Below are positions 1-64,000 of a DNA stretch of 64,000 nt, piece by piece (position 1 is the first letter of the stretch; every line of letters begins with the position of its first letter). Both the position numbers and the translations under genes were made by a program. The notes beneath the pieces were generated by a model, which saw only the letters and a program-made list of their open reading frames with translations, searched no databases and was not told the origin of the DNA. This DNA comes from an uncultured Pseudomonadales bacterium (lineage in GTDB: Bacteria; Pseudomonadota; Gammaproteobacteria; Pseudomonadales; JADFDG01): assembly GCA_964574995.1 (NCBI GenBank), contig CAZNPF010000013.1, positions 9,050 to 73,049 of the forward strand. The letters run 5' to 3'.

Positions 1-2349
1 CAGCAGCGCATAGACATCCTCTTGAGTCATTTCGGCGTACTGCCCTGACGGGCCCAGCAACACCAAGCGCGGGGTCGGCGTGGTCATCACCCGCAGATCC
101 CACGGCTCTTGATGAGCGCCCAACTCAAAATGAATTTTCTGCTGTGCGGGTCGCAACTCGGCCGTGGCTGCTACGCGATTGCTATTCGGCTGATAGAGCG
201 TCACCAACAGATCATTGAGCGTGGCGTGATAGTCATGATTAAGCGCTGCGATGGTGATGCGCGCATCGCCACTGGCATGCAGTTGATCAAAATCGAAGTC
301 GAGCAGATCGGCGATCAGTGCTTCAAAATCAACAGACCCAGTGCCCATCAATGCTTGGAACGTGCTGACTGCGCCCGTCAACAACGTGCTGCGCACGTGA
401 TCAAACAGCAAGCGTGCACCAGTCACCTTACCCGTCGCCGCCAAGATTGATTCTGGGATTCCAAACGCTTGCCCGGCACCGTTAATGGTCACATCAAGAT
501 CTTGCGCCATGTCGAGCTTGAACACGTGCTTGCCATGATCCGGATAGAAATGATTGACCTGTCCCGGCGCGGAAGGCAGCACCAACTCAGCATTGATCAG
601 ATCAAGCTGCACCAGCTTCTGTTTTCCCGTGGCACCTAGATCAACAAAACCATGCACATCAAAATTGCCGGACAGCGTTTGCGTTGGGTCGTCGTTACGC
701 ACCAGCGTCGCGGTACCGTTAGCCCACGCTTCGACATCCAGTGAATACGCATAGGTGTTCAGCAATGCGGGCATTTGCGTCAGCAAGGACAACATGGCCG
801 ACATGAGCGCCGACTGATTTCCCGATTGTTGCGCAGTCGCGATCGGCTGCAGCGCAGCAATCATCGGACCAAAATCTACGTTTTTAGCATCAACCGTCAA
901 TTCGGCGTCGATGACGCCGGACGCGGTTTCATTCGCCACCGTGCCGGCAATGCTGTATTCAAATCGTTGATTCGGATGCTGCATGGCATCCATGAAACCG
1001 GTGAGCCCCAACGTGAGGTTCACCGTCTGCCCACGCGTATTGCCGACAAACGTCAGCGTGCGTGTCGGCACGTTCAAGTTGATCTTGTAGATATACGTTT
1101 GCCCATACTCATCACTTTCATCCTTGATTGAGCCAAGCATGACGACATCCGTGACGCCCGGAGCCACGATATCCAGCCAGAATGTTGCCATGACGGCCTG
1201 CACCGCCGCTTCGGCGGCAACGGGCATCAAATCAAGATTATCTTGGGCGGCCAACCACTGAAAATGCGGCCATTGCGCATCGATGAATTGCTGAAGATCC
1301 ACTTCGCCAGTTTGCGTATTTAGCAATCCGGACAACGTCAGCAGTTCGTCGATCTGTTGACCCATAGGGCCCATCGTGTCGCGCAATTCCGCCCACGTTA
1401 CCGGCTGCACATTGCTCAACTGATCGACAACCAAACCGCTCTGCAAAGTATCCAGCGCCGATTGCACGTCGCTGTAGCTGCCACCGGGTACGTCAATCAC
1501 GCCGGCCACCGTGGAGCTATGCAAAATCTGCTCCGCCAAATCTGTCAGAAACCCAATGCTCGGGGCCGGGCCTGTCGTGCCTTGCATCAAGGCGCCACCC
1601 TGACCCACAAAATAATCCGACAGCATGATCAACATCTGCTGCATCGGCTCGTGATACTGACCATGCAGTTCAGCAAACGTTGCGTACAACAACGCCAATT
1701 GCACTTGCTTCGGGCTGGCCATTTGCAGCCACAGCGGATCAGCGATGTCATTGGTGTCATCTTCAAGATCGCTGAGCGCCAAACCGAACATGGCGGCCAC
1801 TCGGGCATTGGCATCATTCGCGACATCCGTCGTCAGACCCTGCGGGAAAGTCGCCGCCCAATTGGCGGCCAGCGTCGACAGGGGTGTCACGTTGGCTAAC
1901 TGAATACCCCAGCCGCTCACTGACATCACGGCACTCATTTCAAAATCGAGCGGCACTTCAAACCAATCGCCAAACGCCACCGCGTTTTCATCGGCATCCC
2001 AACAACCTGACAGCGCATCGCAACGCATTTGTGTGCGCTGCTCCGGCGGCAGACTGGCCGCATTTTGCTTTGCGGTTGCCAGCACATGAACCGCACCGTT
2101 GAATCCTTCCGGCAAATTGACGGAATACGCACCCAGATCACTGCTCTCGGTGGTAGCGAGCAAGTTGCCTGCCGCATCGGTAATGGTGACCACCGCATGG
2201 CGCGTCACACCCTTGACCACGGAACCGGTCAGCGTCGCAGTACCACCCGGTGAGCCACTGCCGCCCGATGACGAGCCGCCGTCATCCGCGCAGGAAACCA
2301 GTGCCACCGGAAGTGCTAGCAGGAGAAGCGCTCGCTGGAGCAGGGTCAT
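1..2349 (-). CDS. Large lipoprotein of unknown function (N-terminus complete; C-terminus runs off the window start)
   Basis: It is absent from the ORF track because it has no stop inside the window. I checked every frame-1 triplet of bases 1-2349 and none is tta/cta/tca, so the minus strand is open for 783 codons from the ATG at 2349. The N-terminus MTLLQRALLLLALPVALVSC-ADDGGSSSGGSGS is a signal peptide plus lipobox Cys plus Gly/Ser linker. The next ~70 aa (TATLTGSVVKGVTRHAVVTITDAAGNLL..GAYSVNLP) look like a carboxypeptidase-regulatory-like beta-sandwich. Plus-strand ORFs here are only short fragments. Confidence 0.75.
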   Translation of the reverse strand, partial: MTLLQRALLLLALPVALVSCADDGGSSSGGSGSPGGTATLTGSVVKGVTRHAVVTITDAAGNLLATTESSDLGAYSVNLPEGFNGAVHVLATAKQNAASLPPEQRTQMRCDALSGCWDADENAVAFGDWFEVPLDFEMSAVMSVSGWGIQLANVTPLSTLAANWAATFPQGLTTDVANDANARVAAMFGLALSDLEDDTNDIADPLWLQMASPKQVQLALLYATFAELHGQYHEPMQQMLIMLSDYFVGQGGALMQGTTGPAPSIGFLTDLAEQILHSSTVAGVIDVPGGSYSDVQSALDTLQSGLVVDQLSNVQPVTWAELRDTMGPMGQQIDELLTLSGLLNTQTGEVDLQQFIDAQWPHFQWLAAQDNLDLMPVAAEAAVQAVMATFWLDIVAPGVTDVVMLGSIKDESDEYGQTYIYKINLNVPTRTLTFVGNTRGQTVNLTLGLTGFMDAMQHPNQRFEYSIAGTVANETASGVIDAELTVDAKNVDFGPMIAALQPIATAQQSGNQSALMSAMLSLLTQMPALLNTYAYSLDVEAWANGTATLVRNDDPTQTLSGNFDVHGFVDLGATGKQKLVQLDLINAELVLPSAPGQVNHFYPDHGKHVFKLDMAQDLDVTINGAGQAFGIPESILAATGKVTGARLLFDHVRSTLLTGAVSTFQALMGTGSVDFEALIADLLDFDFDQLHASGDARITIAALNHDYHATLNDLLVTLYQPNSNRVAATAELRPAQQKIHFELGAHQEPWDLRVMTTPTPRLVLLGPSGQYAEMTQEDVYALL

Positions 2350-2608
2350 GTCAGGATCCTCGGCGTTTTTCGTTGTCGTTCTTATCGTTGGCCGGACCGC
2401 CGCGCAGAAAGCACGCAGACTCGGTCATTTTAGAGGCATATCAGCAACAACCAGCAGGCTACGACGATATTCCGATGGGCGGAGAACGCCATGGCTATCC
2501 GCACAGGCGTCGAGTGTTGAGTGTCAGCCGGGGGCTTCCTGCAGAATGCATTCGACTGCCGGCTATACTCGCGCCCCGCCCGGCCACCCCCGAGTCTTTT
2601 CTCTCGCC

Positions 2609-3640
2609 ATGCTCGAAGCTCCCAGCCAAGTCGTCCTGCGCAATCTCGATCGTCTACCCGCCGGCCGCCTGCTGGTCATCAACCCTCCCGCGGATGAGTT
2701 GCCCCGAGAGCTCGCCGCCCGTCCCGACTTAGCCCCGCACTGGTTCAGCCAGAACTACGCAGACAGCCAAGCGCTGGCTGCCCGTCGAATCAGTGTGGAA
2801 TTCGGCCCCGTGCCGACCGGTGACGAGGCCTTTCAAAGGGTGCTGCTCTTTCACCCCAAAGAGCGCGCACTGGCTGGTTTTCTACTGTTTCTGGCTCGAT
2901 CCCGTGTCGCGGCGGGCGGCTCTTTGTGGCTGGTCGGCGACAACAAAGGCGGTATTCGTGGTACCGAAAAGCGGCTGGCCGAAGCAGGTATCGCCGTCGA
3001 AACCATCGACAGTGCTCGTCACTGTCGGCTGGTGAAAGTCACGCCGAAATCGGCTGGCGAGTCTTTCCAGCTGGAAGACTGGCTGGAAATCATGGCACTG
3101 GAAGTACTCGGCAATGAATTAGCCGTTGCCAGTCTTCCGGGCGTGTTCAGCAGTAGTCGTCTCGACGAAGGTACCGCCTTGCTGCTGGAAACGCTCGGCG
3201 ACGTCACCGCGGGCCGCGTGCTGGATATGGGTTGCGGCGCTGGCGTGATTGGTGCGTTTCTGAAAAAGAAACAACCGGCACTTTCGTTGGAAATGGTCGA
3301 CAGCAATGCGCTGGCGATCATTGCCAGCCAGTGGACATTGCGCGAGAACAATCTCGACGCCAACGTGCACGCTAGCGATGGCTTCAGCACTGTCAGTGGT
3401 AGTTTCGATTGGATCATCAGCAACCCGCCATTTCATGACGGTTTAGCTACCGATTTCCGGTTCTTCGAGCGCTTCATCAGCGAAGCGCCGCGCTTTCTGC
3501 GTCCCGGCGGCCGGCTGCGCATCGTCGCCAATGCGCATCTGAAATATTTACCGTCGATGGACCGCGCCTTTGGAAACGCACGCACGGTGACTGAAAATTC
3601 TCGTTTCCGCGTGTACGAATCCGTCAAAAAAACGCGCTGA
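2609..3640 (+). CDS. rsmC: 16S rRNA (guanine1207-N2)-methyltransferase RsmC
   Basis: 343 aa from the ATG at 2609. The track ORF 2099..3640 is a 5' over-extension that overlaps the divergent lipoprotein gene. The protein is collinear with E. coli RsmC as I recall it. It carries SAM motif VLDMGCGAGVIG and catalytic ISNPPFH. Confidence 0.85.
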   Translation: MLEAPSQVVLRNLDRLPAGRLLVINPPADELPRELAARPDLAPHWFSQNYADSQALAARRISVEFGPVPTGDEAFQRVLLFHPKERALAGFLLFLARSRVAAGGSLWLVGDNKGGIRGTEKRLAEAGIAVETIDSARHCRLVKVTPKSAGESFQLEDWLEIMALEVLGNELAVASLPGVFSSSRLDEGTALLLETLGDVTAGRVLDMGCGAGVIGAFLKKKQPALSLEMVDSNALAIIASQWTLRENNLDANVHASDGFSTVSGSFDWIISNPPFHDGLATDFRFFERFISEAPRFLRPGGRLRIVANAHLKYLPSMDRAFGNARTVTENSRFRVYESVKKTR

Positions 3641-3669
3641 ATTTGTACGCCGTAGTAACAGCAAGCAAC

Positions 3670-5481
3670 CTACACCCCACGCAGCCAAGCCAAAGCCAGC
3701 GTGGATGGTTCGCTGCCAGTAAAGGTGAGATAACAGGTATCTGTTGGCGCTGCATCTAACACTACTGCGTATTGGTGCAGTTCATCCCGACGAAATGCAT
3801 GGACGCTCACCGTATCACCCACGGCACGTGTTGCGAGCAATTTGTCAAAACCGGCATGTGTTGCTCTCAAGCCATCCACCGCCACGATGACATCGCCAGC
3901 CGATAAACCGGCACGCATCGCTGGCGAATTGCTGAAGCAATGCTGAATTCGCGCGCCCAGTACATCGCCGGTTGTGCGGATGCCCATCGAAGGCCTCGGC
4001 CGCGAATTTTTATTTTTACCCGCGCTACCGCCGTTATCCGTTGAGCCATCAGCAGCGCGCAAGCGGTAATCAATACCAAAATCTGCCAGAAAATCCGCTA
4101 ATGGCAAATCATCTGTGCCGTAGACCGCCTGGCGGAATACGGTCCGCAACGATTCGCCACCAAACTCTACGACTAACGATTCAATTCCATCTTCCGGCAC
4201 GCCAACGCCCGATAAGCCATAGCGCAACCAAAGTGCGCGCATGATGTCATCCAGCGACCGAACGCCATCGCTGGCGCGGCGCAAGGCGAGGTCCAGCAGC
4301 AGAGCAACCATCGCACCTTTGGCGTAATAACTCACCACCGCATTGGGCGTGTTTTCATCTGGGCGATAAAATCGCGTCCACGCATCAAAACTGGAATCGG
4401 CCACGCTCTGTAGGAAACGTCCCGGACCTCGTAATACACGGGTGATGCTCTGGCCCGTCAACTCCAGCCAAGACGCTGATGAAATCACGCCAGAGCGAAC
4501 CAGAAAAAGGTCGTCGTAATACGATGTGAAGCCTTCAAACGCCCACAACTGTCGCGTGTAATTTTCCTGCGAGAGATCATACGGCAGGAAAACTTTCGGC
4601 TTGATTCGCTTGATATTCCACGTATGAAAATACTCGTGGCTACACAAACCCAAAAACTGGCGGTAGCTCTCTTTCATCACGGCGGGATCATCCGTCAACT
4701 GCGGCAAATCATCGCGACTCGCCAGCAAAGAGGTCGACGCACGGTGCTCAAGTCCACCGTATCCCTCACCCACGACTTGCACCAGAAACAGATAACGATC
4801 CATGGGGGCAGGTTCGCCGAACATGCGAATTTGCGCGGTGCAGATTTTTTCGAGGTCCGCACACAGGCGAACAAAATCACAACGATGCCGACCCGTTATC
4901 ACCACCTCATGCGGAATACCACACGCCACGAACGATGCACGACTGAAGTCGCCTATCTCCACCGGATGGTCGATCAGTTCATCGTAGTTGTCGGCAAAAT
5001 AATTGCCGAAGTCCCAGACGGCAGTATCTGGTTCGACTCGCAATGCCGTTGCAACGCGCCACGTCGTGTATCGGTTACCCGCAGGGCGTTCTATTTGCAC
5101 GCGACACGGTAAATGCTCATACCCTTGCGCTGCTAGGAACACCGACGTGCCGTTGAAATATCCGTGCGTGTCATCCAGATGCGCCGCACGAACTGATAGA
5201 TCCCACGCATACACGTCATATTCCAGCCGCACCGCTCCCACGACAGGAGCGCATCGCCAAGTAGATTTGTCGATTTTTTCACACGCTAACGACTGACCAT
5301 TCGCTTCAGCGCGCAAAGAAACAATGTTGCGTGCAAACTCGCGAACCATGTAACTGCCGGGAATCCAGACTGGCAAACGAAAACACTGACCAGCCGGATC
5401 AGGATTTCGAACCGTGCAACTGACGCGAAATAGATGCGCCGCCGGATCAATGGGCACAATGCGATAATCAACGGTGTCCAC
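3670..5481 (-). CDS. M61 family (glycyl aminopeptidase-like) metallopeptidase with C-terminal PDZ domain
   Basis: 603 aa. It has the HEYFH (HExxH) zinc motif. The C-terminal PDZ-like segment is ..GARIQHCFSNSPAMRAGLSAGDVIVAVDG. Confidence 0.8.
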   Translation of the reverse strand: MDTVDYRIVPIDPAAHLFRVSCTVRNPDPAGQCFRLPVWIPGSYMVREFARNIVSLRAEANGQSLACEKIDKSTWRCAPVVGAVRLEYDVYAWDLSVRAAHLDDTHGYFNGTSVFLAAQGYEHLPCRVQIERPAGNRYTTWRVATALRVEPDTAVWDFGNYFADNYDELIDHPVEIGDFSRASFVACGIPHEVVITGRHRCDFVRLCADLEKICTAQIRMFGEPAPMDRYLFLVQVVGEGYGGLEHRASTSLLASRDDLPQLTDDPAVMKESYRQFLGLCSHEYFHTWNIKRIKPKVFLPYDLSQENYTRQLWAFEGFTSYYDDLFLVRSGVISSASWLELTGQSITRVLRGPGRFLQSVADSSFDAWTRFYRPDENTPNAVVSYYAKGAMVALLLDLALRRASDGVRSLDDIMRALWLRYGLSGVGVPEDGIESLVVEFGGESLRTVFRQAVYGTDDLPLADFLADFGIDYRLRAADGSTDNGGSAGKNKNSRPRPSMGIRTTGDVLGARIQHCFSNSPAMRAGLSAGDVIVAVDGLRATHAGFDKLLATRAVGDTVSVHAFRRDELHQYAVVLDAAPTDTCYLTFTGSEPSTLALAWLRGV

Positions 5482-5484
5482 GGT

Positions 5485-6234
5485 TCAGCTCAGCGCCGCA
5501 ACGATATCGTTGTTGATTGCCGCGAGCACCGCCACCGGATCCGACGCACCGGTTATTGGTCGACCGATCACCAGATGCGTGGCGCCACCACGTATTGCAT
5601 CGCCCGGCGTAACAATACGACGTTGATCGCCCGCTTCGCTGCCTGCTGGGCGGATACCTGGTGTCACGTAGAGAAAACCAGCACGGCGTTCATCGCGCAG
5701 CATCGGTGCTTCGCGTGCGCTGCAGACGACACCATCCAGCGCACAATCTTCTGCCAACAATGCCAATCGGCTGACTTGCTCATCGACGGGAACATCAAGG
5801 CCCGTGTCGGCAAGATCTCCCTGCTCCATACTGGTCAGCACCGTTACTGCGATTAATTTTGGCGCCGCACCGTGGCTGCCGTAGCGATCGATAGCCTCAC
5901 GCGCCGCCAGCATCATTCGACGGCCACCACTGGCATGCACATTCACCATCCACACCCCAAGTTCCGCAGCCGCACGGCAGGCGCCAGCCACCGTATTGGG
6001 AATATCGTGGAATTTGAGATCCAGAAAAACGTCAAACCCCGCTGACTGTAAGGACGCCACCACCTGTGGACCCGCCGCCGTGAACAATTCCTTACCTACT
6101 TTGACTCGGCATGCGCGGGGATCTAGACGTTTGGCAGCCGCAAGCGCATCGCTTGCACGCGCGAAGTCCAACGCGACAATGATTCTTTTTTCAGACTTTT
6201 TATCGTCTCGTTTTTCTTCTGGCTGCAGTGACAT
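5485..6234 (-). CDS. pyrF: Orotidine 5'-phosphate decarboxylase
   Basis: 249 aa with IIVALDF and [13 protein letters not shown] signature motifs. ATG start at 6234. Confidence 0.92.
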
Positions 6235-6281
6235 CGGAAGTTCCTAAATCTATCAATGATGATCGCGCAACACGCGTACGA

Positions 6282-7271
6282 TCAAACTCGCGGGCCGCTT
6301 TCACCAAGCGCACGCAACGTGCCCCAGCCATTGCATCCGGGGCACATCCAAAGTACCGAGCGCGAATGAAAACCGCACTGCGAGCACATATAAGTTGATA
6401 CGCGTGGCGGCTCAAGTTCAGGCGAAGCCGCTGCGAGCAGCGCATCAACCGAAGGCGCCGCCTGCCCAGCCGGCACCGGTAAACGTGCCAACCAGCGCGA
6501 AAGAACATCGCGTGCCAGCGGTGCAAAGCCGGGCTGACTGCTCAACAAATCACGCAGCAACGTAATCGCCTCGTCAATATGCCCAGCCAACACATCCAAC
6601 TCGACAAGATCGAGGCCCGCGCGCAAACAATGTCCGTCAAAATCTAGCGCTCGACGCAATAATCGGCGAGCTGCCGTTGCTTCGCCTGCCAACAGCGCCT
6701 TCTCTGCCAATTCGCAGCAGTAATGTGCCGCCGATACGCTCACCGAAGGTTCAACCACCGCTAATTTCTCGGCCACATTCAGCGCGCTGTGCCAATCACG
6801 TTCCAATTCATAAATGCGTGCCAACTGTCGCAGTGCCTGCTGGGTAAATTGGCTCTGGCCATCCACCAGCGCCTGAAACTGCAACTCGGCGCGGTCCAAC
6901 ATGCCTGCTGCAAAATAATCACGGCCCAACTCGAAATCGGCATGATCTGTCTGCTCGCGCGTGATGCCCTTGATGTGCCGTAGGCGCTCATGCAATTCCG
7001 TCGCGCGCCCCGTTTCACCACGCCTCCGAAACAAGGCGCCCAGTGACAGGTGTGCTTCGAAATTCTCGGCATCAAATGCCAGCGCTTGCGCAAACGCATT
7101 CAGTGACGTGCCGCTTTCACCGCTACGCGTCACCGAACGCAAATAGTTCCGTACGTTCTGCGCTTCTTCGAGACGACGGCGTATCCGTCCTTGGCGAAAA
7201 CCCAAATACCAGCCTGCTGCCACCGCGATGAATAGCAAGGCAAACAACAGTACGGTCGCAGCCATACCCAT
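6282..7271 (-). CDS. lapB: Lipopolysaccharide assembly protein B (LapB/YciM)
   Basis: It has an N-terminal TM helix, TPR repeats and a C-terminal rubredoxin-like site CSQCGF...CPGCNGW. It lies immediately downstream of lapA. I set the start to ATG 7271 (or 7265), just after the lapA stop; the track start 7325 would overlap lapA. Confidence 0.85.
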   Translation of the reverse strand: MGMAATVLLFALLFIAVAAGWYLGFRQGRIRRRLEEAQNVRNYLRSVTRSGESGTSLNAFAQALAFDAENFEAHLSLGALFRRRGETGRATELHERLRHIKGITREQTDHADFELGRDYFAAGMLDRAELQFQALVDGQSQFTQQALRQLARIYELERDWHSALNVAEKLAVVEPSVSVSAAHYCCELAEKALLAGEATAARRLLRRALDFDGHCLRAGLDLVELDVLAGHIDEAITLLRDLLSSQPGFAPLARDVLSRWLARLPVPAGQAAPSVDALLAAASPELEPPRVSTYMCSQCGFHSRSVLWMCPGCNGWGTLRALGESGPRV

Positions 7272-7276
7272 GTGGA

Positions 7277-7498
7277 TCAATGCCTGTGTGTGTTGCGCGT
7301 CAGTAAACCCGCCAATAAGCCACACAGACCGCCCGCGCTGAAAGCCAGCACCAAGGCCAGCCCGCTACGAAGTGACATGGAAGGCCAGAACAACAAATCA
7401 ATCGTGATCACTTCACGATTGGCAGCACTGAAATACAGGCCAAAAGCGACGGCGGCCAAACAGGCCAATACCAACAAGATGCCCGACAGTCGATTCAC
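7277..7498 (-). CDS. lapA: Lipopolysaccharide assembly protein A (LapA/YciS-like small membrane protein)
   Basis: 73 aa with two hydrophobic helices. It occupies the conserved position between ihfB and lapB. Confidence 0.7.
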   Translation of the reverse strand: MNRLSGILLVLACLAAVAFGLYFSAANREVITIDLLFWPSMSLRSGLALVLAFSAGGLCGLLAGLLTRNTHRH

Positions 7499-7537
7499 GA
7501 TTTACTCCGGGCCAGATCCACGTCTGCCACCGGCGAA

Positions 7538-7888
7538 TTAGTCGACCGGACCGCTGGAAACCGCACGCGGCACGAACACGCCACCGTTGCGGGCAATTTC
7601 TTCCTGCAGGCTTTCGTTGACGCGATCGCGCAACTCTTTACCGGGCTTGAAATGCGGAACGTACTTGCCCTGCAAGTCGACCGATTCACCGGTTTTAGGA
7701 TTACGACCGGTACGCGGCGCACGGAAGTGCAATGAAAAACTACCAAAGCCACGAATTTCGATGCGGCCACCTTGAGCCAGCACCTCAGACATGTCTTCCA
7801 AGATAGTTTTGACGGCGAGTTCAACGTCCTTGACGGAAAGCTGGGACTGCCGAGCAGCAATGCGCTCAATCAGTTCCGACTTGGTCAT
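7538..7888 (-). CDS. ihfB: Integration host factor subunit beta
   Basis: [11 protein letters not shown]...[22 protein letters not shown] is the HU/IHF signature. The ATG at 7888 gives the canonical N-terminus; the track start at 7912 adds 8 aa. Confidence 0.92.
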
Positions 7889-7937
7889 GGACCCGCTGCT
7901 GTCGTGTTCCACGACGAACCCCCGTTACCGACACCGG

Positions 7938-7969
7938 CAAAATGGGCCGACCCGTTGCCGGGCCGGCCC
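7938..7969 (-). terminator. Possible partial terminator/attenuator between rpsA and ihfB
   Basis: The minus strand reads GGGCCGGCCCGGCAACGGGTCGGCCC followed by ATTTTG. The GC-rich arms GGGCCG/CGGCCC pair, but the U tract is short. Confidence 0.3.
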
Positions 7970-7985
7970 GCTTCGTTGCCGGGGC

Positions 7986-9665
7986 TTATTCGCCGCGGCT
8001 ACCCATCTGCGCCTTGATCAAGTCGCCGATGGTCTTCGGACCTTCACCCGCAGAGTCCTGATTCTTCAGGCCTTCGAGGGCTTCACGCTCATCGCTGGCA
8101 TCCTTGGCCTTGATGGACAGGCCAATGGAGCGGTTCTTGCGATCAAGGACAACGATCTTGGCCTCAACCTCGGCGCCGACCTTCAGAACATCCGCTGCGC
8201 TTTCAACACGGTCGCGGCTGATTTCTGACGTCTTGATGTAGCCCTCGACGTTCTCCGCCAAGGTCACAACTGCACCTTTTGCATCAACTTCCTTCACTAC
8301 GCCTTTGACTATACTGCCTTTTTCATTAACGGCAACATAGTCCGAGTACGGGTCTTGGGCCAATTGCTTGATGCCCAGCGAGATACGACCATGCTCGGCG
8401 TCGATGGACAGGACGGTGGTATCCACTTCCTGACCCTTGGCGTATTTGCGTACGGCTTCCTCGCCCGCTTCGTCCCACGAAATATCGGACAGGTGGACCA
8501 GGCCGTCGATGCCGCCATCCAAGCCAATGAAGATGCCGAAGTCGGTGATCGACTTGACCGTACCCTTGATGCGGTCGCCCTTCTTGAACTTGTCAGCGAA
8601 GGACTCCCACGGGTTCTTCTTGCACTGCTTGATGCCCAGCGAGATGCGACGACGCTCTTGGTCGATATCCAGAATCATCACGTCGACTTCGTCACCAATG
8701 CTGACGACTTTGGACGGGTGAATGTTCTTGTTGGTCCAATCCATTTCAGAGACGTGGACCAAGCCCTCGATGCCCGGCTCCAGCTCAGCAAAGCAGCCGT
8801 AGTCGGTGAGGTTGGTGATACGCGCCTTGACCTTGGTACCGACCGGGTAACGGCCAACGATGGCGTGCCACGGATCTTCGCCCAATTGCTTGAGGCCCAG
8901 CGATACGCGGTTTTTCTCGCGATCGAACTTGAGCACTTTGACTTGAATTTCCTGGCCGACTTCGACGATCTCGCTTGGATGCTTGATGCGCTTCCACGAC
9001 ATGTCGGTGATGTGCAGCAGGCCATCGATACCGCCGAGGTCCACGAACGCACCGTAGTCGGTCAGGTTCTTGACGATACCTTTGACTTCCATGCCTTCCT
9101 GAAGCTGCGACAACAGTTCCTGGCGCTCGATGCTGTTCTCGGTTTCCATCACGGCGCGGCGCGAAACAACGACGTTGTTACGCTTGGCGTCCAACTTGAT
9201 GACTTTGAACTCGAGTTCTTTGCCTTCCAGATGCGCGGTATCGCGCACCGGGCGCACATCGACCAACGAACCCGGCAGGAACGCACGGATCGATTCGATG
9301 TCGACGGTGAAACCGCCCTTGACCTTGCCATTGATGATGCCGCGCACGGTGACATTGTCGGTGAACAGCTTTTCCAGCTTGATCCACGCTTCGGCGCGCT
9401 TGGCTTTTTCACGCGACAGCTTGGTGTAGCCCATGCCATCGTCAATCGCATCGACGACGACGGTGACTTCGTCACCGACCTTGACGTCGAATTCACCGCG
9501 ATCGGTGAGAAATTCTTGTTTCTGAATAACGCCTTCGGATTTCAGACCGGCGTTAACGATGACCCAGTCGTTGTCGATCGACACCACGATGCCGGTAACG
9601 GCAGCACCACGATCAACATCAAGACCTTTGACGCTTTTTTCAAAGAGTTCGGCAAAACTTTCCAT
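7986..9665 (-). CDS. rpsA: 30S ribosomal protein S1
   Basis: 559 aa with six S1 repeats, starting MESFAELFE. Confidence 0.97.
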
Positions 9666-9815
9666 TTGGAATGCACCTTGCGATTACCGTGCCTGCCAGT
9701 TAATGGCACGGGTCAGTTAATGAAAAACGCCGGAACCTGCGCACATCTGGCGGACAGCGCAGGCTGGCTCCCTCCAGCGGGATCGATGATCGTTTTTTGT
9801 GCAGTGCCGGTGGAC

Positions 9816-10514
9816 TCAGGCGAGTCCGCGCTCTTGCACGATGACCATGATTTGCCGGAAGACTTCCTCGCGGCTGAGGTGCGTGCTGTCGATGACCACC
9901 GCATCCGGGGCAGGCCTTAAGGGGGCTACTGGCCGGTTGCGATCACGGTCATCTCGGGCCCGCAGGTCCTCGACGAGGCGCGGCAAATTAGCACTAAGCC
10001 CTTGGTCTAGCAACTGTTTTTCCCTTCTACGGGCGCGCTCCTCGACGCTCGCATCGAGGAAAATCTTGACCCGCGCCGAGGGGAAAACCACGGTGCCCAT
10101 ATCCCTGCCGTCAGCGACCAAACCGGGGGGCTGAGCAAACGCATGTTGAAGCCCCAGCAGGGCATCACGCACCGCTTTGTGCCCGGACACCCGTGAGGCC
10201 ATTTGCCCGACATCCTCATCCCGAATACGGTCACTCACGTCGCGGCCATCCAACAGAACCCGCGCCGGCTCGCCCGGCTTGCCGGCGGCAAAACGCACAG
10301 GTAAATGCACAGCGGCGGCGGCCAAGGCTGCCTCATCCGTTGGGGCGATACCTGTATCTATCGCTGCCAGCGCCAGCAGGCGATACAGGGCACCACTGTC
10401 CAACACCTGATAGCCCAAGGCACGGGCGACCATCAGCGCCAGACTGCCCTTACCCGAACCGCTGGGTCCGTCGATGGCAATGACCGGCACCTCGGCGGCT
10501 GGCATCGTCATCAT
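9816..10514 (-). CDS. cmk: Cytidylate kinase
   Basis: IAIDGPSGSGKGS P-loop. The ATG overlaps the upstream aroA stop by 1 nt (TGATG). Confidence 0.92.
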   Translation of the reverse strand: MMTMPAAEVPVIAIDGPSGSGKGSLALMVARALGYQVLDSGALYRLLALAAIDTGIAPTDEAALAAAAVHLPVRFAAGKPGEPARVLLDGRDVSDRIRDEDVGQMASRVSGHKAVRDALLGLQHAFAQPPGLVADGRDMGTVVFPSARVKIFLDASVEERARRREKQLLDQGLSANLPRLVEDLRARDDRDRNRPVAPLRPAPDAVVIDSTHLSREEVFRQIMVIVQERGLA

Positions 10515-12823
10515 CAGTGCGACTCAACGCGAATCCGGATACCGACGCGCGCCGCCAGCACATCAAAGCCCGGGAAGCTGGTACCAACTGTCGCGCAGTC
10601 GTGAATCAGGATTTCACCCTGGGCGCGCAATGCGGCCACGGTAAACGACATGGCAATGCGGTGATCGTTGTGGCTGGTGACTTCGCCGCCACCAAAGATG
10701 GCCTCCGGGGTCGCTGTACCGCGCCCGTCGATGACGATGCCGTCCGCTGTTGGTTGCGCATCAATCCCCAGCGTTTTCAAACCGTCCGCCATCACTTGGA
10801 TGCGATCACTTTCTTTCACCCGCAACTCTTCCGCCCCGGTCAGCACGGTGCGGCCATGCGCACAGGATGCCGCCACAAACAGCACGGGGAATTCATCAAT
10901 TGCCAATGGCACCAAATGTTCGGGAATCGTGATGCCGCGCAACGGCGCGTAACGCACACGGATATCCGCCACCGGTTCGCCGCCCACAGTGCGCTCGTTG
11001 ATGATCGTGAGATCGCCGCCCATAAGTTTCAGGATGTCGATAATGCCGGTGCGCGTCGGATTAATACCGACATGCTCCAACACGATATCGGAGCCGGGAG
11101 CGATGGACGCTGCCACCATAAAAAATGCGGCTGAAGAAATATCAGCCGGGACATCAATGCGGCACGCTTTCAGCTTTCCACCGCCACGCAGGCTGATGCG
11201 ATTGCCTTCCGTTTTTACGTCGTAACCAAAACCGCGCAGCATGCGCTCGCTGTGATCGCGCGTCGGGGCCGGCTCAGTTATCGAAGTTTCACCGTCAGCC
11301 CAAAGCCCTGCCAACACAATGGCCGATTTCACCTGCGCACTGGCTACCGGCAGGTCGTAATGGATGCCTTTGAGTTTTTGTTTGCCGCTGATTTTTACCG
11401 GCGGCGTACCTTTTTCACCGGTGGTGGCAATTTGTGCGCCCATCAAGCGCAATGGTTTTGCCGCACGCTCCATCGGCCGCTTGCTCAACGAGGAATCACC
11501 GGTCAGCGTGGTATCGAACGCCTGCGCTGACAAAATTCCGGAGAGCAAGCGCATCGACGTGCCAGAGTTACCCATATAAAGCACATCTTTTGGCGCTTTC
11601 AGCCCATGCATACCAACGCCATGAATGCGTACGCGACCCGCATTCGGCCCTTCAATCACCACGCCCATATCGCGAAATGCTTGCAGCGTGGCCAATGCAT
11701 CCTCGCCTTCCAGAAAGCCTTCGACATCTGTCACGCCTTCTGCCAGCGATCCCAGCATGATCGAACGATGCGAAATGGATTTGTCGCCGGGCACGCGTAC
11801 GCGTCCTTGCACCAAACCACCAGGAGAAACGCGATATTGGGTATTGCCGTGGGTCATGATCGATTTCCGGTCGAGCGATTCCGGCTCACCCGCCTGCACC
11901 CACTGGTGCGCGGCGACATAACCGGTCTGCAAGTTCATGGCTGTGAAATGGTCGCGTGCACTTTTGGCACGGGTAAAAACACCTAGCAATTCATCGCCTT
12001 GACCGTTCGCGATGGCGCTGCGCATTGTTTGCAGATCCATCATGTAACGATCGAGCACCTTGAGGGCGCCTTCGCGATTATTAAGAAAAATATCCCGCCA
12101 CATCACCGGATCGCTGGATGCGATGCGCGTGAAATCACGGAAGCCGCCGGCGGCATAACGAAAAATTTCGCGGTTATCCTGCATCTGCGCCAAGCAATCG
12201 ACGAGGGTGTACGCGAGCAAATGCGGCAGATGGCTGGTGGCCGCCAATACTTCGTCATGATGTTCAGGCGTCATCACCAACACCTGCGCACCCACCGCCT
12301 CCCACAAGGCACGCACACGATGCAGTGCATCGCTATCCGTGTTATCCAATGGCGTCAGGATCACTTTGTGATTGACGTACAATTCAGAATTGGCGGCAGT
12401 GACGCCACTCTTTTCGGCCCCTGCAATGGGATGCGCCGGTACAAATCTCGGCGGCAATTTTCCTAGCGCACGCTGCGCCGCTGACACCACCGAAGCTTTG
12501 ACGCTGCCGACATCGGTGATGATTGCGTGTGGCTCCAGCACGTCACGCACCGCCGTGAGCACAGATTCCGTCGCACCCACCGGCATCGCTAACACAACCA
12601 GATCAGCACCACGAACTGCGTCGCGCGGATCAGCACAGGCTTCGTCAATCAAACCCAACGCACAACCTTCTTCCCGCGTGCGTTGCGAGCGCGCATGGGC
12701 AGCAACACAATCCACCAGCATGCGTTTTTTCATTGCAGCCGCCAGTGAGCCGCCAATCAGGCCAAGCCCTAAAAATGCGACGCGACGAAAATGTGGCAAC
12801 TGGGAACGGTTATGCGCGCTCAC
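10514..12823 (-). CDS. aroA: Bifunctional prephenate/arogenate dehydrogenase - 3-phosphoshikimate 1-carboxyvinyltransferase (TyrA-AroA fusion)
   Basis: 769 aa. The N-terminal ~290 aa have a dehydrogenase Rossmann motif (FLGLGLIGGS). The C-terminal ~440 aa are an EPSP synthase (GNSGTSMRLL, RVKESDR). The same fusion is known in Pseudomonas. Confidence 0.9.
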   Translation of the reverse strand: MSAHNRSQLPHFRRVAFLGLGLIGGSLAAAMKKRMLVDCVAAHARSQRTREEGCALGLIDEACADPRDAVRGADLVVLAMPVGATESVLTAVRDVLEPHAIITDVGSVKASVVSAAQRALGKLPPRFVPAHPIAGAEKSGVTAANSELYVNHKVILTPLDNTDSDALHRVRALWEAVGAQVLVMTPEHHDEVLAATSHLPHLLAYTLVDCLAQMQDNREIFRYAAGGFRDFTRIASSDPVMWRDIFLNNREGALKVLDRYMMDLQTMRSAIANGQGDELLGVFTRAKSARDHFTAMNLQTGYVAAHQWVQAGEPESLDRKSIMTHGNTQYRVSPGGLVQGRVRVPGDKSISHRSIMLGSLAEGVTDVEGFLEGEDALATLQAFRDMGVVIEGPNAGRVRIHGVGMHGLKAPKDVLYMGNSGTSMRLLSGILSAQAFDTTLTGDSSLSKRPMERAAKPLRLMGAQIATTGEKGTPPVKISGKQKLKGIHYDLPVASAQVKSAIVLAGLWADGETSITEPAPTRDHSERMLRGFGYDVKTEGNRISLRGGGKLKACRIDVPADISSAAFFMVAASIAPGSDIVLEHVGINPTRTGIIDILKLMGGDLTIINERTVGGEPVADIRVRYAPLRGITIPEHLVPLAIDEFPVLFVAASCAHGRTVLTGAEELRVKESDRIQVMADGLKTLGIDAQPTADGIVIDGRGTATPEAIFGGGEVTSHNDHRIAMSFTVAALRAQGEILIHDCATVGTSFPGFDVLAARVGIRIRVESH

Positions 12824-13917
12824 GCCAGCACCTTCTGCAAAGCCTGCAGGAAACGCGCATTTTCTTCTGGCATTCCCACACTGACGCGCAATTGGCGCGG
12901 CATGTTGTAGCCCGCCAAGGGACGCACGATCACGCCTTCACGCAACAGCGCCTCATAAACCGGCTGCGCCGGTCGTGCGCAATCAAAGGTCAGAAAATTA
13001 CCAATAGAAGGGATGACGCCCAATCCCAAAGAAGCCAAACCGTGCGTGATCTGTACCAGTCCTTCGCGATTGATTTGCACTGAACGTGCCAGATACTCGT
13101 CATCGTCCAGTGCCGCTTCGGCAGCGGCCAAAGCAGGTGCCGATACATTGAATGGCTGCCGCACGCGATTAAGCAGATCCGCAATTTGCGGCGAACTCGC
13201 CGCGTAACCCACGCGCAAGCCCGCAAGGCCGTACGCTTTGGAGAAAGTGCGCGTCACAATTACATTGGCGTAACGTGCCAGATAATCGAGCCCATTCGGA
13301 TAGCGCACATCACTAACGTATTCGCTATAAGCCTCATCAAGCACCACCACGACTTTTTCTGGTACAGCCGCCATAAACTGCTCGAAAGCCGTGCGATCAA
13401 ACCACGTACCCGTGGGGTTATTCGGATTTGCTAACCAGACCACGGCCGCGTTTTGTGCAGCAGCTGCCATCTTTTCGAGATCGTGACCAAAACTGCGTGA
13501 CGGTACGCTCACACACTCAGCGCCCACGGCTTGCGAAGAAATCGGATACACCGCGAATGCGTATTGGCTGAACACCGAGCGGCGGCCCGGACCCAGAAAC
13601 ACACGCGCAATCATGTCCAAGAGATCATTAGAGCCGTTGCCCAACGTGATGCGCTGCGGATTCAAACGAAACTTTTCGCTGATCTTCTTTTTCAGTGCAA
13701 AGCCGCCGCCATCGGGATACAGCGTCATCTCACGTAATGCACGCTCCGCTGCCACTAATGCTTTGGGCGATGGCCCCAACGGATTCTCATTGCTGGCGAG
13801 TTTGACGATATTGCTGATACCCAGCTCACGCTCTAATTCGCTGATCGGCTTGCCGGGTACATAAGGAGCCAGCGTTTGCACGCCACTGACAGCTTGCGCA
13901 CGAAAATCGACCGCCAT
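12820..13917 (-). CDS. hisC: Histidinol-phosphate aminotransferase
   Basis: SNENPLGPSP and TFSKAYGLAGLRVGY (PLP Lys) motifs. I set the start to ATG 13917, 4 nt after the pheA stop. There is a 4-nt overlap with tyrA-aroA at the 3' end. Confidence 0.9.
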   Translation of the reverse strand: MAVDFRAQAVSGVQTLAPYVPGKPISELERELGISNIVKLASNENPLGPSPKALVAAERALREMTLYPDGGGFALKKKISEKFRLNPQRITLGNGSNDLLDMIARVFLGPGRRSVFSQYAFAVYPISSQAVGAECVSVPSRSFGHDLEKMAAAAQNAAVVWLANPNNPTGTWFDRTAFEQFMAAVPEKVVVVLDEAYSEYVSDVRYPNGLDYLARYANVIVTRTFSKAYGLAGLRVGYAASSPQIADLLNRVRQPFNVSAPALAAAEAALDDDEYLARSVQINREGLVQITHGLASLGLGVIPSIGNFLTFDCARPAQPVYEALLREGVIVRPLAGYNMPRQLRVSVGMPEENARFLQALQKVLA

Positions 13918-13921
13918 GACG

Positions 13922-15013
13922 TCAAAGCACCGCTTTGGGATAGGAGCCCAGCACACGCACATCCAGCGCTGCACTCTGCACGGCCTTCAGCGCGGCCTGC
14001 ACAGGCGCGTCATCAAGATGACCTTCACAGTCGATGAAGAACACATAACTCCAATTGGCATTGCGCGAAGGCCGGCTTTCCAAGCGCGTCAGCGAAATCC
14101 CTTCACGATTGAACGGTTCCAGCAAGTTATACAGTGCGCCCGGCTTATCACGCATCGAAACCAGCAATGAAGTCTTATCTTCACCACTGCGCGCTACGCA
14201 GTCACGGCCAATCACCAGAAAACGCGTGGTGTTATTGGGATTATCTTCAATATTTTCGGCAACCTTATTGAGGTTGTAGAGCTCTGCCGCCACATCACCC
14301 GCAATAGCTGACGCGTGCCACTCTCCGCGAATACGGCGCGCCGCTTCTGCATTGGAAGAAACCGCCACACGCTCGACGCCTGGCAAATGCGTATCCAACC
14401 ATTGCCGGCACTGCGCTAACGACTGCGAGTGCGAGTAAACGCGTGAAATATTCTCGCGTTTGTTGTTTTCGCTGATCAGCAAATGGTGATGAATACGCAA
14501 CTCGACTTCGCCGCACACCCGCAAATTAAAGCGCATGAAGCTGTCGAGCGTATGCGTCACCATGCCTTCGGTGGAGTTCTCCACCGGTACGACACCGTAA
14601 TCCGCCGCACCCGCCTCGACTTCACGGAATACATCATCGATAGCCGCCAGCGGCACCGAGTCTGCGCCATGGCCAAAATGCTTGATCGCAGCCTGCTGCG
14701 TGAACGTACCTTCCGGCCCCAGATAAGCCACACGCAATTTTTGCTCCAGCGCCAAGCAGGCCGACATCACTTCACGGAAAATTCGCGCCATGGCTTCGCC
14801 AGAGAGCGGGCCGTTATCCGCCTCTTTCATCCGGCGCAGAACTTGCGCTTCGCGCTCGGCACGATAAAAAACCGTGGTTTCCGGTGCTGCAGCACGTTTC
14901 ACATCAGCAACGCGATGTGCGCAACGCGCACGCTCGACCAACAACGCACGTACCTGATCGTCAATAACGTCGATCTGTGTGCGAAGTTTTTTCAGTTCGT
15001 CATCGCTGCTCAT
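13922..15013 (-). CDS. pheA: Bifunctional chorismate mutase / prephenate dehydratase (P-protein)
   Basis: 363 aa. It has an N-terminal chorismate mutase helical region, a prephenate dehydratase core and a C-terminal ACT domain with LTRLESRPS. Confidence 0.93.
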   Translation of the reverse strand: MSSDDELKKLRTQIDVIDDQVRALLVERARCAHRVADVKRAAAPETTVFYRAEREAQVLRRMKEADNGPLSGEAMARIFREVMSACLALEQKLRVAYLGPEGTFTQQAAIKHFGHGADSVPLAAIDDVFREVEAGAADYGVVPVENSTEGMVTHTLDSFMRFNLRVCGEVELRIHHHLLISENNKRENISRVYSHSQSLAQCRQWLDTHLPGVERVAVSSNAEAARRIRGEWHASAIAGDVAAELYNLNKVAENIEDNPNNTTRFLVIGRDCVARSGEDKTSLLVSMRDKPGALYNLLEPFNREGISLTRLESRPSRNANWSYVFFIDCEGHLDDAPVQAALKAVQSAALDVRVLGSYPKAVL

Positions 15014-15052
15014 ATGGGGCTGCTCATTCGAGGCTGCTCGTGCGGGTTTCTA

Positions 15053-16132
15053 TCAGCCGTAACGGTTGGCAAAATCCTTCATAAACGTCACCAGCGCATC
15101 CACAGCCGCCTCTGGAACGGCGTTGTACAAACTGGCGCGCATTCCGCCTACCGACCGGTGCCCCGCGAGATACAACAAACTTGCCGCTTCAGCTTCCTTG
15201 AGGAAGATCTTTTCTAAGTTGGCATTTTCCAGCGTGAATGGCACGTTCATCCATGAGCGAAATTTTGGATCAACCGGGCTGGCGTAAAAGCCACTGCCAT
15301 CGATGTAGCGATACAGTTTCGACGCTTTGCGTTGGTTGATCTCAGCCATCGCTTTCAGGCCACCCTGCTGCTTCACCCACTGGAAAACTAACCCCGAGAG
15401 GTACCACGCATAAGTCGACGGCGTGTTGTACATGGAGCCGTTATCCGCAGCGATCTTGTAATCGAGCATCGCGGGTGTTCCCGGCAATACCTCACCGATC
15501 AAGTCTTCACGAACAATCACCACGACCAAGCCGGCTGGCCCGATATTTTTTTGTGCCCCGGCGTAAATCAGCCCGTACTTCGATACATCAATGGGCCGCG
15601 ACAAGATTGTGCTGGAAAGATCGGCCACCACCGGCACATTCACATCCGGAACAAATTCGAATTCCACCCCATGAATGGTTTCATTCGGGCAGATATGCAA
15701 GTAGGCCGCATCATCAGAATGCTTCCAAGTTGCCGGATTCGGTACTGTGGTGAAGTTCTTTGCTTCCGCACTGGCCACCACATTGACCTTGCAATATTTG
15801 CCCGCCTCAAGAATGGCCTTGGTCGACCACATACCGGTGTTGAGGTAATCGGCCGATTTTTTTCCACGCAGCAAGTTCATTGGCACCATTGCGAATTGCG
15901 TGCTGGCACCACCTTGCAGAAACAACACTTTGTAATTCGCTGGGATAGCCAACAACTCACGCAAATCGCGTTCAGCCTGCTCAGCGATACCAACGAAGTC
16001 AGCGCCGCGATGGCTCATTTCCATGACCGACAGGCCCTTGCCGTGCCAATCGGGCAATTCTGCTTGCGCCTGTTTCAGAACGGCTTCCGGTAGCGCGGCT
16101 GGGCCAGCGCAAAAATTCCACTTGCGGGACAT
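15053..16132 (-). CDS. serC: Phosphoserine aminotransferase
   Basis: The canonical N-terminus MSRKWNFCAGPAALPEAVL begins at ATG 16132, 1 nt after the gyrA stop. The track start 16255 lies inside gyrA. Confidence 0.93.
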   Translation of the reverse strand: MSRKWNFCAGPAALPEAVLKQAQAELPDWHGKGLSVMEMSHRGADFVGIAEQAERDLRELLAIPANYKVLFLQGGASTQFAMVPMNLLRGKKSADYLNTGMWSTKAILEAGKYCKVNVVASAEAKNFTTVPNPATWKHSDDAAYLHICPNETIHGVEFEFVPDVNVPVVADLSSTILSRPIDVSKYGLIYAGAQKNIGPAGLVVVIVREDLIGEVLPGTPAMLDYKIAADNGSMYNTPSTYAWYLSGLVFQWVKQQGGLKAMAEINQRKASKLYRYIDGSGFYASPVDPKFRSWMNVPFTLENANLEKIFLKEAEAASLLYLAGHRSVGGMRASLYNAVPEAAVDALVTFMKDFANRYG

Positions 16133-16133
16133 C

Positions 16134-18743
16134 TCACTCCGCTCCTGTTTCCGAGTCATCCGTCGGCGAAACAGATCCTTCCGCGGTGGGCTCATCGCCC
16201 TCCTCGCCCATCTCCTGTAAACGCACCACGCCGACCAGTTTTTCGCCGGCATCAAGTTTGATCAAGGTGACGCCTTGCGCATTGCGCCCAGTCTCACGCA
16301 CTTCATCCACACGAGTACGCACCAGTGTGCCCTTGTCAGAAATCAGCATCAGTTCGTCACTGCCATGCACCTGCACCGCTGCGACTAATTCACCGTTGCG
16401 GTCCGATGTCTGAATTGCAATGGTGCCGCCACCACCGCGCCCTTGCAGACGGAATTCGTCCACCGGCGTGCGCTTGCCATAACCGTTGGCGCAAGCCGTC
16501 AGCACTTGCGCCGTCTTGTCAGCCACGATCAACGACACCACACGGAAACCGTCTGGCAAACGAATACCGCGCACGCCGCTCGCACCGCGACCCATGGCGC
16601 GCACGTCCGATTCGTGGAAGCGAATGGCTTGGCCTTCGTTAGAGAACAACATGATGTCGTCATCACCGCTGGTGAGTGCGACGCCGACCAGCTTGTCGTC
16701 ACCGTCGAGATCAATCGCAATGATGCCGGCAGTGCGTGGACGCGAGAACGCCTCCAGTTCCACTTTTTTCACCGTGCCATCACCGGTGGCCATGAACACG
16801 TATTTGCCTTGTTCAAAGCCTTTGCCCTTGAGCGGCAAAATGGCCGTGACTTTTTCGTGATCAGCCAGCGACAGCAGATTTACCAACGGCTTCCCACGCG
16901 AACCGCGGCCGCCTTGCGGCAACTCATACACTTTGATCCAGTACACGCGGCCCGCTGAGGTGTAACACAGCACGGTGTCGTGCATGTTGGCCACCAGCAA
17001 ATGCTCGACGTAATCCTCTTCTTTCACCGCCGTCGCGCTCTTGCCGCGACCGCCACGTTTTTGTGCGCGGTAATCGGTGAGCGGCTGCGTTTTGGCATAA
17101 CCCGCGTGTGAAATCGTGACCACCACCTGCTCGTTAGCGATGAGGTCTTCTGTCGACAAATCTTCTTGGCTGGCAATGATCTCGGTGCGGCGCGCATCAC
17201 CAAATTGTTCGCGCACGGCAACCAGCTCACTGCGGATCACCTGCATCAGGCGTTCCGGGTTAGCCAGAATCAAACCCAGCTCACGAATACTTTCCAGTAA
17301 ATCACCGTACTCGCTGATCAGTTTTTCGTGCTCGAGGCCCGTCAGTTTTTGCAGACGCAAATCGAGAATGGCTTGTGCCTGATCTTCGCTCAGCCAATAT
17401 TTGCCACTGCGGAAACCCAATGCCGCGGGCAAACCTTCTGGTCGACAGGCATTTTCGTCGCCCGCACGCGTCAGCATTTCGGTGACAACGCCTGGCAACC
17501 AACCCTGCGCCATCAACGCTTCACGGGCTTCCGCCGCGCCCGGCGAGGCTTTGATCAGCGCGATTACCGGATCGATATTGGCCAGCGCCACCGCCAAACC
17601 TTCCAAGATGTGGCCGCGCTCACGCGCCCTGCGCAGTTCGAACACCGTCCGCCGCGTCACCACTTCGCGACGATGACGAACAAATGCCTCAATCATTTCG
17701 CGTAGGTTCAACAATTTTGGCTGGCCATCGACCAAGGCCACCATGTTGACGCTGAACGCACTCTGCAACTGCGTCTGCGCGTAGAGATTGTTAAGCACCA
17801 CTTCCGGCATCGCATCTTTCTTGATCTCGATGACGATGCGCATGCCGTCCTTGTCAGACTCATCGCGCAGCTCAGCAATGCCTTCGATCTGTTTTTCCTT
17901 CACCAGCTCCGCAATGCGCTCAATCAGGCGCAATTTGTTCAGCTGATACGGGATCTCGGTGATGATGATCGATTCACGTCCGGAACGATCATTCGTTTCA
18001 ACTGCGGCACGTCCACGCACCACGATCCGGCCACGCCCGGTGCGATAAGCATCCAGAATGCCGGCACGGCCATTGATGATGGCGGCAGTGGGGAAATCCG
18101 GGCCTTTGATGTGTTCCATCAGGCCATCGATGGTGATGCTTTCGTCATCGACAAAAGCCAAACAACCGTTGATCACTTCCGTCAAATTGTGCGGCGGAAT
18201 GTTGGTGGCCATACCCACCGCAATACCGGCCGACCCGTTCACCAGTAGGTTCGGGATTTTGGTCGGCAGTACCGCCGGAATTTGTTCGGAGCCGTCGTAG
18301 TTGGGCACCCAGTCGACGGTTTCTTTTTCGAGATCCGCCAGCAATTCATGCGCGATACGCGACATGCGCACTTCCGTGTAACGCATCGCGGCAGGGTTAT
18401 CGCCGTCGATGGAACCGAAGTTGCCTTGGCCGTCGACCAGCATGTAGCGCAGCGAAAACGGCTGCGCCATACGCACGATGGTGTCGTACACCGCCAAGTC
18501 GCCGTGCGGGTGATATTTACCGATGACATCACCGACCACACGGGCCGATTTCTTGTACGGCTTGTTCCAGTCGTTAGACAACTCGTGCATGGCGTACAGC
18601 ACACGCCGGTGCACAGGTTTCAGGCCATCGCGAACATCTGGCAACGCACGACCCACGATCACGCTCATCGCGTAATCGAGATATGACTGCTTGAGTTCTT
18701 CTTCGATGTTGACGGGGGTGATTTCGCGAGCGATGTCGGTCAT
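16134..18743 (-). CDS. gyrA: DNA gyrase subunit A
   Basis: [47 protein letters not shown] at the N-terminus. The active-site Tyr is in AAMRYTE. The tail is acidic. Start at ATG 18743. Confidence 0.97.
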
Positions 18744-18944
18744 GTCCGGCGTGCGTTCCTGCTGTCTGGGCCTAGCGTTCTGGCCTTGATTCCAAGGGGT
18801 GTGCAGCGCAGTTGCGCCGCACAAATCCAGCCCCCGGAAAAGCGGGCAAGTCTAGCACAGCACCCCCCTCTTTCCGGGGCCTCCGCTATACTCCCGGCCG
18901 CCCAAAATCCACCCGGGCACCGCCTGATTTCCGGACCCTTCCTC

Positions 18945-20297
18945 ATGAACGCCAACGACACCCCGACCCTTGTCATCGAGCCTGGCTATGTGGTCACCAT
19001 TGACCGTGACAACCGGGTCCTGCGCGATCATGCCGTGGTGGTTCGTGATCGAAAAATCACCGCCATCGTTTCCACCGAAGATGCACATCGCCGTTGGCCG
19101 AAAGCCGAACGCCTCACGTTGCCCGATCACGCCCTGATGCCTGGGCTGATCAACGCGCATACCCATTTGGCCATGAACCTCTTCCGTGGCTTGGCCGATG
19201 ACCTGCCATTAATGACTTGGCTGCAGGAACACATCTGGCCCGCCGAGGGCGCATGGGTCGCCGAAGAATTCGCGCATGACGGTTCCTTGGCAGCGATGGC
19301 GGAGATGATTCGCGGCGGTGTCACCACGTTTGCCGATATGTATTTTTTTCCGGATGCCACAGCACGTGCTGCCCGCCAGGCAGGATTACGCGCGGTCTTG
19401 CATGCGCCAGTGCTGGAATTTCCGACCGCTTGGGCGCAAAACGCGGATGAATACATCCACAAGGCATTGGCCTTGCGCGATGACTACAAGAACCACCCGC
19501 TCATCACCATTGGTATCGGCCCACACGCGCCTTACACCGTGCAGGACCCTGCGTTAAAACGCATTCTGATGCTCACCAATGAGCTGACCGTGCCGATGCC
19601 GATACAAATGCATGTGCATGAAACGGCATTCGAAGTGCAGGAAGCAACCAAGGATGGGGGGCTGCGGCCGCTGGCGCGCCTGCATGCGTTAGGGCTGACC
19701 GGGCCGTCATTCCAGTGCGTGCACATGACACAAATCGACGATAACGATCTCGAGATTCTCGCGGCCTCCGGCTCACACGTGATTCACTGCCCCGAATCGA
19801 ATCTGAAACTGGCCAGCGGCTTCTGCCCAGTCGACAAATTGCAAAAAGCCGGCATCAACGTGGCGCTGGGTACCGATGGCGCTGCGTCCAATAACGATCT
19901 CGATTTGTTTAGTGAAATGCGTACAGCTGCACTGCTGGCCAAAGCGGTTTCCGCCGATGCCACGGCTTGCCCGGCAACCACTGCGTTACGCATGGCGACG
20001 ATCAACGGCGCCAAAGCGCTGGGGTTGGATGCGCTCACCGGTAGCATCGAAACCGGCAAGCAGGCAGATCTCATCGCCGTGAATCTGAGCGCTCTAGAAA
20101 CACAGCCTCTGTATAACGTTGTTTCGCAATTGGTGTACGCCACCGGCCGCCATCAAGTCAGTCACAGTTGGGTCGCCGGTGAGCCTTTGCTCATCAACGG
20201 TGAGTTGCAGACGTTGAATGCAGAGCACATCAAACGCGTGGTCGCTCAGTGGGCCACACGTATTGCAGAAAAAACATCGACGACTAGCCACGCATGA
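18945..20297 (+). CDS. mtaD: Amidohydrolase, 5-methylthioadenosine/S-adenosylhomocysteine deaminase (MtaD/TRZ-ATZ family)
   Basis: 450 aa from ATG 18945. It has the HxH metal motif [10 protein letters not shown]. It sits directly upstream of ubiG with an ATGA overlap, as in Pseudomonas. Confidence 0.8.
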
Positions 20298-20998
20298 GTA
20301 CGCACAATGTCGACCCGGCAGAAATTGCCAAGTTCGAAGCGCTCGCCGCTCGCTGGTGGGATCCACGCAGCGAATTCAAACCGTTGCACGACATCAACCC
20401 ACTACGGCTGGACTGGATCGACACACACGCCAAGCTTGCTGGAAAGCGCGTAATCGACGTCGGTTGTGGTGGAGGCATTCTTGCCGAAAGCATGGCGCGG
20501 CGTGGCGCGGTCGTCACCGGCATCGACATGGGTGGTGCGCCCTTGGAAGTCGCCCGCCTGCATGCACAACAAGAAGGTGTGATCTTGGAATACCGGCAAG
20601 GAACGGCCGAGGAATTGGCCGCCGAACGCACCGGGCAGTACGACGTCGTCACTTGCATGGAAATGCTGGAGCATGTGCCTGATCCGGCTTCTGTGGTTGC
20701 CGCTTGCTCAGCACTCGTTAAACCCGGTGGCCACGTTTTTTTCTCCACGATCAATCGCAATCCCAAATCTTGGCTATTTGCCATTGTGGGTGCCGAGCAT
20801 GTGTTGCGGCTGCTGCCGAAAGGCACGCACGAGTATGGAAAATTCATTCGGCCCAGCGAGCTGGCCGGCTGGATCCGCGATGCAAACCTCAACATGGACA
20901 GTCTGACCGGTATGCATTTCAACCCACTGTCTAGCCGTTACTGGCTCGGCCCAGGTGTTGACGTAAATTACATTGTTCACACGGTAAAACCTGCATGA
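20294..20998 (+). CDS. ubiG: Bifunctional 3-demethylubiquinol 3-O-methyltransferase / 2-polyprenyl-6-hydroxyphenol methylase
   Basis: N-terminus [19 protein letters not shown] and SAM motif [13 protein letters not shown]. Confidence 0.92.
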
Positions 20999-21699
20999 AT
21001 CCACCACAGCCGCATTTTTTTGTTGGTGTAAAAAAATGGGACGCCGTGTTGTTCGATCTCGACGGCACACTGCTCGATACCGCGCCAGATTTCATCGCCG
21101 TGGTCAACGCCATGCTGACGGATCGCGGCCGTCCCGCATTACCAACCGACACCATTCGTGCCGTGGTTTCTGACGGAGCGCGTGCATTGGTCGCGTTGGC
21201 TTTTCCCGAGCACACTCAGGACGATGCTGCCATTGATGCGCTCAACGTCGAGTTACGTGAGCGTTACGCAAAGCACCTCGCCGTTTTTACGCATCTTTTT
21301 CCTGGGCTGGATGAACTGCTGCACGCACTCGAACAACGCAACGTGCCGTGGGGTATCGTCACCAATAAACCCAGCCTTTACACACTACCGCTACTCGATG
21401 CGCTGAATTTATCGGCGCGCTGCGCAAGTGTGGTTTGCCCTGATCAAGTGACTCACCCCAAGCCGCATCCAGAGCCGATGTTCAAAGCCTGCGCACAAAT
21501 TGGTGTCGACCCCGCACGATGCCTTTATGTCGGCGATCACGAGCGAGACATTGCTGCGGGCCGTAACGCCGGCATGGCCACGGCCATCGCTGGTTGGGGT
21601 TATATCGGCGAAAACGAAAGACCACAGGACTGGCGCGCTGATTTCACCGCAGCCAGCGTGCGCGAGCTGCGCGAACTTTTGACGGAAACGCTTGCATGA
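20995..21699 (+). CDS. HAD-IA phosphatase (phosphoglycolate phosphatase / MupP-like)
   Basis: Motif I is [11 protein letters not shown] and motif IV is [12 protein letters not shown]. The gene follows ubiG with an ATGA overlap, which is the position of mupP in pseudomonads. Confidence 0.75.
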
Positions 21700-22460
21700 A
21701 CATCACACTACCCACCGGCTGGCAAATCAACCCCAACACCCTCAAAGACAAGATCATTCTCATTACGGGCGCTGGTGATGGTATTGGGCGTGCCTGCGCA
21801 TTGATGTGCGCGCAGGCCGGTGCGACCGTTTTATTGCTGGGCCGCACCAAGAAAAAACTCGATAAGGTTTACGACGAGATCATAGCACAAGGTGGCGCCG
21901 AACCCGGTTTGATCCCGCTGAACTTGCTGACAGCGCGCTCCGCTGAATTTGATCAACTCTCGGGAATGCTGGACCAAGAATTCGGTCATCTCGACGGCAT
22001 CCTGCATTGCGCCGCTATGCTGGGTGACATCACACCGCTGGAAATGGCGTCGCCTGACACTTGGCAACAAGTGCTACAGACCAATTTAACGGCTCCCGTG
22101 CTTCTCACGCAGTCGATGATGCCGTTGATTCGTGCATCCAACGCCGCCTCCATCGTCTTCACCAGCTCCAGCGTTGGCCGCCGAGGCCGCGCATTCTGGG
22201 GAGCCTATGCCGTCAGCAAAGCCGGCATCGAATCCGTCACGCAAATTCTTGCCGACGAACTCGAACACACCGAAAAAATTCGCGTAAATGCCGTAAATCC
22301 CGGCGCCACTCGTACCGCAATGCGCGCTTATGCCTATCCGGCAGAAAATCCGATGACGCTGAAAACACCTGAAGAAATTGCGCCGATTTTCTGCTGGTTG
22401 CTCAGCGATGACAGCAAAAACGTGAATGGCCAATCGATCGACGCACAACCAAAAGCCTAG
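21696..22460 (+). CDS. yciK: YciK-like SDR family oxidoreductase
   Basis: ILITGAGDGIGRA (TGxxxGxG) and YAVSKAG (YxxxK) motifs. ATGA overlap with the upstream gene. Confidence 0.75.
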   Translation: MNITLPTGWQINPNTLKDKIILITGAGDGIGRACALMCAQAGATVLLLGRTKKKLDKVYDEIIAQGGAEPGLIPLNLLTARSAEFDQLSGMLDQEFGHLDGILHCAAMLGDITPLEMASPDTWQQVLQTNLTAPVLLTQSMMPLIRASNAASIVFTSSSVGRRGRAFWGAYAVSKAGIESVTQILADELEHTEKIRVNAVNPGATRTAMRAYAYPAENPMTLKTPEEIAPIFCWLLSDDSKNVNGQSIDAQPKA

Positions 22461-23257
22461 CGCCTTCCTCGCAGGTAGCCGCCACGACCGCCGCGCGGCC
22501 TTTCGACATAGTTGACGCTGTTGCCGTCAACATCCTCTGCGCGCTCATGTGTGTCGTCGTCGAATGCGTTATTCGGATCCTCATGGCTTTCATAAGCCGA
22601 TGACTGATTATTTCTACGCGGATCACGCCGATCTTCACGGTTTTGCCCACGTTCTTGCCGTTCGGACAATCGACGTGATCGACCATACAGGCCCGTATGC
22701 TTGCGCGGCGGCAACAGGCACAGCCGCTCCAACTGCACGACTTCTTCGTCGGTCAACATGATGCTGTTGCCTGTACGCAGCGTCGCTGGCATGGCGTAAC
22801 TACCAAAGCGGATACGCACCAGTCGATCTACTTTGTAATTTTGCGATTCAAACAATCGCCACGCTTCTCGGAACCGACTATCCAGCAAGCGGCAGCGGTA
22901 CCAATAACCACCGCCTTGTTCACCACCATCGTGAATCGCGAGAATTTTTGCCATCCCGTCAGCCAGCATCACGCCATCCAACAATTCTTGCCGATGCAAC
23001 GGCGATAACGGCACGGACAAACGCACGGCATATTCGCGTTCAACCCCCGTGGAGGGGTGCATTAGACGATTGGCAAACTCGCTGTCATTGGTCAGCAGCA
23101 AAAGACCCGCCACATCAACATCCAACCGGCCAATAGCGATCCATCGTTGGTCGCGCAGCGGCGGCAAACGATCAAACACGCTGGCGCAGCCCGACGGGTC
23201 GTTGCGGGAAACGACTTCACCTTCTGCCTTGTGATATGCAATGACCCGCTTTTGCAT
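22457..23257 (-). CDS. rluB: RluB-like 23S rRNA pseudouridine synthase lacking the N-terminal S4 domain
   Basis: RsuA/RluB core: IAIGRLDVDVAGLLLLTND (catalytic Asp) and EREYAVRL. It has a long Arg-rich / RGG-like C-terminal tail. The protein starts at the position equivalent to ~residue 65 of E. coli RluB. Confidence 0.75.
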   Translation of the reverse strand: MQKRVIAYHKAEGEVVSRNDPSGCASVFDRLPPLRDQRWIAIGRLDVDVAGLLLLTNDSEFANRLMHPSTGVEREYAVRLSVPLSPLHRQELLDGVMLADGMAKILAIHDGGEQGGGYWYRCRLLDSRFREAWRLFESQNYKVDRLVRIRFGSYAMPATLRTGNSIMLTDEEVVQLERLCLLPPRKHTGLYGRSRRLSERQERGQNREDRRDPRRNNQSSAYESHEDPNNAFDDDTHERAEDVDGNSVNYVERPRGGRGGYLRGRR

Positions 23258-23271
23258 GAGGTGCCAGCCAA

Positions 23272-24186
23272 TCAGCCGTTGCTACTCGTTCCCGGTTCTG
23301 ACTCGCCGGAGGACTCACCGTCTTCCTTGCGACGGAACGCGTCTTCAACGCGCTTGAGCACTTCATCCACTTGCGCCATGTCCATGCCGATATCCAGCCC
23401 GTCTTCTTCTGGCGCATCGTCACCGATCAGGTATTGCCGTACTTCCGATTCCGGGGCTTTTTCTGCTGCCAAAACGGCCGCAGCGGTAGCCGGATCCAAT
23501 TGCAATTCTCGATTGATTTTTTCGATGTCACGAATTTCCGACAACGTTGGTAATTCATCGAGACTTTTGAGATTGAAGTAATCCAGAAATTCATGTGTCG
23601 TGGCATACAGCGCCGGGCGACCCGGTACATCGCGATGACCGACAATACGGATCCAGTCCCGCTCACCCAGCGACTTGATCATGTCGCTACTCACAGCAAC
23701 GCCACGAATTTCTTCGATTTCACCACGCGTAATCGGTTGGCGATAAGCAATCAGTGACAGCGTTTCCAACAGCGCACGCGAATAGCGCGGCGGTTTTTCT
23801 GTCCACAAGCGACTCACCCACGGGCCAAGATCCTTGCACACCTGAATGCGAAAACCGCTAGCGACTTCTTTCAGTTCAATGCCGCGGCCCACGTATTCGG
23901 TGGCTATTTCTCCCAACAGCTCGCGAATGGTTCCCTCATCCGGGCGCTCATAGTCCTCGAACAACGTGCCGAAGCGGGTCACATTCATTGTTTCGCCGGA
24001 AGCCAACAACGCGCCCTCAAGAATGCGCTTGATGGTCGGGCGATCCGGTGGCGGCCGACGCACCGCCTCCTCGACGCGCTCAATGAAATCAGCCGCATCG
24101 ACGGATGCAGCTTCGTTATCCGGCACCTGCCCGGTATCAGCATCCGTCCCGTTTGCCGGCACGACGTCGTCTTGGTCATTACTCAT
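23272..24186 (-). CDS. scpB: Segregation and condensation protein B
   Basis: Core EGALLASGETMNV...LIAYRQPITRGEIEEIRGV (tandem winged helices). It has N- and C-terminal acidic extensions. ATG 24186 overlaps the scpA stop by 8 nt. Confidence 0.85.
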   Translation of the reverse strand: MSNDQDDVVPANGTDADTGQVPDNEAASVDAADFIERVEEAVRRPPPDRPTIKRILEGALLASGETMNVTRFGTLFEDYERPDEGTIRELLGEIATEYVGRGIELKEVASGFRIQVCKDLGPWVSRLWTEKPPRYSRALLETLSLIAYRQPITRGEIEEIRGVAVSSDMIKSLGERDWIRIVGHRDVPGRPALYATTHEFLDYFNLKSLDELPTLSEIRDIEKINRELQLDPATAAAVLAAEKAPESEVRQYLIGDDAPEEDGLDIGMDMAQVDEVLKRVEDAFRRKEDGESSGESEPGTSSNG

Positions 24187-25174
24187 TACCTTCCTCCGTC
24201 TGCATTCGGCCTTCGTAATCGTCAACCTGAATGCTGTCGTCGAGCGTCGCCACGCGAGCGCGCACGTGTATGGATCCGAAAGTTTCGGTCTGAATCAGTT
24301 CGATCAACTGATTCTTCACCAATTCCAGCATCGCGATGAACGTGACCACCACGCCGAGGCGACCTTCTTCTGGATTGAAAAGCAATACAAAGGGCACAAA
24401 TTCACGGCCCTGAAGCCGCTCAAGCACGAGCGTCATGCGCTCACGCGTAGACAGTTTTTCGCGCGAAATATGATGGTGCCCGTAGTTGTCCGCACGCTGA
24501 AAGACCTCCTTCAGCGCCAACAAAACTTCACGCATATCCACTTCGGGCTGCGGCTTTTCACGAACATAGTCGGGGCGGTACGCGCGCGCCGTGAAAATAT
24601 CGCGTTCCAATCGCGGTAGCGTGTCCATGTCTTCGGCGGCTTTCTTGAAGCGTTCGTACTCCTGCAGCCGGCGGACTAACTCTGCTCGCGGGTCAACCTC
24701 TTCGCCTTCTTCCGTTTTTGGACGTGGTAATAACAAGCGAGATTTGATCTCACCGAGCATGGCGGCCATCACCAGATACTCGGCAGCCAGTTCGAAGCGT
24801 ACAGCTTTCATCAACTCGACATATTCGATGTATTGGCGAGTAATTTCCGCCACTGGAATATCGAGGATGTCGAGGTTTTGCTTGCGAATCAGATACAGCA
24901 ACAAATCCAACGGACCTTCAAACGCCTCCAGAAAAACTTCCAACGCATCCGGCGGAATATAGAGATCGTCCGGCAACTTGGTGACGACTTGCCCTTGCAC
25001 CAGCGCAAACGGCATTTCCTCCTGCTGCGGCGCCTGTTGACGCAACGCAAGCAGACGATGCAAACCGTCAGCGGCCACGGGAATATCCGTGGTGCCTGAT
25101 AAGGGTTGTTGTTGTTCTTGTTCGGGGTTGTTCATCACACGATGCTCTTGCCCGGTAATTTCCAGATCATGCAC
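24179..25174 (-). CDS. scpA: Segregation and condensation protein A
   Basis: FEGPLDLLLYLIRKQNLDILDIPVAEIT signature. The start could instead be ATG 25135. Confidence 0.87.
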   Translation of the reverse strand: MHDLEITGQEHRVMNNPEQEQQQPLSGTTDIPVAADGLHRLLALRQQAPQQEEMPFALVQGQVVTKLPDDLYIPPDALEVFLEAFEGPLDLLLYLIRKQNLDILDIPVAEITRQYIEYVELMKAVRFELAAEYLVMAAMLGEIKSRLLLPRPKTEEGEEVDPRAELVRRLQEYERFKKAAEDMDTLPRLERDIFTARAYRPDYVREKPQPEVDMREVLLALKEVFQRADNYGHHHISREKLSTRERMTLVLERLQGREFVPFVLLFNPEEGRLGVVVTFIAMLELVKNQLIELIQTETFGSIHVRARVATLDDSIQVDDYEGRMQTEEGNE

Positions 25175-25180
25175 AGGCCC

Positions 25181-26386
25181 TCACGACAACCCCATCGCGG
25201 CGCGAACTTCCACCATCGTTGCAGAGGCCGCAGCACGCGCCTGCTCGCGCCCACGCTCCAGCACGGAACGAACCTGCGAAGGATTGCTCGCAAAGTGTTG
25301 TGCGCGTTCGCGCATGGGCGCCAACTCACGATTGATCGCATCGATGACCGGCTGTTTGCACTCCAAACAACCGATACCCGCTGTGGTGCAGCCATGCTGC
25401 ACCCACTGTTTGACGTCTTCACTGGAATACACCTCGTGCAATTGCCACACCGGGCAACGCGCGGGGTTTCCTGGATCGGTGCGACGCACACGTGCCGGGT
25501 CAGTTGGCATTTTCCGCAACTTCTGCTCGACATCAGCCGGTTCTTCACGCAACGAAATCGTATTGTGATAAGACTTCGACATCTTTTGCCCATCGAGCCC
25601 CGGCATTTTTGATTCTGGCGTCAGCAGTGCCTGAGGTTCTGGCAAAATAATTTTCCCGCTGCCGTCGAGATCACCCAGCAAGCGCTCCCGATCTGCGGCA
25701 CCGATATTGCCATTGCCGGTAATCAATACGCGTGCCGCATCACGTGCTGCTGCATCGCCCTTTTCCTGCCAAGCGCGGCGCTGATCGATAAAAACCTTTG
25801 CCGGTTTCTTGCCAAGTTTTTCGATAGCTGCAGCAACTTTCTCGGCAAAGCCCGGCTCGCGGCCATACGTTTGATTAAATCTACGCGCCACTTCGCGCGT
25901 AATTTCCACGTGCGCGACCTGATCTGCACCTACCGGTACTTGACCGGCGCGATACACCAGAATGTCGGCGCTCTGCAGCAAGGGATAGCCCAGAAATCCG
26001 TACGTAGCGAGATCCTTTTCTTTCAACTTTTCCTGCTGATCTTTATAGGTGGGAACACGCTCCAGCCAACCCAGCGGTGTGATCATCGACAGCAACACAT
26101 GCAATTCAGCGTGCTCCGGCACCTGCGATTGCACGAATAACGTTGCTTGTTCGGGATCAACGCCGGCCGCCAACCAATCCACCACCATGTCAAAAACATG
26201 CTGTTGCAGGCCGGTGGGATCGTCGTAATGAGTCGTCAACGCATGCCAATCGGCCACGAAGAAAAAACATTCGTGTTGCGACTGCAGGCCAATCCAGTTT
26301 TTCAAAACGCCGTGGTAATGGCCCAGATGCAGACGCCCTGTCGGACGCATACCGGACAATACGCGGCGGAAAGGCGTTTCAGACAA
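25181..26386 (-). CDS. trpS: Tryptophan--tRNA ligase (long form)
   Basis: HLGHY (HIGH) and KMSKS motifs. The track ORF extends to 26611 and overlaps tRNA-Gly. I favour TTG 26386, which has GGAG 6 nt upstream and gives MSETPFRRVLSGMRPTG. ATG 26350 is the alternative. Confidence 0.88.
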   Translation of the reverse strand: MSETPFRRVLSGMRPTGRLHLGHYHGVLKNWIGLQSQHECFFFVADWHALTTHYDDPTGLQQHVFDMVVDWLAAGVDPEQATLFVQSQVPEHAELHVLLSMITPLGWLERVPTYKDQQEKLKEKDLATYGFLGYPLLQSADILVYRAGQVPVGADQVAHVEITREVARRFNQTYGREPGFAEKVAAAIEKLGKKPAKVFIDQRRAWQEKGDAAARDAARVLITGNGNIGAADRERLLGDLDGSGKIILPEPQALLTPESKMPGLDGQKMSKSYHNTISLREEPADVEQKLRKMPTDPARVRRTDPGNPARCPVWQLHEVYSSEDVKQWVQHGCTTAGIGCLECKQPVIDAINRELAPMRERAQHFASNPSQVRSVLERGREQARAAASATMVEVRAAMGLS

Positions 26387-26566
26387 CGGAAACTCCTGCG
26401 CCCGGCCCAAGTCGGGCGGGGGAATCCTGTTACAGGGGGACGGCAACGGCTGGGTGCGAAACCCGCACCTAAAAAGCGTGCCGGAAAGCGGCGCAGTATA
26501 GCGGGACAAACCCGGCCACGGCCCGCAACGCACGGCGAGATGCAGCAGGAATATGACGAGAAGAAA

Positions 26567-26642
<76 letters not shown>

Positions 26643-26736
26643 CCGGGATACTGTCAAACCACCGTGTCCGCGCTCTTGCGCGGGCCTAGTGGCACGGTGT
26701 CCGCGCAAGAACGCGGACACCAACAGCAACAAAAAG

Positions 26737-26812
26737 TGGCGTCCCCTAGGGGAGTCGAACCCCTGTTACCGCCGTGAAAGGGCGGTGTCCTAGGCCACTA
26801 GACGAAGGGGAC
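26737..26812 (-). tRNA. tRNA-Glu (UUC)
   Basis: Reverse complement GTCCCCTTCGTCTAGTGGCCTAGGACACCGCCCTTTCACGGCGGTAACAGGGGTTCGACTCCCCTAGGGGACGCCA. It has a TTC anticodon and encoded CCA. Confidence 0.95.
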
Positions 26813-26830
26813 GCAGCGAAGGAGGCGCGC

Positions 26831-26878
26831 ATTCTAGGTAGCACCCCCCGGAGCGTCAACGGGAATTAAAGAAATTCG
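26831..26878 (-). promoter_or_regulatory. Sigma70 promoter of the tRNA-Glu/tRNA-Gly operon with UP-like element and GC discriminator
   Basis: The minus strand reads AATTTCTTTAATTCCCG-TTGACG-17 nt-TAGAAT-GCGCGCC. The -10 ends ~18 nt upstream of the mature tRNA-Glu 5' end. An AT-rich block lies upstream of the -35. The GC-rich discriminator is typical of stable-RNA promoters. Confidence 0.65.
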
Positions 26879-26932
26879 CAAGCCCGTGAAAGCGCTCATT
26901 TTTCAGGCAATCAGATCGGCCCAGCCAAGCAC

Positions 26933-26972
26933 TTATCCACAGCTCGCTCACGCATGAAAATGCTGTGGATAT
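26933..26972. promoter_or_regulatory. Inverted pair of DnaA-box-like 9-mers
   Basis: TTATCCACA at 26933-26941 is a perfect consensus. TGTGGATAT at 26964-26972 is ATATCCACA on the other strand (8/9). They form part of the inverted repeat ATCCACAGC-N19-GCTGTGGAT. Confidence 0.35.
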
Positions 26973-27112
26973 TTCTGTGCATGGAAGCAAGCGGACTTTC
27001 AGGTTTTGTCGGCATTCGTGACTGGCAACACCGAGGCACTTGTGGCAAGGCGCAGTTTTCTTTTCTAAATCAGTGAGATACGGCGCACGAAAGCTCTCCG
27101 CCCTGCCTCATC

Positions 27113-27134
27113 CGTGGAACCGGGGTTCCACGGC
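27113..27134 (-). terminator. Hairpin downstream of msrB (possible terminator; no clear U tract)
   Basis: Perfect palindrome CCGTGGAACC-GG-GGTTCCACGG, ~50 nt after the msrB stop. Confidence 0.3.
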
Positions 27135-27181
27135 GAGCAGACACTCACTGTGCACAACTTGTATCCAACCCACCCCGCCGA

Positions 27182-27589
27182 TCAGACATCCGGCTCCAGA
27201 TCCAGCGAGGCGGAGTTCACGCAGTAGCGGAGCCCGGTTGGCGCCGGACCGTCTGTAAAGACGTGGCCCAAATGACTGTCACAGCGCGCACAGCGGATTT
27301 CCACCCGCCGCATGCCATGGGTGGTGTCCGGCAATTCGCGAATAGCGGCCGCAGCGACAGGTTGCCAGTAACTGGGCCAACCCGACCCCGAATCGAACTT
27401 CGCCTCAGAGCGAAAAAGTGGCTCATGGCAGCATACGCAGCGATAAAGTCCAACGGTCTTACTCGCCCAGTACTTGCCGGAAAAAGGTGGCTCCGTACCG
27501 CACTGGCGGCAGACACGATACTGCTCCGCATCCAATTGCATCTGCCACTGCGTGTCTGACTTCTCGACCTTCTCGATCTTCTCGCTCAT
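27182..27589 (-). CDS. msrB: Peptide-methionine (R)-S-oxide reductase
   Basis: SelR domain with Zn-site CxxC pairs (CRQC, CVCC) and catalytic RYCVNS. The ATG at 27589 is preceded by GGAGG. Confidence 0.92.
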
Positions 27590-27709
27590 AGCAACCTCCA
27601 TAGATACCACGGACACTCATATACACGAGGACAGCGCGACCGTTAATATCCCGCGCTTCCCGCGCCATTTTGTGCGGCATTTACCAGCAAATTGCACCGA
27701 GCCGTCGCC

Positions 27710-28939
27710 ATGCCCACGCCCCCGAATGCCCCCGTCCTGAAGTCCACCAAGTTGCACAACGTGTGCTACGACATTCGCGGCCCCGTGCTGGAAGTGGCGA
27801 AAAAAATGGAGGAGGCCGGCTCACGCATCATCAAGCTGAACATCGGAAATCCGGCGCCGTTTGGTTTTGGTGCGCCGGACGAAATTCTGCGCGATGTCAT
27901 CGTCAACCTGCCTAATGCAACCGGCTATTCCGATTCCAAAGGACTGTTCTCGGCGCGTAAAGCTGTCGTGCAGCACTACCAAGAGCGCGGCATCCACGGC
28001 GTCGGTATCGATGACGTTTACCTTGGCAATGGCGTGTCCGAGTTGATCGTCATGGCCATGCAGGGTCTGCTCAACAACGGCGACGAAATGCTGATTCCCG
28101 CACCGGATTATCCGTTGTGGACCGCGGCCACCAGCCTCGCCGGCGGCAAGCCGGTGCATTACCTCTGCGACGAGCAGCAAGGCTGGATGCCAGCCATCGA
28201 CGACATCAAGAAAAAAATCACGCCGAATACGCGCGGCATCGTCGTCATCAATCCGAATAATCCAACCGGCGCCAACTACACGAAGGAACTACTGCTCGAT
28301 ATCGTGAAACTGGCACGCGAACACGGTCTGATTATTTTTGCGGATGAGATCTACGACAAAATTCTCTACGACGGCGAGGTGCACGTGCCGATGGCCTCGC
28401 TGGCCGATGACGTCTTGGTGATTACGTTCAACGGTCTGTCCAAGGCTTACCGCGCTGCCGGCTTCCGCAGTGGCTGGTTGATGGTCAGCGGCAACAAAGC
28501 GCGTGCGAAAGATTACGTTCTAGGCCTCGATATGCTCGCCTCCATGCGTTTGTGTGCAAACGTGCCGTCGCAATGGGCGATTCAAACGGCGCTGGGCGGC
28601 TATCAGTCGATCAACGATCTGGTCAAACCCGGCGGACGCCTGTGCCGTCAGCGCGACATCTGCGTACAGCTGCTCAACGATATTCCTGGCGTCAGCGTCG
28701 TGAAGCCGCAAGCAGCGCTCTACGCCTTCCCGAAGTTGGATCCAAAAGTGTACGAGATCCACAACGACCAACAGTTCGTGCTCGAATTTCTGCAGGAAGA
28801 AAAAGTGCTGCTCGTGCAAGGCACTGGATTTAACTGGCCGGCACCTGACCACGTGCGCATCGTCTTCCTGCCCAACGAAGATGATCTGCGCGAAGCACTG
28901 AGCCGCTTTGCGCGATTCCTTGCGCGACGCCGGCGCTGA
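27710..28939 (+). CDS. alaA: Glutamate-pyruvate (alanine) aminotransferase AlaA
   Basis: It is collinear over its full length with E. coli AlaA (YfbQ) as recalled: KSTKLHNVCYDIRGPVL, KLNIGNPAPFGF, FNGLSKAYRAAGFR (PLP Lys), LVQGTGFNWP. Start at ATG 27710. Confidence 0.88.
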   Translation: MPTPPNAPVLKSTKLHNVCYDIRGPVLEVAKKMEEAGSRIIKLNIGNPAPFGFGAPDEILRDVIVNLPNATGYSDSKGLFSARKAVVQHYQERGIHGVGIDDVYLGNGVSELIVMAMQGLLNNGDEMLIPAPDYPLWTAATSLAGGKPVHYLCDEQQGWMPAIDDIKKKITPNTRGIVVINPNNPTGANYTKELLLDIVKLAREHGLIIFADEIYDKILYDGEVHVPMASLADDVLVITFNGLSKAYRAAGFRSGWLMVSGNKARAKDYVLGLDMLASMRLCANVPSQWAIQTALGGYQSINDLVKPGGRLCRQRDICVQLLNDIPGVSVVKPQAALYAFPKLDPKVYEIHNDQQFVLEFLQEEKVLLVQGTGFNWPAPDHVRIVFLPNEDDLREALSRFARFLARRRR

Positions 28940-28976
28940 GCGCAGCACGTGATGCTCATCTTCGCGAGTAGACGTC

Positions 28977-29429
28977 ATGGCTGATCTTCATATCGACGAT
29001 TTTTCCCGTGACGTTGCACTCGTACTGGTCACGCTATGGAATGCATTCCCGCGGCCATATACCGTTTATGTCGAAGACATTTCTGGCTCAGATGAGACCG
29101 ACGAGGTCGGCCTGCACAGCAATCGTTTTCACGCCTGTTTTGGCGCCATGCTGTGGTTGGAACGTGAAGGGTTTATCCGTTTTGATGCTCTCGTCTATCG
29201 CGAAGGCATTGATCAGGCCGTGCTAACCAACAAAGCGTTTGCTTTGCTGTCTGCCGCCAGCGATATCCGCTTTGATGATCCCATTGACCCGTCGCTTCCG
29301 GAGTCTGTTGCCTTACAGAAGCAAACGCTGGTCGCGCAAATTCGCGCCGCATTACGCAGCGGATCTTCCAACAACATCAATCAGATCGTGCGTCAGTTTC
29401 TGCTGATTGGTGCGCAGATCAACGATTAG
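28977..29429 (+). CDS. Hypothetical protein (150 aa)
   Basis: ATG-started ORF 37 nt after alaA with no intervening terminator. I recognise no family motif. Confidence 0.55.
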   Translation: MADLHIDDFSRDVALVLVTLWNAFPRPYTVYVEDISGSDETDEVGLHSNRFHACFGAMLWLEREGFIRFDALVYREGIDQAVLTNKAFALLSAASDIRFDDPIDPSLPESVALQKQTLVAQIRAALRSGSSNNINQIVRQFLLIGAQIND

Positions 29430-30415
29430 TCGTCATCGCCCAACGGCGGCAAATCTGCCGGCCGCTCATACCGGTAATGCACCACTTTTAACGAAGCCTG
29501 CGGGTCGCTATCGGCAAACTCAGGCGGATTCGGCAGCCGCATCACTTTGACCGATCCCGGCAACTCACGTGCAAAAACTTCATCAAGGAAGCCCTCGCCC
29601 AAATGCGGCGCATTCAAGCAGGCCAGCACATCGGACTGCGGCTTGAGTAATTTAGAAAAACGCCGAACCACTTTCCCGTAGTCCCGCTCGACATTAAAAC
29701 TGCCTTTCTGCAGCGTCGGCGGGTCCATCACAATGACATCGTAACGGCCCAGCTTGTGCAGTTTGCTCCAAGAACGAAAGACGTCGTGATCCAAAAAGTG
29801 AATATCTTCTAGCGGCTGCCCGTTACGGCGATGATTTTCACGTCCTTGCGTCAACGAGGCGCGGCTAAGATCGATATTGACTACGCGTGCAGCGCCTCCA
29901 GCACGCGCCACCACGGAAAATGCGCAGGTAAAAGCAAATAAATTGAGCACCGATTTACCCAGGGCCCGTGTACGCAACCACTGCCGCGCTTCACGCATGT
30001 CCAAAAAGAAACCTACATTCTGCCCACGCGTAGGTTCAATGCCGTAGGCCAAGTCGCTTTCACGGGCAGTCAGCGATAACGGCAACTCACCGACCATCAC
30101 CTCAAACCGTGTGCCGCCACCCTCCTCGCCATAACGCCGTTGTACGGCAAGGCAATTCAGACTGGTTCTAGGTAACCAATCACGTAACTCAGCCACCAAA
30201 GCCTGCTCAAACGCCGGCTCCGGTGCCTTAAAAAAAGTCACTAGTAACAGTGGGGGAAAGGCGTCGATACAAACCTGCTCCAGCCCCGGCCAGCAACGAC
30301 CACGGCCGTGCAGCAGCCGTCGCGCTTCGCCATCGGCATTCAGCGCCACCCGGCAGTGCGCCAATACGGCGTTCAAGTCGACCGCAACTGATGGCAATAA
30401 CGAAATTTCTGTCAC
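29426..30415 (-). CDS. Class I SAM-dependent (RlmI/RlmK-like, PF10672-type) methyltransferase
   Basis: 329 aa with VLNLFAFTCAFSV (motif I region) and YDVIVMDPP (motif IV). It lacks an obvious PUA domain, so the substrate is uncertain. Confidence 0.65.
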   Translation of the reverse strand: MTEISLLPSVAVDLNAVLAHCRVALNADGEARRLLHGRGRCWPGLEQVCIDAFPPLLLVTFFKAPEPAFEQALVAELRDWLPRTSLNCLAVQRRYGEEGGGTRFEVMVGELPLSLTARESDLAYGIEPTRGQNVGFFLDMREARQWLRTRALGKSVLNLFAFTCAFSVVARAGGAARVVNIDLSRASLTQGRENHRRNGQPLEDIHFLDHDVFRSWSKLHKLGRYDVIVMDPPTLQKGSFNVERDYGKVVRRFSKLLKPQSDVLACLNAPHLGEGFLDEVFARELPGSVKVMRLPNPPEFADSDPQASLKVVHYRYERPADLPPLGDDD

Positions 30416-30493
30416 AACGGAACCTGCAAAAGAAAGCCCGGTCTCTCCCGGTCAAATGCAACCGGAAACCAAAAAAAGTGTTCCGGGTATGGG

Positions 30494-30523
30494 CTTGAAA
30501 AGCACTGCCGGGGTCCGCATTGT
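30494..30523 (+). promoter_or_regulatory. Sigma32 (RpoH)-type heat-shock promoter upstream of htpX
   Basis: CTTGAAA-14 nt-CCGCATTGT compared with the consensus CTTGAAA-N13-15-CCCCATNT. It sits ~60 nt upstream of the htpX ATG. htpX is a known heat-shock regulon member in E. coli. Confidence 0.5.
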
Positions 30524-30582
30524 AGCGCCCGGTACCGTCGTGCCGGCGTTTCCGGCATATCGTTCAGGAGTTCACGAGTCCC

Positions 30583-31464
30583 ATGATGCGCATAGTGCTG
30601 TTTCTGCTGACCAACTTGGCCATTGTGCTGGTTGCCAGCGTCACGCTGAGTCTGCTCGGTTTCAACGGGTTCATGGCATCCAACGGCGTCGATCTTGATC
30701 TCGACCAGTTGCTGGTGTTCTGCGCCGTCTTCGGTTTTGCCGGCTCACTGATTTCGCTGCTGATTTCCAAGTGGATGGCCAAACGCGCCATGGGCGTGCA
30801 CGTCATCGAGCAGCCGCGTGATCGCCAAGAAGAATGGCTGGTGCGCACGGTAAAAGAACTGGCGGATCAAGCCGGCATCGGCATGCCGGAGGTTGGCATC
30901 TTCAACGCGCAAGAATCCAATGCCTTTGCCACTGGTTGGAATCGTAACAATGCGCTGGTAGCGGTGAGCACCGGCTTGCTTTCCCGCTTCAAGGAAGACG
31001 AGGCGCGCGCTGTGCTGGCGCACGAAATTGGCCACGTGGCCAACGGCGACATGATCACCCTGACCTTGATCCAAGGCGTGGTGAACACCTTCGTCATGTT
31101 CTTCGCACGCATCATCGGCCACACCGTAGACCGCGTGGTGTTCAAGAACGAACAAGGTCACGGCATCGCGTTCTTTGTCACCACCATCATCGCCGAACTG
31201 GTGCTGGGCATTCTCGCCTCGATGATCGTGATGGCCTTCTCGCGCTGGCGCGAATTCCGTGCGGATGCAGCCGGCGCACAACTGGCCACCAGCGGCGCGA
31301 TGATTCGTGCACTGGAGCGCCTCAAAGCTGAGCATGAAGCGGGCGTTGAAGTGCATATGCCGGATTCGATGCGCGCCTTCGGCATTGCCGGTGGTCTGGG
31401 CAAGTTGTTTGCTTCGCACCCGCCGCTGGACAAGCGTATCGAAGCGCTGCGCGGTGCCATGTAA
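30583..31464 (+). CDS. htpX: Zinc metalloprotease HtpX (M48)
   Basis: 293 aa with [10 protein letters not shown] (HExxH), four TM segments and a canonical N-terminus [13 protein letters not shown]. Confidence 0.93.
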
Positions 31465-31493
31465 TCCGGCAGCTCTACTGCTGTTACACGAAT

Positions 31494-31524
31494 AAAAAAG
31501 CCGCCTTCGGGCGGCTTTTTTATT
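31494..31524. terminator. Bidirectional rho-independent terminator (htpX / convergent kinase-like gene)
   Basis: AAAAAAGCCGCC-TTCG-GGCGGCTTTTTTATT. It is flanked by A and T tracts. Confidence 0.85.
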
Positions 31525-31554
31525 ACACGCATGTTTATTACACGCCCTGATGAA

Positions 31555-32757
31555 TCAGGTGGACCCGTGGGTCTCATGCGCACTCACCGCCGAAGCAGCC
31601 GCCACGCGATAAAGCATCTGTCGACGATAACCCGTTTGCACCGGTAGCAAGCCAGCCAATTGCTGATCCAACGCGGCATCGCCGGTATCCACCAACAACG
31701 GACGACCCGCCAGCCCCGCTAACTTGGCTTCGCTGGCCAGCACCACCAACGCCTCGCGGCCGCCACGCGCCAGCACATCGCGCACCACCGGTGCCGACAA
31801 CTGTTGATTGCCACGGCCTAACAGAAAACCTTGGCCTCCGGTCACGCCTAACAGCAAACGAACACGCTCATGCTTCAGCAATATTTCCGCGATCGCGCGC
31901 GCATCAAGATCGCGGCCCACTAATTTTCCGTCACGCAAGGCGTCGATACCCAGCAACGTACCTTGCAAACCCAATGTCTCCGTCACGGTGTGCACGGTGC
32001 CACCCGTACCCAGCAAATACAGCACATCCGCATCCATCGTTTCGATAACACTGGCAGCAATTTCCTGCTGTGCCGTGGTTTCGTCTTCCTGCGGCCCACA
32101 TTTCACTTGCTGCACAAAACCGCGTACGCCCGGCACCCGCAATTCACCGTAATAACGTGACTGCACTCGATCATCGCGAAAAGCGGCCTCATCAATGTCG
32201 CGCACTTCGGCGTCTTCCAACGTGACCGGCTGATTCGTCAACAATCGCTTCAGAATTTCTGCAGCCGCTACCGGCGACACCGCAAACACACCGGAATACA
32301 TTTTGACGCCTGCAGGAATACCCAGCACTGGCATACGCGTCCCCACGGCCGCACAGACATCGCGCGCGGTGCCGTCACCACCGACAAACATCAACAGATC
32401 AATCCCTGCATCCGCGAGTTCGCGTGCGGCGACTACCGTGTCTTCGGAACATGACGGTGCGTGCGCTGCGCCGCCCGTGACCTTTGCGTGCAAACCGGCT
32501 GCCGCCAGCACATCGGCACCCATGTCGCCCGCGCGGGTGTACCAGTCAACGTCCGCCGCCGCTGCGCTCAACGCTTGGAGAAATTGTGCGGCTCGCGTCA
32601 TGGCCTGCGGCTGACTGCCTCGCGCTAGCGCTTCACGACGCACCGCATCGCCATCACTACCGCGCAGCCCAACCGGGCCACCGATGCCGGCCCAAGGATT
32701 CACCAGCAGACCCACACGTAGTCGCGAACCATTCACAGCCGACAATTTTCCTGACAA
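31555..32757 (-). CDS. ATP-NAD kinase family protein (AcoX-like)
   Basis: 400 aa with N-terminal GLLVNPWAGIGGPVGLRGSDG and the GGDGT motif (MFVGGDGTARDV). Confidence 0.7.
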   Translation of the reverse strand: MSGKLSAVNGSRLRVGLLVNPWAGIGGPVGLRGSDGDAVRREALARGSQPQAMTRAAQFLQALSAAAADVDWYTRAGDMGADVLAAAGLHAKVTGGAAHAPSCSEDTVVAARELADAGIDLLMFVGGDGTARDVCAAVGTRMPVLGIPAGVKMYSGVFAVSPVAAAEILKRLLTNQPVTLEDAEVRDIDEAAFRDDRVQSRYYGELRVPGVRGFVQQVKCGPQEDETTAQQEIAASVIETMDADVLYLLGTGGTVHTVTETLGLQGTLLGIDALRDGKLVGRDLDARAIAEILLKHERVRLLLGVTGGQGFLLGRGNQQLSAPVVRDVLARGGREALVVLASEAKLAGLAGRPLLVDTGDAALDQQLAGLLPVQTGYRRQMLYRVAAASAVSAHETHGST

Positions 32758-32798
32758 TTTGATCCGCTCAATCCGACGATGGCGTCTCGGCCACGGCG

Positions 32799-33065
32799 GT
32801 GCGGCAGTCTACTATCGACTCACGTTCAAGCACCGACCGAGCGACCCCGCAGGAGTGCGTCATGTCACCGATCGCTATGCCCATGGCCTCACGCCAGCAC
32901 ACCGACCGAGCCTCGGATCGTGATCAGTCCGTCATTGGTTGGGGCGCCGCCATCATCGACGAACAAGGCAATGAAACGCCGATCACGGAATCCATGATCG
33001 AACGCGCCTGCAACGAATTGGCTGGTCATTGGTTGTTTCCACGCCAAGGCAATCTCGCCGGCTAA
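32799..33065 (+). CDS. Small hypothetical protein (start uncertain; possibly ATG 32862)
   Basis: It is the only sizeable ORF in the 314-nt gap between the kinase-like gene and pdxB. No motif recognised. Confidence 0.35.
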   Translation: MRQSTIDSRSSTDRATPQECVMSPIAMPMASRQHTDRASDRDQSVIGWGAAIIDEQGNETPITESMIERACNELAGHWLFPRQGNLAG

Positions 33066-33071
33066 CTTTTT

Positions 33072-34256
33072 TTAGCCCGGTACGCCAAACCCCAACGCCG
33101 CGAGCACTGTCCGCGGCGTTTTTGTTGGTGTCTCCGTCGATCGTTGCTCGGCGGGCAGACCGACCAGCCGGTAATGAGCAAACTCCCGACGTTCGGGGTA
33201 GTTCCGCCGCAAATCATCAAATGCCCGCGCCGTGGCCACCGCATCATCGCTCACCGCTGCCCGCAGGCGAACGTCATCACTGGGCACATCACACACCGAC
33301 GCCAGTGTCGTGGCCACACTTCCCGCCCAACGTAAAATCTGCGGGTGATCGCCACGCGCGATTCGGATAGCGGCCAAATTGGTCGTTGGTGTCATGCCCA
33401 GATGGCGGCAGGCCGCCTCATAGAGCATGGCCGTGCCGCGCCACTTGCCTTCCACGCTATAGCCCGCCACGTGCGGTGTGCCGTAATCCACCTGCGCCAG
33501 CAGCCGTGAGGGCACCGCAGGTTCAGCTTCCCAGACATCTAGCACCGCGCGGCGTCTGGGATCTTCCGCCAGCAGTGCCGACAGCGCCGTGTTATCGATC
33601 ACCGGTCCTCGCGCACTGTTGATCAGCAGATGCCAGCGACCTCGTCGCAAGCGAGCCGCATCGAACAAATGCCAAGTCGCGTGCTCACCCTCGCGACTCA
33701 ACGGCACATGCAGCGTCAGAACATCGGCCCAATCGAGCATTTCATCCAGCGTCAGGGCGGGTATTCCGGCAGGCAGGCTGGCTGCAGGCAGCAGCGGATC
33801 ACAGACCGCAACGGCATGCCCGAGTGCCTGCACCCGTGACAGCACCTCGCGGCCGGCATTCCCGTAACCGACCACCCCCACCCGCCAAGGCCCACCGCCC
33901 GTACCCTGTGTCGCCGACTGTGCCGCCGATTTCTCGGCACTCAACGCCAGCACCGTCGCCACGTACTCACCCACGGCAACCGCATTACAGCCGGGAGCCG
34001 CCGCAAACGGGACACCTCGCTCCTTCAAAAGCGGCAGGTCGATGTGGTCCGTGCCGATCGTGGCCGATCCGATGAACCGAGGCCGACTATTCCTCAGTAA
34101 TGCCGCGTCGACGCGCGTGACCGATCGGACCAGTAATAGGTCTGCCCCGGCCACATCCGAAGGTTTCATCGTTCGGCCAGAAAAAGTCCTTATTTCACCA
34201 AGATCGGCGAAGAACTCTGCCAATAGCGGCATATTCTCGTCGGCAACAATCAGCAT
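33072..34256 (-). CDS. pdxB: Erythronate-4-phosphate dehydrogenase
   Basis: MLIVADENMPLL N-terminus and NAD motif VGVVGYGNAGREV. ATG 34256 is preceded by GGAGAG; the track start 34268 is a TTG. Confidence 0.88.
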   Translation of the reverse strand: MLIVADENMPLLAEFFADLGEIRTFSGRTMKPSDVAGADLLLVRSVTRVDAALLRNSRPRFIGSATIGTDHIDLPLLKERGVPFAAAPGCNAVAVGEYVATVLALSAEKSAAQSATQGTGGGPWRVGVVGYGNAGREVLSRVQALGHAVAVCDPLLPAASLPAGIPALTLDEMLDWADVLTLHVPLSREGEHATWHLFDAARLRRGRWHLLINSARGPVIDNTALSALLAEDPRRRAVLDVWEAEPAVPSRLLAQVDYGTPHVAGYSVEGKWRGTAMLYEAACRHLGMTPTTNLAAIRIARGDHPQILRWAGSVATTLASVCDVPSDDVRLRAAVSDDAVATARAFDDLRRNYPERREFAHYRLVGLPAEQRSTETPTKTPRTVLAALGFGVPG

Positions 34257-34764
34257 CAATCTCTCCAAAGCACAGGCACTGCCGGTCGGCCAGACGCCAA
34301 GTCAGATTCGCCCTTCCTGTCAAAGGCGGCGGACGGTAACGCATGACGGCAGTTTCTGGCAGGTCCAATCCATCATGACAACCCCCGGATAACCGCTGGC
34401 AGCGGAAATGCGCCGTCCACACGCAGCCCCAGAACTGCGGATTCCGAACGCCTCAAACAGGCCTATCCAAAGGCAGCGCGAGCAGCACAACGTCAGCACG
34501 ACCCCGCGACGCACACAGGAACAAACCCTGCACAAAAACCGTCCTTCCTCTTAGGTGCGCAAGTCCGATGACGGCCCCAGTAAATTCAGGATGTTGCGAT
34601 ACGAAAGCCTTGTATCACGCTAAGGAATTCTGGCTATACTCCAGCGCCGCCCTTCTCAGCAGAAGGGCGGGCTTCGCTGGCTTTGCGCTGCCGGCGAAAC
34701 CGGGGACGCTTAGGTGATTCCGGTTGCAACACACGAACCTGCCGTTCACAGGACAACAAAAATA

Positions 34765-35277
34765 ATGGCTCATCTTGCCCGCATTCTCGGTATTGCCCTG
34801 TTCTTGCTTTGCTCGTTCCCGGGCCATGCTGCCGACGCCGCCAGCCGCGACTTGCAAGCACTCAAGCAAAACGTACTGGACCTCAACAAGGAACTGACCA
34901 CGCTGGAGCAGCAATTGCTGTATCCCAGCACACAGATCGCCGTGTTTCTGTCCATTGACGTCGGCACCCCAATTCGTCTGGTCGATATCAACCTGCTGAT
35001 CGACAACAAAAACGTTGGCTACCACTTTTACACCGATCAAGAGTTTCAGGCTCTGACCAAGGGCGGAGTTTCTCGTCTCTATACCGGCAACTTAACCAGT
35101 GGCGAACACACCCTGCGCGCCACCATCACCGGTTATGACCCGCAAGGTAAGGACTACCAGCGCAGCACTGCTTACAAATTCGTCAAAGGCGCCGGCCGCA
35201 AAATGATCGAGCTGAAGGTGGTCGATGACGTCGAGACTCGCCAGCACAAGTTCGAATTCAAGGAGTGGAGCGAGTAA
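34765..35277 (+). CDS. Secreted protein, first gene of the motor/TPR locus (signal peptide + short coiled coil + beta-rich domain)
   Basis: ATG 34765 gives MAHLARILGIALFLLCSFPGHA-ADAAS (Sec signal). This is followed by heptad-like LQALKQNVLDLNKELTTLEQQLL and then a beta-rich C-terminus. Confidence 0.7.
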   Translation: MAHLARILGIALFLLCSFPGHAADAASRDLQALKQNVLDLNKELTTLEQQLLYPSTQIAVFLSIDVGTPIRLVDINLLIDNKNVGYHFYTDQEFQALTKGGVSRLYTGNLTSGEHTLRATITGYDPQGKDYQRSTAYKFVKGAGRKMIELKVVDDVETRQHKFEFKEWSE

Positions 35278-35316
35278 TCGCTCCCCCCGAGTAGAACCTT
35301 CGCGAGCGTGCTGCGC

Positions 35317-37281
35317 ATGTCCCTGCTACGACGGATCCTGTCGCCCGAATTCCCAGCGTCGACGACGAACCGGCTTGCTGCTGGTCTTGTCGCTTTCACC
35401 GTGCTCGCGACACCGGCCGCGCAGGCCATTGATCCGAGCAAGCTGAGCAAAAATCTCATCGCTGACGATTACGTCGAGCCGCTGGATCCTGCCACGGTGC
35501 TGTTCGGCGAAGTCATGTTCGACTTCTATAACAACCGCAACCTGTCAGCGATCACCAATTTGATGATGGCGCGCGACAAAGGCGTCTTTGGGGATCGAGA
35601 CGATTACTCGGATGTTGTGCTGGGCAATCTCTATATCAGCTACGGCCTTTTCAACAGCGCAGAAAACATTTTTTCACGCCTCGTAAAGCGAGACATTCTG
35701 GCCAAGACCCGAAACGAAACGTGGTTCCATACGGCGGAACTGCAATACAACCAAGGGCGTTACGACGAGGCCGCGCGCATTCTCGAAAATAAGATCGCCA
35801 ATTTGCCGGCAGATATCGAGAAGCAACGTTTGGTCATGCTGGGCAACATTTATATCGGGCGCGGCGAGTATCAGCGCGCAGGCGACCTGCTTACCAATGT
35901 CAAAGCCAACGACGTCTTGGGCGCTTATGCCCTCTATAACGCCGGCGTTGCCTTTGCACGTGCCGGTGAATTCGAGCGAGGCCTACCTCTGCTCAAGCAA
36001 GTACGTGACTTACCGCCGGGCGACGAAGAAACCAATGCCCTCAAAGATCGCGCCGCATTGGCTATCGGTTTCACATGGCTACAGAAAGGCAATAACGATC
36101 TTGCGCGTGAATCACTGCTCACCATTCGCATGGATGGCCCGTTCACCAACCAAGCCATGCTCGGCTTGGGTTACGCCAACTTCCAGCGGGGCGACTTCAA
36201 AAAAGCCCTGCCACTATGGCTCGAATTACTGCAACGCAACACGTCTGACACCACAGTACAAGAAGCTTTGATGCTTGCGCCGCGCGCATACGAAGAATTG
36301 CATGCTCTGCCGCAAGCCCTGTTTGGCTATCGCTACGCCGCCGACACCCTGCGTGATGAACTGAAGAAAGTTGAACGCACCATTCTTCGCATCAAGCAAA
36401 GCGATTGGCTGGATTCGCTGAATCCAGAAACCGCCAAAGATGCGGCCCTCGGCAGTGATCCACTGGCACCGGTCACCAATTACGCGCCCGCCAAAATTCC
36501 CGAAGCACCGTACCTATATAGTTTGTTTGCATCCAATTCCTTCTCGGAAGATTACAAACTTTATCTGGACCTGCGCCGGACCGAAAAACTCATCGACTAC
36601 TGGCGCGCGCAGATTCCGATTTATCGTGCCACGCTGGCGGAACACCGTACACGTTTAGGGCCACTTCGCGCCCGCTTGGACGATGTCATTGCCCGTCGTT
36701 CCCGCGATACGGCCGCATTAGAAGCACGCGTGACTCCGCTGCAAGCACGCATCGAAGATGCCATTCGCCGCGGCGACCTCGAGCAAACGGCTTCATTAAC
36801 AGATCTGGACCGCCTAGGTCGCGCACGTGCTGTTGAAGCGGCATTGGGCAACGCGCCGGCCAACTCAGCCCTGCGCGAGCGGCTACGCCGCATGAAGGGT
36901 CTCATTATTTGGGACATTGCCGTCTCAGCCTCCGCACAACAGCAGCAGGCCATTCGTGACATCGAAAACATGAAGGTCGATCTTGAGATGGCGCAATTGC
37001 ATGTCGATGCACTGACGCGCCAGCGTGACGAAATCATCCAACGGATGAGCCCCGCGCTCGACCTAAAGTTTGATCAATATGAGCAGCGGCTACAGGCCAC
37101 TAAAGATGAAGTGACGGCTCGTTTGCAGAAGCAAGTGTTGGCTCTGCAAAACCAAGCGCTGATCGTATTAGCGGAAAACCGTCGCAATCTGGGTATGCAG
37201 CTGGCTGAAACACACCTAGCCATCGCCCGCTTGCAAGATGCTTCGATCAGTGACGCTATCGAGAAGAGGAAACGCCAGTGA
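35317..37281 (+). CDS. Periplasmic TPR protein with ~300-aa C-terminal coiled-coil region
   Basis: 654 aa from ATG 35317. It has a signal-like N-terminus ...LVAFTVLATPAAQA-IDP. The N-terminal half is TPR-like. The C-terminal half is Arg/Glu/Leu-rich and heptad-like (..LEARVTPLQARIEDAIRRGDLEQ.., ..LQATKDEVTARLQKQVLALQNQ..). Confidence 0.75.
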   Translation: MSLLRRILSPEFPASTTNRLAAGLVAFTVLATPAAQAIDPSKLSKNLIADDYVEPLDPATVLFGEVMFDFYNNRNLSAITNLMMARDKGVFGDRDDYSDVVLGNLYISYGLFNSAENIFSRLVKRDILAKTRNETWFHTAELQYNQGRYDEAARILENKIANLPADIEKQRLVMLGNIYIGRGEYQRAGDLLTNVKANDVLGAYALYNAGVAFARAGEFERGLPLLKQVRDLPPGDEETNALKDRAALAIGFTWLQKGNNDLARESLLTIRMDGPFTNQAMLGLGYANFQRGDFKKALPLWLELLQRNTSDTTVQEALMLAPRAYEELHALPQALFGYRYAADTLRDELKKVERTILRIKQSDWLDSLNPETAKDAALGSDPLAPVTNYAPAKIPEAPYLYSLFASNSFSEDYKLYLDLRRTEKLIDYWRAQIPIYRATLAEHRTRLGPLRARLDDVIARRSRDTAALEARVTPLQARIEDAIRRGDLEQTASLTDLDRLGRARAVEAALGNAPANSALRERLRRMKGLIIWDIAVSASAQQQQAIRDIENMKVDLEMAQLHVDALTRQRDEIIQRMSPALDLKFDQYEQRLQATKDEVTARLQKQVLALQNQALIVLAENRRNLGMQLAETHLAIARLQDASISDAIEKRKRQ

Positions 37282-40200
37282 TGTCGTCGGCGCATACGCT
37301 TCGCTTTTCTCGCTTGGCCATGGCCGTTGCGCTTTTGTCCGCCGGCTGCGCCTCACATGCGCCTGCAGACAAAAACTCAGCTGACTCGCAGGCGCAACCC
37401 GTCAACAGTCGCTATGCCTCGCAGACTCTTGCCGATTTAGAAAAGTCGGATGTTCAGGTTACCGAGGGAAGCATCGACGAAAACGTTTCCCTGGAAGGCG
37501 CTCTGGTCAATTACAAGCAAGCCGTCCAGTTATTCAATGATCCTGAAAAACGGGTCGAATCACTGCGTCGAATGGCCGACCTCACCATGGCTGCCAGCCA
37601 AGAAAAGGAAGGTGTTTCGCTTGCCGAGCAACCCGTCGTGCCGGCTCAGCTGACCGAGGAAGGCGAGGTCAAACTCGATCGCGATATCGACTCCATGCTG
37701 TTCCAAAGCTTTATGCAGGGCGCAGCGGATGCCAAATCGCAAGAAGAGAAATATCGAATGCTCGATCTGGCCGGCGGCATCGTGCCAGAACTCGAAGGCA
37801 GCAGCCTAGCTGCCAACTACGAAACAGCCATCCTGCTTTATCAGAGCGTCATCAAGAACAGCCAAGACCCCAAAGAAAAAGCAGAAGCGTATTACTTGCT
37901 GGCCAAGGCATACGACATCAGCGGCAAGCATGATGAATCCATTGCTGCGCTCAAAGATTTGTGCCGCCTCTACCCCAACAGCACGTTCTATCTGGAATCT
38001 CAATTCCGCTTGGGCGAGTTTTATTTTTCAGATGGCGAGTACGACCTTGCCACGGCGGCCTACACCGAAGTATTGCGCCCAGGCAACGCCACACCGTTTT
38101 ATCAGCAGGCGATCTACAAGCGCGGCTGGAGCCAATACAAAGTTTCCGACTACGAAAAAGGGTTAGTCGACTTCTTCACGCTGGTCGATCTGCTGCAGAA
38201 ATCTACTGCTACCGGCAAGGATGCAGAACGCGACAAGCGCCTGCTGGATGACACGTTCCGCGTCGCCTCAATGTCCTTCAACAACTTGGATGGCGCTAAA
38301 TCGGTAACGGCTTGGTTTAACAAAAACGGGCATCGTCCTTACGAACCCGAGATTTATCACGCTTTGGGCGAAATCTACGTCAAGCAAGAACGTTACGTAG
38401 ATGCCTCGGAAACGTTCGAGACTTTTGTAAAACTCTACCCCGACAGCGATCGTGCGCCAGAATTCTCCTCCGCAGCGATCAAAGCGTTACAGGACGGCGG
38501 TTTCCCAACCCAAGTACTGCCCGCCAAAGAGCGCTTTGTCAAAGCCTATGGCATTCAGAGCAAGTACTGGCAGGCACACGAGAAACAACGGCTCGAATAT
38601 TTGCCGCTGCTGAAATCACACATTCTTGATTTGGCCAAGTACTACCACGCCACCGCACAGAAATCGAAAGACACCGATGGCTACTTGGTCGCAGCAGGTT
38701 GGTACCAGCAATGGCTGCAGACCGATCCGAAGGACAGCGGCGCAGCTACCGTCAATCACCTGTATGCCGAAGCCTTGTTTGCTGGGAACGACTTTACGCG
38801 TGCGATTCGCGAATTCGAACGCACTGCCTATGAGTATCCAGGCTATGAAAAAGCGCAGGAAGCTGGCTATTTTGGCTTGGTCGCATGGCAAGCACTGGGC
38901 GATCAATCCAAGGCCGATCCAAAGCGCAGCGCGGAATACACGCAACTTCTGCCGAAGAAAATCGATGCCAGTCTGAAATTTGCGCGCACATTCCCTGCGC
39001 ACCCGAAAGCACCTTACGTGATTCAGTCGGTCGTCGAAGACCAACTCGCTCGCAAGGACGTTCCAGCAGCGATCAGCAGCGCCGGCATGCTGGTATCGCT
39101 TAAGCCAGCTGCTCCGCAGGAATTGCAACTTTACGGTTGGCAAACCATCGCAAACGGTGAGTTTGATACTGGCCGTTACAACGTGGCTGAGTTTGCCTTC
39201 ACCAAAGTGTTGGCCTTTCAGACCCTCAAGCCGGATGAGCGAAAGACGTATAACGAGCGCTTAGCTGCCAGCATTTACAAGCAAGGCGAGAAGTTGATTG
39301 CCGAGGGCAAAGAGCTTGAAGGCGCCGCCCAGTACATGCGTGTCGGTAAAACAGTTCCCGATGCCAATATTCGCGCCAACGCGGAATTTGATGCCGCCAA
39401 TATCTTCTTGAAGAAGGAACAGTGGCTGACCGCCATTCCCATCCTCGAACAATTCCGCACCAACTATCCAAAAAACGAACTGGTCGACACCATTCCCGAC
39501 AAGTTAGCAGTAGCCTACGAAAAGACTGGCAACTTCGCGGGCGCCGCCGGCGAAATGGAGGCCATCCACAACGCCAACCTGAAAACTAACCCAGAACTTG
39601 CCCGCGCCACACTTTGGCGCGCAGCCGAGTTGACCGAAAAAACAGGTAACGAAGCTGGCGTACTCCGCCTGTTCAGCCTCTACGTGGCGGAGTTCCCGCA
39701 ACCGTTAGAGCCCAGAATGGAAGCGCAGTACCGCTTGCTGAAGCTTTACGAAAAACGAGGCGATCTGAAACAACGTGACGTCATGCTGACCGCTCTTTCC
39801 TCTGCCGCACGAGACGCCGGCGAGAATGCGACCCCTCGCGTACGTTACTTGGGCGCATACGCGTCTTTCACCTTGGCCGACCCGATCTTTACGCGCTTTA
39901 CCGATTACAAGTTGACTGCGCCGCTGAAAAAATCACTGGCCGAAAAGCGCAGGCTGATGGAAACGGCGTTAAACGCCTATGCCACGACGTCAAAAATGGG
40001 GGTCGCCGATTTCACATCGGCCGCCCAGTTCCGTACGGCCGAGATCTATCGGATTCTTGCCGCCGACCTCATGAGTTCAGAGCGGCCGCGCGGTCTCGAC
40101 GAACTGGCGCTGGAACAGTACGAACTCTTGCTAGAAGAACAAGCTCTGCCGTTTGAAGACAAGGCGATCGAGCTTTACACCCTGAACACCGAGCTGGTGA

Positions 40201-40316
40201 AACAGGACATTTATGACGATTGGGTTCGTAAGAGCTATGCCGCTTTGGCTGTTCTTCAACCTGGTCGCTTTGCGAAGAAAGAGCAGACGGATGACTATGT
40301 CGACATCATCTATTGA
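37281..40316 (+). CDS. Large TPR lipoprotein (1011 aa; GltD/AgmU-like in architecture)
   Basis: The ATG at 37281 overlaps the upstream stop (TGATG). The lipobox is AVALLSAGC-ASH. TPR / YbgF-like repeats run throughout (e.g. AEAYYLLAKAYDISGKHDESIAALKDLCRLYPNS). Confidence 0.8.
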   Translation: MSSAHTLRFSRLAMAVALLSAGCASHAPADKNSADSQAQPVNSRYASQTLADLEKSDVQVTEGSIDENVSLEGALVNYKQAVQLFNDPEKRVESLRRMADLTMAASQEKEGVSLAEQPVVPAQLTEEGEVKLDRDIDSMLFQSFMQGAADAKSQEEKYRMLDLAGGIVPELEGSSLAANYETAILLYQSVIKNSQDPKEKAEAYYLLAKAYDISGKHDESIAALKDLCRLYPNSTFYLESQFRLGEFYFSDGEYDLATAAYTEVLRPGNATPFYQQAIYKRGWSQYKVSDYEKGLVDFFTLVDLLQKSTATGKDAERDKRLLDDTFRVASMSFNNLDGAKSVTAWFNKNGHRPYEPEIYHALGEIYVKQERYVDASETFETFVKLYPDSDRAPEFSSAAIKALQDGGFPTQVLPAKERFVKAYGIQSKYWQAHEKQRLEYLPLLKSHILDLAKYYHATAQKSKDTDGYLVAAGWYQQWLQTDPKDSGAATVNHLYAEALFAGNDFTRAIREFERTAYEYPGYEKAQEAGYFGLVAWQALGDQSKADPKRSAEYTQLLPKKIDASLKFARTFPAHPKAPYVIQSVVEDQLARKDVPAAISSAGMLVSLKPAAPQELQLYGWQTIANGEFDTGRYNVAEFAFTKVLAFQTLKPDERKTYNERLAASIYKQGEKLIAEGKELEGAAQYMRVGKTVPDANIRANAEFDAANIFLKKEQWLTAIPILEQFRTNYPKNELVDTIPDKLAVAYEKTGNFAGAAGEMEAIHNANLKTNPELARATLWRAAELTEKTGNEAGVLRLFSLYVAEFPQPLEPRMEAQYRLLKLYEKRGDLKQRDVMLTALSSAARDAGENATPRVRYLGAYASFTLADPIFTRFTDYKLTAPLKKSLAEKRRLMETALNAYATTSKMGVADFTSAAQFRTAEIYRILAADLMSSERPRGLDELALEQYELLLEEQALPFEDKAIELYTLNTELVKQDIYDDWVRKSYAALAVLQPGRFAKKEQTDDYVDIIY

Positions 40317-41199
40317 TCTGCGTCCGTCACTGACGGCCCTCACTCTGGCAGCAGCGTTGCTGGCAGGTTGTGCCAGCACACCTAAACCGGCGGCACACAG
40401 CACGAAGCCTGCTGTTGATAACGTGAATACGGTTCGCGCTGTACGGCAGCAACCTGCCGCGCCCGCTGCCACCGCCAGTGACACAACACACCAGACAACC
40501 GTGACGGCGGCCCCAGCAGCACAGCAGGCTGCGCAACAGGCGGCACCTGAGTATTTCGCCGCGATACAAGCAATGAAGGCCGGGAAACTGGACGAAGCTC
40601 TAACCAGTTTCAAAACCATGTCGACACGTTTTCCCGGCTTGTCAGGTCCGCAAGTCAATCAAGCGCTGATCTACGTGCGCAAAGAGCGGTGGGATGATGC
40701 GCTGAAATCTCTCGATGCCGGCCTGAAAATCAATTCACGCAACCCCTACGCATGGAACCTGCGCGGTATTGTTCTGCGTCAGCAAGGAAAATTTGCCGAT
40801 GCACGCAAAGCCTACGAGAACGCGCTATCCATCGATGCGATGTATGCCAAAGCGCATTTCAATCTGGGTGTGTTGGCCGATCTGTATTTGCAGGATATGA
40901 AACTGGCGCTCGAGCACTACGAAAAATATCAAGCCCTGCAGAAAAAACCGGACCCTGCTGTCAATAACTGGATTGCTGACTTACGCAACCGTTTAGGCAT
41001 TGCACCTGTCGCAGCACCGGCTGCGGCGCCCGCCGCATCAGAACCTGCCGCGGCGACTCCGGCGGCAGATAGCGCAGCACCAGCAACTGCATCACCCGCC
41101 TCGGCCACGCCTGCACCGGCACCCGCCGCATCGCAGCCTGAAACTCCACCGAGTGGCGCCACCCCGCCACCCGCAACATCCGCCACTGCCGCAGGGTGA
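40291..41199 (+). CDS. TPR lipoprotein with Ala/Pro-rich C-terminal tail
   Basis: ATG 40291 (or 40297) overlaps the preceding gene by ~20 nt. The lipobox is AAALLAGC-AST. It has 3-4 TPRs (NPYAWNLRGIVLRQQGKFADARKAYENALSIDAMYAKAHFNLG). The last 65 aa are low-complexity A/P/S/T. Confidence 0.78.
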   Translation: MTMSTSSIDLRPSLTALTLAAALLAGCASTPKPAAHSTKPAVDNVNTVRAVRQQPAAPAATASDTTHQTTVTAAPAAQQAAQQAAPEYFAAIQAMKAGKLDEALTSFKTMSTRFPGLSGPQVNQALIYVRKERWDDALKSLDAGLKINSRNPYAWNLRGIVLRQQGKFADARKAYENALSIDAMYAKAHFNLGVLADLYLQDMKLALEHYEKYQALQKKPDPAVNNWIADLRNRLGIAPVAAPAAAPAASEPAAATPAADSAAPATASPASATPAPAPAASQPETPPSGATPPPATSATAAG

Positions 41200-41204
41200 T
41201 TGCC

Positions 41205-41594
41205 ATGCAGAAATTATTTTCCCGTCTCTGTTTTGTTTATCTGCTGGCCTGCGTTGCCAGCGCCCAAGCTGCTGATCCTGCAGCAGCCACCACAGCTGGT
41301 ACTAATACCGCAAAGCCTGCGAATGCTGCGCCCGGCAAGACAACAGCAACAACGAATACCGCAGCTGCGTCAGCGACGGCCAAGAATGATTCGGGGTTGG
41401 TGACCAACGTTGTCGGCTCGCAAGAAGCACCCACAGTGCTAAACGTTGTGCCTTGGAAAGACAAGGATGTAAAACTGGAAAAGAAAAATCCCACTACTTC
41501 GATTTTGAACCAAGTACTGCAACCGCTGGATCGCGATGTTCTCAAACGCGAGGTCCAGTATTTCCGCAGCCTGCAAGAACAAAAAACCCCTTAA
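41205..41594 (+). CDS. Small secreted protein (129 aa)
   Basis: Signal peptide MQKLFSRLCFVYLLACVASAQA-AD, then an Ala/Thr/Asn-rich linker, then a conserved-looking C-terminal ~60 aa. Confidence 0.65.
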   Translation: MQKLFSRLCFVYLLACVASAQAADPAAATTAGTNTAKPANAAPGKTTATTNTAAASATAKNDSGLVTNVVGSQEAPTVLNVVPWKDKDVKLEKKNPTTSILNQVLQPLDRDVLKREVQYFRSLQEQKTP

Positions 41595-41651
41595 CTGCGT
41601 TTCTCAACGCAATATCACCGAGTTACAGACAAGACCCACAGGAGACGTGAA

Positions 41652-42314
41652 ATGGCAACTGCGAATGAACCCGGCCTGATTATGAGTGCCGTCCATTTTT
41701 TCCAGGTCGGCGGATTCTGGATGTACCCCATCCTGCTGACGCTCATCGCCGGCATTTTTATCGGCTTTGAACGTTATTTCTTTTTGCAGTCGACGACCAA
41801 TCGCAATAGCAAAGCTTGGGATGATCTTTTCCCGTTGCTGAGCAAAGGCAACTTCAAGCAAGCACTCGACACCGCCAAGAAATCTGAGACATTCATGGGC
41901 AACATCATTGCTGCAGGTCTGGCACGTTCTGTCAGCGCACGCCGCACTGAAGACATTGAATTGGCGATGGAAGAAGCCTTGATGGAAGTGTTGCCGCGTT
42001 TGGAAAAGCGCACGCACTACCTGTCTACGCTGGCCAACGTTGCTACGCTGCTCGGCCTGCTTGGAACCATCGTGGGCCTGATCCACGCATTTACCGCGGT
42101 AGCCAGCGCCGACCCGGCTGAAAAAGCCAACATGCTGTCGGCAGCCGTGGGCGAAGCCATGAACTGTACGGCGTTCGGACTGGTGACCGCGATCCCGATG
42201 CTGGTTCTGTTCTCTTTCCTGCAATCAAAAGCGGGAGAGACAGTCGCGAGCTTCGAATCTGCGTCTGTCAAATGCTTGAACCTAATCCGTCAATTCGCCA
42301 GCAAGGCCGAGTGA
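41652..42314 (+). CDS. MotA/TolQ/ExbB family proton-channel protein
   Basis: 220 aa with three TM segments. Signature motifs are ATLLGLLGTIVGLI and NCTAFGLVTAIP. AGGAG lies upstream. Confidence 0.9.
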   Translation: MATANEPGLIMSAVHFFQVGGFWMYPILLTLIAGIFIGFERYFFLQSTTNRNSKAWDDLFPLLSKGNFKQALDTAKKSETFMGNIIAAGLARSVSARRTEDIELAMEEALMEVLPRLEKRTHYLSTLANVATLLGLLGTIVGLIHAFTAVASADPAEKANMLSAAVGEAMNCTAFGLVTAIPMLVLFSFLQSKAGETVASFESASVKCLNLIRQFASKAE

Positions 42315-42344
42315 TCCCTCTGACCTGATACACCAGGAGTCGCT

Positions 42345-42860
42345 ATGAGGGCCAAGAAGCCTCGCGAAATGGAGGCCGACCTCGACATGACCACCTTCAT
42401 TAACTTGATGGTGGTTCTGCTCGCATTCCTGCTGGTTACCGCGGTGTTCACCGAGGTTACACGTCTGAACGTGAACCTCCCTGCTCCGGGTGCTGGCGGA
42501 TCGGCTGATAACAATAAACCTGCCTTAGTGCTGGAAGTTACCCTTTATAAGGATCGGATTCTCGTCGCTAACCAGACGACCGGCCCACTGAAGGAATTTC
42601 CGGCCACGTCCGACGGTCTCGACTTCAAAGGTCTCAAGGATTTTCTGATCGAGTTAAAAGATCAGTACCCGGCTGTGACCGAGGTATCCCTGATGCTGGA
42701 AGCCGACACTCCCTATGACTTGATCATTCAAGGCATGGATGCGGTTCGCTACAAGCCACGCATGGTCAACGGCAAGCAAATCAAAGCTGCTCTGTTTCCG
42801 GACATCAGTTTTGCCAGCGCCTTACCACCGCCAGCTCCGGCGGCAGGAGGCACGCCGTGA
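42345..42860 (+). CDS. ExbD/TolR family protein, paralogue 1 (Asn at the conserved TM Asp position)
   Basis: 171 aa. The TM segment DMTTFINLMVVLLAFLLV aligns with E. coli ExbD NVTPFIDVMLVLLIIFMV, so D25 corresponds to N here. AGGAG RBS. Confidence 0.85.
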   Translation: MRAKKPREMEADLDMTTFINLMVVLLAFLLVTAVFTEVTRLNVNLPAPGAGGSADNNKPALVLEVTLYKDRILVANQTTGPLKEFPATSDGLDFKGLKDFLIELKDQYPAVTEVSLMLEADTPYDLIIQGMDAVRYKPRMVNGKQIKAALFPDISFASALPPPAPAAGGTP

Positions 42861-43357
42861 AACAGTCTGCTCGCGCAAAACGCATGCTGCGCCGTCATAA
42901 GTTCAACAAGCCGGCGGTTATCCAGCTGACTTCGTTGATCGACATTCTCACGGTTCTGGTGTTCTTCCTGCTGGTCAACCAGCAGAACGTCACCCAGATT
43001 CCTGGGGGTGATCAGATGCAGTTACCGCATTCAACTGCTGAAGAAATGCCGGTTGAATCGCTGACGGTGCTACTCACGAAAGACGCGATCATCGTGCAGG
43101 GGGTGAAAGTCGCTGATATGGCCGCTGTGGCTAATTCGGACGAACCACTCATCCCGGGCCTCGCTCAGGAACTGCAATATCGTGCATCCAAGACTCCACC
43201 CAAAATCAACGACCAAGGTCTTCCAGAGCGGGAGATCATGATCCTGGGCGACAAGGAGATTCCGTTCTCTTTGCTGCGCAAAGTCATGGCCACTTGTAGC
43301 GAGAATGATTATTCGAAAATTTCCTTCGCAGTCTTGCGCAAGAAGGAAGGTGCGTGA
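42857..43357 (+). CDS. ExbD/TolR family protein, paralogue 2 (conserved TM Asp present)
   Basis: The GTG start overlaps the upstream TGA (GTGA), with AGGAGG 7 nt upstream. The TM segment QLTSLIDILTVLVFFLLV retains the Asp. Confidence 0.85.
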   Translation: MKQSARAKRMLRRHKFNKPAVIQLTSLIDILTVLVFFLLVNQQNVTQIPGGDQMQLPHSTAEEMPVESLTVLLTKDAIIVQGVKVADMAAVANSDEPLIPGLAQELQYRASKTPPKINDQGLPEREIMILGDKEIPFSLLRKVMATCSENDYSKISFAVLRKKEGA

Positions 43358-44319
43358 TGGCGGCGAACCCGTTTGAAGGCATCTCTCGCTTTGATTATCT
43401 GACCGGGTCTTATCTCGCATGGGATAGCATCGACGGCGATCGCAAACGCAATCGTTGGCTGGCGCTAATCGCGCTGCTGTTGACGATTGGCATCGTGAGC
43501 GTGGTCGTTAGTATCGACGTGCCCAAGGTTGATCGTGCTGTTGCCGAAAAGGTACCGGAACGATTAGCCAAACTGGTCATGGAGAAAAAACTGGAACCAC
43601 CTCCGCCGCCACCGCCCAAAGTGGAGGAGAAAAAAGAAGAAGAAAAACCTGAGGAGAAAAAGCCAGAAGAAAAACCGACGGAAGTTCAGGTAACCAAAGC
43701 CAAGGCGAAAGCCGAAAAGGCTATGGCCGAAGCTAAAAAAGAGCTGAGCGCCATGCAGGACCTGACGTCAGCGTTTGATTTTGGTAATGCTCCTCTGACC
43801 AAGGCTGGCGCAGCTGGTCCGGGCAACGACTTCGTCGCTCGCGACACGCTCACCAGCCGTGCCGGGAAAGGTTCCGGTGGCGTCACCATGGGCACCACGT
43901 CCAGTGGCGGTGGTGGCTACGGTCTGGCCGGTGGCGGCAAATTGGCGGGCGCTCAAGTGGCGGCTGTCGAATCCGGCATCGCATCGGGTGGCACGGGTGT
44001 CACTCGCAAGAGTGCCAGCGGCAAGTTGGAGCGCACGGAAGAAGAAATTCGCCGCATGATGGACCGCAACAACGGTGCACTGCAGGCAATTTATCAACGT
44101 GCGTTGCGCGCCAATCCAACGCTTAAAGGCCAGATCGTATTGCGGCTGGTCATTGCGCCGGATGGTTCACTCACCACGGCAGACATCACGTCATCAGAAC
44201 TCGGGGATCCGGAAACCGAGAAGAAGTTGCTCATGCGCATCAAGCTGATCAACTTCGGAGCGATCCCTGGCGTGATGGTTTGGGATGGCAAGTACACGCT
44301 CAACTTCTTCCCAAGCTGA
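43357..44319 (+). CDS. TonB-like energy-transducer: TM anchor + Pro/Glu/Lys-rich spacer + Gly-rich region + TonB-C-like (AgmX/PglI-type) domain
   Basis: TGATG overlap with the upstream gene. TM segment WLALIALLLTIGIVSVVVSI. Spacer EPPPPPPPKVEEKKEEEKPEEKKPEEKP. C-terminal domain LQAIYQRALRANPTLKGQIVLRLVIAPDGSL... Confidence 0.8.
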   Translation: MAANPFEGISRFDYLTGSYLAWDSIDGDRKRNRWLALIALLLTIGIVSVVVSIDVPKVDRAVAEKVPERLAKLVMEKKLEPPPPPPPKVEEKKEEEKPEEKKPEEKPTEVQVTKAKAKAEKAMAEAKKELSAMQDLTSAFDFGNAPLTKAGAAGPGNDFVARDTLTSRAGKGSGGVTMGTTSSGGGGYGLAGGGKLAGAQVAAVESGIASGGTGVTRKSASGKLERTEEEIRRMMDRNNGALQAIYQRALRANPTLKGQIVLRLVIAPDGSLTTADITSSELGDPETEKKLLMRIKLINFGAIPGVMVWDGKYTLNFFPS

Positions 44320-44341
44320 CGTGTAGTACCTGTGTAACAGA

Positions 44342-44372
44342 AGACGGGGCGCTACGGCGCCCCGTCTTTTTT
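44342..44372 (+). terminator. Rho-independent terminator after the TonB-like gene
   Basis: AGACGGGGCGC-TACG-GCGCCCCGTCT followed by TTTTTT. The stem is a perfect 11 bp. Confidence 0.85.
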
Positions 44373-44417
44373 ACGGTATGGTTGCGAGGTAATCCATTCG
44401 TGCGAGTTTCTACATTT

Positions 44418-44981
44418 ATGCACACCCGACTTCTCACGCTGACATTACTGCTCGCTTCAGCACTCTCCGGCTGCAAACTCATGCTGCCACCATTACTGCT
44501 GCCACCGCCCTCGGATATCGGCACCGACTACTCTGGCCCGATCTATCGCAGCCCCAGCGCCGATGCGCCGCGTGTTGTCGGTGATGCGCCCGTGCTGCCT
44601 GTCACGGCAACAGCGGACTGTCCGACGATTACAGAAACGCCCAGCCGGAAACGCAGCGACTGCAGCGTGACCTCCGTCATGACGCGCTACAACGCCGGGC
44701 TGCAATCCCTTTATCAAAAGCGACTGGCTAACGAACCGCTGCTCAAAGGCACGCTAGCGTTACGACTATCCATCGCCGCAGATGGCAGTGTCAGCGGCGT
44801 AGACGTCGCTAACAGTGCTTTGCATTCGCCCGATTTCATTCGGGAAGTGTTGGCTTATGTGCGCACGATTCCTTTCGGCGCTCTGCAAGACGTCCCAGTC
44901 TGGGCAAATAACTACACCGTCGTTTTCACACCGCCACAAGAAGTGATTCCAGACAAACCGGGCGGCCCCACCATTCACTGA
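44418..44981 (+). CDS. Lipoprotein carrying a second TonB-C-like (AgmX/PglI-type) domain
   Basis: ATG 44418 gives MHTRLLTLTLLLASALSGC-K (lipobox). The C-terminus LQSLYQKRLANEPLLKGTLALRLSIAADGSV...IPFGAL..VPVW..NYTVVFTP is a clear paralogue of the C-terminus of the preceding gene product. Confidence 0.75.
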   Translation: MHTRLLTLTLLLASALSGCKLMLPPLLLPPPSDIGTDYSGPIYRSPSADAPRVVGDAPVLPVTATADCPTITETPSRKRSDCSVTSVMTRYNAGLQSLYQKRLANEPLLKGTLALRLSIAADGSVSGVDVANSALHSPDFIREVLAYVRTIPFGALQDVPVWANNYTVVFTPPQEVIPDKPGGPTIH

Positions 44982-45578
44982 TCAATCACAGCATTGCTGC
45001 TCATCATTTGCCCCGGGCCATACAAACCGTGTTGGCTCGGGCGGCCACGCAACGCCATAGCGATTCGCCATGGCACGCGCCAGTTGCAATGCGCGTGGTG
45101 GCATCCCAGAAAAACTTCCACTGACGCTGATGCAACGCTGCAATTCTTGATGCACGGCTCGCCACAAAGAGCCCGCATCCAACGGTTCATTAATAGCCAG
45201 ATTGTCTAGGCTGACTGAAAAATGACGGCCACAGGCCACACTCAGCACCCACTCGACTGCTTGGGGTCGCGCCTCCACGCGTTCGAACTCCGCTTGACGC
45301 GCCAACGTGCGGCCATCCGGGTCGTACCAATAACCGTAGTCCATCTGTTGCCGGCGTGATTCTCCCGCCACACACCAATGCGCCAATTCATGCAGGGCAC
45401 TCTGAAAATAATCGTGCCGAAAAACAATGTCGTGCCAAGCCTGCTCATGGCTAGCCGGGCGATAAAGCGGTTCGTCGCCACCCGCGATTAGCCGCGTGCG
45501 ATGGCTGGCACCAAACTCCCTCATAAACAGGGCAATCAATGTCGAAACGTCATCGTTGTCCGCCATGAAAAAATCCAC
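44982..45578 (-). CDS. epmC: Elongation factor P hydroxylase
   Basis: It is collinear with E. coli EpmC (YfcM) as recalled: TRLI.GGDEP.Y.PA, HELAHWC.AG..RR...DYGYWY.PDGR, VEA.PQA.EW. The start may be ATG 45566. Confidence 0.8.
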   Translation of the reverse strand: MDFFMADNDDVSTLIALFMREFGASHRTRLIAGGDEPLYRPASHEQAWHDIVFRHDYFQSALHELAHWCVAGESRRQQMDYGYWYDPDGRTLARQAEFERVEARPQAVEWVLSVACGRHFSVSLDNLAINEPLDAGSLWRAVHQELQRCISVSGSFSGMPPRALQLARAMANRYGVAWPPEPTRFVWPGANDEQQCCD

Positions 45579-45622
45579 CGCTGAGCTAGAATGCTGCGTT
45601 ATATCGCCGCGCGCACCCTATC

Positions 45623-47077
45623 GTGACCTCGCTACCGACTCAATCCCCTGCTTCACCACACCCTCGCACGCAGCGCGAAGCGCGTCGTCAAGAATGGCGT
45701 GCGCTGCTGGCCTTGCTGTTGCCGATCCTCGGCGGACAAGTAGCACAAACCGCCAACGGTTTCGTCGACACCATCATGGCTGGCCAAGTGAGTCCTCTCG
45801 ATCTTGCGGCTGTCGCTGTGGGTGCCAGTATTTGGGTGCCACTTTTTTTATTTATGGTCGGCGTGATCATCGCGGCCACACCCATCTTGTCTCAGCACAT
45901 GGGTGCCGGCCGTCATGCGCATGTGGTGCCGACCGCCTGGCAAGCGCTCTGGTTGGCACTGGCCATCGGCCTGTCGGGTTTCGTTTTGCTGCGACATGTC
46001 GCGTGGCTGTTTGTGTGGATGGATGTGCCACCCGCCTTGCACGCATTGACCGTGCAATATCTCAATGGCCTGTCGTGGGGCATGCCCGGCATTGCATTGT
46101 TCATCGGTCTTCGCAGCTACACCGAATCACTGTCGCATCCCATGCCGGTATTGCTGATCAGTTTCATCGGTTTAGCAGCCAACATTCCGTTGAACTACCT
46201 CTTCATCTACGGTTTTGATCTTGGCGGACCCTTGTGGATGGCCCCCTTGGGTGGTCCGGGGTGCGGCGCCGCCACGGCGGTCGTGATGTGGCTGATGGCA
46301 GGTTTGCTGTGGCTGTATGTGCGTCACGCACCTCACTATCGTGAGCAAACGCCGGCGGGCACTCGCTTCGACACAAAGATACCGCTGCCGAATCCACGCG
46401 CATTGCTCGACATGCTGCGATTGGGTCTGCCAATCGGCATGGCTATTTTTTTTGAAGTGAGCATTTTTTCCGCCATTGCCGTGCTGCTCAGCACGCTGGG
46501 CGCCAACGTGGTTGCCGGCCATCAAATTGCGCTGAATTTTGCATCGTTGACCTTCATGTTGCCGCTGTCGGTAGGGTTAGCGCTCACCGTGCGTACCGGG
46601 CTCGCTGTCGGTGCCAATGATGCCGACGCGGCTCGGTTGGCTGTGCGCACGGGGCTCACGCTGGCCATCGGTATCGCCCTGTTCAACGCGGCTCTCTTGG
46701 TGCTGGGGCGCAATGCGATTCCTGCGCTGTACACCGATGATCCTGCTGTGCGCGCGCTGGCTTCTGCGCTGCTGATCTACGCCGCGTTGTTCCAACTCCC
46801 GGATGCACTGCAAGTCACGGCCAATGGTGCTTTGCGTGGTTTTCGCGACACGCGTGTACCGATGTGGCTGACACTGCTGGCCTACTGGTGCATCGGTTTA
46901 CCCATCGGCTGGTGGCTGGGATTCGGCACACTGTTCGGCGTCGATAGCGGCGTCACACTAGGGCCACAAGGATTCTGGATCGGGCTAGTCGCAGGCCTTA
47001 CGGTGGCCGCCCTTCTGCTCAACTATCGATTGATGCGATTAATGCGGTCGATGCGATTGATGCGCCCTTCGCTATAG
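45623..47077 (+). CDS. MATE family efflux transporter (NorM-like)
   Basis: 484 aa with 12 predicted TM segments. N-terminal LLLPILGGQVAQTANGFVDTIMAG is typical of NorM. GTG start. Confidence 0.85.
   Translation: MTSLPTQSPASPHPRTQREARRQEWRALLALLLPILGGQVAQTANGFVDTIMAGQVSPLDLAAVAVGASIWVPLFLFMVGVIIAATPILSQHMGAGRHAHVVPTAWQALWLALAIGLSGFVLLRHVAWLFVWMDVPPALHALTVQYLNGLSWGMPGIALFIGLRSYTESLSHPMPVLLISFIGLAANIPLNYLFIYGFDLGGPLWMAPLGGPGCGAATAVVMWLMAGLLWLYVRHAPHYREQTPAGTRFDTKIPLPNPRALLDMLRLGLPIGMAIFFEVSIFSAIAVLLSTLGANVVAGHQIALNFASLTFMLPLSVGLALTVRTGLAVGANDADAARLAVRTGLTLAIGIALFNAALLVLGRNAIPALYTDDPAVRALASALLIYAALFQLPDALQVTANGALRGFRDTRVPMWLTLLAYWCIGLPIGWWLGFGTLFGVDSGVTLGPQGFWIGLVAGLTVAALLLNYRLMRLMRSMRLMRPSL
47027..47062 (+). 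repeat. In-frame 9-bp x4 tandem repeat at the 3' end of the MATE gene
   Basis: CGATTGATG CGATTAATG CGGTCGATG CGATTGATG, encoding RLM-RLM-RSM-RLM. Confidence 0.8.
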
Positions 47078-47271
47078 CGATAGGCATGACAGGGCATGCG
47101 CGATAAAGGTCAGCGCAACAGAGACCACCACTGTGGATTCACTGCGACTGCCATCACGAAACCACACGTCCATCCTCGCCATAAAACCGTCTGGCGGTCG
47201 GCAATCTTGCCGACGCCGCACGACAGCGGTATGTTTTACCTCGCGCGACGTTAAACGCGATTGCTATGCAA

Positions 47272-47332
47272 CCGTTCACGCTTGCCGTTCACGCTGACTG
47301 TTAATGATTGTGTAACGATTGTGCGCCACGTG
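47272..47332 (+). promoter_or_regulatory. Two sets of direct repeats (operator-like) upstream of the orphan gene
   Basis: CCGTTCACGCT-TG-CCGTTCACGCT at 47272-47295 is an exact 11-mer x2. GATTGTG-TAAC-GATTGTG at 47306-47323 is a 7-mer x2 with 11-bp periodicity. The palindrome CACGTG lies at 47327-47332. Confidence 0.4.
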
Positions 47333-47384
47333 ATTTCCCCTCCCGGACTTTCATTCACTGAAACGTCGCGCAGGAAGGTGGTTC

Positions 47385-48101
47385 ATGGGCACCTCAAGCA
47401 CACCGCAGGATTCTACGCGCGGTCGGGTTATCGACTTCGACGCACATCGCCGCCGTCGCGACAGCGCCGGTCCGGGCCGCATCATCCGCATCACGCCGGA
47501 AAACGACGGTATTCGCACCCTGTACGGTAACGACCGTCATCCAGATCGCCTCGTCTCGCTGGACATCATCGGCTGGGCGCTGCACGAGTCCGGCACGGTA
47601 TCCGCGCTGGTGCCTTGGCTGAAAGATGTCGTCACCGCCGACCAACTCGCCGATCCACTCAATGGCCATTGCGAAGGCTACTGGGATCCCTTGGGAGAGC
47701 GACTAATTCCTGAAGCGCCCGCGCACAAGCGCGTTGAATTGCATTCGGCATTGGATTTTTTCGGGCCAGCACGCAATGACCATCAAATCATCGTGCAAAC
47801 GTTTCCCGATTCCGCCGGCACACACGTCGTGATGTCCAGCGATAGCTTCCAAACCGTCAATCTTTTTGAAGTGGTCGCGTGGCAATTACGCGGTGATGGC
47901 CGCGTGTTGGCCATGCTGGCCGACCGTGATCGCGTAACCGACACACCGGTGCTGGCCACCGATCGCTGCCTCTACCCGGCGCAGGAAAATCCTGCGTTTC
48001 GCTATTTCTTTCAGCATTCGGTGGCCAACCAACTCAAACGTCACGAGCCGGAAGCGTTGGCATGTCTGGCGGTACTGGCAGGTGGATTACCCGCTGACTG
48101 A
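47385..48101 (+). CDS. Hypothetical protein (238 aa), possible internal duplication
   Basis: ATG-started ORF with GGAAGG 8 nt upstream. I recognise no family. Confidence 0.6.
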   Translation: MGTSSTPQDSTRGRVIDFDAHRRRRDSAGPGRIIRITPENDGIRTLYGNDRHPDRLVSLDIIGWALHESGTVSALVPWLKDVVTADQLADPLNGHCEGYWDPLGERLIPEAPAHKRVELHSALDFFGPARNDHQIIVQTFPDSAGTHVVMSSDSFQTVNLFEVVAWQLRGDGRVLAMLADRDRVTDTPVLATDRCLYPAQENPAFRYFFQHSVANQLKRHEPEALACLAVLAGGLPAD

Positions 48102-48111
48102 AAATTTATCG

Positions 48112-48360
48112 TCAACTGCGCTTGCGGACGAAATAACAAAACACACCAGCGACTTCCGACTGCGCCAGCAAGGTGTGTCCCAGATGTTCGCAAAGTTTCG
48201 GGATGTCACGTGTGGTGGATGGATCATCGGCACGTACACGGATGGTTTCGCCACCGGAAATTTTCCGCAGCTTCGCATGCAATAACATCACCGGCTCCGG
48301 GCAACGCAGGCCACATACATCGAGCTCATGCTGAAATTCAGTATCCATATCGTTCGCCAT
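48112..48360 (-). CDS. TusA-family sulfurtransferase / sulfur-carrier protein
   Basis: 82 aa from ATG 48360, with the CGLRCPEP (CPxP) active-site motif. The track ORF is over-extended to 48582. Confidence 0.8.
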   Translation of the reverse strand: MANDMDTEFQHELDVCGLRCPEPVMLLHAKLRKISGGETIRVRADDPSTTRDIPKLCEHLGHTLLAQSEVAGVFCYFVRKRS

Positions 48361-48365
48361 TGCGA

Positions 48366-49643
48366 TCAGACTCTCGACTGGGCCCATGAAACGTTGCGCT
48401 GCGAAAAAGATAGCCAAACTGGCACCAAAGCCAACAGCGTCAGCACAGCACCGGCCACAAATAACATGTCGTAGCCATAATGTTCTGCCAGTACACCAGA
48501 CATCAAGGCGGCACAGCCGGCAAACGTCACCTGCAACGACGCTTGCAAGGTGTAATCGGTGCCCGGCGAAGCGCGACGACAAACATCCATCATGGCGGTG
48601 AACAAGGCCACGGTCGAAAGTCCATCGGCAAATTGCTCACCACAAACAATCGCATACAGCAGCGGCATCGACGGCAAGCCATGGGCCAGCAGCGTGTAGC
48701 CCGCGAGACCCGCCGCCTGCAACGCACCGAACAGCATTAAGGCAGTGCGATGACCTAGTCGCGCCAGCAACAATCCTCCCGTCAGTGCGCCCACGATGCC
48801 AGCCACGGTGGCTGTCATTCCCGTCAGCACGCCGATATCGGAAAGCGACAGTCCGCTATCTTTCAATAACGGATTGATCATGCGCGAAGCCAGCGCATCG
48901 CCCAACTTGAACACCGCGACCGCCAGCAGCCACCACCCTAGCCCCGGCCGTGCGGCAAAATCACGGAACAATCGGAAATATCCGCGCACGCCCTGCCAAC
49001 GCACATGCGTTGCGGCTACCACATCACGAGGTGGCTCATGCAGAAAAATAACGGGTGATACCGCAAGCAACAAACACGCTACCATACCCATGTACGAAAC
49101 TTGCCAACCAAAATGATCGACCAGTATCAGCAATGCTCCGCCGCCTAGCATCAATCCCAGTTTGTAGCCGATCACCTGCACACTATTACCGATGCCCCGC
49201 AAACGATCCTGCAAGCGGCTCACCGCCAAACCATCCGTAGCAATATCTTGGGTCGCAGCCACCAGATTGAGCAGAAACAATACCGCCATCAACGGTATGA
49301 ACAGTTCACGTATCCACAAACCGATATCACGCCCAGCAAGAAGAAACATCAGTAGCAGTGTGATGGCATTGAGCACCAGCAACCACTGACGTCGCGTGCC
49401 GTAACGATCAAGAAACGGGGCCCACAAAAATTTCATCGCCCAAGGCGCTGCTAACAACGCAGTGAATCCAATCGCGGAGAGTTTGACGTCTTGCTCACGC
49501 AGCAATGCCGGCAATGCCTTGGCCAACAAACCCGACGGCAATCCTTGCGCAAAATACAAACACGTAAGCAGCCCAATCAGGCGCGCATCCGCTGCTACAA
49601 ATGGGGTGGGTTTTAGTTCGCGTTTTTTTGTCTCAACCGTCAC
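48366..49643 (-). CDS. MFS transporter, AmpG-family-like permease
   Basis: It has 12 or more TM segments. The N-terminal region FAQGLPSGLL...SAIGFTALLAAPWAMKFLWAPFLDRYG.RRQWLL parallels E. coli AmpG as recalled. The GTG at 49643 overlaps the rlmM stop (GTGA). The ATG at 49673 would overlap rlmM by 34 nt. Confidence 0.65.
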   Translation of the reverse strand: MTVETKKRELKPTPFVAADARLIGLLTCLYFAQGLPSGLLAKALPALLREQDVKLSAIGFTALLAAPWAMKFLWAPFLDRYGTRRQWLLVLNAITLLLMFLLAGRDIGLWIRELFIPLMAVLFLLNLVAATQDIATDGLAVSRLQDRLRGIGNSVQVIGYKLGLMLGGGALLILVDHFGWQVSYMGMVACLLLAVSPVIFLHEPPRDVVAATHVRWQGVRGYFRLFRDFAARPGLGWWLLAVAVFKLGDALASRMINPLLKDSGLSLSDIGVLTGMTATVAGIVGALTGGLLLARLGHRTALMLFGALQAAGLAGYTLLAHGLPSMPLLYAIVCGEQFADGLSTVALFTAMMDVCRRASPGTDYTLQASLQVTFAGCAALMSGVLAEHYGYDMLFVAGAVLTLLALVPVWLSFSQRNVSWAQSRV

Positions 49644-50716
49644 GGACCGACTCGTCCCGTCACTTGCAGACAAACAGTGATTTCTTCGCGATCGTGATAC
49701 AGCTGACGTGCCTGTAGCGCATAACGCAATCCCGCCTCATCAAGCGCCGCACATAACCGGCTCAGATTGTGCTGCGTCTCTTGCCAACGGCTTTTCATCG
49801 GCAATTTGAGATTGAAAATGGCGTTGCGACACCAGCCATTGATAAACCAGCGCGCCATCAACGCCGTGACACGTGCCGGTTTTTCCACCATGTCACACAC
49901 CAGCCAATCGACAGGACGTTTGGGTTGATACGTAAAACCGTCTGCGCGCAAATGTGTGACAAGCCGGTCTTCGGCGACGACAGGCGCCAACGGCCCGTTA
50001 TCAACTGCCTCCACACGCATACCGCGCCGAATCATCTGCCAGGTCCAGCCGCCAGGTGCAGCGCCGAGATCCACCGCCGTACGGCCCGTCGTCAGTTGTG
50101 TTCCCCACTTCTCACGAGGAATGAACAAGTGCCAAGCCTCTTCCAGTTTCAATGCCGATCGGCTGGGTGCTTCACGCAATAATTTCAGCCGTGGCACGCC
50201 CAACGGCCAAGGTGGCGCGATGCGGGTGTGCCCCAGACAGGGAATCGCCGTCGCGCCATCCGCCAAAAACAACATGAAGCACCAACCTTGGTTGGCCGTC
50301 GTGCGCACACCCATGGATTCAACAGTGGCCCGCAGTGGCTTTTCCAACTGCCGCGTCAGCGTTGCCAATTCACGGCCATCGTTGGTATCGGGAGCACCCA
50401 CCGTCACCGCCGCCAGTGATGGCACACGTGCCGCTAAATTCGCCAACCAAGGCTTCAAACCCGTCAGGCGATCCGGCGGGGCCATCGCCACCGCGGGCCC
50501 CGCAACAAACAGATCGCGGGCAAAAACCAGTTCATCCAACGTCAGCCGGGGCAGCAGCTGCATGGCATCGCCATCCTGCAGCACAAACTCGGCATAGCCG
50601 CTCTCCGGACGCGCTCGGCCAAAGCCGGTCAATCCATGCGTCGCGCAGGCATCTGCCAGTGCGGCAATGCATTCTTTTTCAAAACCGGGGCGGCAAACGG
50701 CGAGCAAGGACTGCAT
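49640..50716 (-). CDS. rlmM: 23S rRNA (cytidine2498-2'-O)-methyltransferase RlmM
   Basis: 358 aa with N-terminus LLAVCRPGFEKEC (THUMP-like) and SAM motif AVDLGAAPGGWTWQ. Confidence 0.85.
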   Translation of the reverse strand: MQSLLAVCRPGFEKECIAALADACATHGLTGFGRARPESGYAEFVLQDGDAMQLLPRLTLDELVFARDLFVAGPAVAMAPPDRLTGLKPWLANLAARVPSLAAVTVGAPDTNDGRELATLTRQLEKPLRATVESMGVRTTANQGWCFMLFLADGATAIPCLGHTRIAPPWPLGVPRLKLLREAPSRSALKLEEAWHLFIPREKWGTQLTTGRTAVDLGAAPGGWTWQMIRRGMRVEAVDNGPLAPVVAEDRLVTHLRADGFTYQPKRPVDWLVCDMVEKPARVTALMARWFINGWCRNAIFNLKLPMKSRWQETQHNLSRLCAALDEAGLRYALQARQLYHDREEITVCLQVTGRVGP

Positions 50717-50766
50717 GAGTGGCCAAGTTACTGTTTTTAACTACAAAGACGAGAACGGGGATCAGT

Positions 50767-51639
50767 ATGATGCCCGCCATGATCGCACGACTTCACTCAG
50801 AACCCCGCGCCCGGCGCCCATCCACAGCGCGCTTTCTTGTTCCCGCCCTGCTTGCTTGGCTGCTTATCGGTGCCGCACAAGCAGAGCCCAGCGACGCACC
50901 TGACGCACCGGCTACTCCGCTCACAGCGCCAACGCCCACCTCGCCCGATGCAGCGGCACCCGTATTTGATCCGGACTTTGATCCCGGCTTCGGTGGATTT
51001 GAACCCACACCCGGTGGCTTCAATCCGGACACCGCAGTTGCCGCACCCGTAGCGCCTGAACTCAAAGCCCCCGCGATTGATGCCTATTTGGATATCGCCG
51101 CGCTCAATGCCGATCTCGGTGCTCTGGGCTTCGATCAAGACTCAACGGGGTTTCGTTTGCTGGCGGGTTTTCAGTTCAAAGATGTCGGCGCTGGACGCTG
51201 GGGCCTAGCATCAGAAATTGGCTTGCTGGATTTCGGCAGCGGCATGCGTAATGACGTCACGAGCGTTCTAGAAAGTGGTTACATCAAAACCACAACGAAT
51301 CACATCACCAATGATGTTTCGTCATTGAGTCTTGGCACCAAAATTACGTGGACTTCACGCGCAGTATCACCCTATCTGCGCGCAGGCATTCACGCCTATC
51401 ACCAACACCAGCGCGCACAAACGCGGTATACCTATATTCCTCTCGGCCCTCAGCCGCCCATACCGCCGACCACACTACAACCGCAAACCGTCACCGACGT
51501 CGGCCTTAACCTTTGGGGTTTGTTGGGGCTGGAAATGAAACTCGGCAACTCGTATTCGCTGTATGCCGAGTACGGGCTGTTCAATCTTGATGATGGCGCC
51601 ATGAATGTTGGTATGGCCGGCATCATTTGGAATTTCTAG
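50767..51639 (+). CDS. Outer-membrane beta-barrel protein with Pro/Ala-rich N-terminal linker
   Basis: Signal peptide ...FLVPALLAWLLIGAAQA-EP. Alternating beta-strand pattern. The C-terminus GIIWNF ends in an aromatic residue (beta-signal). The start is uncertain (50767-50779); the track GTG at 50719 abuts the rlmM start. Confidence 0.7.
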   Translation: MMPAMIARLHSEPRARRPSTARFLVPALLAWLLIGAAQAEPSDAPDAPATPLTAPTPTSPDAAAPVFDPDFDPGFGGFEPTPGGFNPDTAVAAPVAPELKAPAIDAYLDIAALNADLGALGFDQDSTGFRLLAGFQFKDVGAGRWGLASEIGLLDFGSGMRNDVTSVLESGYIKTTTNHITNDVSSLSLGTKITWTSRAVSPYLRAGIHAYHQHQRAQTRYTYIPLGPQPPIPPTTLQPQTVTDVGLNLWGLLGLEMKLGNSYSLYAEYGLFNLDDGAMNVGMAGIIWNF

Positions 51640-51645
51640 TTTTTG

Positions 51646-51888
51646 TCACTCATTCGCGCCCATCGATTCAGACTTTGATTCTGGCGATGACGCCATCGTC
51701 GCATCCCGAATCGCGTCCGACTGTGCCGCCATTTGTGCGCTGACCTGCTCGGTCATTGCCTTGGCCGCCTTTGCGGTATCAATCATTTCCTTTTGTTGCT
51801 CACCAGCCACCTGCTGCTCGCGGCCATCCTTGAAGTAAAACCAAAGTGCCGCGCCGATCAACGCAAACGAAATCAGTATGCGCAACAT
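51646..51888 (-). CDS. Small membrane-anchored protein (80 aa)
   Basis: ATG with GAGGTG 6 nt upstream, 9 nt after the purU stop. One N-terminal TM segment (ILISFALIGAALWFYF), then a charged helical tail. Confidence 0.6.
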   Translation of the reverse strand: MLRILISFALIGAALWFYFKDGREQQVAGEQQKEMIDTAKAAKAMTEQVSAQMAAQSDAIRDATMASSPESKSESMGANE

Positions 51889-51897
51889 GACATCACC

Positions 51898-52782
51898 TCA
51901 CTTGATAAAGACAACGGTTTTATTGCCGTCAACAATGACGCGGTCTTCCAAATGCCATTTCACGGCGCGCGCTAAGACCCGTCGCTCGATTTCCTGCCCA
52001 AGCACGCGCAACTCCTCCGCCGAATGACGGTGTGACACTCGCGCCACGTCCTGCTCGATGATTGGCCCTTGATCAAGATCAGCCGTCACATAATGACTGG
52101 TCGCACCAATCAACTTCACACCTTTGTCATGCGCCTGACGATAAGGGTTTGCACCGGCAAACGCCGGCAAAAATGAATGATGGATATTGATGATACGGTT
52201 GGGATATTGCTGGACAAAATCGGCCGATAACACCTGCATATACCGCGCCAAAACCACAAGATCTGCTTTGCCGGTAAGTAATTCCAGCATCTTTTTTTCC
52301 GCGGCAGATTTGTTTTCACGCGTAACGGGTACATGGTGAAACGGAATGCCAAAAGATTCGACATCTGGCCGAAAATCTTCGTGATTAGAAATCACCATTG
52401 GGATTTTAGCGACCAAATCGCCACGTCGAACCTGCCATAACAATTCCATCAGCGCGTGATCGTACTTCGAAACCAAAAGCGCCATTTTCTTATATTCGGC
52501 AGCCCAAGAGATCTGCCATTGCATTTCATACTTCTCAGCCACCGCCTTACGGAAAGCGTTGAGCAACGCATCACGGCTAACATCAAGGTGCGGCGTCTGA
52601 AATTCCAGACGCATAAAGAACCGACCGCCCTCTGCCGCCGAGGAGTGCTGATCGAGATCGGTGATGTTGGCACCGTGATTATAAAAGAACGTAGAAACCG
52701 CACTAACGATGCCGGGGCGATCCGGGCAAGTAATCAATAAGCGCGCAGTAGTCTCGATGGCAGCGTGAGCAGAAGTCTGCAT
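51898..52782 (-). CDS. purU: Formyltetrahydrofolate deformylase
   Basis: N-terminal ACT domain (LLITCPDRPGIVSAVS) plus a formyltransferase core (NIHHSFLPAF, GATSHYVT.DLDQGPII). Confidence 0.93.
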   Translation of the reverse strand: MQTSAHAAIETTARLLITCPDRPGIVSAVSTFFYNHGANITDLDQHSSAAEGGRFFMRLEFQTPHLDVSRDALLNAFRKAVAEKYEMQWQISWAAEYKKMALLVSKYDHALMELLWQVRRGDLVAKIPMVISNHEDFRPDVESFGIPFHHVPVTRENKSAAEKKMLELLTGKADLVVLARYMQVLSADFVQQYPNRIINIHHSFLPAFAGANPYRQAHDKGVKLIGATSHYVTADLDQGPIIEQDVARVSHRHSAEELRVLGQEIERRVLARAVKWHLEDRVIVDGNKTVVFIK

Positions 52783-52783
52783 A

Positions 52784-53824
52784 TCAATCCGGATCGTTGA
52801 ACATTTCTTTGCGGAAAGAAGACGGTGTTTTTCCTGTCCATTTCTTAAAAGCGCGATGGAAGGAGCTGGCTTCCGAAAAACCCATCAGCATGGCGATCTC
52901 ATCAATAGAGAGATCAGGCTTTGATAGATAATAAATAGATGCGTCTTTACGAATTGAGTCCTTGATTTCCTGATAGCTGGTATTTCCGTCCTTGAGGCGG
53001 CGACGCAGTGTTTGCGGCGTCATATTCAACTTTTCGCAAATCACCTGGAAATCAGGAAAATTATTCCCATATTCTTTAGAAATAATGGCGCGGATCTGCG
53101 CCGGCAATCCAACGCTGTGAAAATTTCCGTCGATCAGTTGCGTAATCGAATCTTTGAGAAACTTAGATAGCGAACGAGGATTCTGCACCAACGGCAAATC
53201 CATGTAGGCACGATCCAATACCACCTGACTGCGACTCTGCCCGTACAGCACCGGACAAGGAAAGAACTCCTTGTATTGCTCGGCGCCACGCGATGGAGGG
53301 AAATCGAGCGTGATGCGCGTTGGCACGATCGGCTTGCCAATCAACCAACCAAAGAAGCGCAAACTGATGAATACCAGCGTCTCCACGATGAAATCGCGAA
53401 ACTCCATAGGAGCGACGCTAAACAGAATCACCGCTTCGTGTTCGCGAACTTCCAGGCGCGCGCCGGTATCAAAACCAAACAACTCGTAGAAACTTAATGC
53501 CCGGCGAATGGCTTTTTCTAATGTCGGTGAATTGATCACCGCATGAGCCATCATGGAGAAGGTGCCCGGGCGCGTGCGGATATTGCCGCCGAAACCGATG
53601 AACTCATCTTCCGTCTGCTGCATGACCGCTAGCAGCAGATCAATAAACTTGCGGCGATCCAGTTGCGCGTGAACGTCCTGCAGCAGTCTTGCGTCCAACC
53701 CGACGGTTGCAAATAACCGCGGCAGGTCGACGCCGCTGCGCGCCGCACCTTGCAGCACACGCAACGCCACGGCGACAGGCACCGTTGAGCCGATTACTAC
53801 GCTGCCAGGTTGCACCAAAGCCAA
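52784..53824 (-). CDS. AraC family transcriptional regulator
   Basis: C-terminal HTH ...IDEIAMLMGFSEASSFHRAFKKWTGKTPSSFR. The stop is 1 nt from the purU start. TTG start (uncertain). The gene looks visibly AT-richer than its neighbours (by eye). Confidence 0.85.
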   Translation of the reverse strand: MALVQPGSVVIGSTVPVAVALRVLQGAARSGVDLPRLFATVGLDARLLQDVHAQLDRRKFIDLLLAVMQQTEDEFIGFGGNIRTRPGTFSMMAHAVINSPTLEKAIRRALSFYELFGFDTGARLEVREHEAVILFSVAPMEFRDFIVETLVFISLRFFGWLIGKPIVPTRITLDFPPSRGAEQYKEFFPCPVLYGQSRSQVVLDRAYMDLPLVQNPRSLSKFLKDSITQLIDGNFHSVGLPAQIRAIISKEYGNNFPDFQVICEKLNMTPQTLRRRLKDGNTSYQEIKDSIRKDASIYYLSKPDLSIDEIAMLMGFSEASSFHRAFKKWTGKTPSSFRKEMFNDPD

Positions 53825-54137
53825 GGAACATTCTCCGAAAACAGGTCCGAGCGCACGCGAGAAATATCTCGCTCACTGCAACCTAACCCACTGAAAATTA
53901 TGGACTTTTTGTTGGCCGCATGACCGTTATTGTCAAGCAATTTGGAACATTGCGTCATTGTCGATGCACGGGCCGGCCGACACCATCCGAGCCTGCCTAC
54001 AACCTGCGTTTTCGCGGCAGTTGCAGGCAAGGGGCCGGAATACACCGGGCACCCCTCAGAAACCCCGGGTCTATGCAACCCGTTGATTATACAGAGCCGA
54101 GCGTCTCACTCCATGAGCCGCCCTGAAGGAAACCGCA

Positions 54138-55271
54138 ATGACCAACCGCGCACATTTCGAACAAGACCACAACATCTTCCGCGAGAGTTTCCGCAAGTTT
54201 CTCGAAGCAGAAGTTGTTCCTCATCAAGAACAGTGGCTGAAAGACCGCATTGTTTCTCGTGATGCGTGGAAAAAAGCAGGCGAAAACGGCTTTCTGTGTA
54301 TGTATGCCGACGAAAAATGGGGCGGCTTAGGTCTGAAAGATTTCCGCTACACCCAAGTACAGATCGAAGAAATGTCTCGTATTGGCGAATCGGGTTTTGC
54401 TGTTTCGTTGCATAGCGATGTGATTGGCGTCTATCTCGACTCCTTTGCTAACGACGAACAAAAAGCACGCTGGATGCCAGGCGTCATTTCCGGTGAAAAA
54501 ATTCTCGCCGTGGCGATGACCGAACCGGGCACCGGCTCTGATCTCAAGAGCATCAAGACTCGCGTCGAAGATAAAGGCGACTACTTACTGCTCAACGGTG
54601 CCAAGACGTTTATCTCGAACGGCATTCTCTCCGACATCGTTATCGTCGCTGCTCAGTGGGAAGGCAAAGGTGTAACGCTGGTCGTGGTCGAGCGCGGCAT
54701 GGAAGGCTTCAAGCGCGGTCGCAAGCTCGACAAAATGGGCATGCATTCGCAAGACACGGCCGAACTGTTCTTTGAAGACGTCAAAGTTCCTAAAGCCAAC
54801 ATTCTCGGCGCGCCGGGCATGGGCTTTATGTACCTGATGCAGAAACTGGCTCAAGAGCGCATCGTGTGCGCCATCGGTGCCATTTCTGGTGCGCAGTACG
54901 CCTTTGAAGAAACACTGAAATACGTCAAAGAACGCAAAGCGTTTGGCAAGCCCATCGGATCATTCCAGGCCAACCGTTTCACCATGGCCGAGATGAAAAC
55001 CGAAATCACCATTGGTCAAACATTCGTCGACCAGTGCGTGATGAAATGCGTCAACGGCACGATCACGCCGGACGACGCGTTCATGGCCAAGTATTGGACC
55101 ACCGATCTGCTCAACAAAGTTGTTTACAACGGCGTTCAGCTGCACGGCGGTTACGGCTACATGATGGAGTATCCGATTGCGCGCGCTTACACCGACGCAC
55201 GCATCACCACCATCTTCGCCGGCACCAACGAAATCATGAAGGAAATGATTGGCCGTAGCATGGGCCTCTAA
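54138..55271 (+). CDS. Acyl-CoA dehydrogenase
   Basis: 377 aa with ACAD N-terminal, middle and C-terminal domains. Motifs include AMTEPGTGSDL and ...IFAGTNEIMKEMIGR. Confidence 0.9.
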   Translation: MTNRAHFEQDHNIFRESFRKFLEAEVVPHQEQWLKDRIVSRDAWKKAGENGFLCMYADEKWGGLGLKDFRYTQVQIEEMSRIGESGFAVSLHSDVIGVYLDSFANDEQKARWMPGVISGEKILAVAMTEPGTGSDLKSIKTRVEDKGDYLLLNGAKTFISNGILSDIVIVAAQWEGKGVTLVVVERGMEGFKRGRKLDKMGMHSQDTAELFFEDVKVPKANILGAPGMGFMYLMQKLAQERIVCAIGAISGAQYAFEETLKYVKERKAFGKPIGSFQANRFTMAEMKTEITIGQTFVDQCVMKCVNGTITPDDAFMAKYWTTDLLNKVVYNGVQLHGGYGYMMEYPIARAYTDARITTIFAGTNEIMKEMIGRSMGL

Positions 55272-55361
55272 GTACGTACCACCCGCAAGGCAATTTCACC
55301 AACTTGTACGTCATTTGTCGGTCTGTAACAGCGGGCCGACTTTTCACCAGGAGAAGCACAC

Positions 55362-56264
55362 ATGTCTGAAGTTCGTTTTGATGATCGCGTTGTCATCGTC
55401 ACCGGCGCCGGCAATGGTCTGGGTAAATGCCACGCACTTGCGTTCGCCAAGCGCGGTGCAAAAGTTATCGTCAATGACCTCGGTGGCTCAGCCCACGGCG
55501 AAGGCGCATCCAAAACTGCCGCGCAAACTGTGGTCGATGAAATCAAGGCCATGGGTGGCGAAGCTGCTGCCAACTACGATTCCGTCACCGACGGCGACAA
55601 AATCGTGCAGTGCGCGCTGGATAACTTCGGCAAAATCGATGTGATCGTGAACAACGCCGGCATCCTGCGTGACGTGTCCTTCCACAAAATGACCGATGCC
55701 GATTGGGATCTGGTGTACAACGTGCACGTGCGTGGCGCTTACAAAGTCACTCACGCCGCGTGGCCGCACATGCGTGACAAGCAATACGGTCGCGTCATCT
55801 TCACGGCCTCGGCCGCGGGCATTTACGGCAACTTCGGTCAAGCCAACTACTCGATGGCCAAACTGGCACTGCACGGTTTGAGCCAAACCTTGGCGTTGGA
55901 AGGCAAGAAGTACAACATCACTTCAAACACCATCGCACCGATTGCTGGCTCGCGTCTCACCGCGACCATCATGCCGCCGCAAATTCTGGAGCAATTGAAG
56001 CCAGAATTCGTATCGCCGTTGGTATTGAAGCTGGCTTCTGAAGGCCACACGGAAACCAGCGGTCTGTACGAAGTTGGTGCTGGCTGGATCGGCAAACTGC
56101 GCTGGAACCGTACGCTGGGTCACGGCTTCCCGATCAGCGCCGAACTGACGCCGGAGCAGATCAATGCCAAGTGGGATGTGATCACCGACTTCAACAAATC
56201 TTCCAACCCGGGCTCGGGTCAGGAAGCGTTGATGCAAATCATGCAGAACCTGCAAAACAAGTAA
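55362..56264 (+). CDS. SDR-type (3R)-hydroxyacyl-CoA dehydrogenase, MFE-2 (HSD17B4 N-terminal domain)-like
   Basis: It is collinear with the dehydrogenase domain of human peroxisomal MFE-2 as recalled: RFDDRVVIVTGAGNGLG, VNNAGILRDVSF, GIYGNFGQANYSMAKL, YEVGAGWIGKLRWNRT. Confidence 0.8.
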   Translation: MSEVRFDDRVVIVTGAGNGLGKCHALAFAKRGAKVIVNDLGGSAHGEGASKTAAQTVVDEIKAMGGEAAANYDSVTDGDKIVQCALDNFGKIDVIVNNAGILRDVSFHKMTDADWDLVYNVHVRGAYKVTHAAWPHMRDKQYGRVIFTASAAGIYGNFGQANYSMAKLALHGLSQTLALEGKKYNITSNTIAPIAGSRLTATIMPPQILEQLKPEFVSPLVLKLASEGHTETSGLYEVGAGWIGKLRWNRTLGHGFPISAELTPEQINAKWDVITDFNKSSNPGSGQEALMQIMQNLQNK

Positions 56265-56323
56265 GGCCGGCATGAGGGAGCGTGCCTCGCTCCCTTTTCC
56301 GTTTCATCACGAGGAGAACCATC

Positions 56324-57517
56324 ATGAGTAAGAAAAAGGTCTACGTGATCGGCGTCGGCATGACGAAGTTCACCAAACCCGGCGACCCGGCTGCGCCGGA
56401 TTACCACGTTGCGGGTAAAGAAGCGATTCTCGAAGCACTGAGCGATGCCGGCGTCGGTTTCGACAAGGTGCAGCAAGCTTGGACCGGCTACGTCTACGGC
56501 GACAGCTGCTGCGGTATGCGCGCGGTATATGAAGTCGGCCAAACCGGCGTGCCGATTTTCAACGTCAACTCAAACTGCTCCACCGGCTCGTCGGCACTGT
56601 TCGGTGCACGCCAAGCCGTGGAATCCGGTGCCGTCGACTGCGCGCTGGCGCTCGGCTTCGAGAAGATGGAAAAAGGCATGTTGATGAGCAAGTGGAACGA
56701 TCGGATGAATCCGATGGAACTGCATGCCACCACCATGATGCGTTTGCAGGAATTCAAACCCGCTCCGCCGGCCGCGCAGATGTTCGGTGGCGCAGGTAGC
56801 GAATACCAGAAGAAATACGGCGCCAAGGACACTACCTTCGCCAAGATTCAGGTGAAGGCACGCAAACACGCTCAGCACAACCCGAAAGCACTGTTCACCG
56901 AGCAAGTGACGGTAGAGGAAGTGATGGCGTCGCCGCATCAATACGGCCCGTTGACTCGCCTGCAGTGCTGCCCGCCGACCTGCGGTGCGGGTGCTGCCAT
57001 CGTTGCCAGCGAAGATTTCTGCCGTAAGAACGGTATCGACGTGTCGAAAGCCGTGTACATCGCTGCTCAGCACATGGAGACCGACAAGCCGGACTCCTTC
57101 AAGGACAGCATGATGGACATGGTGGGCTATGGCATGGCGAAGCGCGCTGCAAAAGCCGTGTATGAATCCGCCGGTATCGGTCCGAAAGAAGTGAACGTCG
57201 TCGAACTGCATGACTGCTTCACCGCCAACGAACTGATCACCTATGAAGCACTCGGCCTCACCGCCGAAGGTACCGCCGAGAAGTTCATCCTCGACGACCA
57301 AAACACCTACGGTGGCCAAGTCGTGGTCAATCCATCAGGCGGCCTGCTCTCCAAGGGTCATCCGCTGGGCGCGACCGGCCTTGCGCAGTGCTACGAACTG
57401 GTTCACCAGTTGCGCGGCACCGCAGACAAGCGTCAGGTCAACGGTGCACGCATCGGCCTGCAGCACAACATCGGCATCGGCGGCGCCTGCGTCGTCACGC
57501 TGTACCGCAAAGGCTGA
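56324..57517 (+). CDS. SCPx/SCP2-type 3-ketoacyl-CoA thiolase (lipid-transfer-protein-like thiolase)
   Basis: ATG 56324 is preceded by AGGAGA. Motifs shared with the human SCPx thiolase domain as recalled: VYVIGVGMTKFTKPG, LALGFEKMEKG, VVELHDCFTANELITYEALGL, NPSGGLLSKGHPLGATGLAQC. Confidence 0.82.
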   Translation: MSKKKVYVIGVGMTKFTKPGDPAAPDYHVAGKEAILEALSDAGVGFDKVQQAWTGYVYGDSCCGMRAVYEVGQTGVPIFNVNSNCSTGSSALFGARQAVESGAVDCALALGFEKMEKGMLMSKWNDRMNPMELHATTMMRLQEFKPAPPAAQMFGGAGSEYQKKYGAKDTTFAKIQVKARKHAQHNPKALFTEQVTVEEVMASPHQYGPLTRLQCCPPTCGAGAAIVASEDFCRKNGIDVSKAVYIAAQHMETDKPDSFKDSMMDMVGYGMAKRAAKAVYESAGIGPKEVNVVELHDCFTANELITYEALGLTAEGTAEKFILDDQNTYGGQVVVNPSGGLLSKGHPLGATGLAQCYELVHQLRGTADKRQVNGARIGLQHNIGIGGACVVTLYRKG

Positions 57518-57532
57518 TTCAGCCTGAGCCAC

Positions 57533-57567
57533 AAAAAAGCCGCCCACAAGGCGGCTTTTTTGTTTTT
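57533..57567 (+). terminator. Rho-independent terminator after the thiolase gene
   Basis: AAAAAAGCCGCC-CACAA-GGCGGCTTTTTTGTTTTT. Confidence 0.85.
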
Positions 57568-57657
57568 ATCGCACGCATCCTTCCAATCAAACTATTCGGC
57601 TACCGCTGGTAATCCGTGGTTTGATAGCGCAATCCATCGCCCAAATGACAATTCCCC

Positions 57658-58068
57658 ATGACTTTTATCCTGCATGAGCGCTTGGCTGCTGACACCCGCC
57701 ATATCGGCAGCCTGCCGCTGTGCGAACTGCTGCTGATGAACGATGCTCGGTTCCCTTGGTGCATCCTTGTGCCGCGCCGCGACGGCATGCGCGACATCAT
57801 TGATCTCGCACCGGCCGACATCGATCAGTTGCACCGTGAATCCATTGCCTTGCAAAAGGCACTGCGTGAATTGTTTTCACCAGACAAACTGAATGTGGCG
57901 GCAATCGGCAATCTGGTTTCGCAACTACACGTCCATCATATAGCGCGCTATCGCACAGACAGTGAATGGCCTGCCCCGGTCTGGGGCCGAGGCAACGCAC
58001 AAGCCTATGACGCCAATACACAGCAGCAGCGGATCATGCAATTACGTGATCTCATGCGCGCAGAATGA
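57658..58068 (+). CDS. HIT family protein
   Basis: 136 aa with the histidine triad QLHVHHIAR. Confidence 0.8.
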   Translation: MTFILHERLAADTRHIGSLPLCELLLMNDARFPWCILVPRRDGMRDIIDLAPADIDQLHRESIALQKALRELFSPDKLNVAAIGNLVSQLHVHHIARYRTDSEWPAPVWGRGNAQAYDANTQQQRIMQLRDLMRAE

Positions 58069-58126
58069 TCAACCCGCGCCGATAAAATCCTCCGCAGCCA
58101 GCGCCGCGCAGCCAGTGCAATGCGCA

Positions 58127-58165
58127 GAAAAAGACGCGGGGCTGGACCGCCCCCGCGTCTTGTTT
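58127..58165. terminator. Bidirectional terminator between convergent HIT and comEA-like genes
   Basis: AAAAAGACGCGGGG-(9-nt loop)-CCCCGCGTCTTGTTT. Confidence 0.6.
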
Positions 58166-58183
58166 CATTCCTGACGACAGCGT

Positions 58184-58468
58184 TCACTGCAAACGAACGT
58201 TGGCGCGGACTTTCTCCACCGTTTTATCGCCGACGCCTTTCACATCGGACAACTGCTCAACCGATTTGAACGGGCCATGCTTTTCACGAAATTCGACTAT
58301 AGCGCGCGCCGTTTTAATGCCCACGCCTTTGAGCGACTCCGCAATCTCTTCGGCACCGGCTTTGTTGATATTGACCGGTGCTGCCAATGCCAGAGACGGC
58401 AGTGCCGCTCCCACTGCCACAGCCAAGATCACCGAGGCAAGACCACGCTTCAGATCGAAATATTTCAT
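58184..58468 (-). CDS. ComEA-like periplasmic helix-hairpin-helix DNA-binding protein
   Basis: 94 aa with a signal peptide and two HhH motifs (INKAGAEEIAESLKGVGIKTARAIV; LSDVKGVGDKTVEKV). Confidence 0.85.
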   Translation of the reverse strand: MKYFDLKRGLASVILAVAVGAALPSLALAAPVNINKAGAEEIAESLKGVGIKTARAIVEFREKHGPFKSVEQLSDVKGVGDKTVEKVRANVRLQ

Positions 58469-58627
58469 TGTGCAATCTCCCTATTGATGGCCCCTAAGGG
58501 CTGTAACGAAAGGTATTCCGCCCTTCGTCTGCCGTGCGCAGCACAGCTGCGACGCGAGAGATACTGAAACAATCATGTTGAACTGTGCAGCGGCAGCCGC
58601 CAGCAATAGCGTGCGATTTCGGCGTAA

Positions 58628-59404
58628 TTAATCGCCGGTAATTGCCTTTTCGACGGGGCCGAGACGCGCCATTTGCGCTTGTATCCAACCGGCATGCGCC
58701 GAGACATATGCTGAAGGCTTTGCTGGATTTCGACGACTCGGAGCCGGCAATACCGCCGCCAGCAAGGATGCCTCTCGCGCATCGAGTTTTGCTGCAGATT
58801 TGTGGAAATAAAATTGTGCTGCGGCTTCTGCACCGTACACACCACGACCAAATTCCACGCTATTGAGATACACCTCGAGAATACGCTCCTTGCTCCAGAG
58901 CGTTTCCATCATCAAGGTCAACCATGCCTCCAAACCCTTTCGCGCATAACTACGCCCAGGCCAGAGAAAAATATTTTTGCTCGTTTGCTGCGAGATCGTG
59001 CTGGCACCACGAATTTTTCGGCCACGCTGGTTTCGCTCGAATGCTTTACCCATCGCCTCAAAATCCAAACCGTAATGATCTGGAAATTTCTGATCTTCAC
59101 TGGCGATCACCGCGCGCTGTAACTGTGGCGATATTTTTTTGATCGATACCCAATCGTGCCGCAACCGATAGGGACGATCATCCCGCCAACCAGCCAGCGT
59201 TCCACGCATCATGAAACTGGTGACGGGCACCGGCACAAAACGAAACACCGAAAACCACAGCGCCGGTAACACGACGCACAGGATCAACGCCGATATCAGC
59301 AGCCACTTGAACCATTGCCGAAAGACTTTCTTCCAATTCTGGCGCGGCTGCGCTGCCGACATCAAAGCAAATGGCGTGGCACCACGCCGACGATCAGAAC
59401 GCAT
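58628..59404 (-). CDS. mtgA: Monofunctional biosynthetic peptidoglycan transglycosylase
   Basis: GT51 motifs EDQKFPDHYG, RGASTISQQT and RKGLEAWLT. The start is ambiguous: ATG 59404 overlaps yciO by 11 nt, while ATG 59362 fits the E. coli length better. Confidence 0.88.
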   Translation of the reverse strand: MRSDRRRGATPFALMSAAQPRQNWKKVFRQWFKWLLISALILCVVLPALWFSVFRFVPVPVTSFMMRGTLAGWRDDRPYRLRHDWVSIKKISPQLQRAVIASEDQKFPDHYGLDFEAMGKAFERNQRGRKIRGASTISQQTSKNIFLWPGRSYARKGLEAWLTLMMETLWSKERILEVYLNSVEFGRGVYGAEAAAQFYFHKSAAKLDAREASLLAAVLPAPSRRNPAKPSAYVSAHAGWIQAQMARLGPVEKAITGD

Positions 59405-60011
59405 CGACCGCACCCAAACCCACGCGCAACACTTCCGGTGCACCATCAAGCAAACTGACGACTGATGTTTCTTCCGCCAGCCCTGGCCCGCCGTCGATCA
59501 CCAAATCAACCTGTTTCTGCAGCGCATCACGGATTTCTTCGGGATCGCAGCGCGGGAATTCTTCGTCCGGCAGAAGCAGCGTCGTAGTCAGCAGTGGTTC
59601 GCCGAGTTCGGCCAGAAGCGCTTGGCAAATAGCATTATCCGGTACGCGAATGCCGATCGTTTTTCGTTTTTCGTGCATCAACCGGCGTGGCACCTCAGCG
59701 CTGCCCTGCAACACAAAAGTGTACGCGCCCGGTGTGTGCGCCTTGAGAAATCGGAATTGACTGTTGTCGACTTTGGCGTAGGTGGCAATCTCCGAAAGAT
59801 CGCGACAAAGCAACGTGAACAAATGTTTATCGTCCAGTCGACGGATGCGCACAATGCGCTCCAGCGCCTGCTTGTCCGCCAAATGACAGCCGATGGCATA
59901 AGCCGTATCGGTGGGATACACGATGACGCCGCCAGCGCGGGCAATATCCGCGGCTTGGCGAACCAGCCGCGGCTGCGGATTGTCGGGATGAATGCGGAAA
60001 TACTGGCTCAC
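59394..60011 (-). CDS. yciO: YciO (YrdC/Sua5-fold, threonylcarbamoyl-AMP synthase family) protein
   Basis: The GTG at 60011 gives (M)SQYFRIHPDNPQPRL..GGVIVYPTDTAYAIGC. This is collinear with E. coli YciO MSQFFYIHPDNPQQRL as recalled. The track start 60146 overlaps the upstream PHP gene. Confidence 0.85.
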   Translation of the reverse strand: MSQYFRIHPDNPQPRLVRQAADIARAGGVIVYPTDTAYAIGCHLADKQALERIVRIRRLDDKHLFTLLCRDLSEIATYAKVDNSQFRFLKAHTPGAYTFVLQGSAEVPRRLMHEKRKTIGIRVPDNAICQALLAELGEPLLTTTLLLPDEEFPRCDPEEIRDALQKQVDLVIDGGPGLAEETSVVSLLDGAPEVLRVGLGAVDAF

Positions 60012-60054
60012 GAAACGGCCCTCGGCACAGCCGGCACCATAACTGAAAGCCCCA

Positions 60055-60885
60055 TCAAAATAACTCCCAGACAGGCCGGATACCGGCCGGCAACTCGCCC
60101 GCCGCGCCCAACTGCGCCCAAGGCATGTTGCCGCCGTGAAAATCACTGGCTACCGAGCCGGCCAGCGCGAACTGCTTGGCCAACAACATCATCGCTTCAA
60201 CCTGATTGATCTGCTGTCCGGGCAACTTCACCTCCAGCGCACCGCCACCCGCTGCGGCAAATTGCCCCACCAGCCGCCGCAACTTGGATCGCGTCAGGTG
60301 ATAGCGCGCCGGGTGGGCAATCACCGCCACGCCGCCAGCACCCCGAATCCACGCCACCGCCTCTTCAATGCTGGCCCAAGGCGTGGGCACATAGGCCACC
60401 TGCCCCTGCTTTAGAAATCGATTGAAGGCGTGGTCCGTATCGCGGGCCGCCCCCGCTTCAATGATGGCGCGGGCAAAGTGTGGCCGCCCCGGGCGCTCAT
60501 TGCCGGCCAAGGCGCAGGCTCGCTCCCAGCAGCCTGGTACGCCGGCCCGCGCTAGCCGCTCGGCAATGGTTTGCCCGCGCTGACGGCGCGCGTCGAACTG
60601 GCGCTGCAGCCCAGCCAGAAGGCCTTGCTCAGACGGATCCACATTGAGCCCGACAATGTGGATGTCGTGACCTTCCCAGCGGGTGGATATTTCTACGCCA
60701 GCAACAAACCGCAGCCCGACCGCCGTCGCGGCGCTCTGCGCCTCTGCAATGCCATCCAACGTGTCGTGATCGGTCAACGCCAGCAACTCGACACCGCGCT
60801 GCACGGCGCGCGCAACGACCGCCGCTGGCGCAAGTTCGCCATCGGATCGGTAGGAGTGACAGTGCAGGTCCGCTATCATCGCCAC
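60055..60885 (-). CDS. trpH: PHP-domain phosphoesterase (TrpH/YciV-like 3',5'-nucleoside bisphosphate phosphatase / RNase AM)
   Basis: N-terminal DLHCHSYRSDG PHP motif. It pairs with yciO downstream, as in E. coli. Confidence 0.8.
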   Translation of the reverse strand: MAMIADLHCHSYRSDGELAPAAVVARAVQRGVELLALTDHDTLDGIAEAQSAATAVGLRFVAGVEISTRWEGHDIHIVGLNVDPSEQGLLAGLQRQFDARRQRGQTIAERLARAGVPGCWERACALAGNERPGRPHFARAIIEAGAARDTDHAFNRFLKQGQVAYVPTPWASIEEAVAWIRGAGGVAVIAHPARYHLTRSKLRRLVGQFAAAGGGALEVKLPGQQINQVEAMMLLAKQFALAGSVASDFHGGNMPWAQLGAAGELPAGIRPVWELF

Positions 60886-60915
60886 GCCCCGCTCATTGCT
60901 GGTTTTCTTCTACAC

Positions 60916-61509
60916 ATGAAATCGTTGTTCGACCTCTTTCCTGCCATCGCCTTCTTTGCCGCGTTCTACCTCGGCGGCAAAGACATCATATACGCCACCA
61001 CCATCCTGATGATCGCCAGTGTGGCGCAAGTTTTGCTGGGCTGGCTGCTGTGGCGAAAGATCGATCGTATGCATCTGGTAGTGCTGGGCATCGTGCTGAT
61101 TTTTGGCGGCCTCACATTACTTTTTCGTGATGAAACCTTCATCAAATTAAAACCCACCATTGTCGATGGTGTATTCGTCGCCGTACTGCTGGGCAGTGAT
61201 TTCTTATTCCAACGCAACCTGATTCGTATGGGTGCGGAAGCGATGGTTAAACGTATGGGCGAAGGCATGCACATCGTCGCACCGGATTCGACATGGCGAT
61301 GGGTGAACCTGGCTGCTGCTGCATTCTTTGCTGGCTGCGGCGCGCTCAATGTGTGGTTGATCGGACGCGTCGATACCGAAACTTGGGTAGACATCAAAAC
61401 CTTCGGTTATCCGGTGCTTAACATTCTGTTCATGATCGTCTTGATGACCTGGCTGTGGCGGCACATCGTGCAACCCAAAACCGATACGACTGAAAGGAAC
61501 GGGAAATAA
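60916..61509 (+). CDS. yciB: Inner-membrane septation protein A (YciB/IspZ)
   Basis: ATG 60916 gives [19 protein letters not shown], and the protein has five TM segments. The track ORF 60571.. is a 5' extension antisense to the PHP gene. Confidence 0.85.
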
Positions 61510-61511
61510 CC

Positions 61512-61811
61512 ATGCTCTATTCGATCAGTGGCGAAGATGTCCCCGGCTCACTCGAAAAGCGAATGGCCGCACGCGCGGCACATCTCGCCCGCTTGCAAGC
61601 ATTACAGGCTGCCGGTCGGCTTGTGTTGGCCGGCCCGCACCCCGCTATCGACAACGAAAATCCCGGTGACGCCGGCTTCACCGGCAGTCTGATCGTTGCC
61701 GAATTTTCATCGCTGGACGAAGCCAAAACGTGGGCGGACGCCGACCCTTATATTGCAGCAGGTGTTTACCGCTCGGTGAATGTAAAACCGTTCCGTCGTG
61801 TACTGCCCTGA
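61512..61811 (+). CDS. yciI: YciI family protein
   Basis: 99 aa. It starts 2 nt after yciB. The YCII-like pattern is ..RAAHLARL......LAGP......GSLIV.EF.S..EA..WA..DPY..AGVY. Confidence 0.8.
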
Positions 61812-61933
61812 AACCGACGCATTCAATCTGTTATTACCGCGATTACTCACAATTGCTCACGATTGCTCTCCCCAGCGGGAAGCGAACAAGCCGAACGAGA
61901 TGCTCGAACGGAAAACTTGAAAAGGTGCCACCG

Positions 61934-62605
61934 ATGATTACGCGCCAACTTCCCGTTCATATCGCTGTGGCAGGCCTGCTGTTTTGTGCAGTCAGCAGTT
62001 TTGCTGCAGAGCCTGGCTATATCACGGACCGCATCAGCACACCGTTGCGCGTCAACCCGGTCAATGATGCCAAAACCGTCGGTGAGCAACTGATATCCGG
62101 CACGCCCGTAGACATTCTGCAGCGCTCTCCCGACGGCAAATGGGCGCGTGTTCGCTTTCAGCAAGTGGAAGGCTGGCTGCCAGCCAATTTGCTACAAAGC
62201 GGGCAAACCGCACGCGATCAGTTCGCCGAGCTGCAAGCACGCTACGATGCGCTAGCGCGCGAACAAAAAGGCGAAGGCGGGCAGATGAAAGATCTGCAAG
62301 CTGAAGTGCAGGCACTGCGTGCTCAACTGGCGCAAATGACCGCCGATCGTGATACCGCACTTAAGCAACTGGGTGATCTGAAATTTGATTCAGCGGAACC
62401 GCAGAAACTCGCCACCAGCAATCAGCAACTGGGCGCACGCACCACGCAGTTGGGTATCGATAACGAACGCATGAGCAACGAAATCCACCGCCTTGAGGAA
62501 GATCATTCCTCCAGTTTTCTGCTTTACGGTGGGCTGATCGTATTTGGTGGCGTGGTCATTGGCTGGCTGCTGGGTCGGCAACCGGGACGTCGCTCGGGCT
62601 GGTAA
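61934..62605 (+). CDS. YgiM-like SH3-domain protein (signal peptide + SH3 + coiled coil + C-terminal TM anchor)
   Basis: ATG 61934. Signal peptide AVAGLLFCAVSSFA-AEP. SH3-like segment YITDRISTPLRVNP...GKWARVRF.QVEGWLPANLL. It also has a long coiled coil and a C-terminal TM segment FLLYGGLIVFGGVVIGWLLG. This is the same architecture as E. coli YgiM as recalled. Confidence 0.75.
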   Translation: MITRQLPVHIAVAGLLFCAVSSFAAEPGYITDRISTPLRVNPVNDAKTVGEQLISGTPVDILQRSPDGKWARVRFQQVEGWLPANLLQSGQTARDQFAELQARYDALAREQKGEGGQMKDLQAEVQALRAQLAQMTADRDTALKQLGDLKFDSAEPQKLATSNQQLGARTTQLGIDNERMSNEIHRLEEDHSSSFLLYGGLIVFGGVVIGWLLGRQPGRRSGW

Positions 62606-63746
62606 CGGTTTCTGCCGGCAATTCCGTTGGCGTGATCACAACGGGCGGCTGCTCACTAGGCGCTTGCATCCTAGGGCCGCCCGTTTCAGTCGTTTGCATT
62701 TGCGTTTGCGACTCGCTTGTCGCAGCAGTTTCCTGCCCAGAATCCGGCGGCCCGATCACTGTTTCTTGCGCCGATGGCCTGCTTTGGTTTTGACCGTCAT
62801 CACCAAACCAGAACTCTGCACGCAGCACGATACCCGGATTGCTGCGAAATTCATGATCTCTCGCCCAGTCCATGAACGGTTCTACTTCCACGAAGAACCA
62901 AGGACGAAATAAGCGTTGTCGATAGCGGACCGACACAGAATAACTCTGATCACGCCACTCCGGTTCTTCTTCAAACACACCAAAAGCGTTGTAACTAATC
63001 GCGCGATCTTTGTTGACTTGGCGCATCAACTGCACACCTTCGCGTACCAGCAGGCCGTCAAACTCCTGTGATAATCCCAACTGCGTACTCACGCGAAATA
63101 ACCGCCCGTTATTCATGGGGTGCTCGGCTTCCAGCAAAGAGTATTCACTCCAGCCCGGGCCATCTTGAAAAATAAAGGCTTGCGTATAGCGCAATTGCAA
63201 CCAATGTTCTGGAAGCCAATGTTTTACATAACGCGCACGCGCAAACACTCTTGCCTGGGAACGTAACCCCAGATCGAAGTCTGCACGGCTGGTATTCTTG
63301 AATTTGACCAGATAGCGCATGGCTGCCGAAGCCTGCTTTGGAACATTTTGCTCAGGCAATTCATGCGCAGTTTCACCGGGCAGAAGTTCGGAATCCGACT
63401 CAACGTTATCGTCAAAAACCAAACTCAAGCGGTCGCTGAGATTAGGCAAATTGACGCTGGCCTTGAACCGCACCCGGTATTCGTCGTAATCCAGATCGGT
63501 GTATTGCGCTTGTGGAATGATGCGCACTAACGCGGAGGCCACTTCCTCCTCACGCTGATCGCCAAAAAATCGATCAAACCAAATCGCCGGGCCACAGGCC
63601 TTGGCAGAGAAATAGCCTTGCGCCCGATCAAACCAACGCGGAGATTCCGGCAGCGTATCCTGACAAGCCTTATCCGTTGCCCATAACGGGCCCGAAGCCA
63701 CAGCAACGGCGAGTAGCAGAAAAAAGCGGCAGCGAGTCATGCCCAC
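62556..63746 (-). CDS. Putative outer-membrane protein with 82-aa disordered C-terminal tail
   Basis: Signal peptide MGMTRCRFFLLLAVAVASGPLWA-TD. Beta-rich core ending ..GIVLRAEFWF (beta-signal-like). This is followed by a P/T/E/Q/S-rich tail. Confidence 0.65.
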   Translation of the reverse strand: MGMTRCRFFLLLAVAVASGPLWATDKACQDTLPESPRWFDRAQGYFSAKACGPAIWFDRFFGDQREEEVASALVRIIPQAQYTDLDYDEYRVRFKASVNLPNLSDRLSLVFDDNVESDSELLPGETAHELPEQNVPKQASAAMRYLVKFKNTSRADFDLGLRSQARVFARARYVKHWLPEHWLQLRYTQAFIFQDGPGWSEYSLLEAEHPMNNGRLFRVSTQLGLSQEFDGLLVREGVQLMRQVNKDRAISYNAFGVFEEEPEWRDQSYSVSVRYRQRLFRPWFFVEVEPFMDWARDHEFRSNPGIVLRAEFWFGDDGQNQSRPSAQETVIGPPDSGQETAATSESQTQMQTTETGGPRMQAPSEQPPVVITPTELPAETVTSPSDVPVADPAASQ

Positions 63747-63751
63747 AGCCT

Positions 63752-63789
63752 AAAAGAAAACGGTGCCGTTCCGAAAGGGACGGCACCGT
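63752..63789 (-). terminator. Rho-independent terminator of the upstream CoA-transferase gene
   Basis: The minus strand reads ACGGTGCCGTCCC-TTTC-GGAACGGCACCGT followed by TTTTCTTTT. Confidence 0.75.
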
Positions 63790-63826
63790 AAACTCGGTCA
63801 CAAGACGAGCGAATAACCCCAGAAAA

Positions 63827-64000
63827 TCAGGCGATCACACCGGACTTTTTCAAGGCTGACAGTTGCTCTGCGCTCACACCAACACCATCCAATATCTCGT
63901 CCGTATGCGCACCCAATGGCGCGCCAATGAAGTCGTAGCGCGGCTGCGTCCGTGAAAACTTAATCGCGCTAGCGATCTGCTTCTGGGTGCCGCCATTCGG
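63827..64000 (-). CDS. CoA-transferase family III (CaiB/BaiF-like), C-terminal 57 aa only (5' end outside window)
   Basis: The minus-strand frame is open from the window end to the TGA at 63827-63829. It translates to ..RYDFIGAPLGAHTDEILDGVGVSAEQLSALKKSGVIA, the typical family III CoA-transferase C-terminus (LGEHTxEVL...G.I). Confidence 0.6.
   Translation of the reverse strand, partial: PNGGTQKQIASAIKFSRTQPRYDFIGAPLGAHTDEILDGVGVSAEQLSALKKSGVIA

Follow-up and report, generated by a model that had tools for sequence, protein, structure and literature searches.

A gammaproteobacterial locus that probably belongs to the Agl-Glt core complex family

The ten co-directional open reading frames g1-g10, located at positions 34765-44981 on the forward strand of the window (the whole 64-kb stretch of DNA that was analysed), probably make up a gammaproteobacterial representative of the Agl-Glt "core complex" family, which would function as a proton-driven, envelope-spanning machine. 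The module has been in the literature since 2011 (Luciano et al. 2011, PMC3169522), and the present locus adds a further member to it. As presented in the text and tables of that work, the core consists of aglR, aglQ, aglS, gltD, gltE, gltG, gltC and one extra gene, is clustered in non-gliding Gamma- and Betaproteobacteria and in Geobacter, where it has an "unknown function", and is described as ancestral to the gliding motor of Myxococcus. The examples listed in its Table S3 include Marinobacter aquaeolei (Maqu_1595-1602 and Maqu_1807-1814), Shewanella frigidimarina (Sfri_1223-1230) and Cellvibrio japonicus (CJA_3313-3319).

An earlier note on this DNA had proposed a match to the Myxococcus Agl-Glt/Nfs core in non-gliding Gamma- and Betaproteobacteria, in agreement with PMC3169522, and this proposal is correct because both the order and the sizes of g2-g9 match Table S3. 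The order in the table is GltC, GltD, GltE, an extra small gene, AglR, AglQ, AglS and GltG, with product sizes of 550-692, 939-1016, 162-263, untagged, 217-245, 170-188, 162-185 and 321-334 aa, respectively; the corresponding products of g2-g9 comprise 657, 1012, 302, 132, 220, 171, 166 and 321 aa. The assignment to GltC, GltD, AglR, AglQ and AglS is one of gene position and product size. Like the clusters tabulated in 2011, the locus is a single cluster in a non-gliding lineage; unlike them, it contains an extra first gene, g1, and, in its own clade, an extra lipoprotein gene, g10. In the literature up to 2026, no function has been found assigned to the core outside Myxococcus, nor has an orthologous system been characterised there.

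Gene order, coupling and flanking signals

All of the open reading frames, domains and junctions that the earlier note had described were found. Profile matches and lipoboxes agree with its description of a stator accompanied by TonB-like, TPR and two small secreted proteins: one MotA_ExbB protein (g6), two ExbD proteins (g7 and g8), three TPR proteins (g2, g3 and g4), two AgmX/PglI C-terminal domains (g9 and g10) and two small signal-peptide proteins without a family (g1 and g5), with lipoboxes read from the sequence in g3 (LSAGC), g4 (LLAGC) and g10 (LSGC). Coupling junctions are present at 37279-37283 (TGATG, g2/g3), 42857-42860 (GTGA, g7/g8) and 43355-43359 (TGATG), and the start of g4 lies inside the end of g3, with an overlap of 26 nt (40291-40316). 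The coupled unit had been taken to comprise ten genes, which holds for g1-g9 but not for g10, a gene set apart by a 98-nt gap, a strong terminator and clade-limited orthologues.

The gap between g9 and g10 holds a hairpin at 44339-44372 (forward strand) with a 14-bp GC-rich stem, a UACG loop and a U6 tail; it resembles an intrinsic terminator and, as such, would end the g1-g9 unit. The surrounding region (44320-44420) has a fold energy of -43.1 kcal/mol (z = -5.47), none of 200 shuffled sequences folds as well, and a similar hairpin followed by a T-run is found approx. 40 nt past the g9 stop codon in most related loci. The hairpin was missed by a consensus terminator scan. At the other end, the block upstream of g1 (34577..34672, forward strand) is nearly invariant between the window and four related loci (L001, L002, L003 and L006), whereas the flanking intergenic DNA varies. 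The block, which includes TATACT at 34635-34640, is a candidate promoter and 5' leader, and a GC-rich hairpin follows at 34646-34672 on the same strand; a consensus promoter scan did not flag the block.

The order g1-g9 is kept in essentially all of the 80 related genome loci and in eight distant contigs, and an arrangement so widely kept is far beyond chance. In the same loci and contigs, TPR genes and motor genes are conserved strictly together, a point that the earlier note had set as a check on its reading. The locus is surrounded by housekeeping genes (approx. 50 ORFs scanned in the window), and pdxB synteny is conserved across families. The view that the locus is ancestral rather than accessory stands at the family level only; it does not extend to the motor cassette, which was exchanged among close relatives. 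Judging from sequence identities, g6-g8 and residues 1-62 of g9, with the transmembrane segment, were exchanged as one block: within these residues, identity to the window is 31-43% in L001, L003 and L006 and 61-63% in L002, L004 and L005, whereas the remainder of g9 shows 70-86% identity throughout the six loci. Such joint exchange fits the AglR-GltG interaction detected in a two-hybrid assay by Luciano et al. 2011, whose text also infers horizontal transfer of the core among Gammaproteobacteria.

Motor subunits and putative force transducer

The 220-aa product of g6 (41652..42314, forward strand, as are all genes below), in the AglR position, is a MotA/TolQ/ExbB-type proton-channel subunit (PF01618, 99.3 bits) in which conservation of the transmembrane motifs GLLGT and AMN-T--GL--AIP reaches 95% or more across 71 loci. 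It is followed by two ExbD/TolR paralogues, g7 (42345..42860; 171 aa; AglQ position; PF02472, 56.5 bits) and g8 (42857..43357; 166 aa; AglS position; PF02472, 56.2 bits). The motif F[ILM]NLMV of g7 is invariant in approx. 70 loci and in L081. The motif L[MI]DI[FL]T of g8 is invariant as well, as is Asp D29 of g8, with which the invariant Asn N20 of g7 aligns. Because AglQ and AglS both carry the Asp (review PMC9389320), the Asn/Asp asymmetry, in which the locus differs from Myxococcus, may mean that the stator works somewhat differently here.

The transducer candidate is g9 (43354..44319; 321 aa), a GltG-like protein that begins with a short tail in the cytoplasm and a transmembrane helix, continues with a Pro/Glu/Lys linker, a further helix and a Gly/Ser-rich segment, and ends in a TonB-like domain. 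It matches the AgmX/PglI C-terminal domain model NF033768 (57.8 bits, cut-off 40) and the GltG equivalog model (E 1.5e-12 across residues 69-302). In the AF2 model, the transmembrane helix spans residues 27-53, and the C-terminal domain (217-318) is predicted at pLDDT >90; the top 20 or so Foldseek matches are C-terminal domains of TonB, HasB, FusB and TolA, the best of them being 6SLY, the entry given for GltJ in PMC11761067. Conserved motifs within the Gly/Ser-rich, otherwise disordered segment fit the modelled wrapping of GltG into a crevice of GltD (PMC11761067). Unlike Myxococcus GltG, g9 has no FHA domain; with a cytoplasmic part of only approx. 40 residues, it lacks the one that couples GltG to GltI.

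With such a fold, the locus might instead encode a specialised Ton system of the TonB2/TonB3 type that energises uptake via TonB-dependent receptors, although this appears very unlikely. The motor superfamily and the TonB-like C-terminal fold are shared with ExbB-ExbD-TonB systems, including that of Vibrio TonB2 (2K9K), which is among the fold matches of g9; some g9 homologues are labelled "TonB family protein", a few with PF03544, and in three of the 80 loci, all from Kangiellaceae, a receptor gene (Plug plus beta-barrel) is located 1.3 kb downstream. However, receptors are absent from the other 77 loci, the eight distant neighbourhoods and the window, so that linkage is not consistent, g9 has no Pfam TonB_C match, and g6-g8 do not reach the ExbB/ExbD equivalog cut-offs (48 vs. 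206 for g6 against ExbB). The SHLS-type His of TonB and TolA is missing, the transmembrane segment of g9 being devoid of His in 63 of 67 loci. The reported lack of a Fur box is borne out as well: no site in the window comes within three mismatches of the box, and upstream of g1 the best match (9/19) is below the shuffled-sequence mean. The Vibrio TonB2 system (TtpB-TtpC-ExbB2-ExbD2-TonB2-TtpD) does have an associated TPR protein, TtpD, and its TtpC is a large (approx. 450-aa) MotA/TolQ/ExbB protein. The present locus has no TtpC-like protein, and the presence of two ExbD paralogues beside three TPR proteins sets it apart from Ton systems. Clusters from the PVC group have a TPR, TolQ-like, two heterologous TolR-like and vWA-transducer layout (PMC12204202), but their transducer has a von Willebrand A C-terminal fold and a helix that keeps the SHLS His, whereas g9 is TonB-like and lacks it.

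Putative scaffold, g10 and the small secreted proteins

The secreted product of g2 (35308..37281), whose size and position fit the tabulated GltC homologues, carries N-terminal TPRs (TPR_16, 66 bits) and a C-terminal stretch of 330 residues that is 30% charged and has no Pfam match; the ~300-aa coiled coil described in the earlier note is putative. Natural g2::g3 (GltC::GltD) fusion proteins are found in relatives and fit the GltC-GltD contact modelled in PMC11761067. The presumed central scaffold is the TPR lipoprotein g3 (37278..40316), which fits the GltD homologues in size and position, matches multiple TPR families and belongs to a family of 2432 representative clusters at E <= 1e-30. The smaller TPR lipoprotein g4 (40291..41199; TPR_11, 61.8 bits) occupies the GltE position; its match to the GltE model NF033758 (E 3.8e-6) is weak and non-specific, other TPR families scoring at least as well.

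The 187-aa lipoprotein g10 (44418..44981), with Lys at +2, contains the second AgmX/PglI C-terminal domain (NF033768, 42.1 bits, cut-off 40), which shares 39% identity with its counterpart in g9 (E 1e-21). True orthologues occur only in the six closest loci (L001-L006), and other apparent g10 matches fall inside g9. Thus, from sequence comparison, g10 looks like a clade-specific addition in which a lipoprotein carries a copy of the C-terminal domain of g9.

Of the small proteins, g1 (34765..35277; 170 aa) is predicted to be secreted and is modelled by AF2 (pLDDT 85.6) as a long helix (residues 22-52) followed by an Ig-like beta-sandwich (57-168), with no Pfam or NCBIfam family and no PDB fold match at E <= 0.001. 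All of its 119 homologues are unnamed or mis-named. It is the first gene in the related loci (in four of them, it is downstream of g10) and in the eight distant contigs; this conserved first gene is missing from the text and tables of the core description in Luciano et al. 2011. The secreted g5 product (41196..41594; 132 aa) likewise has no Pfam or NCBIfam family. Its low-complexity N-terminal half is 30-40% identical in close relatives, whereas the C-terminal half, with the motif TNVIGsQEAPtVLNVVPWK and a further conserved stretch, is 83-92% identical, and the motif is kept in distant clusters. Located where Table S3 has its untagged gene, g5 represents the "additional gene" of the core as defined in 2011; in M. 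xanthus, this position is occupied by gltF.

Taken as a whole, the gene set resembles M. xanthus Agl-Glt and Agl-Nfs in having one TolQ-like and two TolR-like motor genes, a GltG-type transducer with an AgmX/PglI (TonB-like) C-terminal domain, and large GltD-type, small lipoprotein GltE-type and secreted GltC-type TPR proteins; a second TonB-like domain for the scaffold is provided by GltJ in Myxococcus and by g10 here. However, the outer-membrane barrels GltA/B/H as well as GltK, CglB, GltI and GltJ are lacking from the locus, which forms one operon (three clusters in Myxococcus) in carriers not known to glide. Despite homology to the motor and part of the Glt transducer, it is therefore extremely unlikely that the locus encodes a functional gliding machine as in Myxococcus or Bdellovibrio. 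According to the text and tables of PMC3169522, motility requires more than the core genes, and Group A (gltA, B, F, H, I, J and K) occurs only in Myxococcales and Bdellovibrionales; the locus has no Group A-like gene, and g9 is without the cytoplasmic FHA domain.

Proposed mechanism and possible output

The earlier reading of a PMF-driven, periplasm-spanning machine is supported by the domain content and by the match to the Agl-Glt core. In such a machine, g6 would provide the proton channel of an inner-membrane stator of the TolQ/ExbB/AglR type, and g7 and g8 would form a heterodimer of TolR/ExbD-like subunits within it, with a membrane-embedded Asp in g8 only. Bound to the stator via its single transmembrane helix, g9 would cross the periplasm with its Pro/Glu/Lys-rich linker, and its Gly/Ser-rich segment and TonB/TolA-like C-terminal domain may engage a scaffold at the inner face of the outer membrane, composed of g3, g4, g2, g5 and g1. 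Through this chain, proton flow would drive cycles in which a complex associated with the outer membrane is pulled or displaced, a mode of action also proposed for Tol-Pal, Ton and Agl-Glt/Nfs, and g10 might supply a second outer-membrane-anchored TonB-like domain, analogous to GltJ docking on GltD in Myxococcus. We infer these contacts from gene-level patterns and published AlphaFold models of the Myxococcus proteins. As to the output, organisation or movement of surface macromolecules or maintenance of the outer membrane appears more likely than TonB-type nutrient import.

One possible output, which we consider unlikely, is Tol-Pal-like envelope maintenance, in which the motor, a paralogue beside canonical Tol-Pal, pulls on outer-membrane lipoproteins and thereby serves attachment, constriction or lipid balance. 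In common with Tol-Pal, the locus has a TolQ/TolR-type stator driven by protons, a lipoprotein partner in the outer membrane (three such lipoproteins are predicted) and a transducer in which a single transmembrane helix and a long linker through the periplasm lead to a C-terminal domain of the TolA/TonB type; the g9 fold matches include structures of TolA domain III. The YbgF/CpoB model matches g3 in four stretches (85.9 bits, under the cut-off of 90.1), TolQ and TolR are the best equivalog matches of g6 and of g7/g8, and the housekeeping context and pdxB synteny also favour this output. On the other hand, the scores are far under the equivalog cut-offs (66 vs. 221 for TolQ; 28 vs. 127 for TolR), two heterologous TolR-like genes are present instead of one, and the TPR proteins are far larger and themselves lipoproteins. 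Neither the locus nor the approx. 50 window ORFs scanned contain a TolB or Pal homologue; TonB-dependent receptor and flagellar genes are likewise missing from these ORFs, as the earlier note had claimed. Envelope maintenance of this kind is a matter of output alone and can be reconciled with membership in the Agl-Glt core family.

It is also conceivable, though rather unlikely, that the motor and TPR scaffold move, expose or spread a giant adhesin or exopolymer on the cell surface. Parallels are Agl-Glt with the CglB adhesin and Agl-Nfs with the spore-coat polysaccharide, and the core has been proposed to be a "basal transport machinery" (Wartel 2013). The scanned ORFs of the window include no polysaccharide-export gene, the short-GltG subfamily has no linked gene for a cargo or an outer-membrane beta-barrel, and neither the window nor any of the 80 short-GltG loci has an adjacent giant repeat-protein gene. 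However, all six sister clusters whose GltG is long (431-459 aa) have a giant gene directly downstream on the same strand, a genomic association; for five of these genes, the called length is 3529-4897 aa, the sixth being truncated at the end of its contig, and the products have a signal peptide as well as repeats of the DUF11/CLIPPER and SdrD_B types.

Layout and family of the locus

The ten co-directional reading frames that an earlier note had placed at 34765-44981 (g1 to g10) are present on the + strand, and the junctions described there are exact: TGATG at 37279-37283 (g2/g3) and at 43355-43359 (g8/g9), GTGA at 42857-42860 (g7/g8), and the g3/g4 overlap at 40291-40316; g4 and g5 overlap by a further four bases. 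Domain scans with Pfam and NCBIfam likewise returned the expected set of one MotA_ExbB, two ExbD, three TPR and two AgmX/PglI C-terminal domain proteins. The TPR proteins are g2 (657 aa), g3 (1012 aa) and g4 (302 aa). The motor genes are g6 (from 41652, 220 aa; PF01618 MotA_ExbB, 99 bits) and the two PF02472 ExbD genes g7 (42345-42860, 171 aa) and g8 (42857-43357, 166 aa), each at about 56 bits, while g9 (321 aa) and g10 match NF033768, the AgmX/PglI C-terminal domain, with 57.8 and 42.1 bits against a curated cut-off of 40. No family in Pfam or NCBIfam matches g1 or g5 (132 aa). Signal peptides and lipoboxes are readable directly from the sequence, the latter as LSAGC in g3, LLAGC in g4 and LSGC in g10. 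Lipoproteins without Asp at position +2 are usually sorted to the outer membrane, and because none of the three has Asp there, g3, g4 and g10 are predicted outer-membrane lipoproteins. The GC content of the locus (0.54-0.56) is the same as that of the window, in which the remaining reading frames are housekeeping genes (pyrF, lapB, rpsA, cmk, aroA/tyrA, pheA, gyrA, scpAB, msrB, htpX, pdxB, epmC, a MATE pump and others).

This arrangement corresponds to the core complex of Luciano et al. 2011 (PMC3169522), which, in the gene list given there, comprises aglR, aglQ, aglS, gltD, gltE, gltG, gltC and one additional gene not found in Myxococcales. According to that account, these genes lie clustered at a single site in several Gammaproteobacteria, in one betaproteobacterium and in Geobacter, with the function given as unknown; the clusters in its Table S3 include Marinobacter, Shewanella, Cellvibrio, Saccharophagus, Teredinibacter and Hahella. 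Eight clusters tabulated there run GltC (550-692 aa), GltD (939-1016), GltE (162-263), one untagged gene, AglR (217-245), AglQ (170-188), AglS (162-185) and GltG (321-334), and both the order, with its extra small gene ahead of the motor, and the product sizes are matched by g2 to g9 (657, 1012, 302, 132, 220, 171, 166 and 321 aa). In the window, one MotA/TolQ/ExbB gene is followed by two different ExbD/TolR genes, adjacent and translationally coupled; beside this motor lies a GltG-type transducer in which a proline-rich linker joins a single transmembrane helix to the AgmX/PglI C-terminal domain; and the GltC-, GltD- and GltE-type TPR genes stand upstream, with a small gene between the gltE and aglR positions. 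The GltG equivalog model of NCBIfam matches the linker and C-terminal domain of g9 (E 1.5e-12). The GltC and GltD models of NCBIfam gave no match, not even for the distant cluster L081, which belongs to a MAG labelled Myxococcales, and looking up the distant GltD-like matches by cluster yielded almost no names and no connection to Myxococcus GltD. Placed by gene order, sizes, domains and the g9 match to the GltG model, the locus is probably a member of the Agl-Glt core family. The earlier note, which had suggested this affiliation, was thus essentially correct and its observation real; the module has nonetheless been known since 2011, and the window brings no new kind of system.

The locus differs from the complete gliding machinery of Myxococcus in having none of the Group A genes (gltA, B, H, K, I, J, F), and matches to the GltJ model are restricted to the common C-terminal domain and linker. 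Moreover, whereas Myxococcus GltG has a cytoplasmic FHA domain, g9 has only about 40 cytoplasmic residues and no FHA domain, so that its match to the GltG model is partial, as expected.

Extent and conservation of the gene unit

A profile of g3 homologues led to 80 genome loci, which were then searched by tblastn with all window proteins. They come from Alcanivoracaceae, uncultured Moraxellaceae, Agitococcus, Fluviicoccus, Pleionea/Kangiellaceae and further gammaproteobacterial MAGs, and the nearest relatives of the window in the g3 search are MAGs at 71-83% identity, which places the window in an uncultured gammaproteobacterium. The order g1 to g9 is kept in practically all loci of sufficient length, usually with pdxB 5' of the operon; in four loci, g1-g2 have been relocated to the downstream end, still within the cluster. 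Eight more contigs, found through distant homologues of g1, g9 or g3 and including one MAG labelled Myxococcales, contain all nine genes in the same order, with E-values from 1e-7 (g5) to 0 (g3). These comparisons demonstrate co-conservation of the nine genes. The GltD-like family as a whole amounts to 2432 representative clusters at E <= 1e-30. Since the operon is carried by several named isolates (Alcanivorax jadensis T9, Agitococcus lubricus DSM 5822, Fluviicoccus keumensis DSM 105135 and Pleionea mediterranea DSM 25350), genetics looks feasible. One contig, JAVHYE010000075.1 (L026), labelled as a Pedobacter sp. MAG, has a full operon of the gammaproteobacterial type with pdxB and MATE synteny, and its motor genes are the nearest to those of the window once the clade relatives L002, L004 and L005 are set aside; this contig is probably mis-binned.

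The earlier proposal of a single ten-gene unit does not stand as such and is better given as nine genes plus one. After the stop codon of g9 (44319) and ahead of the g10 ATG at 44418, positions 44339-44372 hold a terminator, a GC-rich hairpin of 14 bp followed by a U6 tail (fold z = -5.5; 0/200 shuffles folded as well), and a similar hairpin with a T-run is found 3' of g9 in most relatives. This terminator was found by folding and missed by a consensus promoter/terminator scan, which returned fewer sites than in shuffles; an Rfam scan of 33500-46000 gave a single sub-threshold chance match, on the terminator. True orthologues of g10 occur only in the six closest loci (L001-L006), and the apparent g10 matches in most other loci were rejected as cross-matches within the g9 C-terminal domain, to which the corresponding domain of g10 is 39% identical (E 1e-21). 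We therefore read g10 as a putative clade-specific, lipoprotein-anchored duplicate of that domain. At the other end, a block 5' of g1 (34577-34672) is nearly invariant in close relatives and contains TATACT followed by a GC-rich hairpin; it matches no Rfam family and may comprise a promoter and leader. A sigma-E/AlgU-type promoter 5' of g1 was also considered and was rejected, as it has one occurrence in the window and is conserved in no relative.

The unit begins with g1, a conserved first gene for which the core gene list of PMC3169522 has no counterpart. In its structural model (pLDDT 85.6), a signal peptide precedes a helix of 30 residues and an Ig-like beta-sandwich, and a fold search with this model returned generic beta-sandwiches alone and no specific PDB relative. 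Some public records name the g1 homologues P0153, P0189, P0215 and P0230 'AraC family transcriptional regulator', a name that looks wrong because of the signal peptide and beta-sandwich. The small protein g5 has a variable N-terminal half of low complexity and a conserved C-terminal half with TNVIGsQEAPtVLNVVPWK and then another conserved stretch. Modelling of Myxococcus GltF gave a largely disordered protein, one strand of which pairs with the C-terminal domain of GltG and whose terminal helix docks onto GltC. Although sequence similarity between g5 and GltF was not detected, g5 sits where M. xanthus has gltF and resembles it in layout, and it may be the equivalent of GltF.

Further information on contacts within the unit comes from gene fusions. 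Among the top 150 GltD-like representatives, about nine are single polypeptides of 1441-1549 aa in which a g2-like part is joined to a g3-like part; for example, residues 41-615 of P0378 (L087 10001-14527) align with g2 (E 8e-30) and residues 676-1508 with g3, in a cluster that is otherwise identical. These natural fusions support a physical contact between g2 and g3, such as that modelled for GltC and GltD in Myxococcus (PMC11761067).

The distribution of neighbouring genes also bears on whether the locus might be a Ton or Tol system. In Ton-type import, ExbB-ExbD-TonB would serve an outer-membrane receptor. TonB-dependent receptors adjoin only three of the 80 loci, all of them in Kangiellaceae, and none occurs in the eight distant neighbourhoods; in the window, as the earlier note had stated, none of the approximately 50 reading frames scanned encodes such a receptor, TolB, Pal or a flagellar protein, and no Fur box is present, including upstream of g1. 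In addition, g9 has no Pfam TonB_C match, and its helix has no SHLS-type His. Given the rarity of receptors, the lack of a Fur box and Ton equivalog scores below cut-off, Ton-type import is unlikely. A Tol-like role in the envelope is possible: g3 falls just short of the YbgF/CpoB cut-off, but the TolB and Pal domains of Tol-Pal are missing from the locus, and the TolQ/TolR equivalog scores are well below their cut-offs (TIGR02796, 66 versus 221; TIGR02801, 28 and 23 versus 127). In the three Kangiellaceae loci (L070, where it lies at 17336-20335, and two related ones), the receptor has Plug and beta-barrel domains and stands 1.3 kb 3' of the operon.

Motor and transducer

The two ExbD-type subunits are only about 25% identical and are asymmetric. 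In about 70 loci and in L081, a distant cluster, D29 of g8 is invariant within the motif L[MI]DI[FL]T, whereas the residue of g7 aligned with it is an equally invariant N20 in the motif F[ILM]NLMV. From the common register in the Pfam ExbD model, we take D29 to be the counterpart of ExbD D25 and TolR D23. The membrane-embedded Asp on the inner subunit that is typical of 5:2 MotA/ExbB-type motors is thus found in g8, and Asn in g7 versus Asp in g8 would leave the stator with one protonatable Asp. A review (PMC9389320) gives the Asp for both AglQ and AglS; if this is right, Myxococcus differs from the window type, in which g8 alone has it.

An AlphaFold2 model of g9 built with 28 homologues has helices at 27-53 (transmembrane) and 110-140, each followed by disorder, Pro-rich after the first and Gly/Ser-rich after the second, and then a C-terminal domain (217-318) with pLDDT above 90. 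The fold of this domain is TonB-like: the top approximately 20 PDB matches are all C-terminal domains of TonB, HasB, FusB or TolA, the best being 6SLY (E 5.9e-3, target TM 0.56), which is also the best match of the Myxococcus GltJ domain in a 2025 structural model (PMC11761067). Sequence searches of the PDB with g8, g9 and g10 returned nothing meaningful. In 63 of 67 loci, the g9 helix lacks the SHLS-type His found in TonB and TolA, and the details of coupling may therefore differ from those in TonB/TolA.

Comparison with the six closest loci indicates that g6-g8 and residues 1-62 of g9, i.e., its tail and transmembrane helix (together 41652-43540), have a history unlike that of the rest of the operon. 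In g3, L001, L003 and L006 are 75-83% identical to the window and L002, L004 and L005 71-75%. For g6, g7 and g8, the corresponding values are about 58, 40 and 45% in the first group and about 84, 77 and 78% in the second, and for g9 residues 1-62 they are 31-43% and 61-63%; the remainder of g9 is 70-86% identical in both groups, and the flanking genes are alike in all six. Judged from these identities, the motor is exchangeable as a cassette along with the membrane anchor of the transducer. Contact between AglR and GltG in Myxococcus is among the two-hybrid results in PMC3169522, and the joint inheritance of g6-g8 and the g9 helix provides gene-level support for a contact of this type.

Possible mechanism and output

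By analogy with Tol, Ton and the Agl-Glt model, g6 would form a channel enclosing a g7/g8 heterodimer, to which the g9 helix would couple. The transducer might then cross the periplasm, where its conserved Gly/Ser segment and C-terminal domain could grip the outer-membrane-tethered g3/g4 scaffold, together with g2, g5 and g1, such that proton flow would result in cyclic pulling on the scaffold.

The core complex is regarded as the origin from which the machines for gliding and for the spore coat evolved in Myxococcus. Although it is widespread, the literature covered since 2011 gives it no function in other organisms, including papers from 2013, 2017, 2022 and 2025 and a 2026 review of gliding; searches by Table S3 locus tags and keywords found no functional study in this mostly non-subscription literature, so that one could have been missed. 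The comparison presented here sharpens the targets for such work: a nine-gene conserved unit whose first gene lies beyond the 2011 core gene list, a putative single-Asp stator, gene-level evidence for motor-transducer and GltC-GltD contacts, and a candidate cargo in the sister subfamily.

This candidate comes from clusters in which the g9-like protein is long (431-459 aa; long-GltG). In all six of them, a giant gene follows directly 3' on the same strand (L081 16836-, L083 11690-, L085 11966-, L086 11735-, L088 11080- and L089 11727-); gene calls give 3529-4897 aa for five of them, and the sixth is truncated by the contig end. The products have a signal peptide and repeat matches of the DUF11/CLIPPER, SdrD_B, bMG10, DUF7619 and related types. 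From this genomic association, the giant protein is a candidate cargo or output of the long-GltG subfamily, and the linkage agrees with Wartel et al. 2013, who proposed the core to be a basal machinery for the transport of surface cargo. Nothing similar is linked to the operon in the short-GltG subfamily of the window. A more general proposal, which we regard as rather doubtful, is that the Agl-Glt core would be a proton-driven deployer or mover of very large surface proteins or polymers, with the adjacent giant protein as cargo in the long-GltG type and an unlinked cargo in the short-GltG type, and with the Asn/Asp heterodimeric stator and the exchangeable motor-helix unit as family-specific adaptations.

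Elsewhere in the window, a small outer-membrane beta-barrel protein (50719-51639, + strand; PF13505, 29.7 bits, just over the cut-off) is encoded 5.7 kb 3' of the operon, with five mixed-strand genes between. Two reading frames have no Pfam family: one of 238 aa at 47385-48101 (+ strand) and one of 396 aa at 62556-63746 (- strand), the N-terminus of which resembles a signal peptide.
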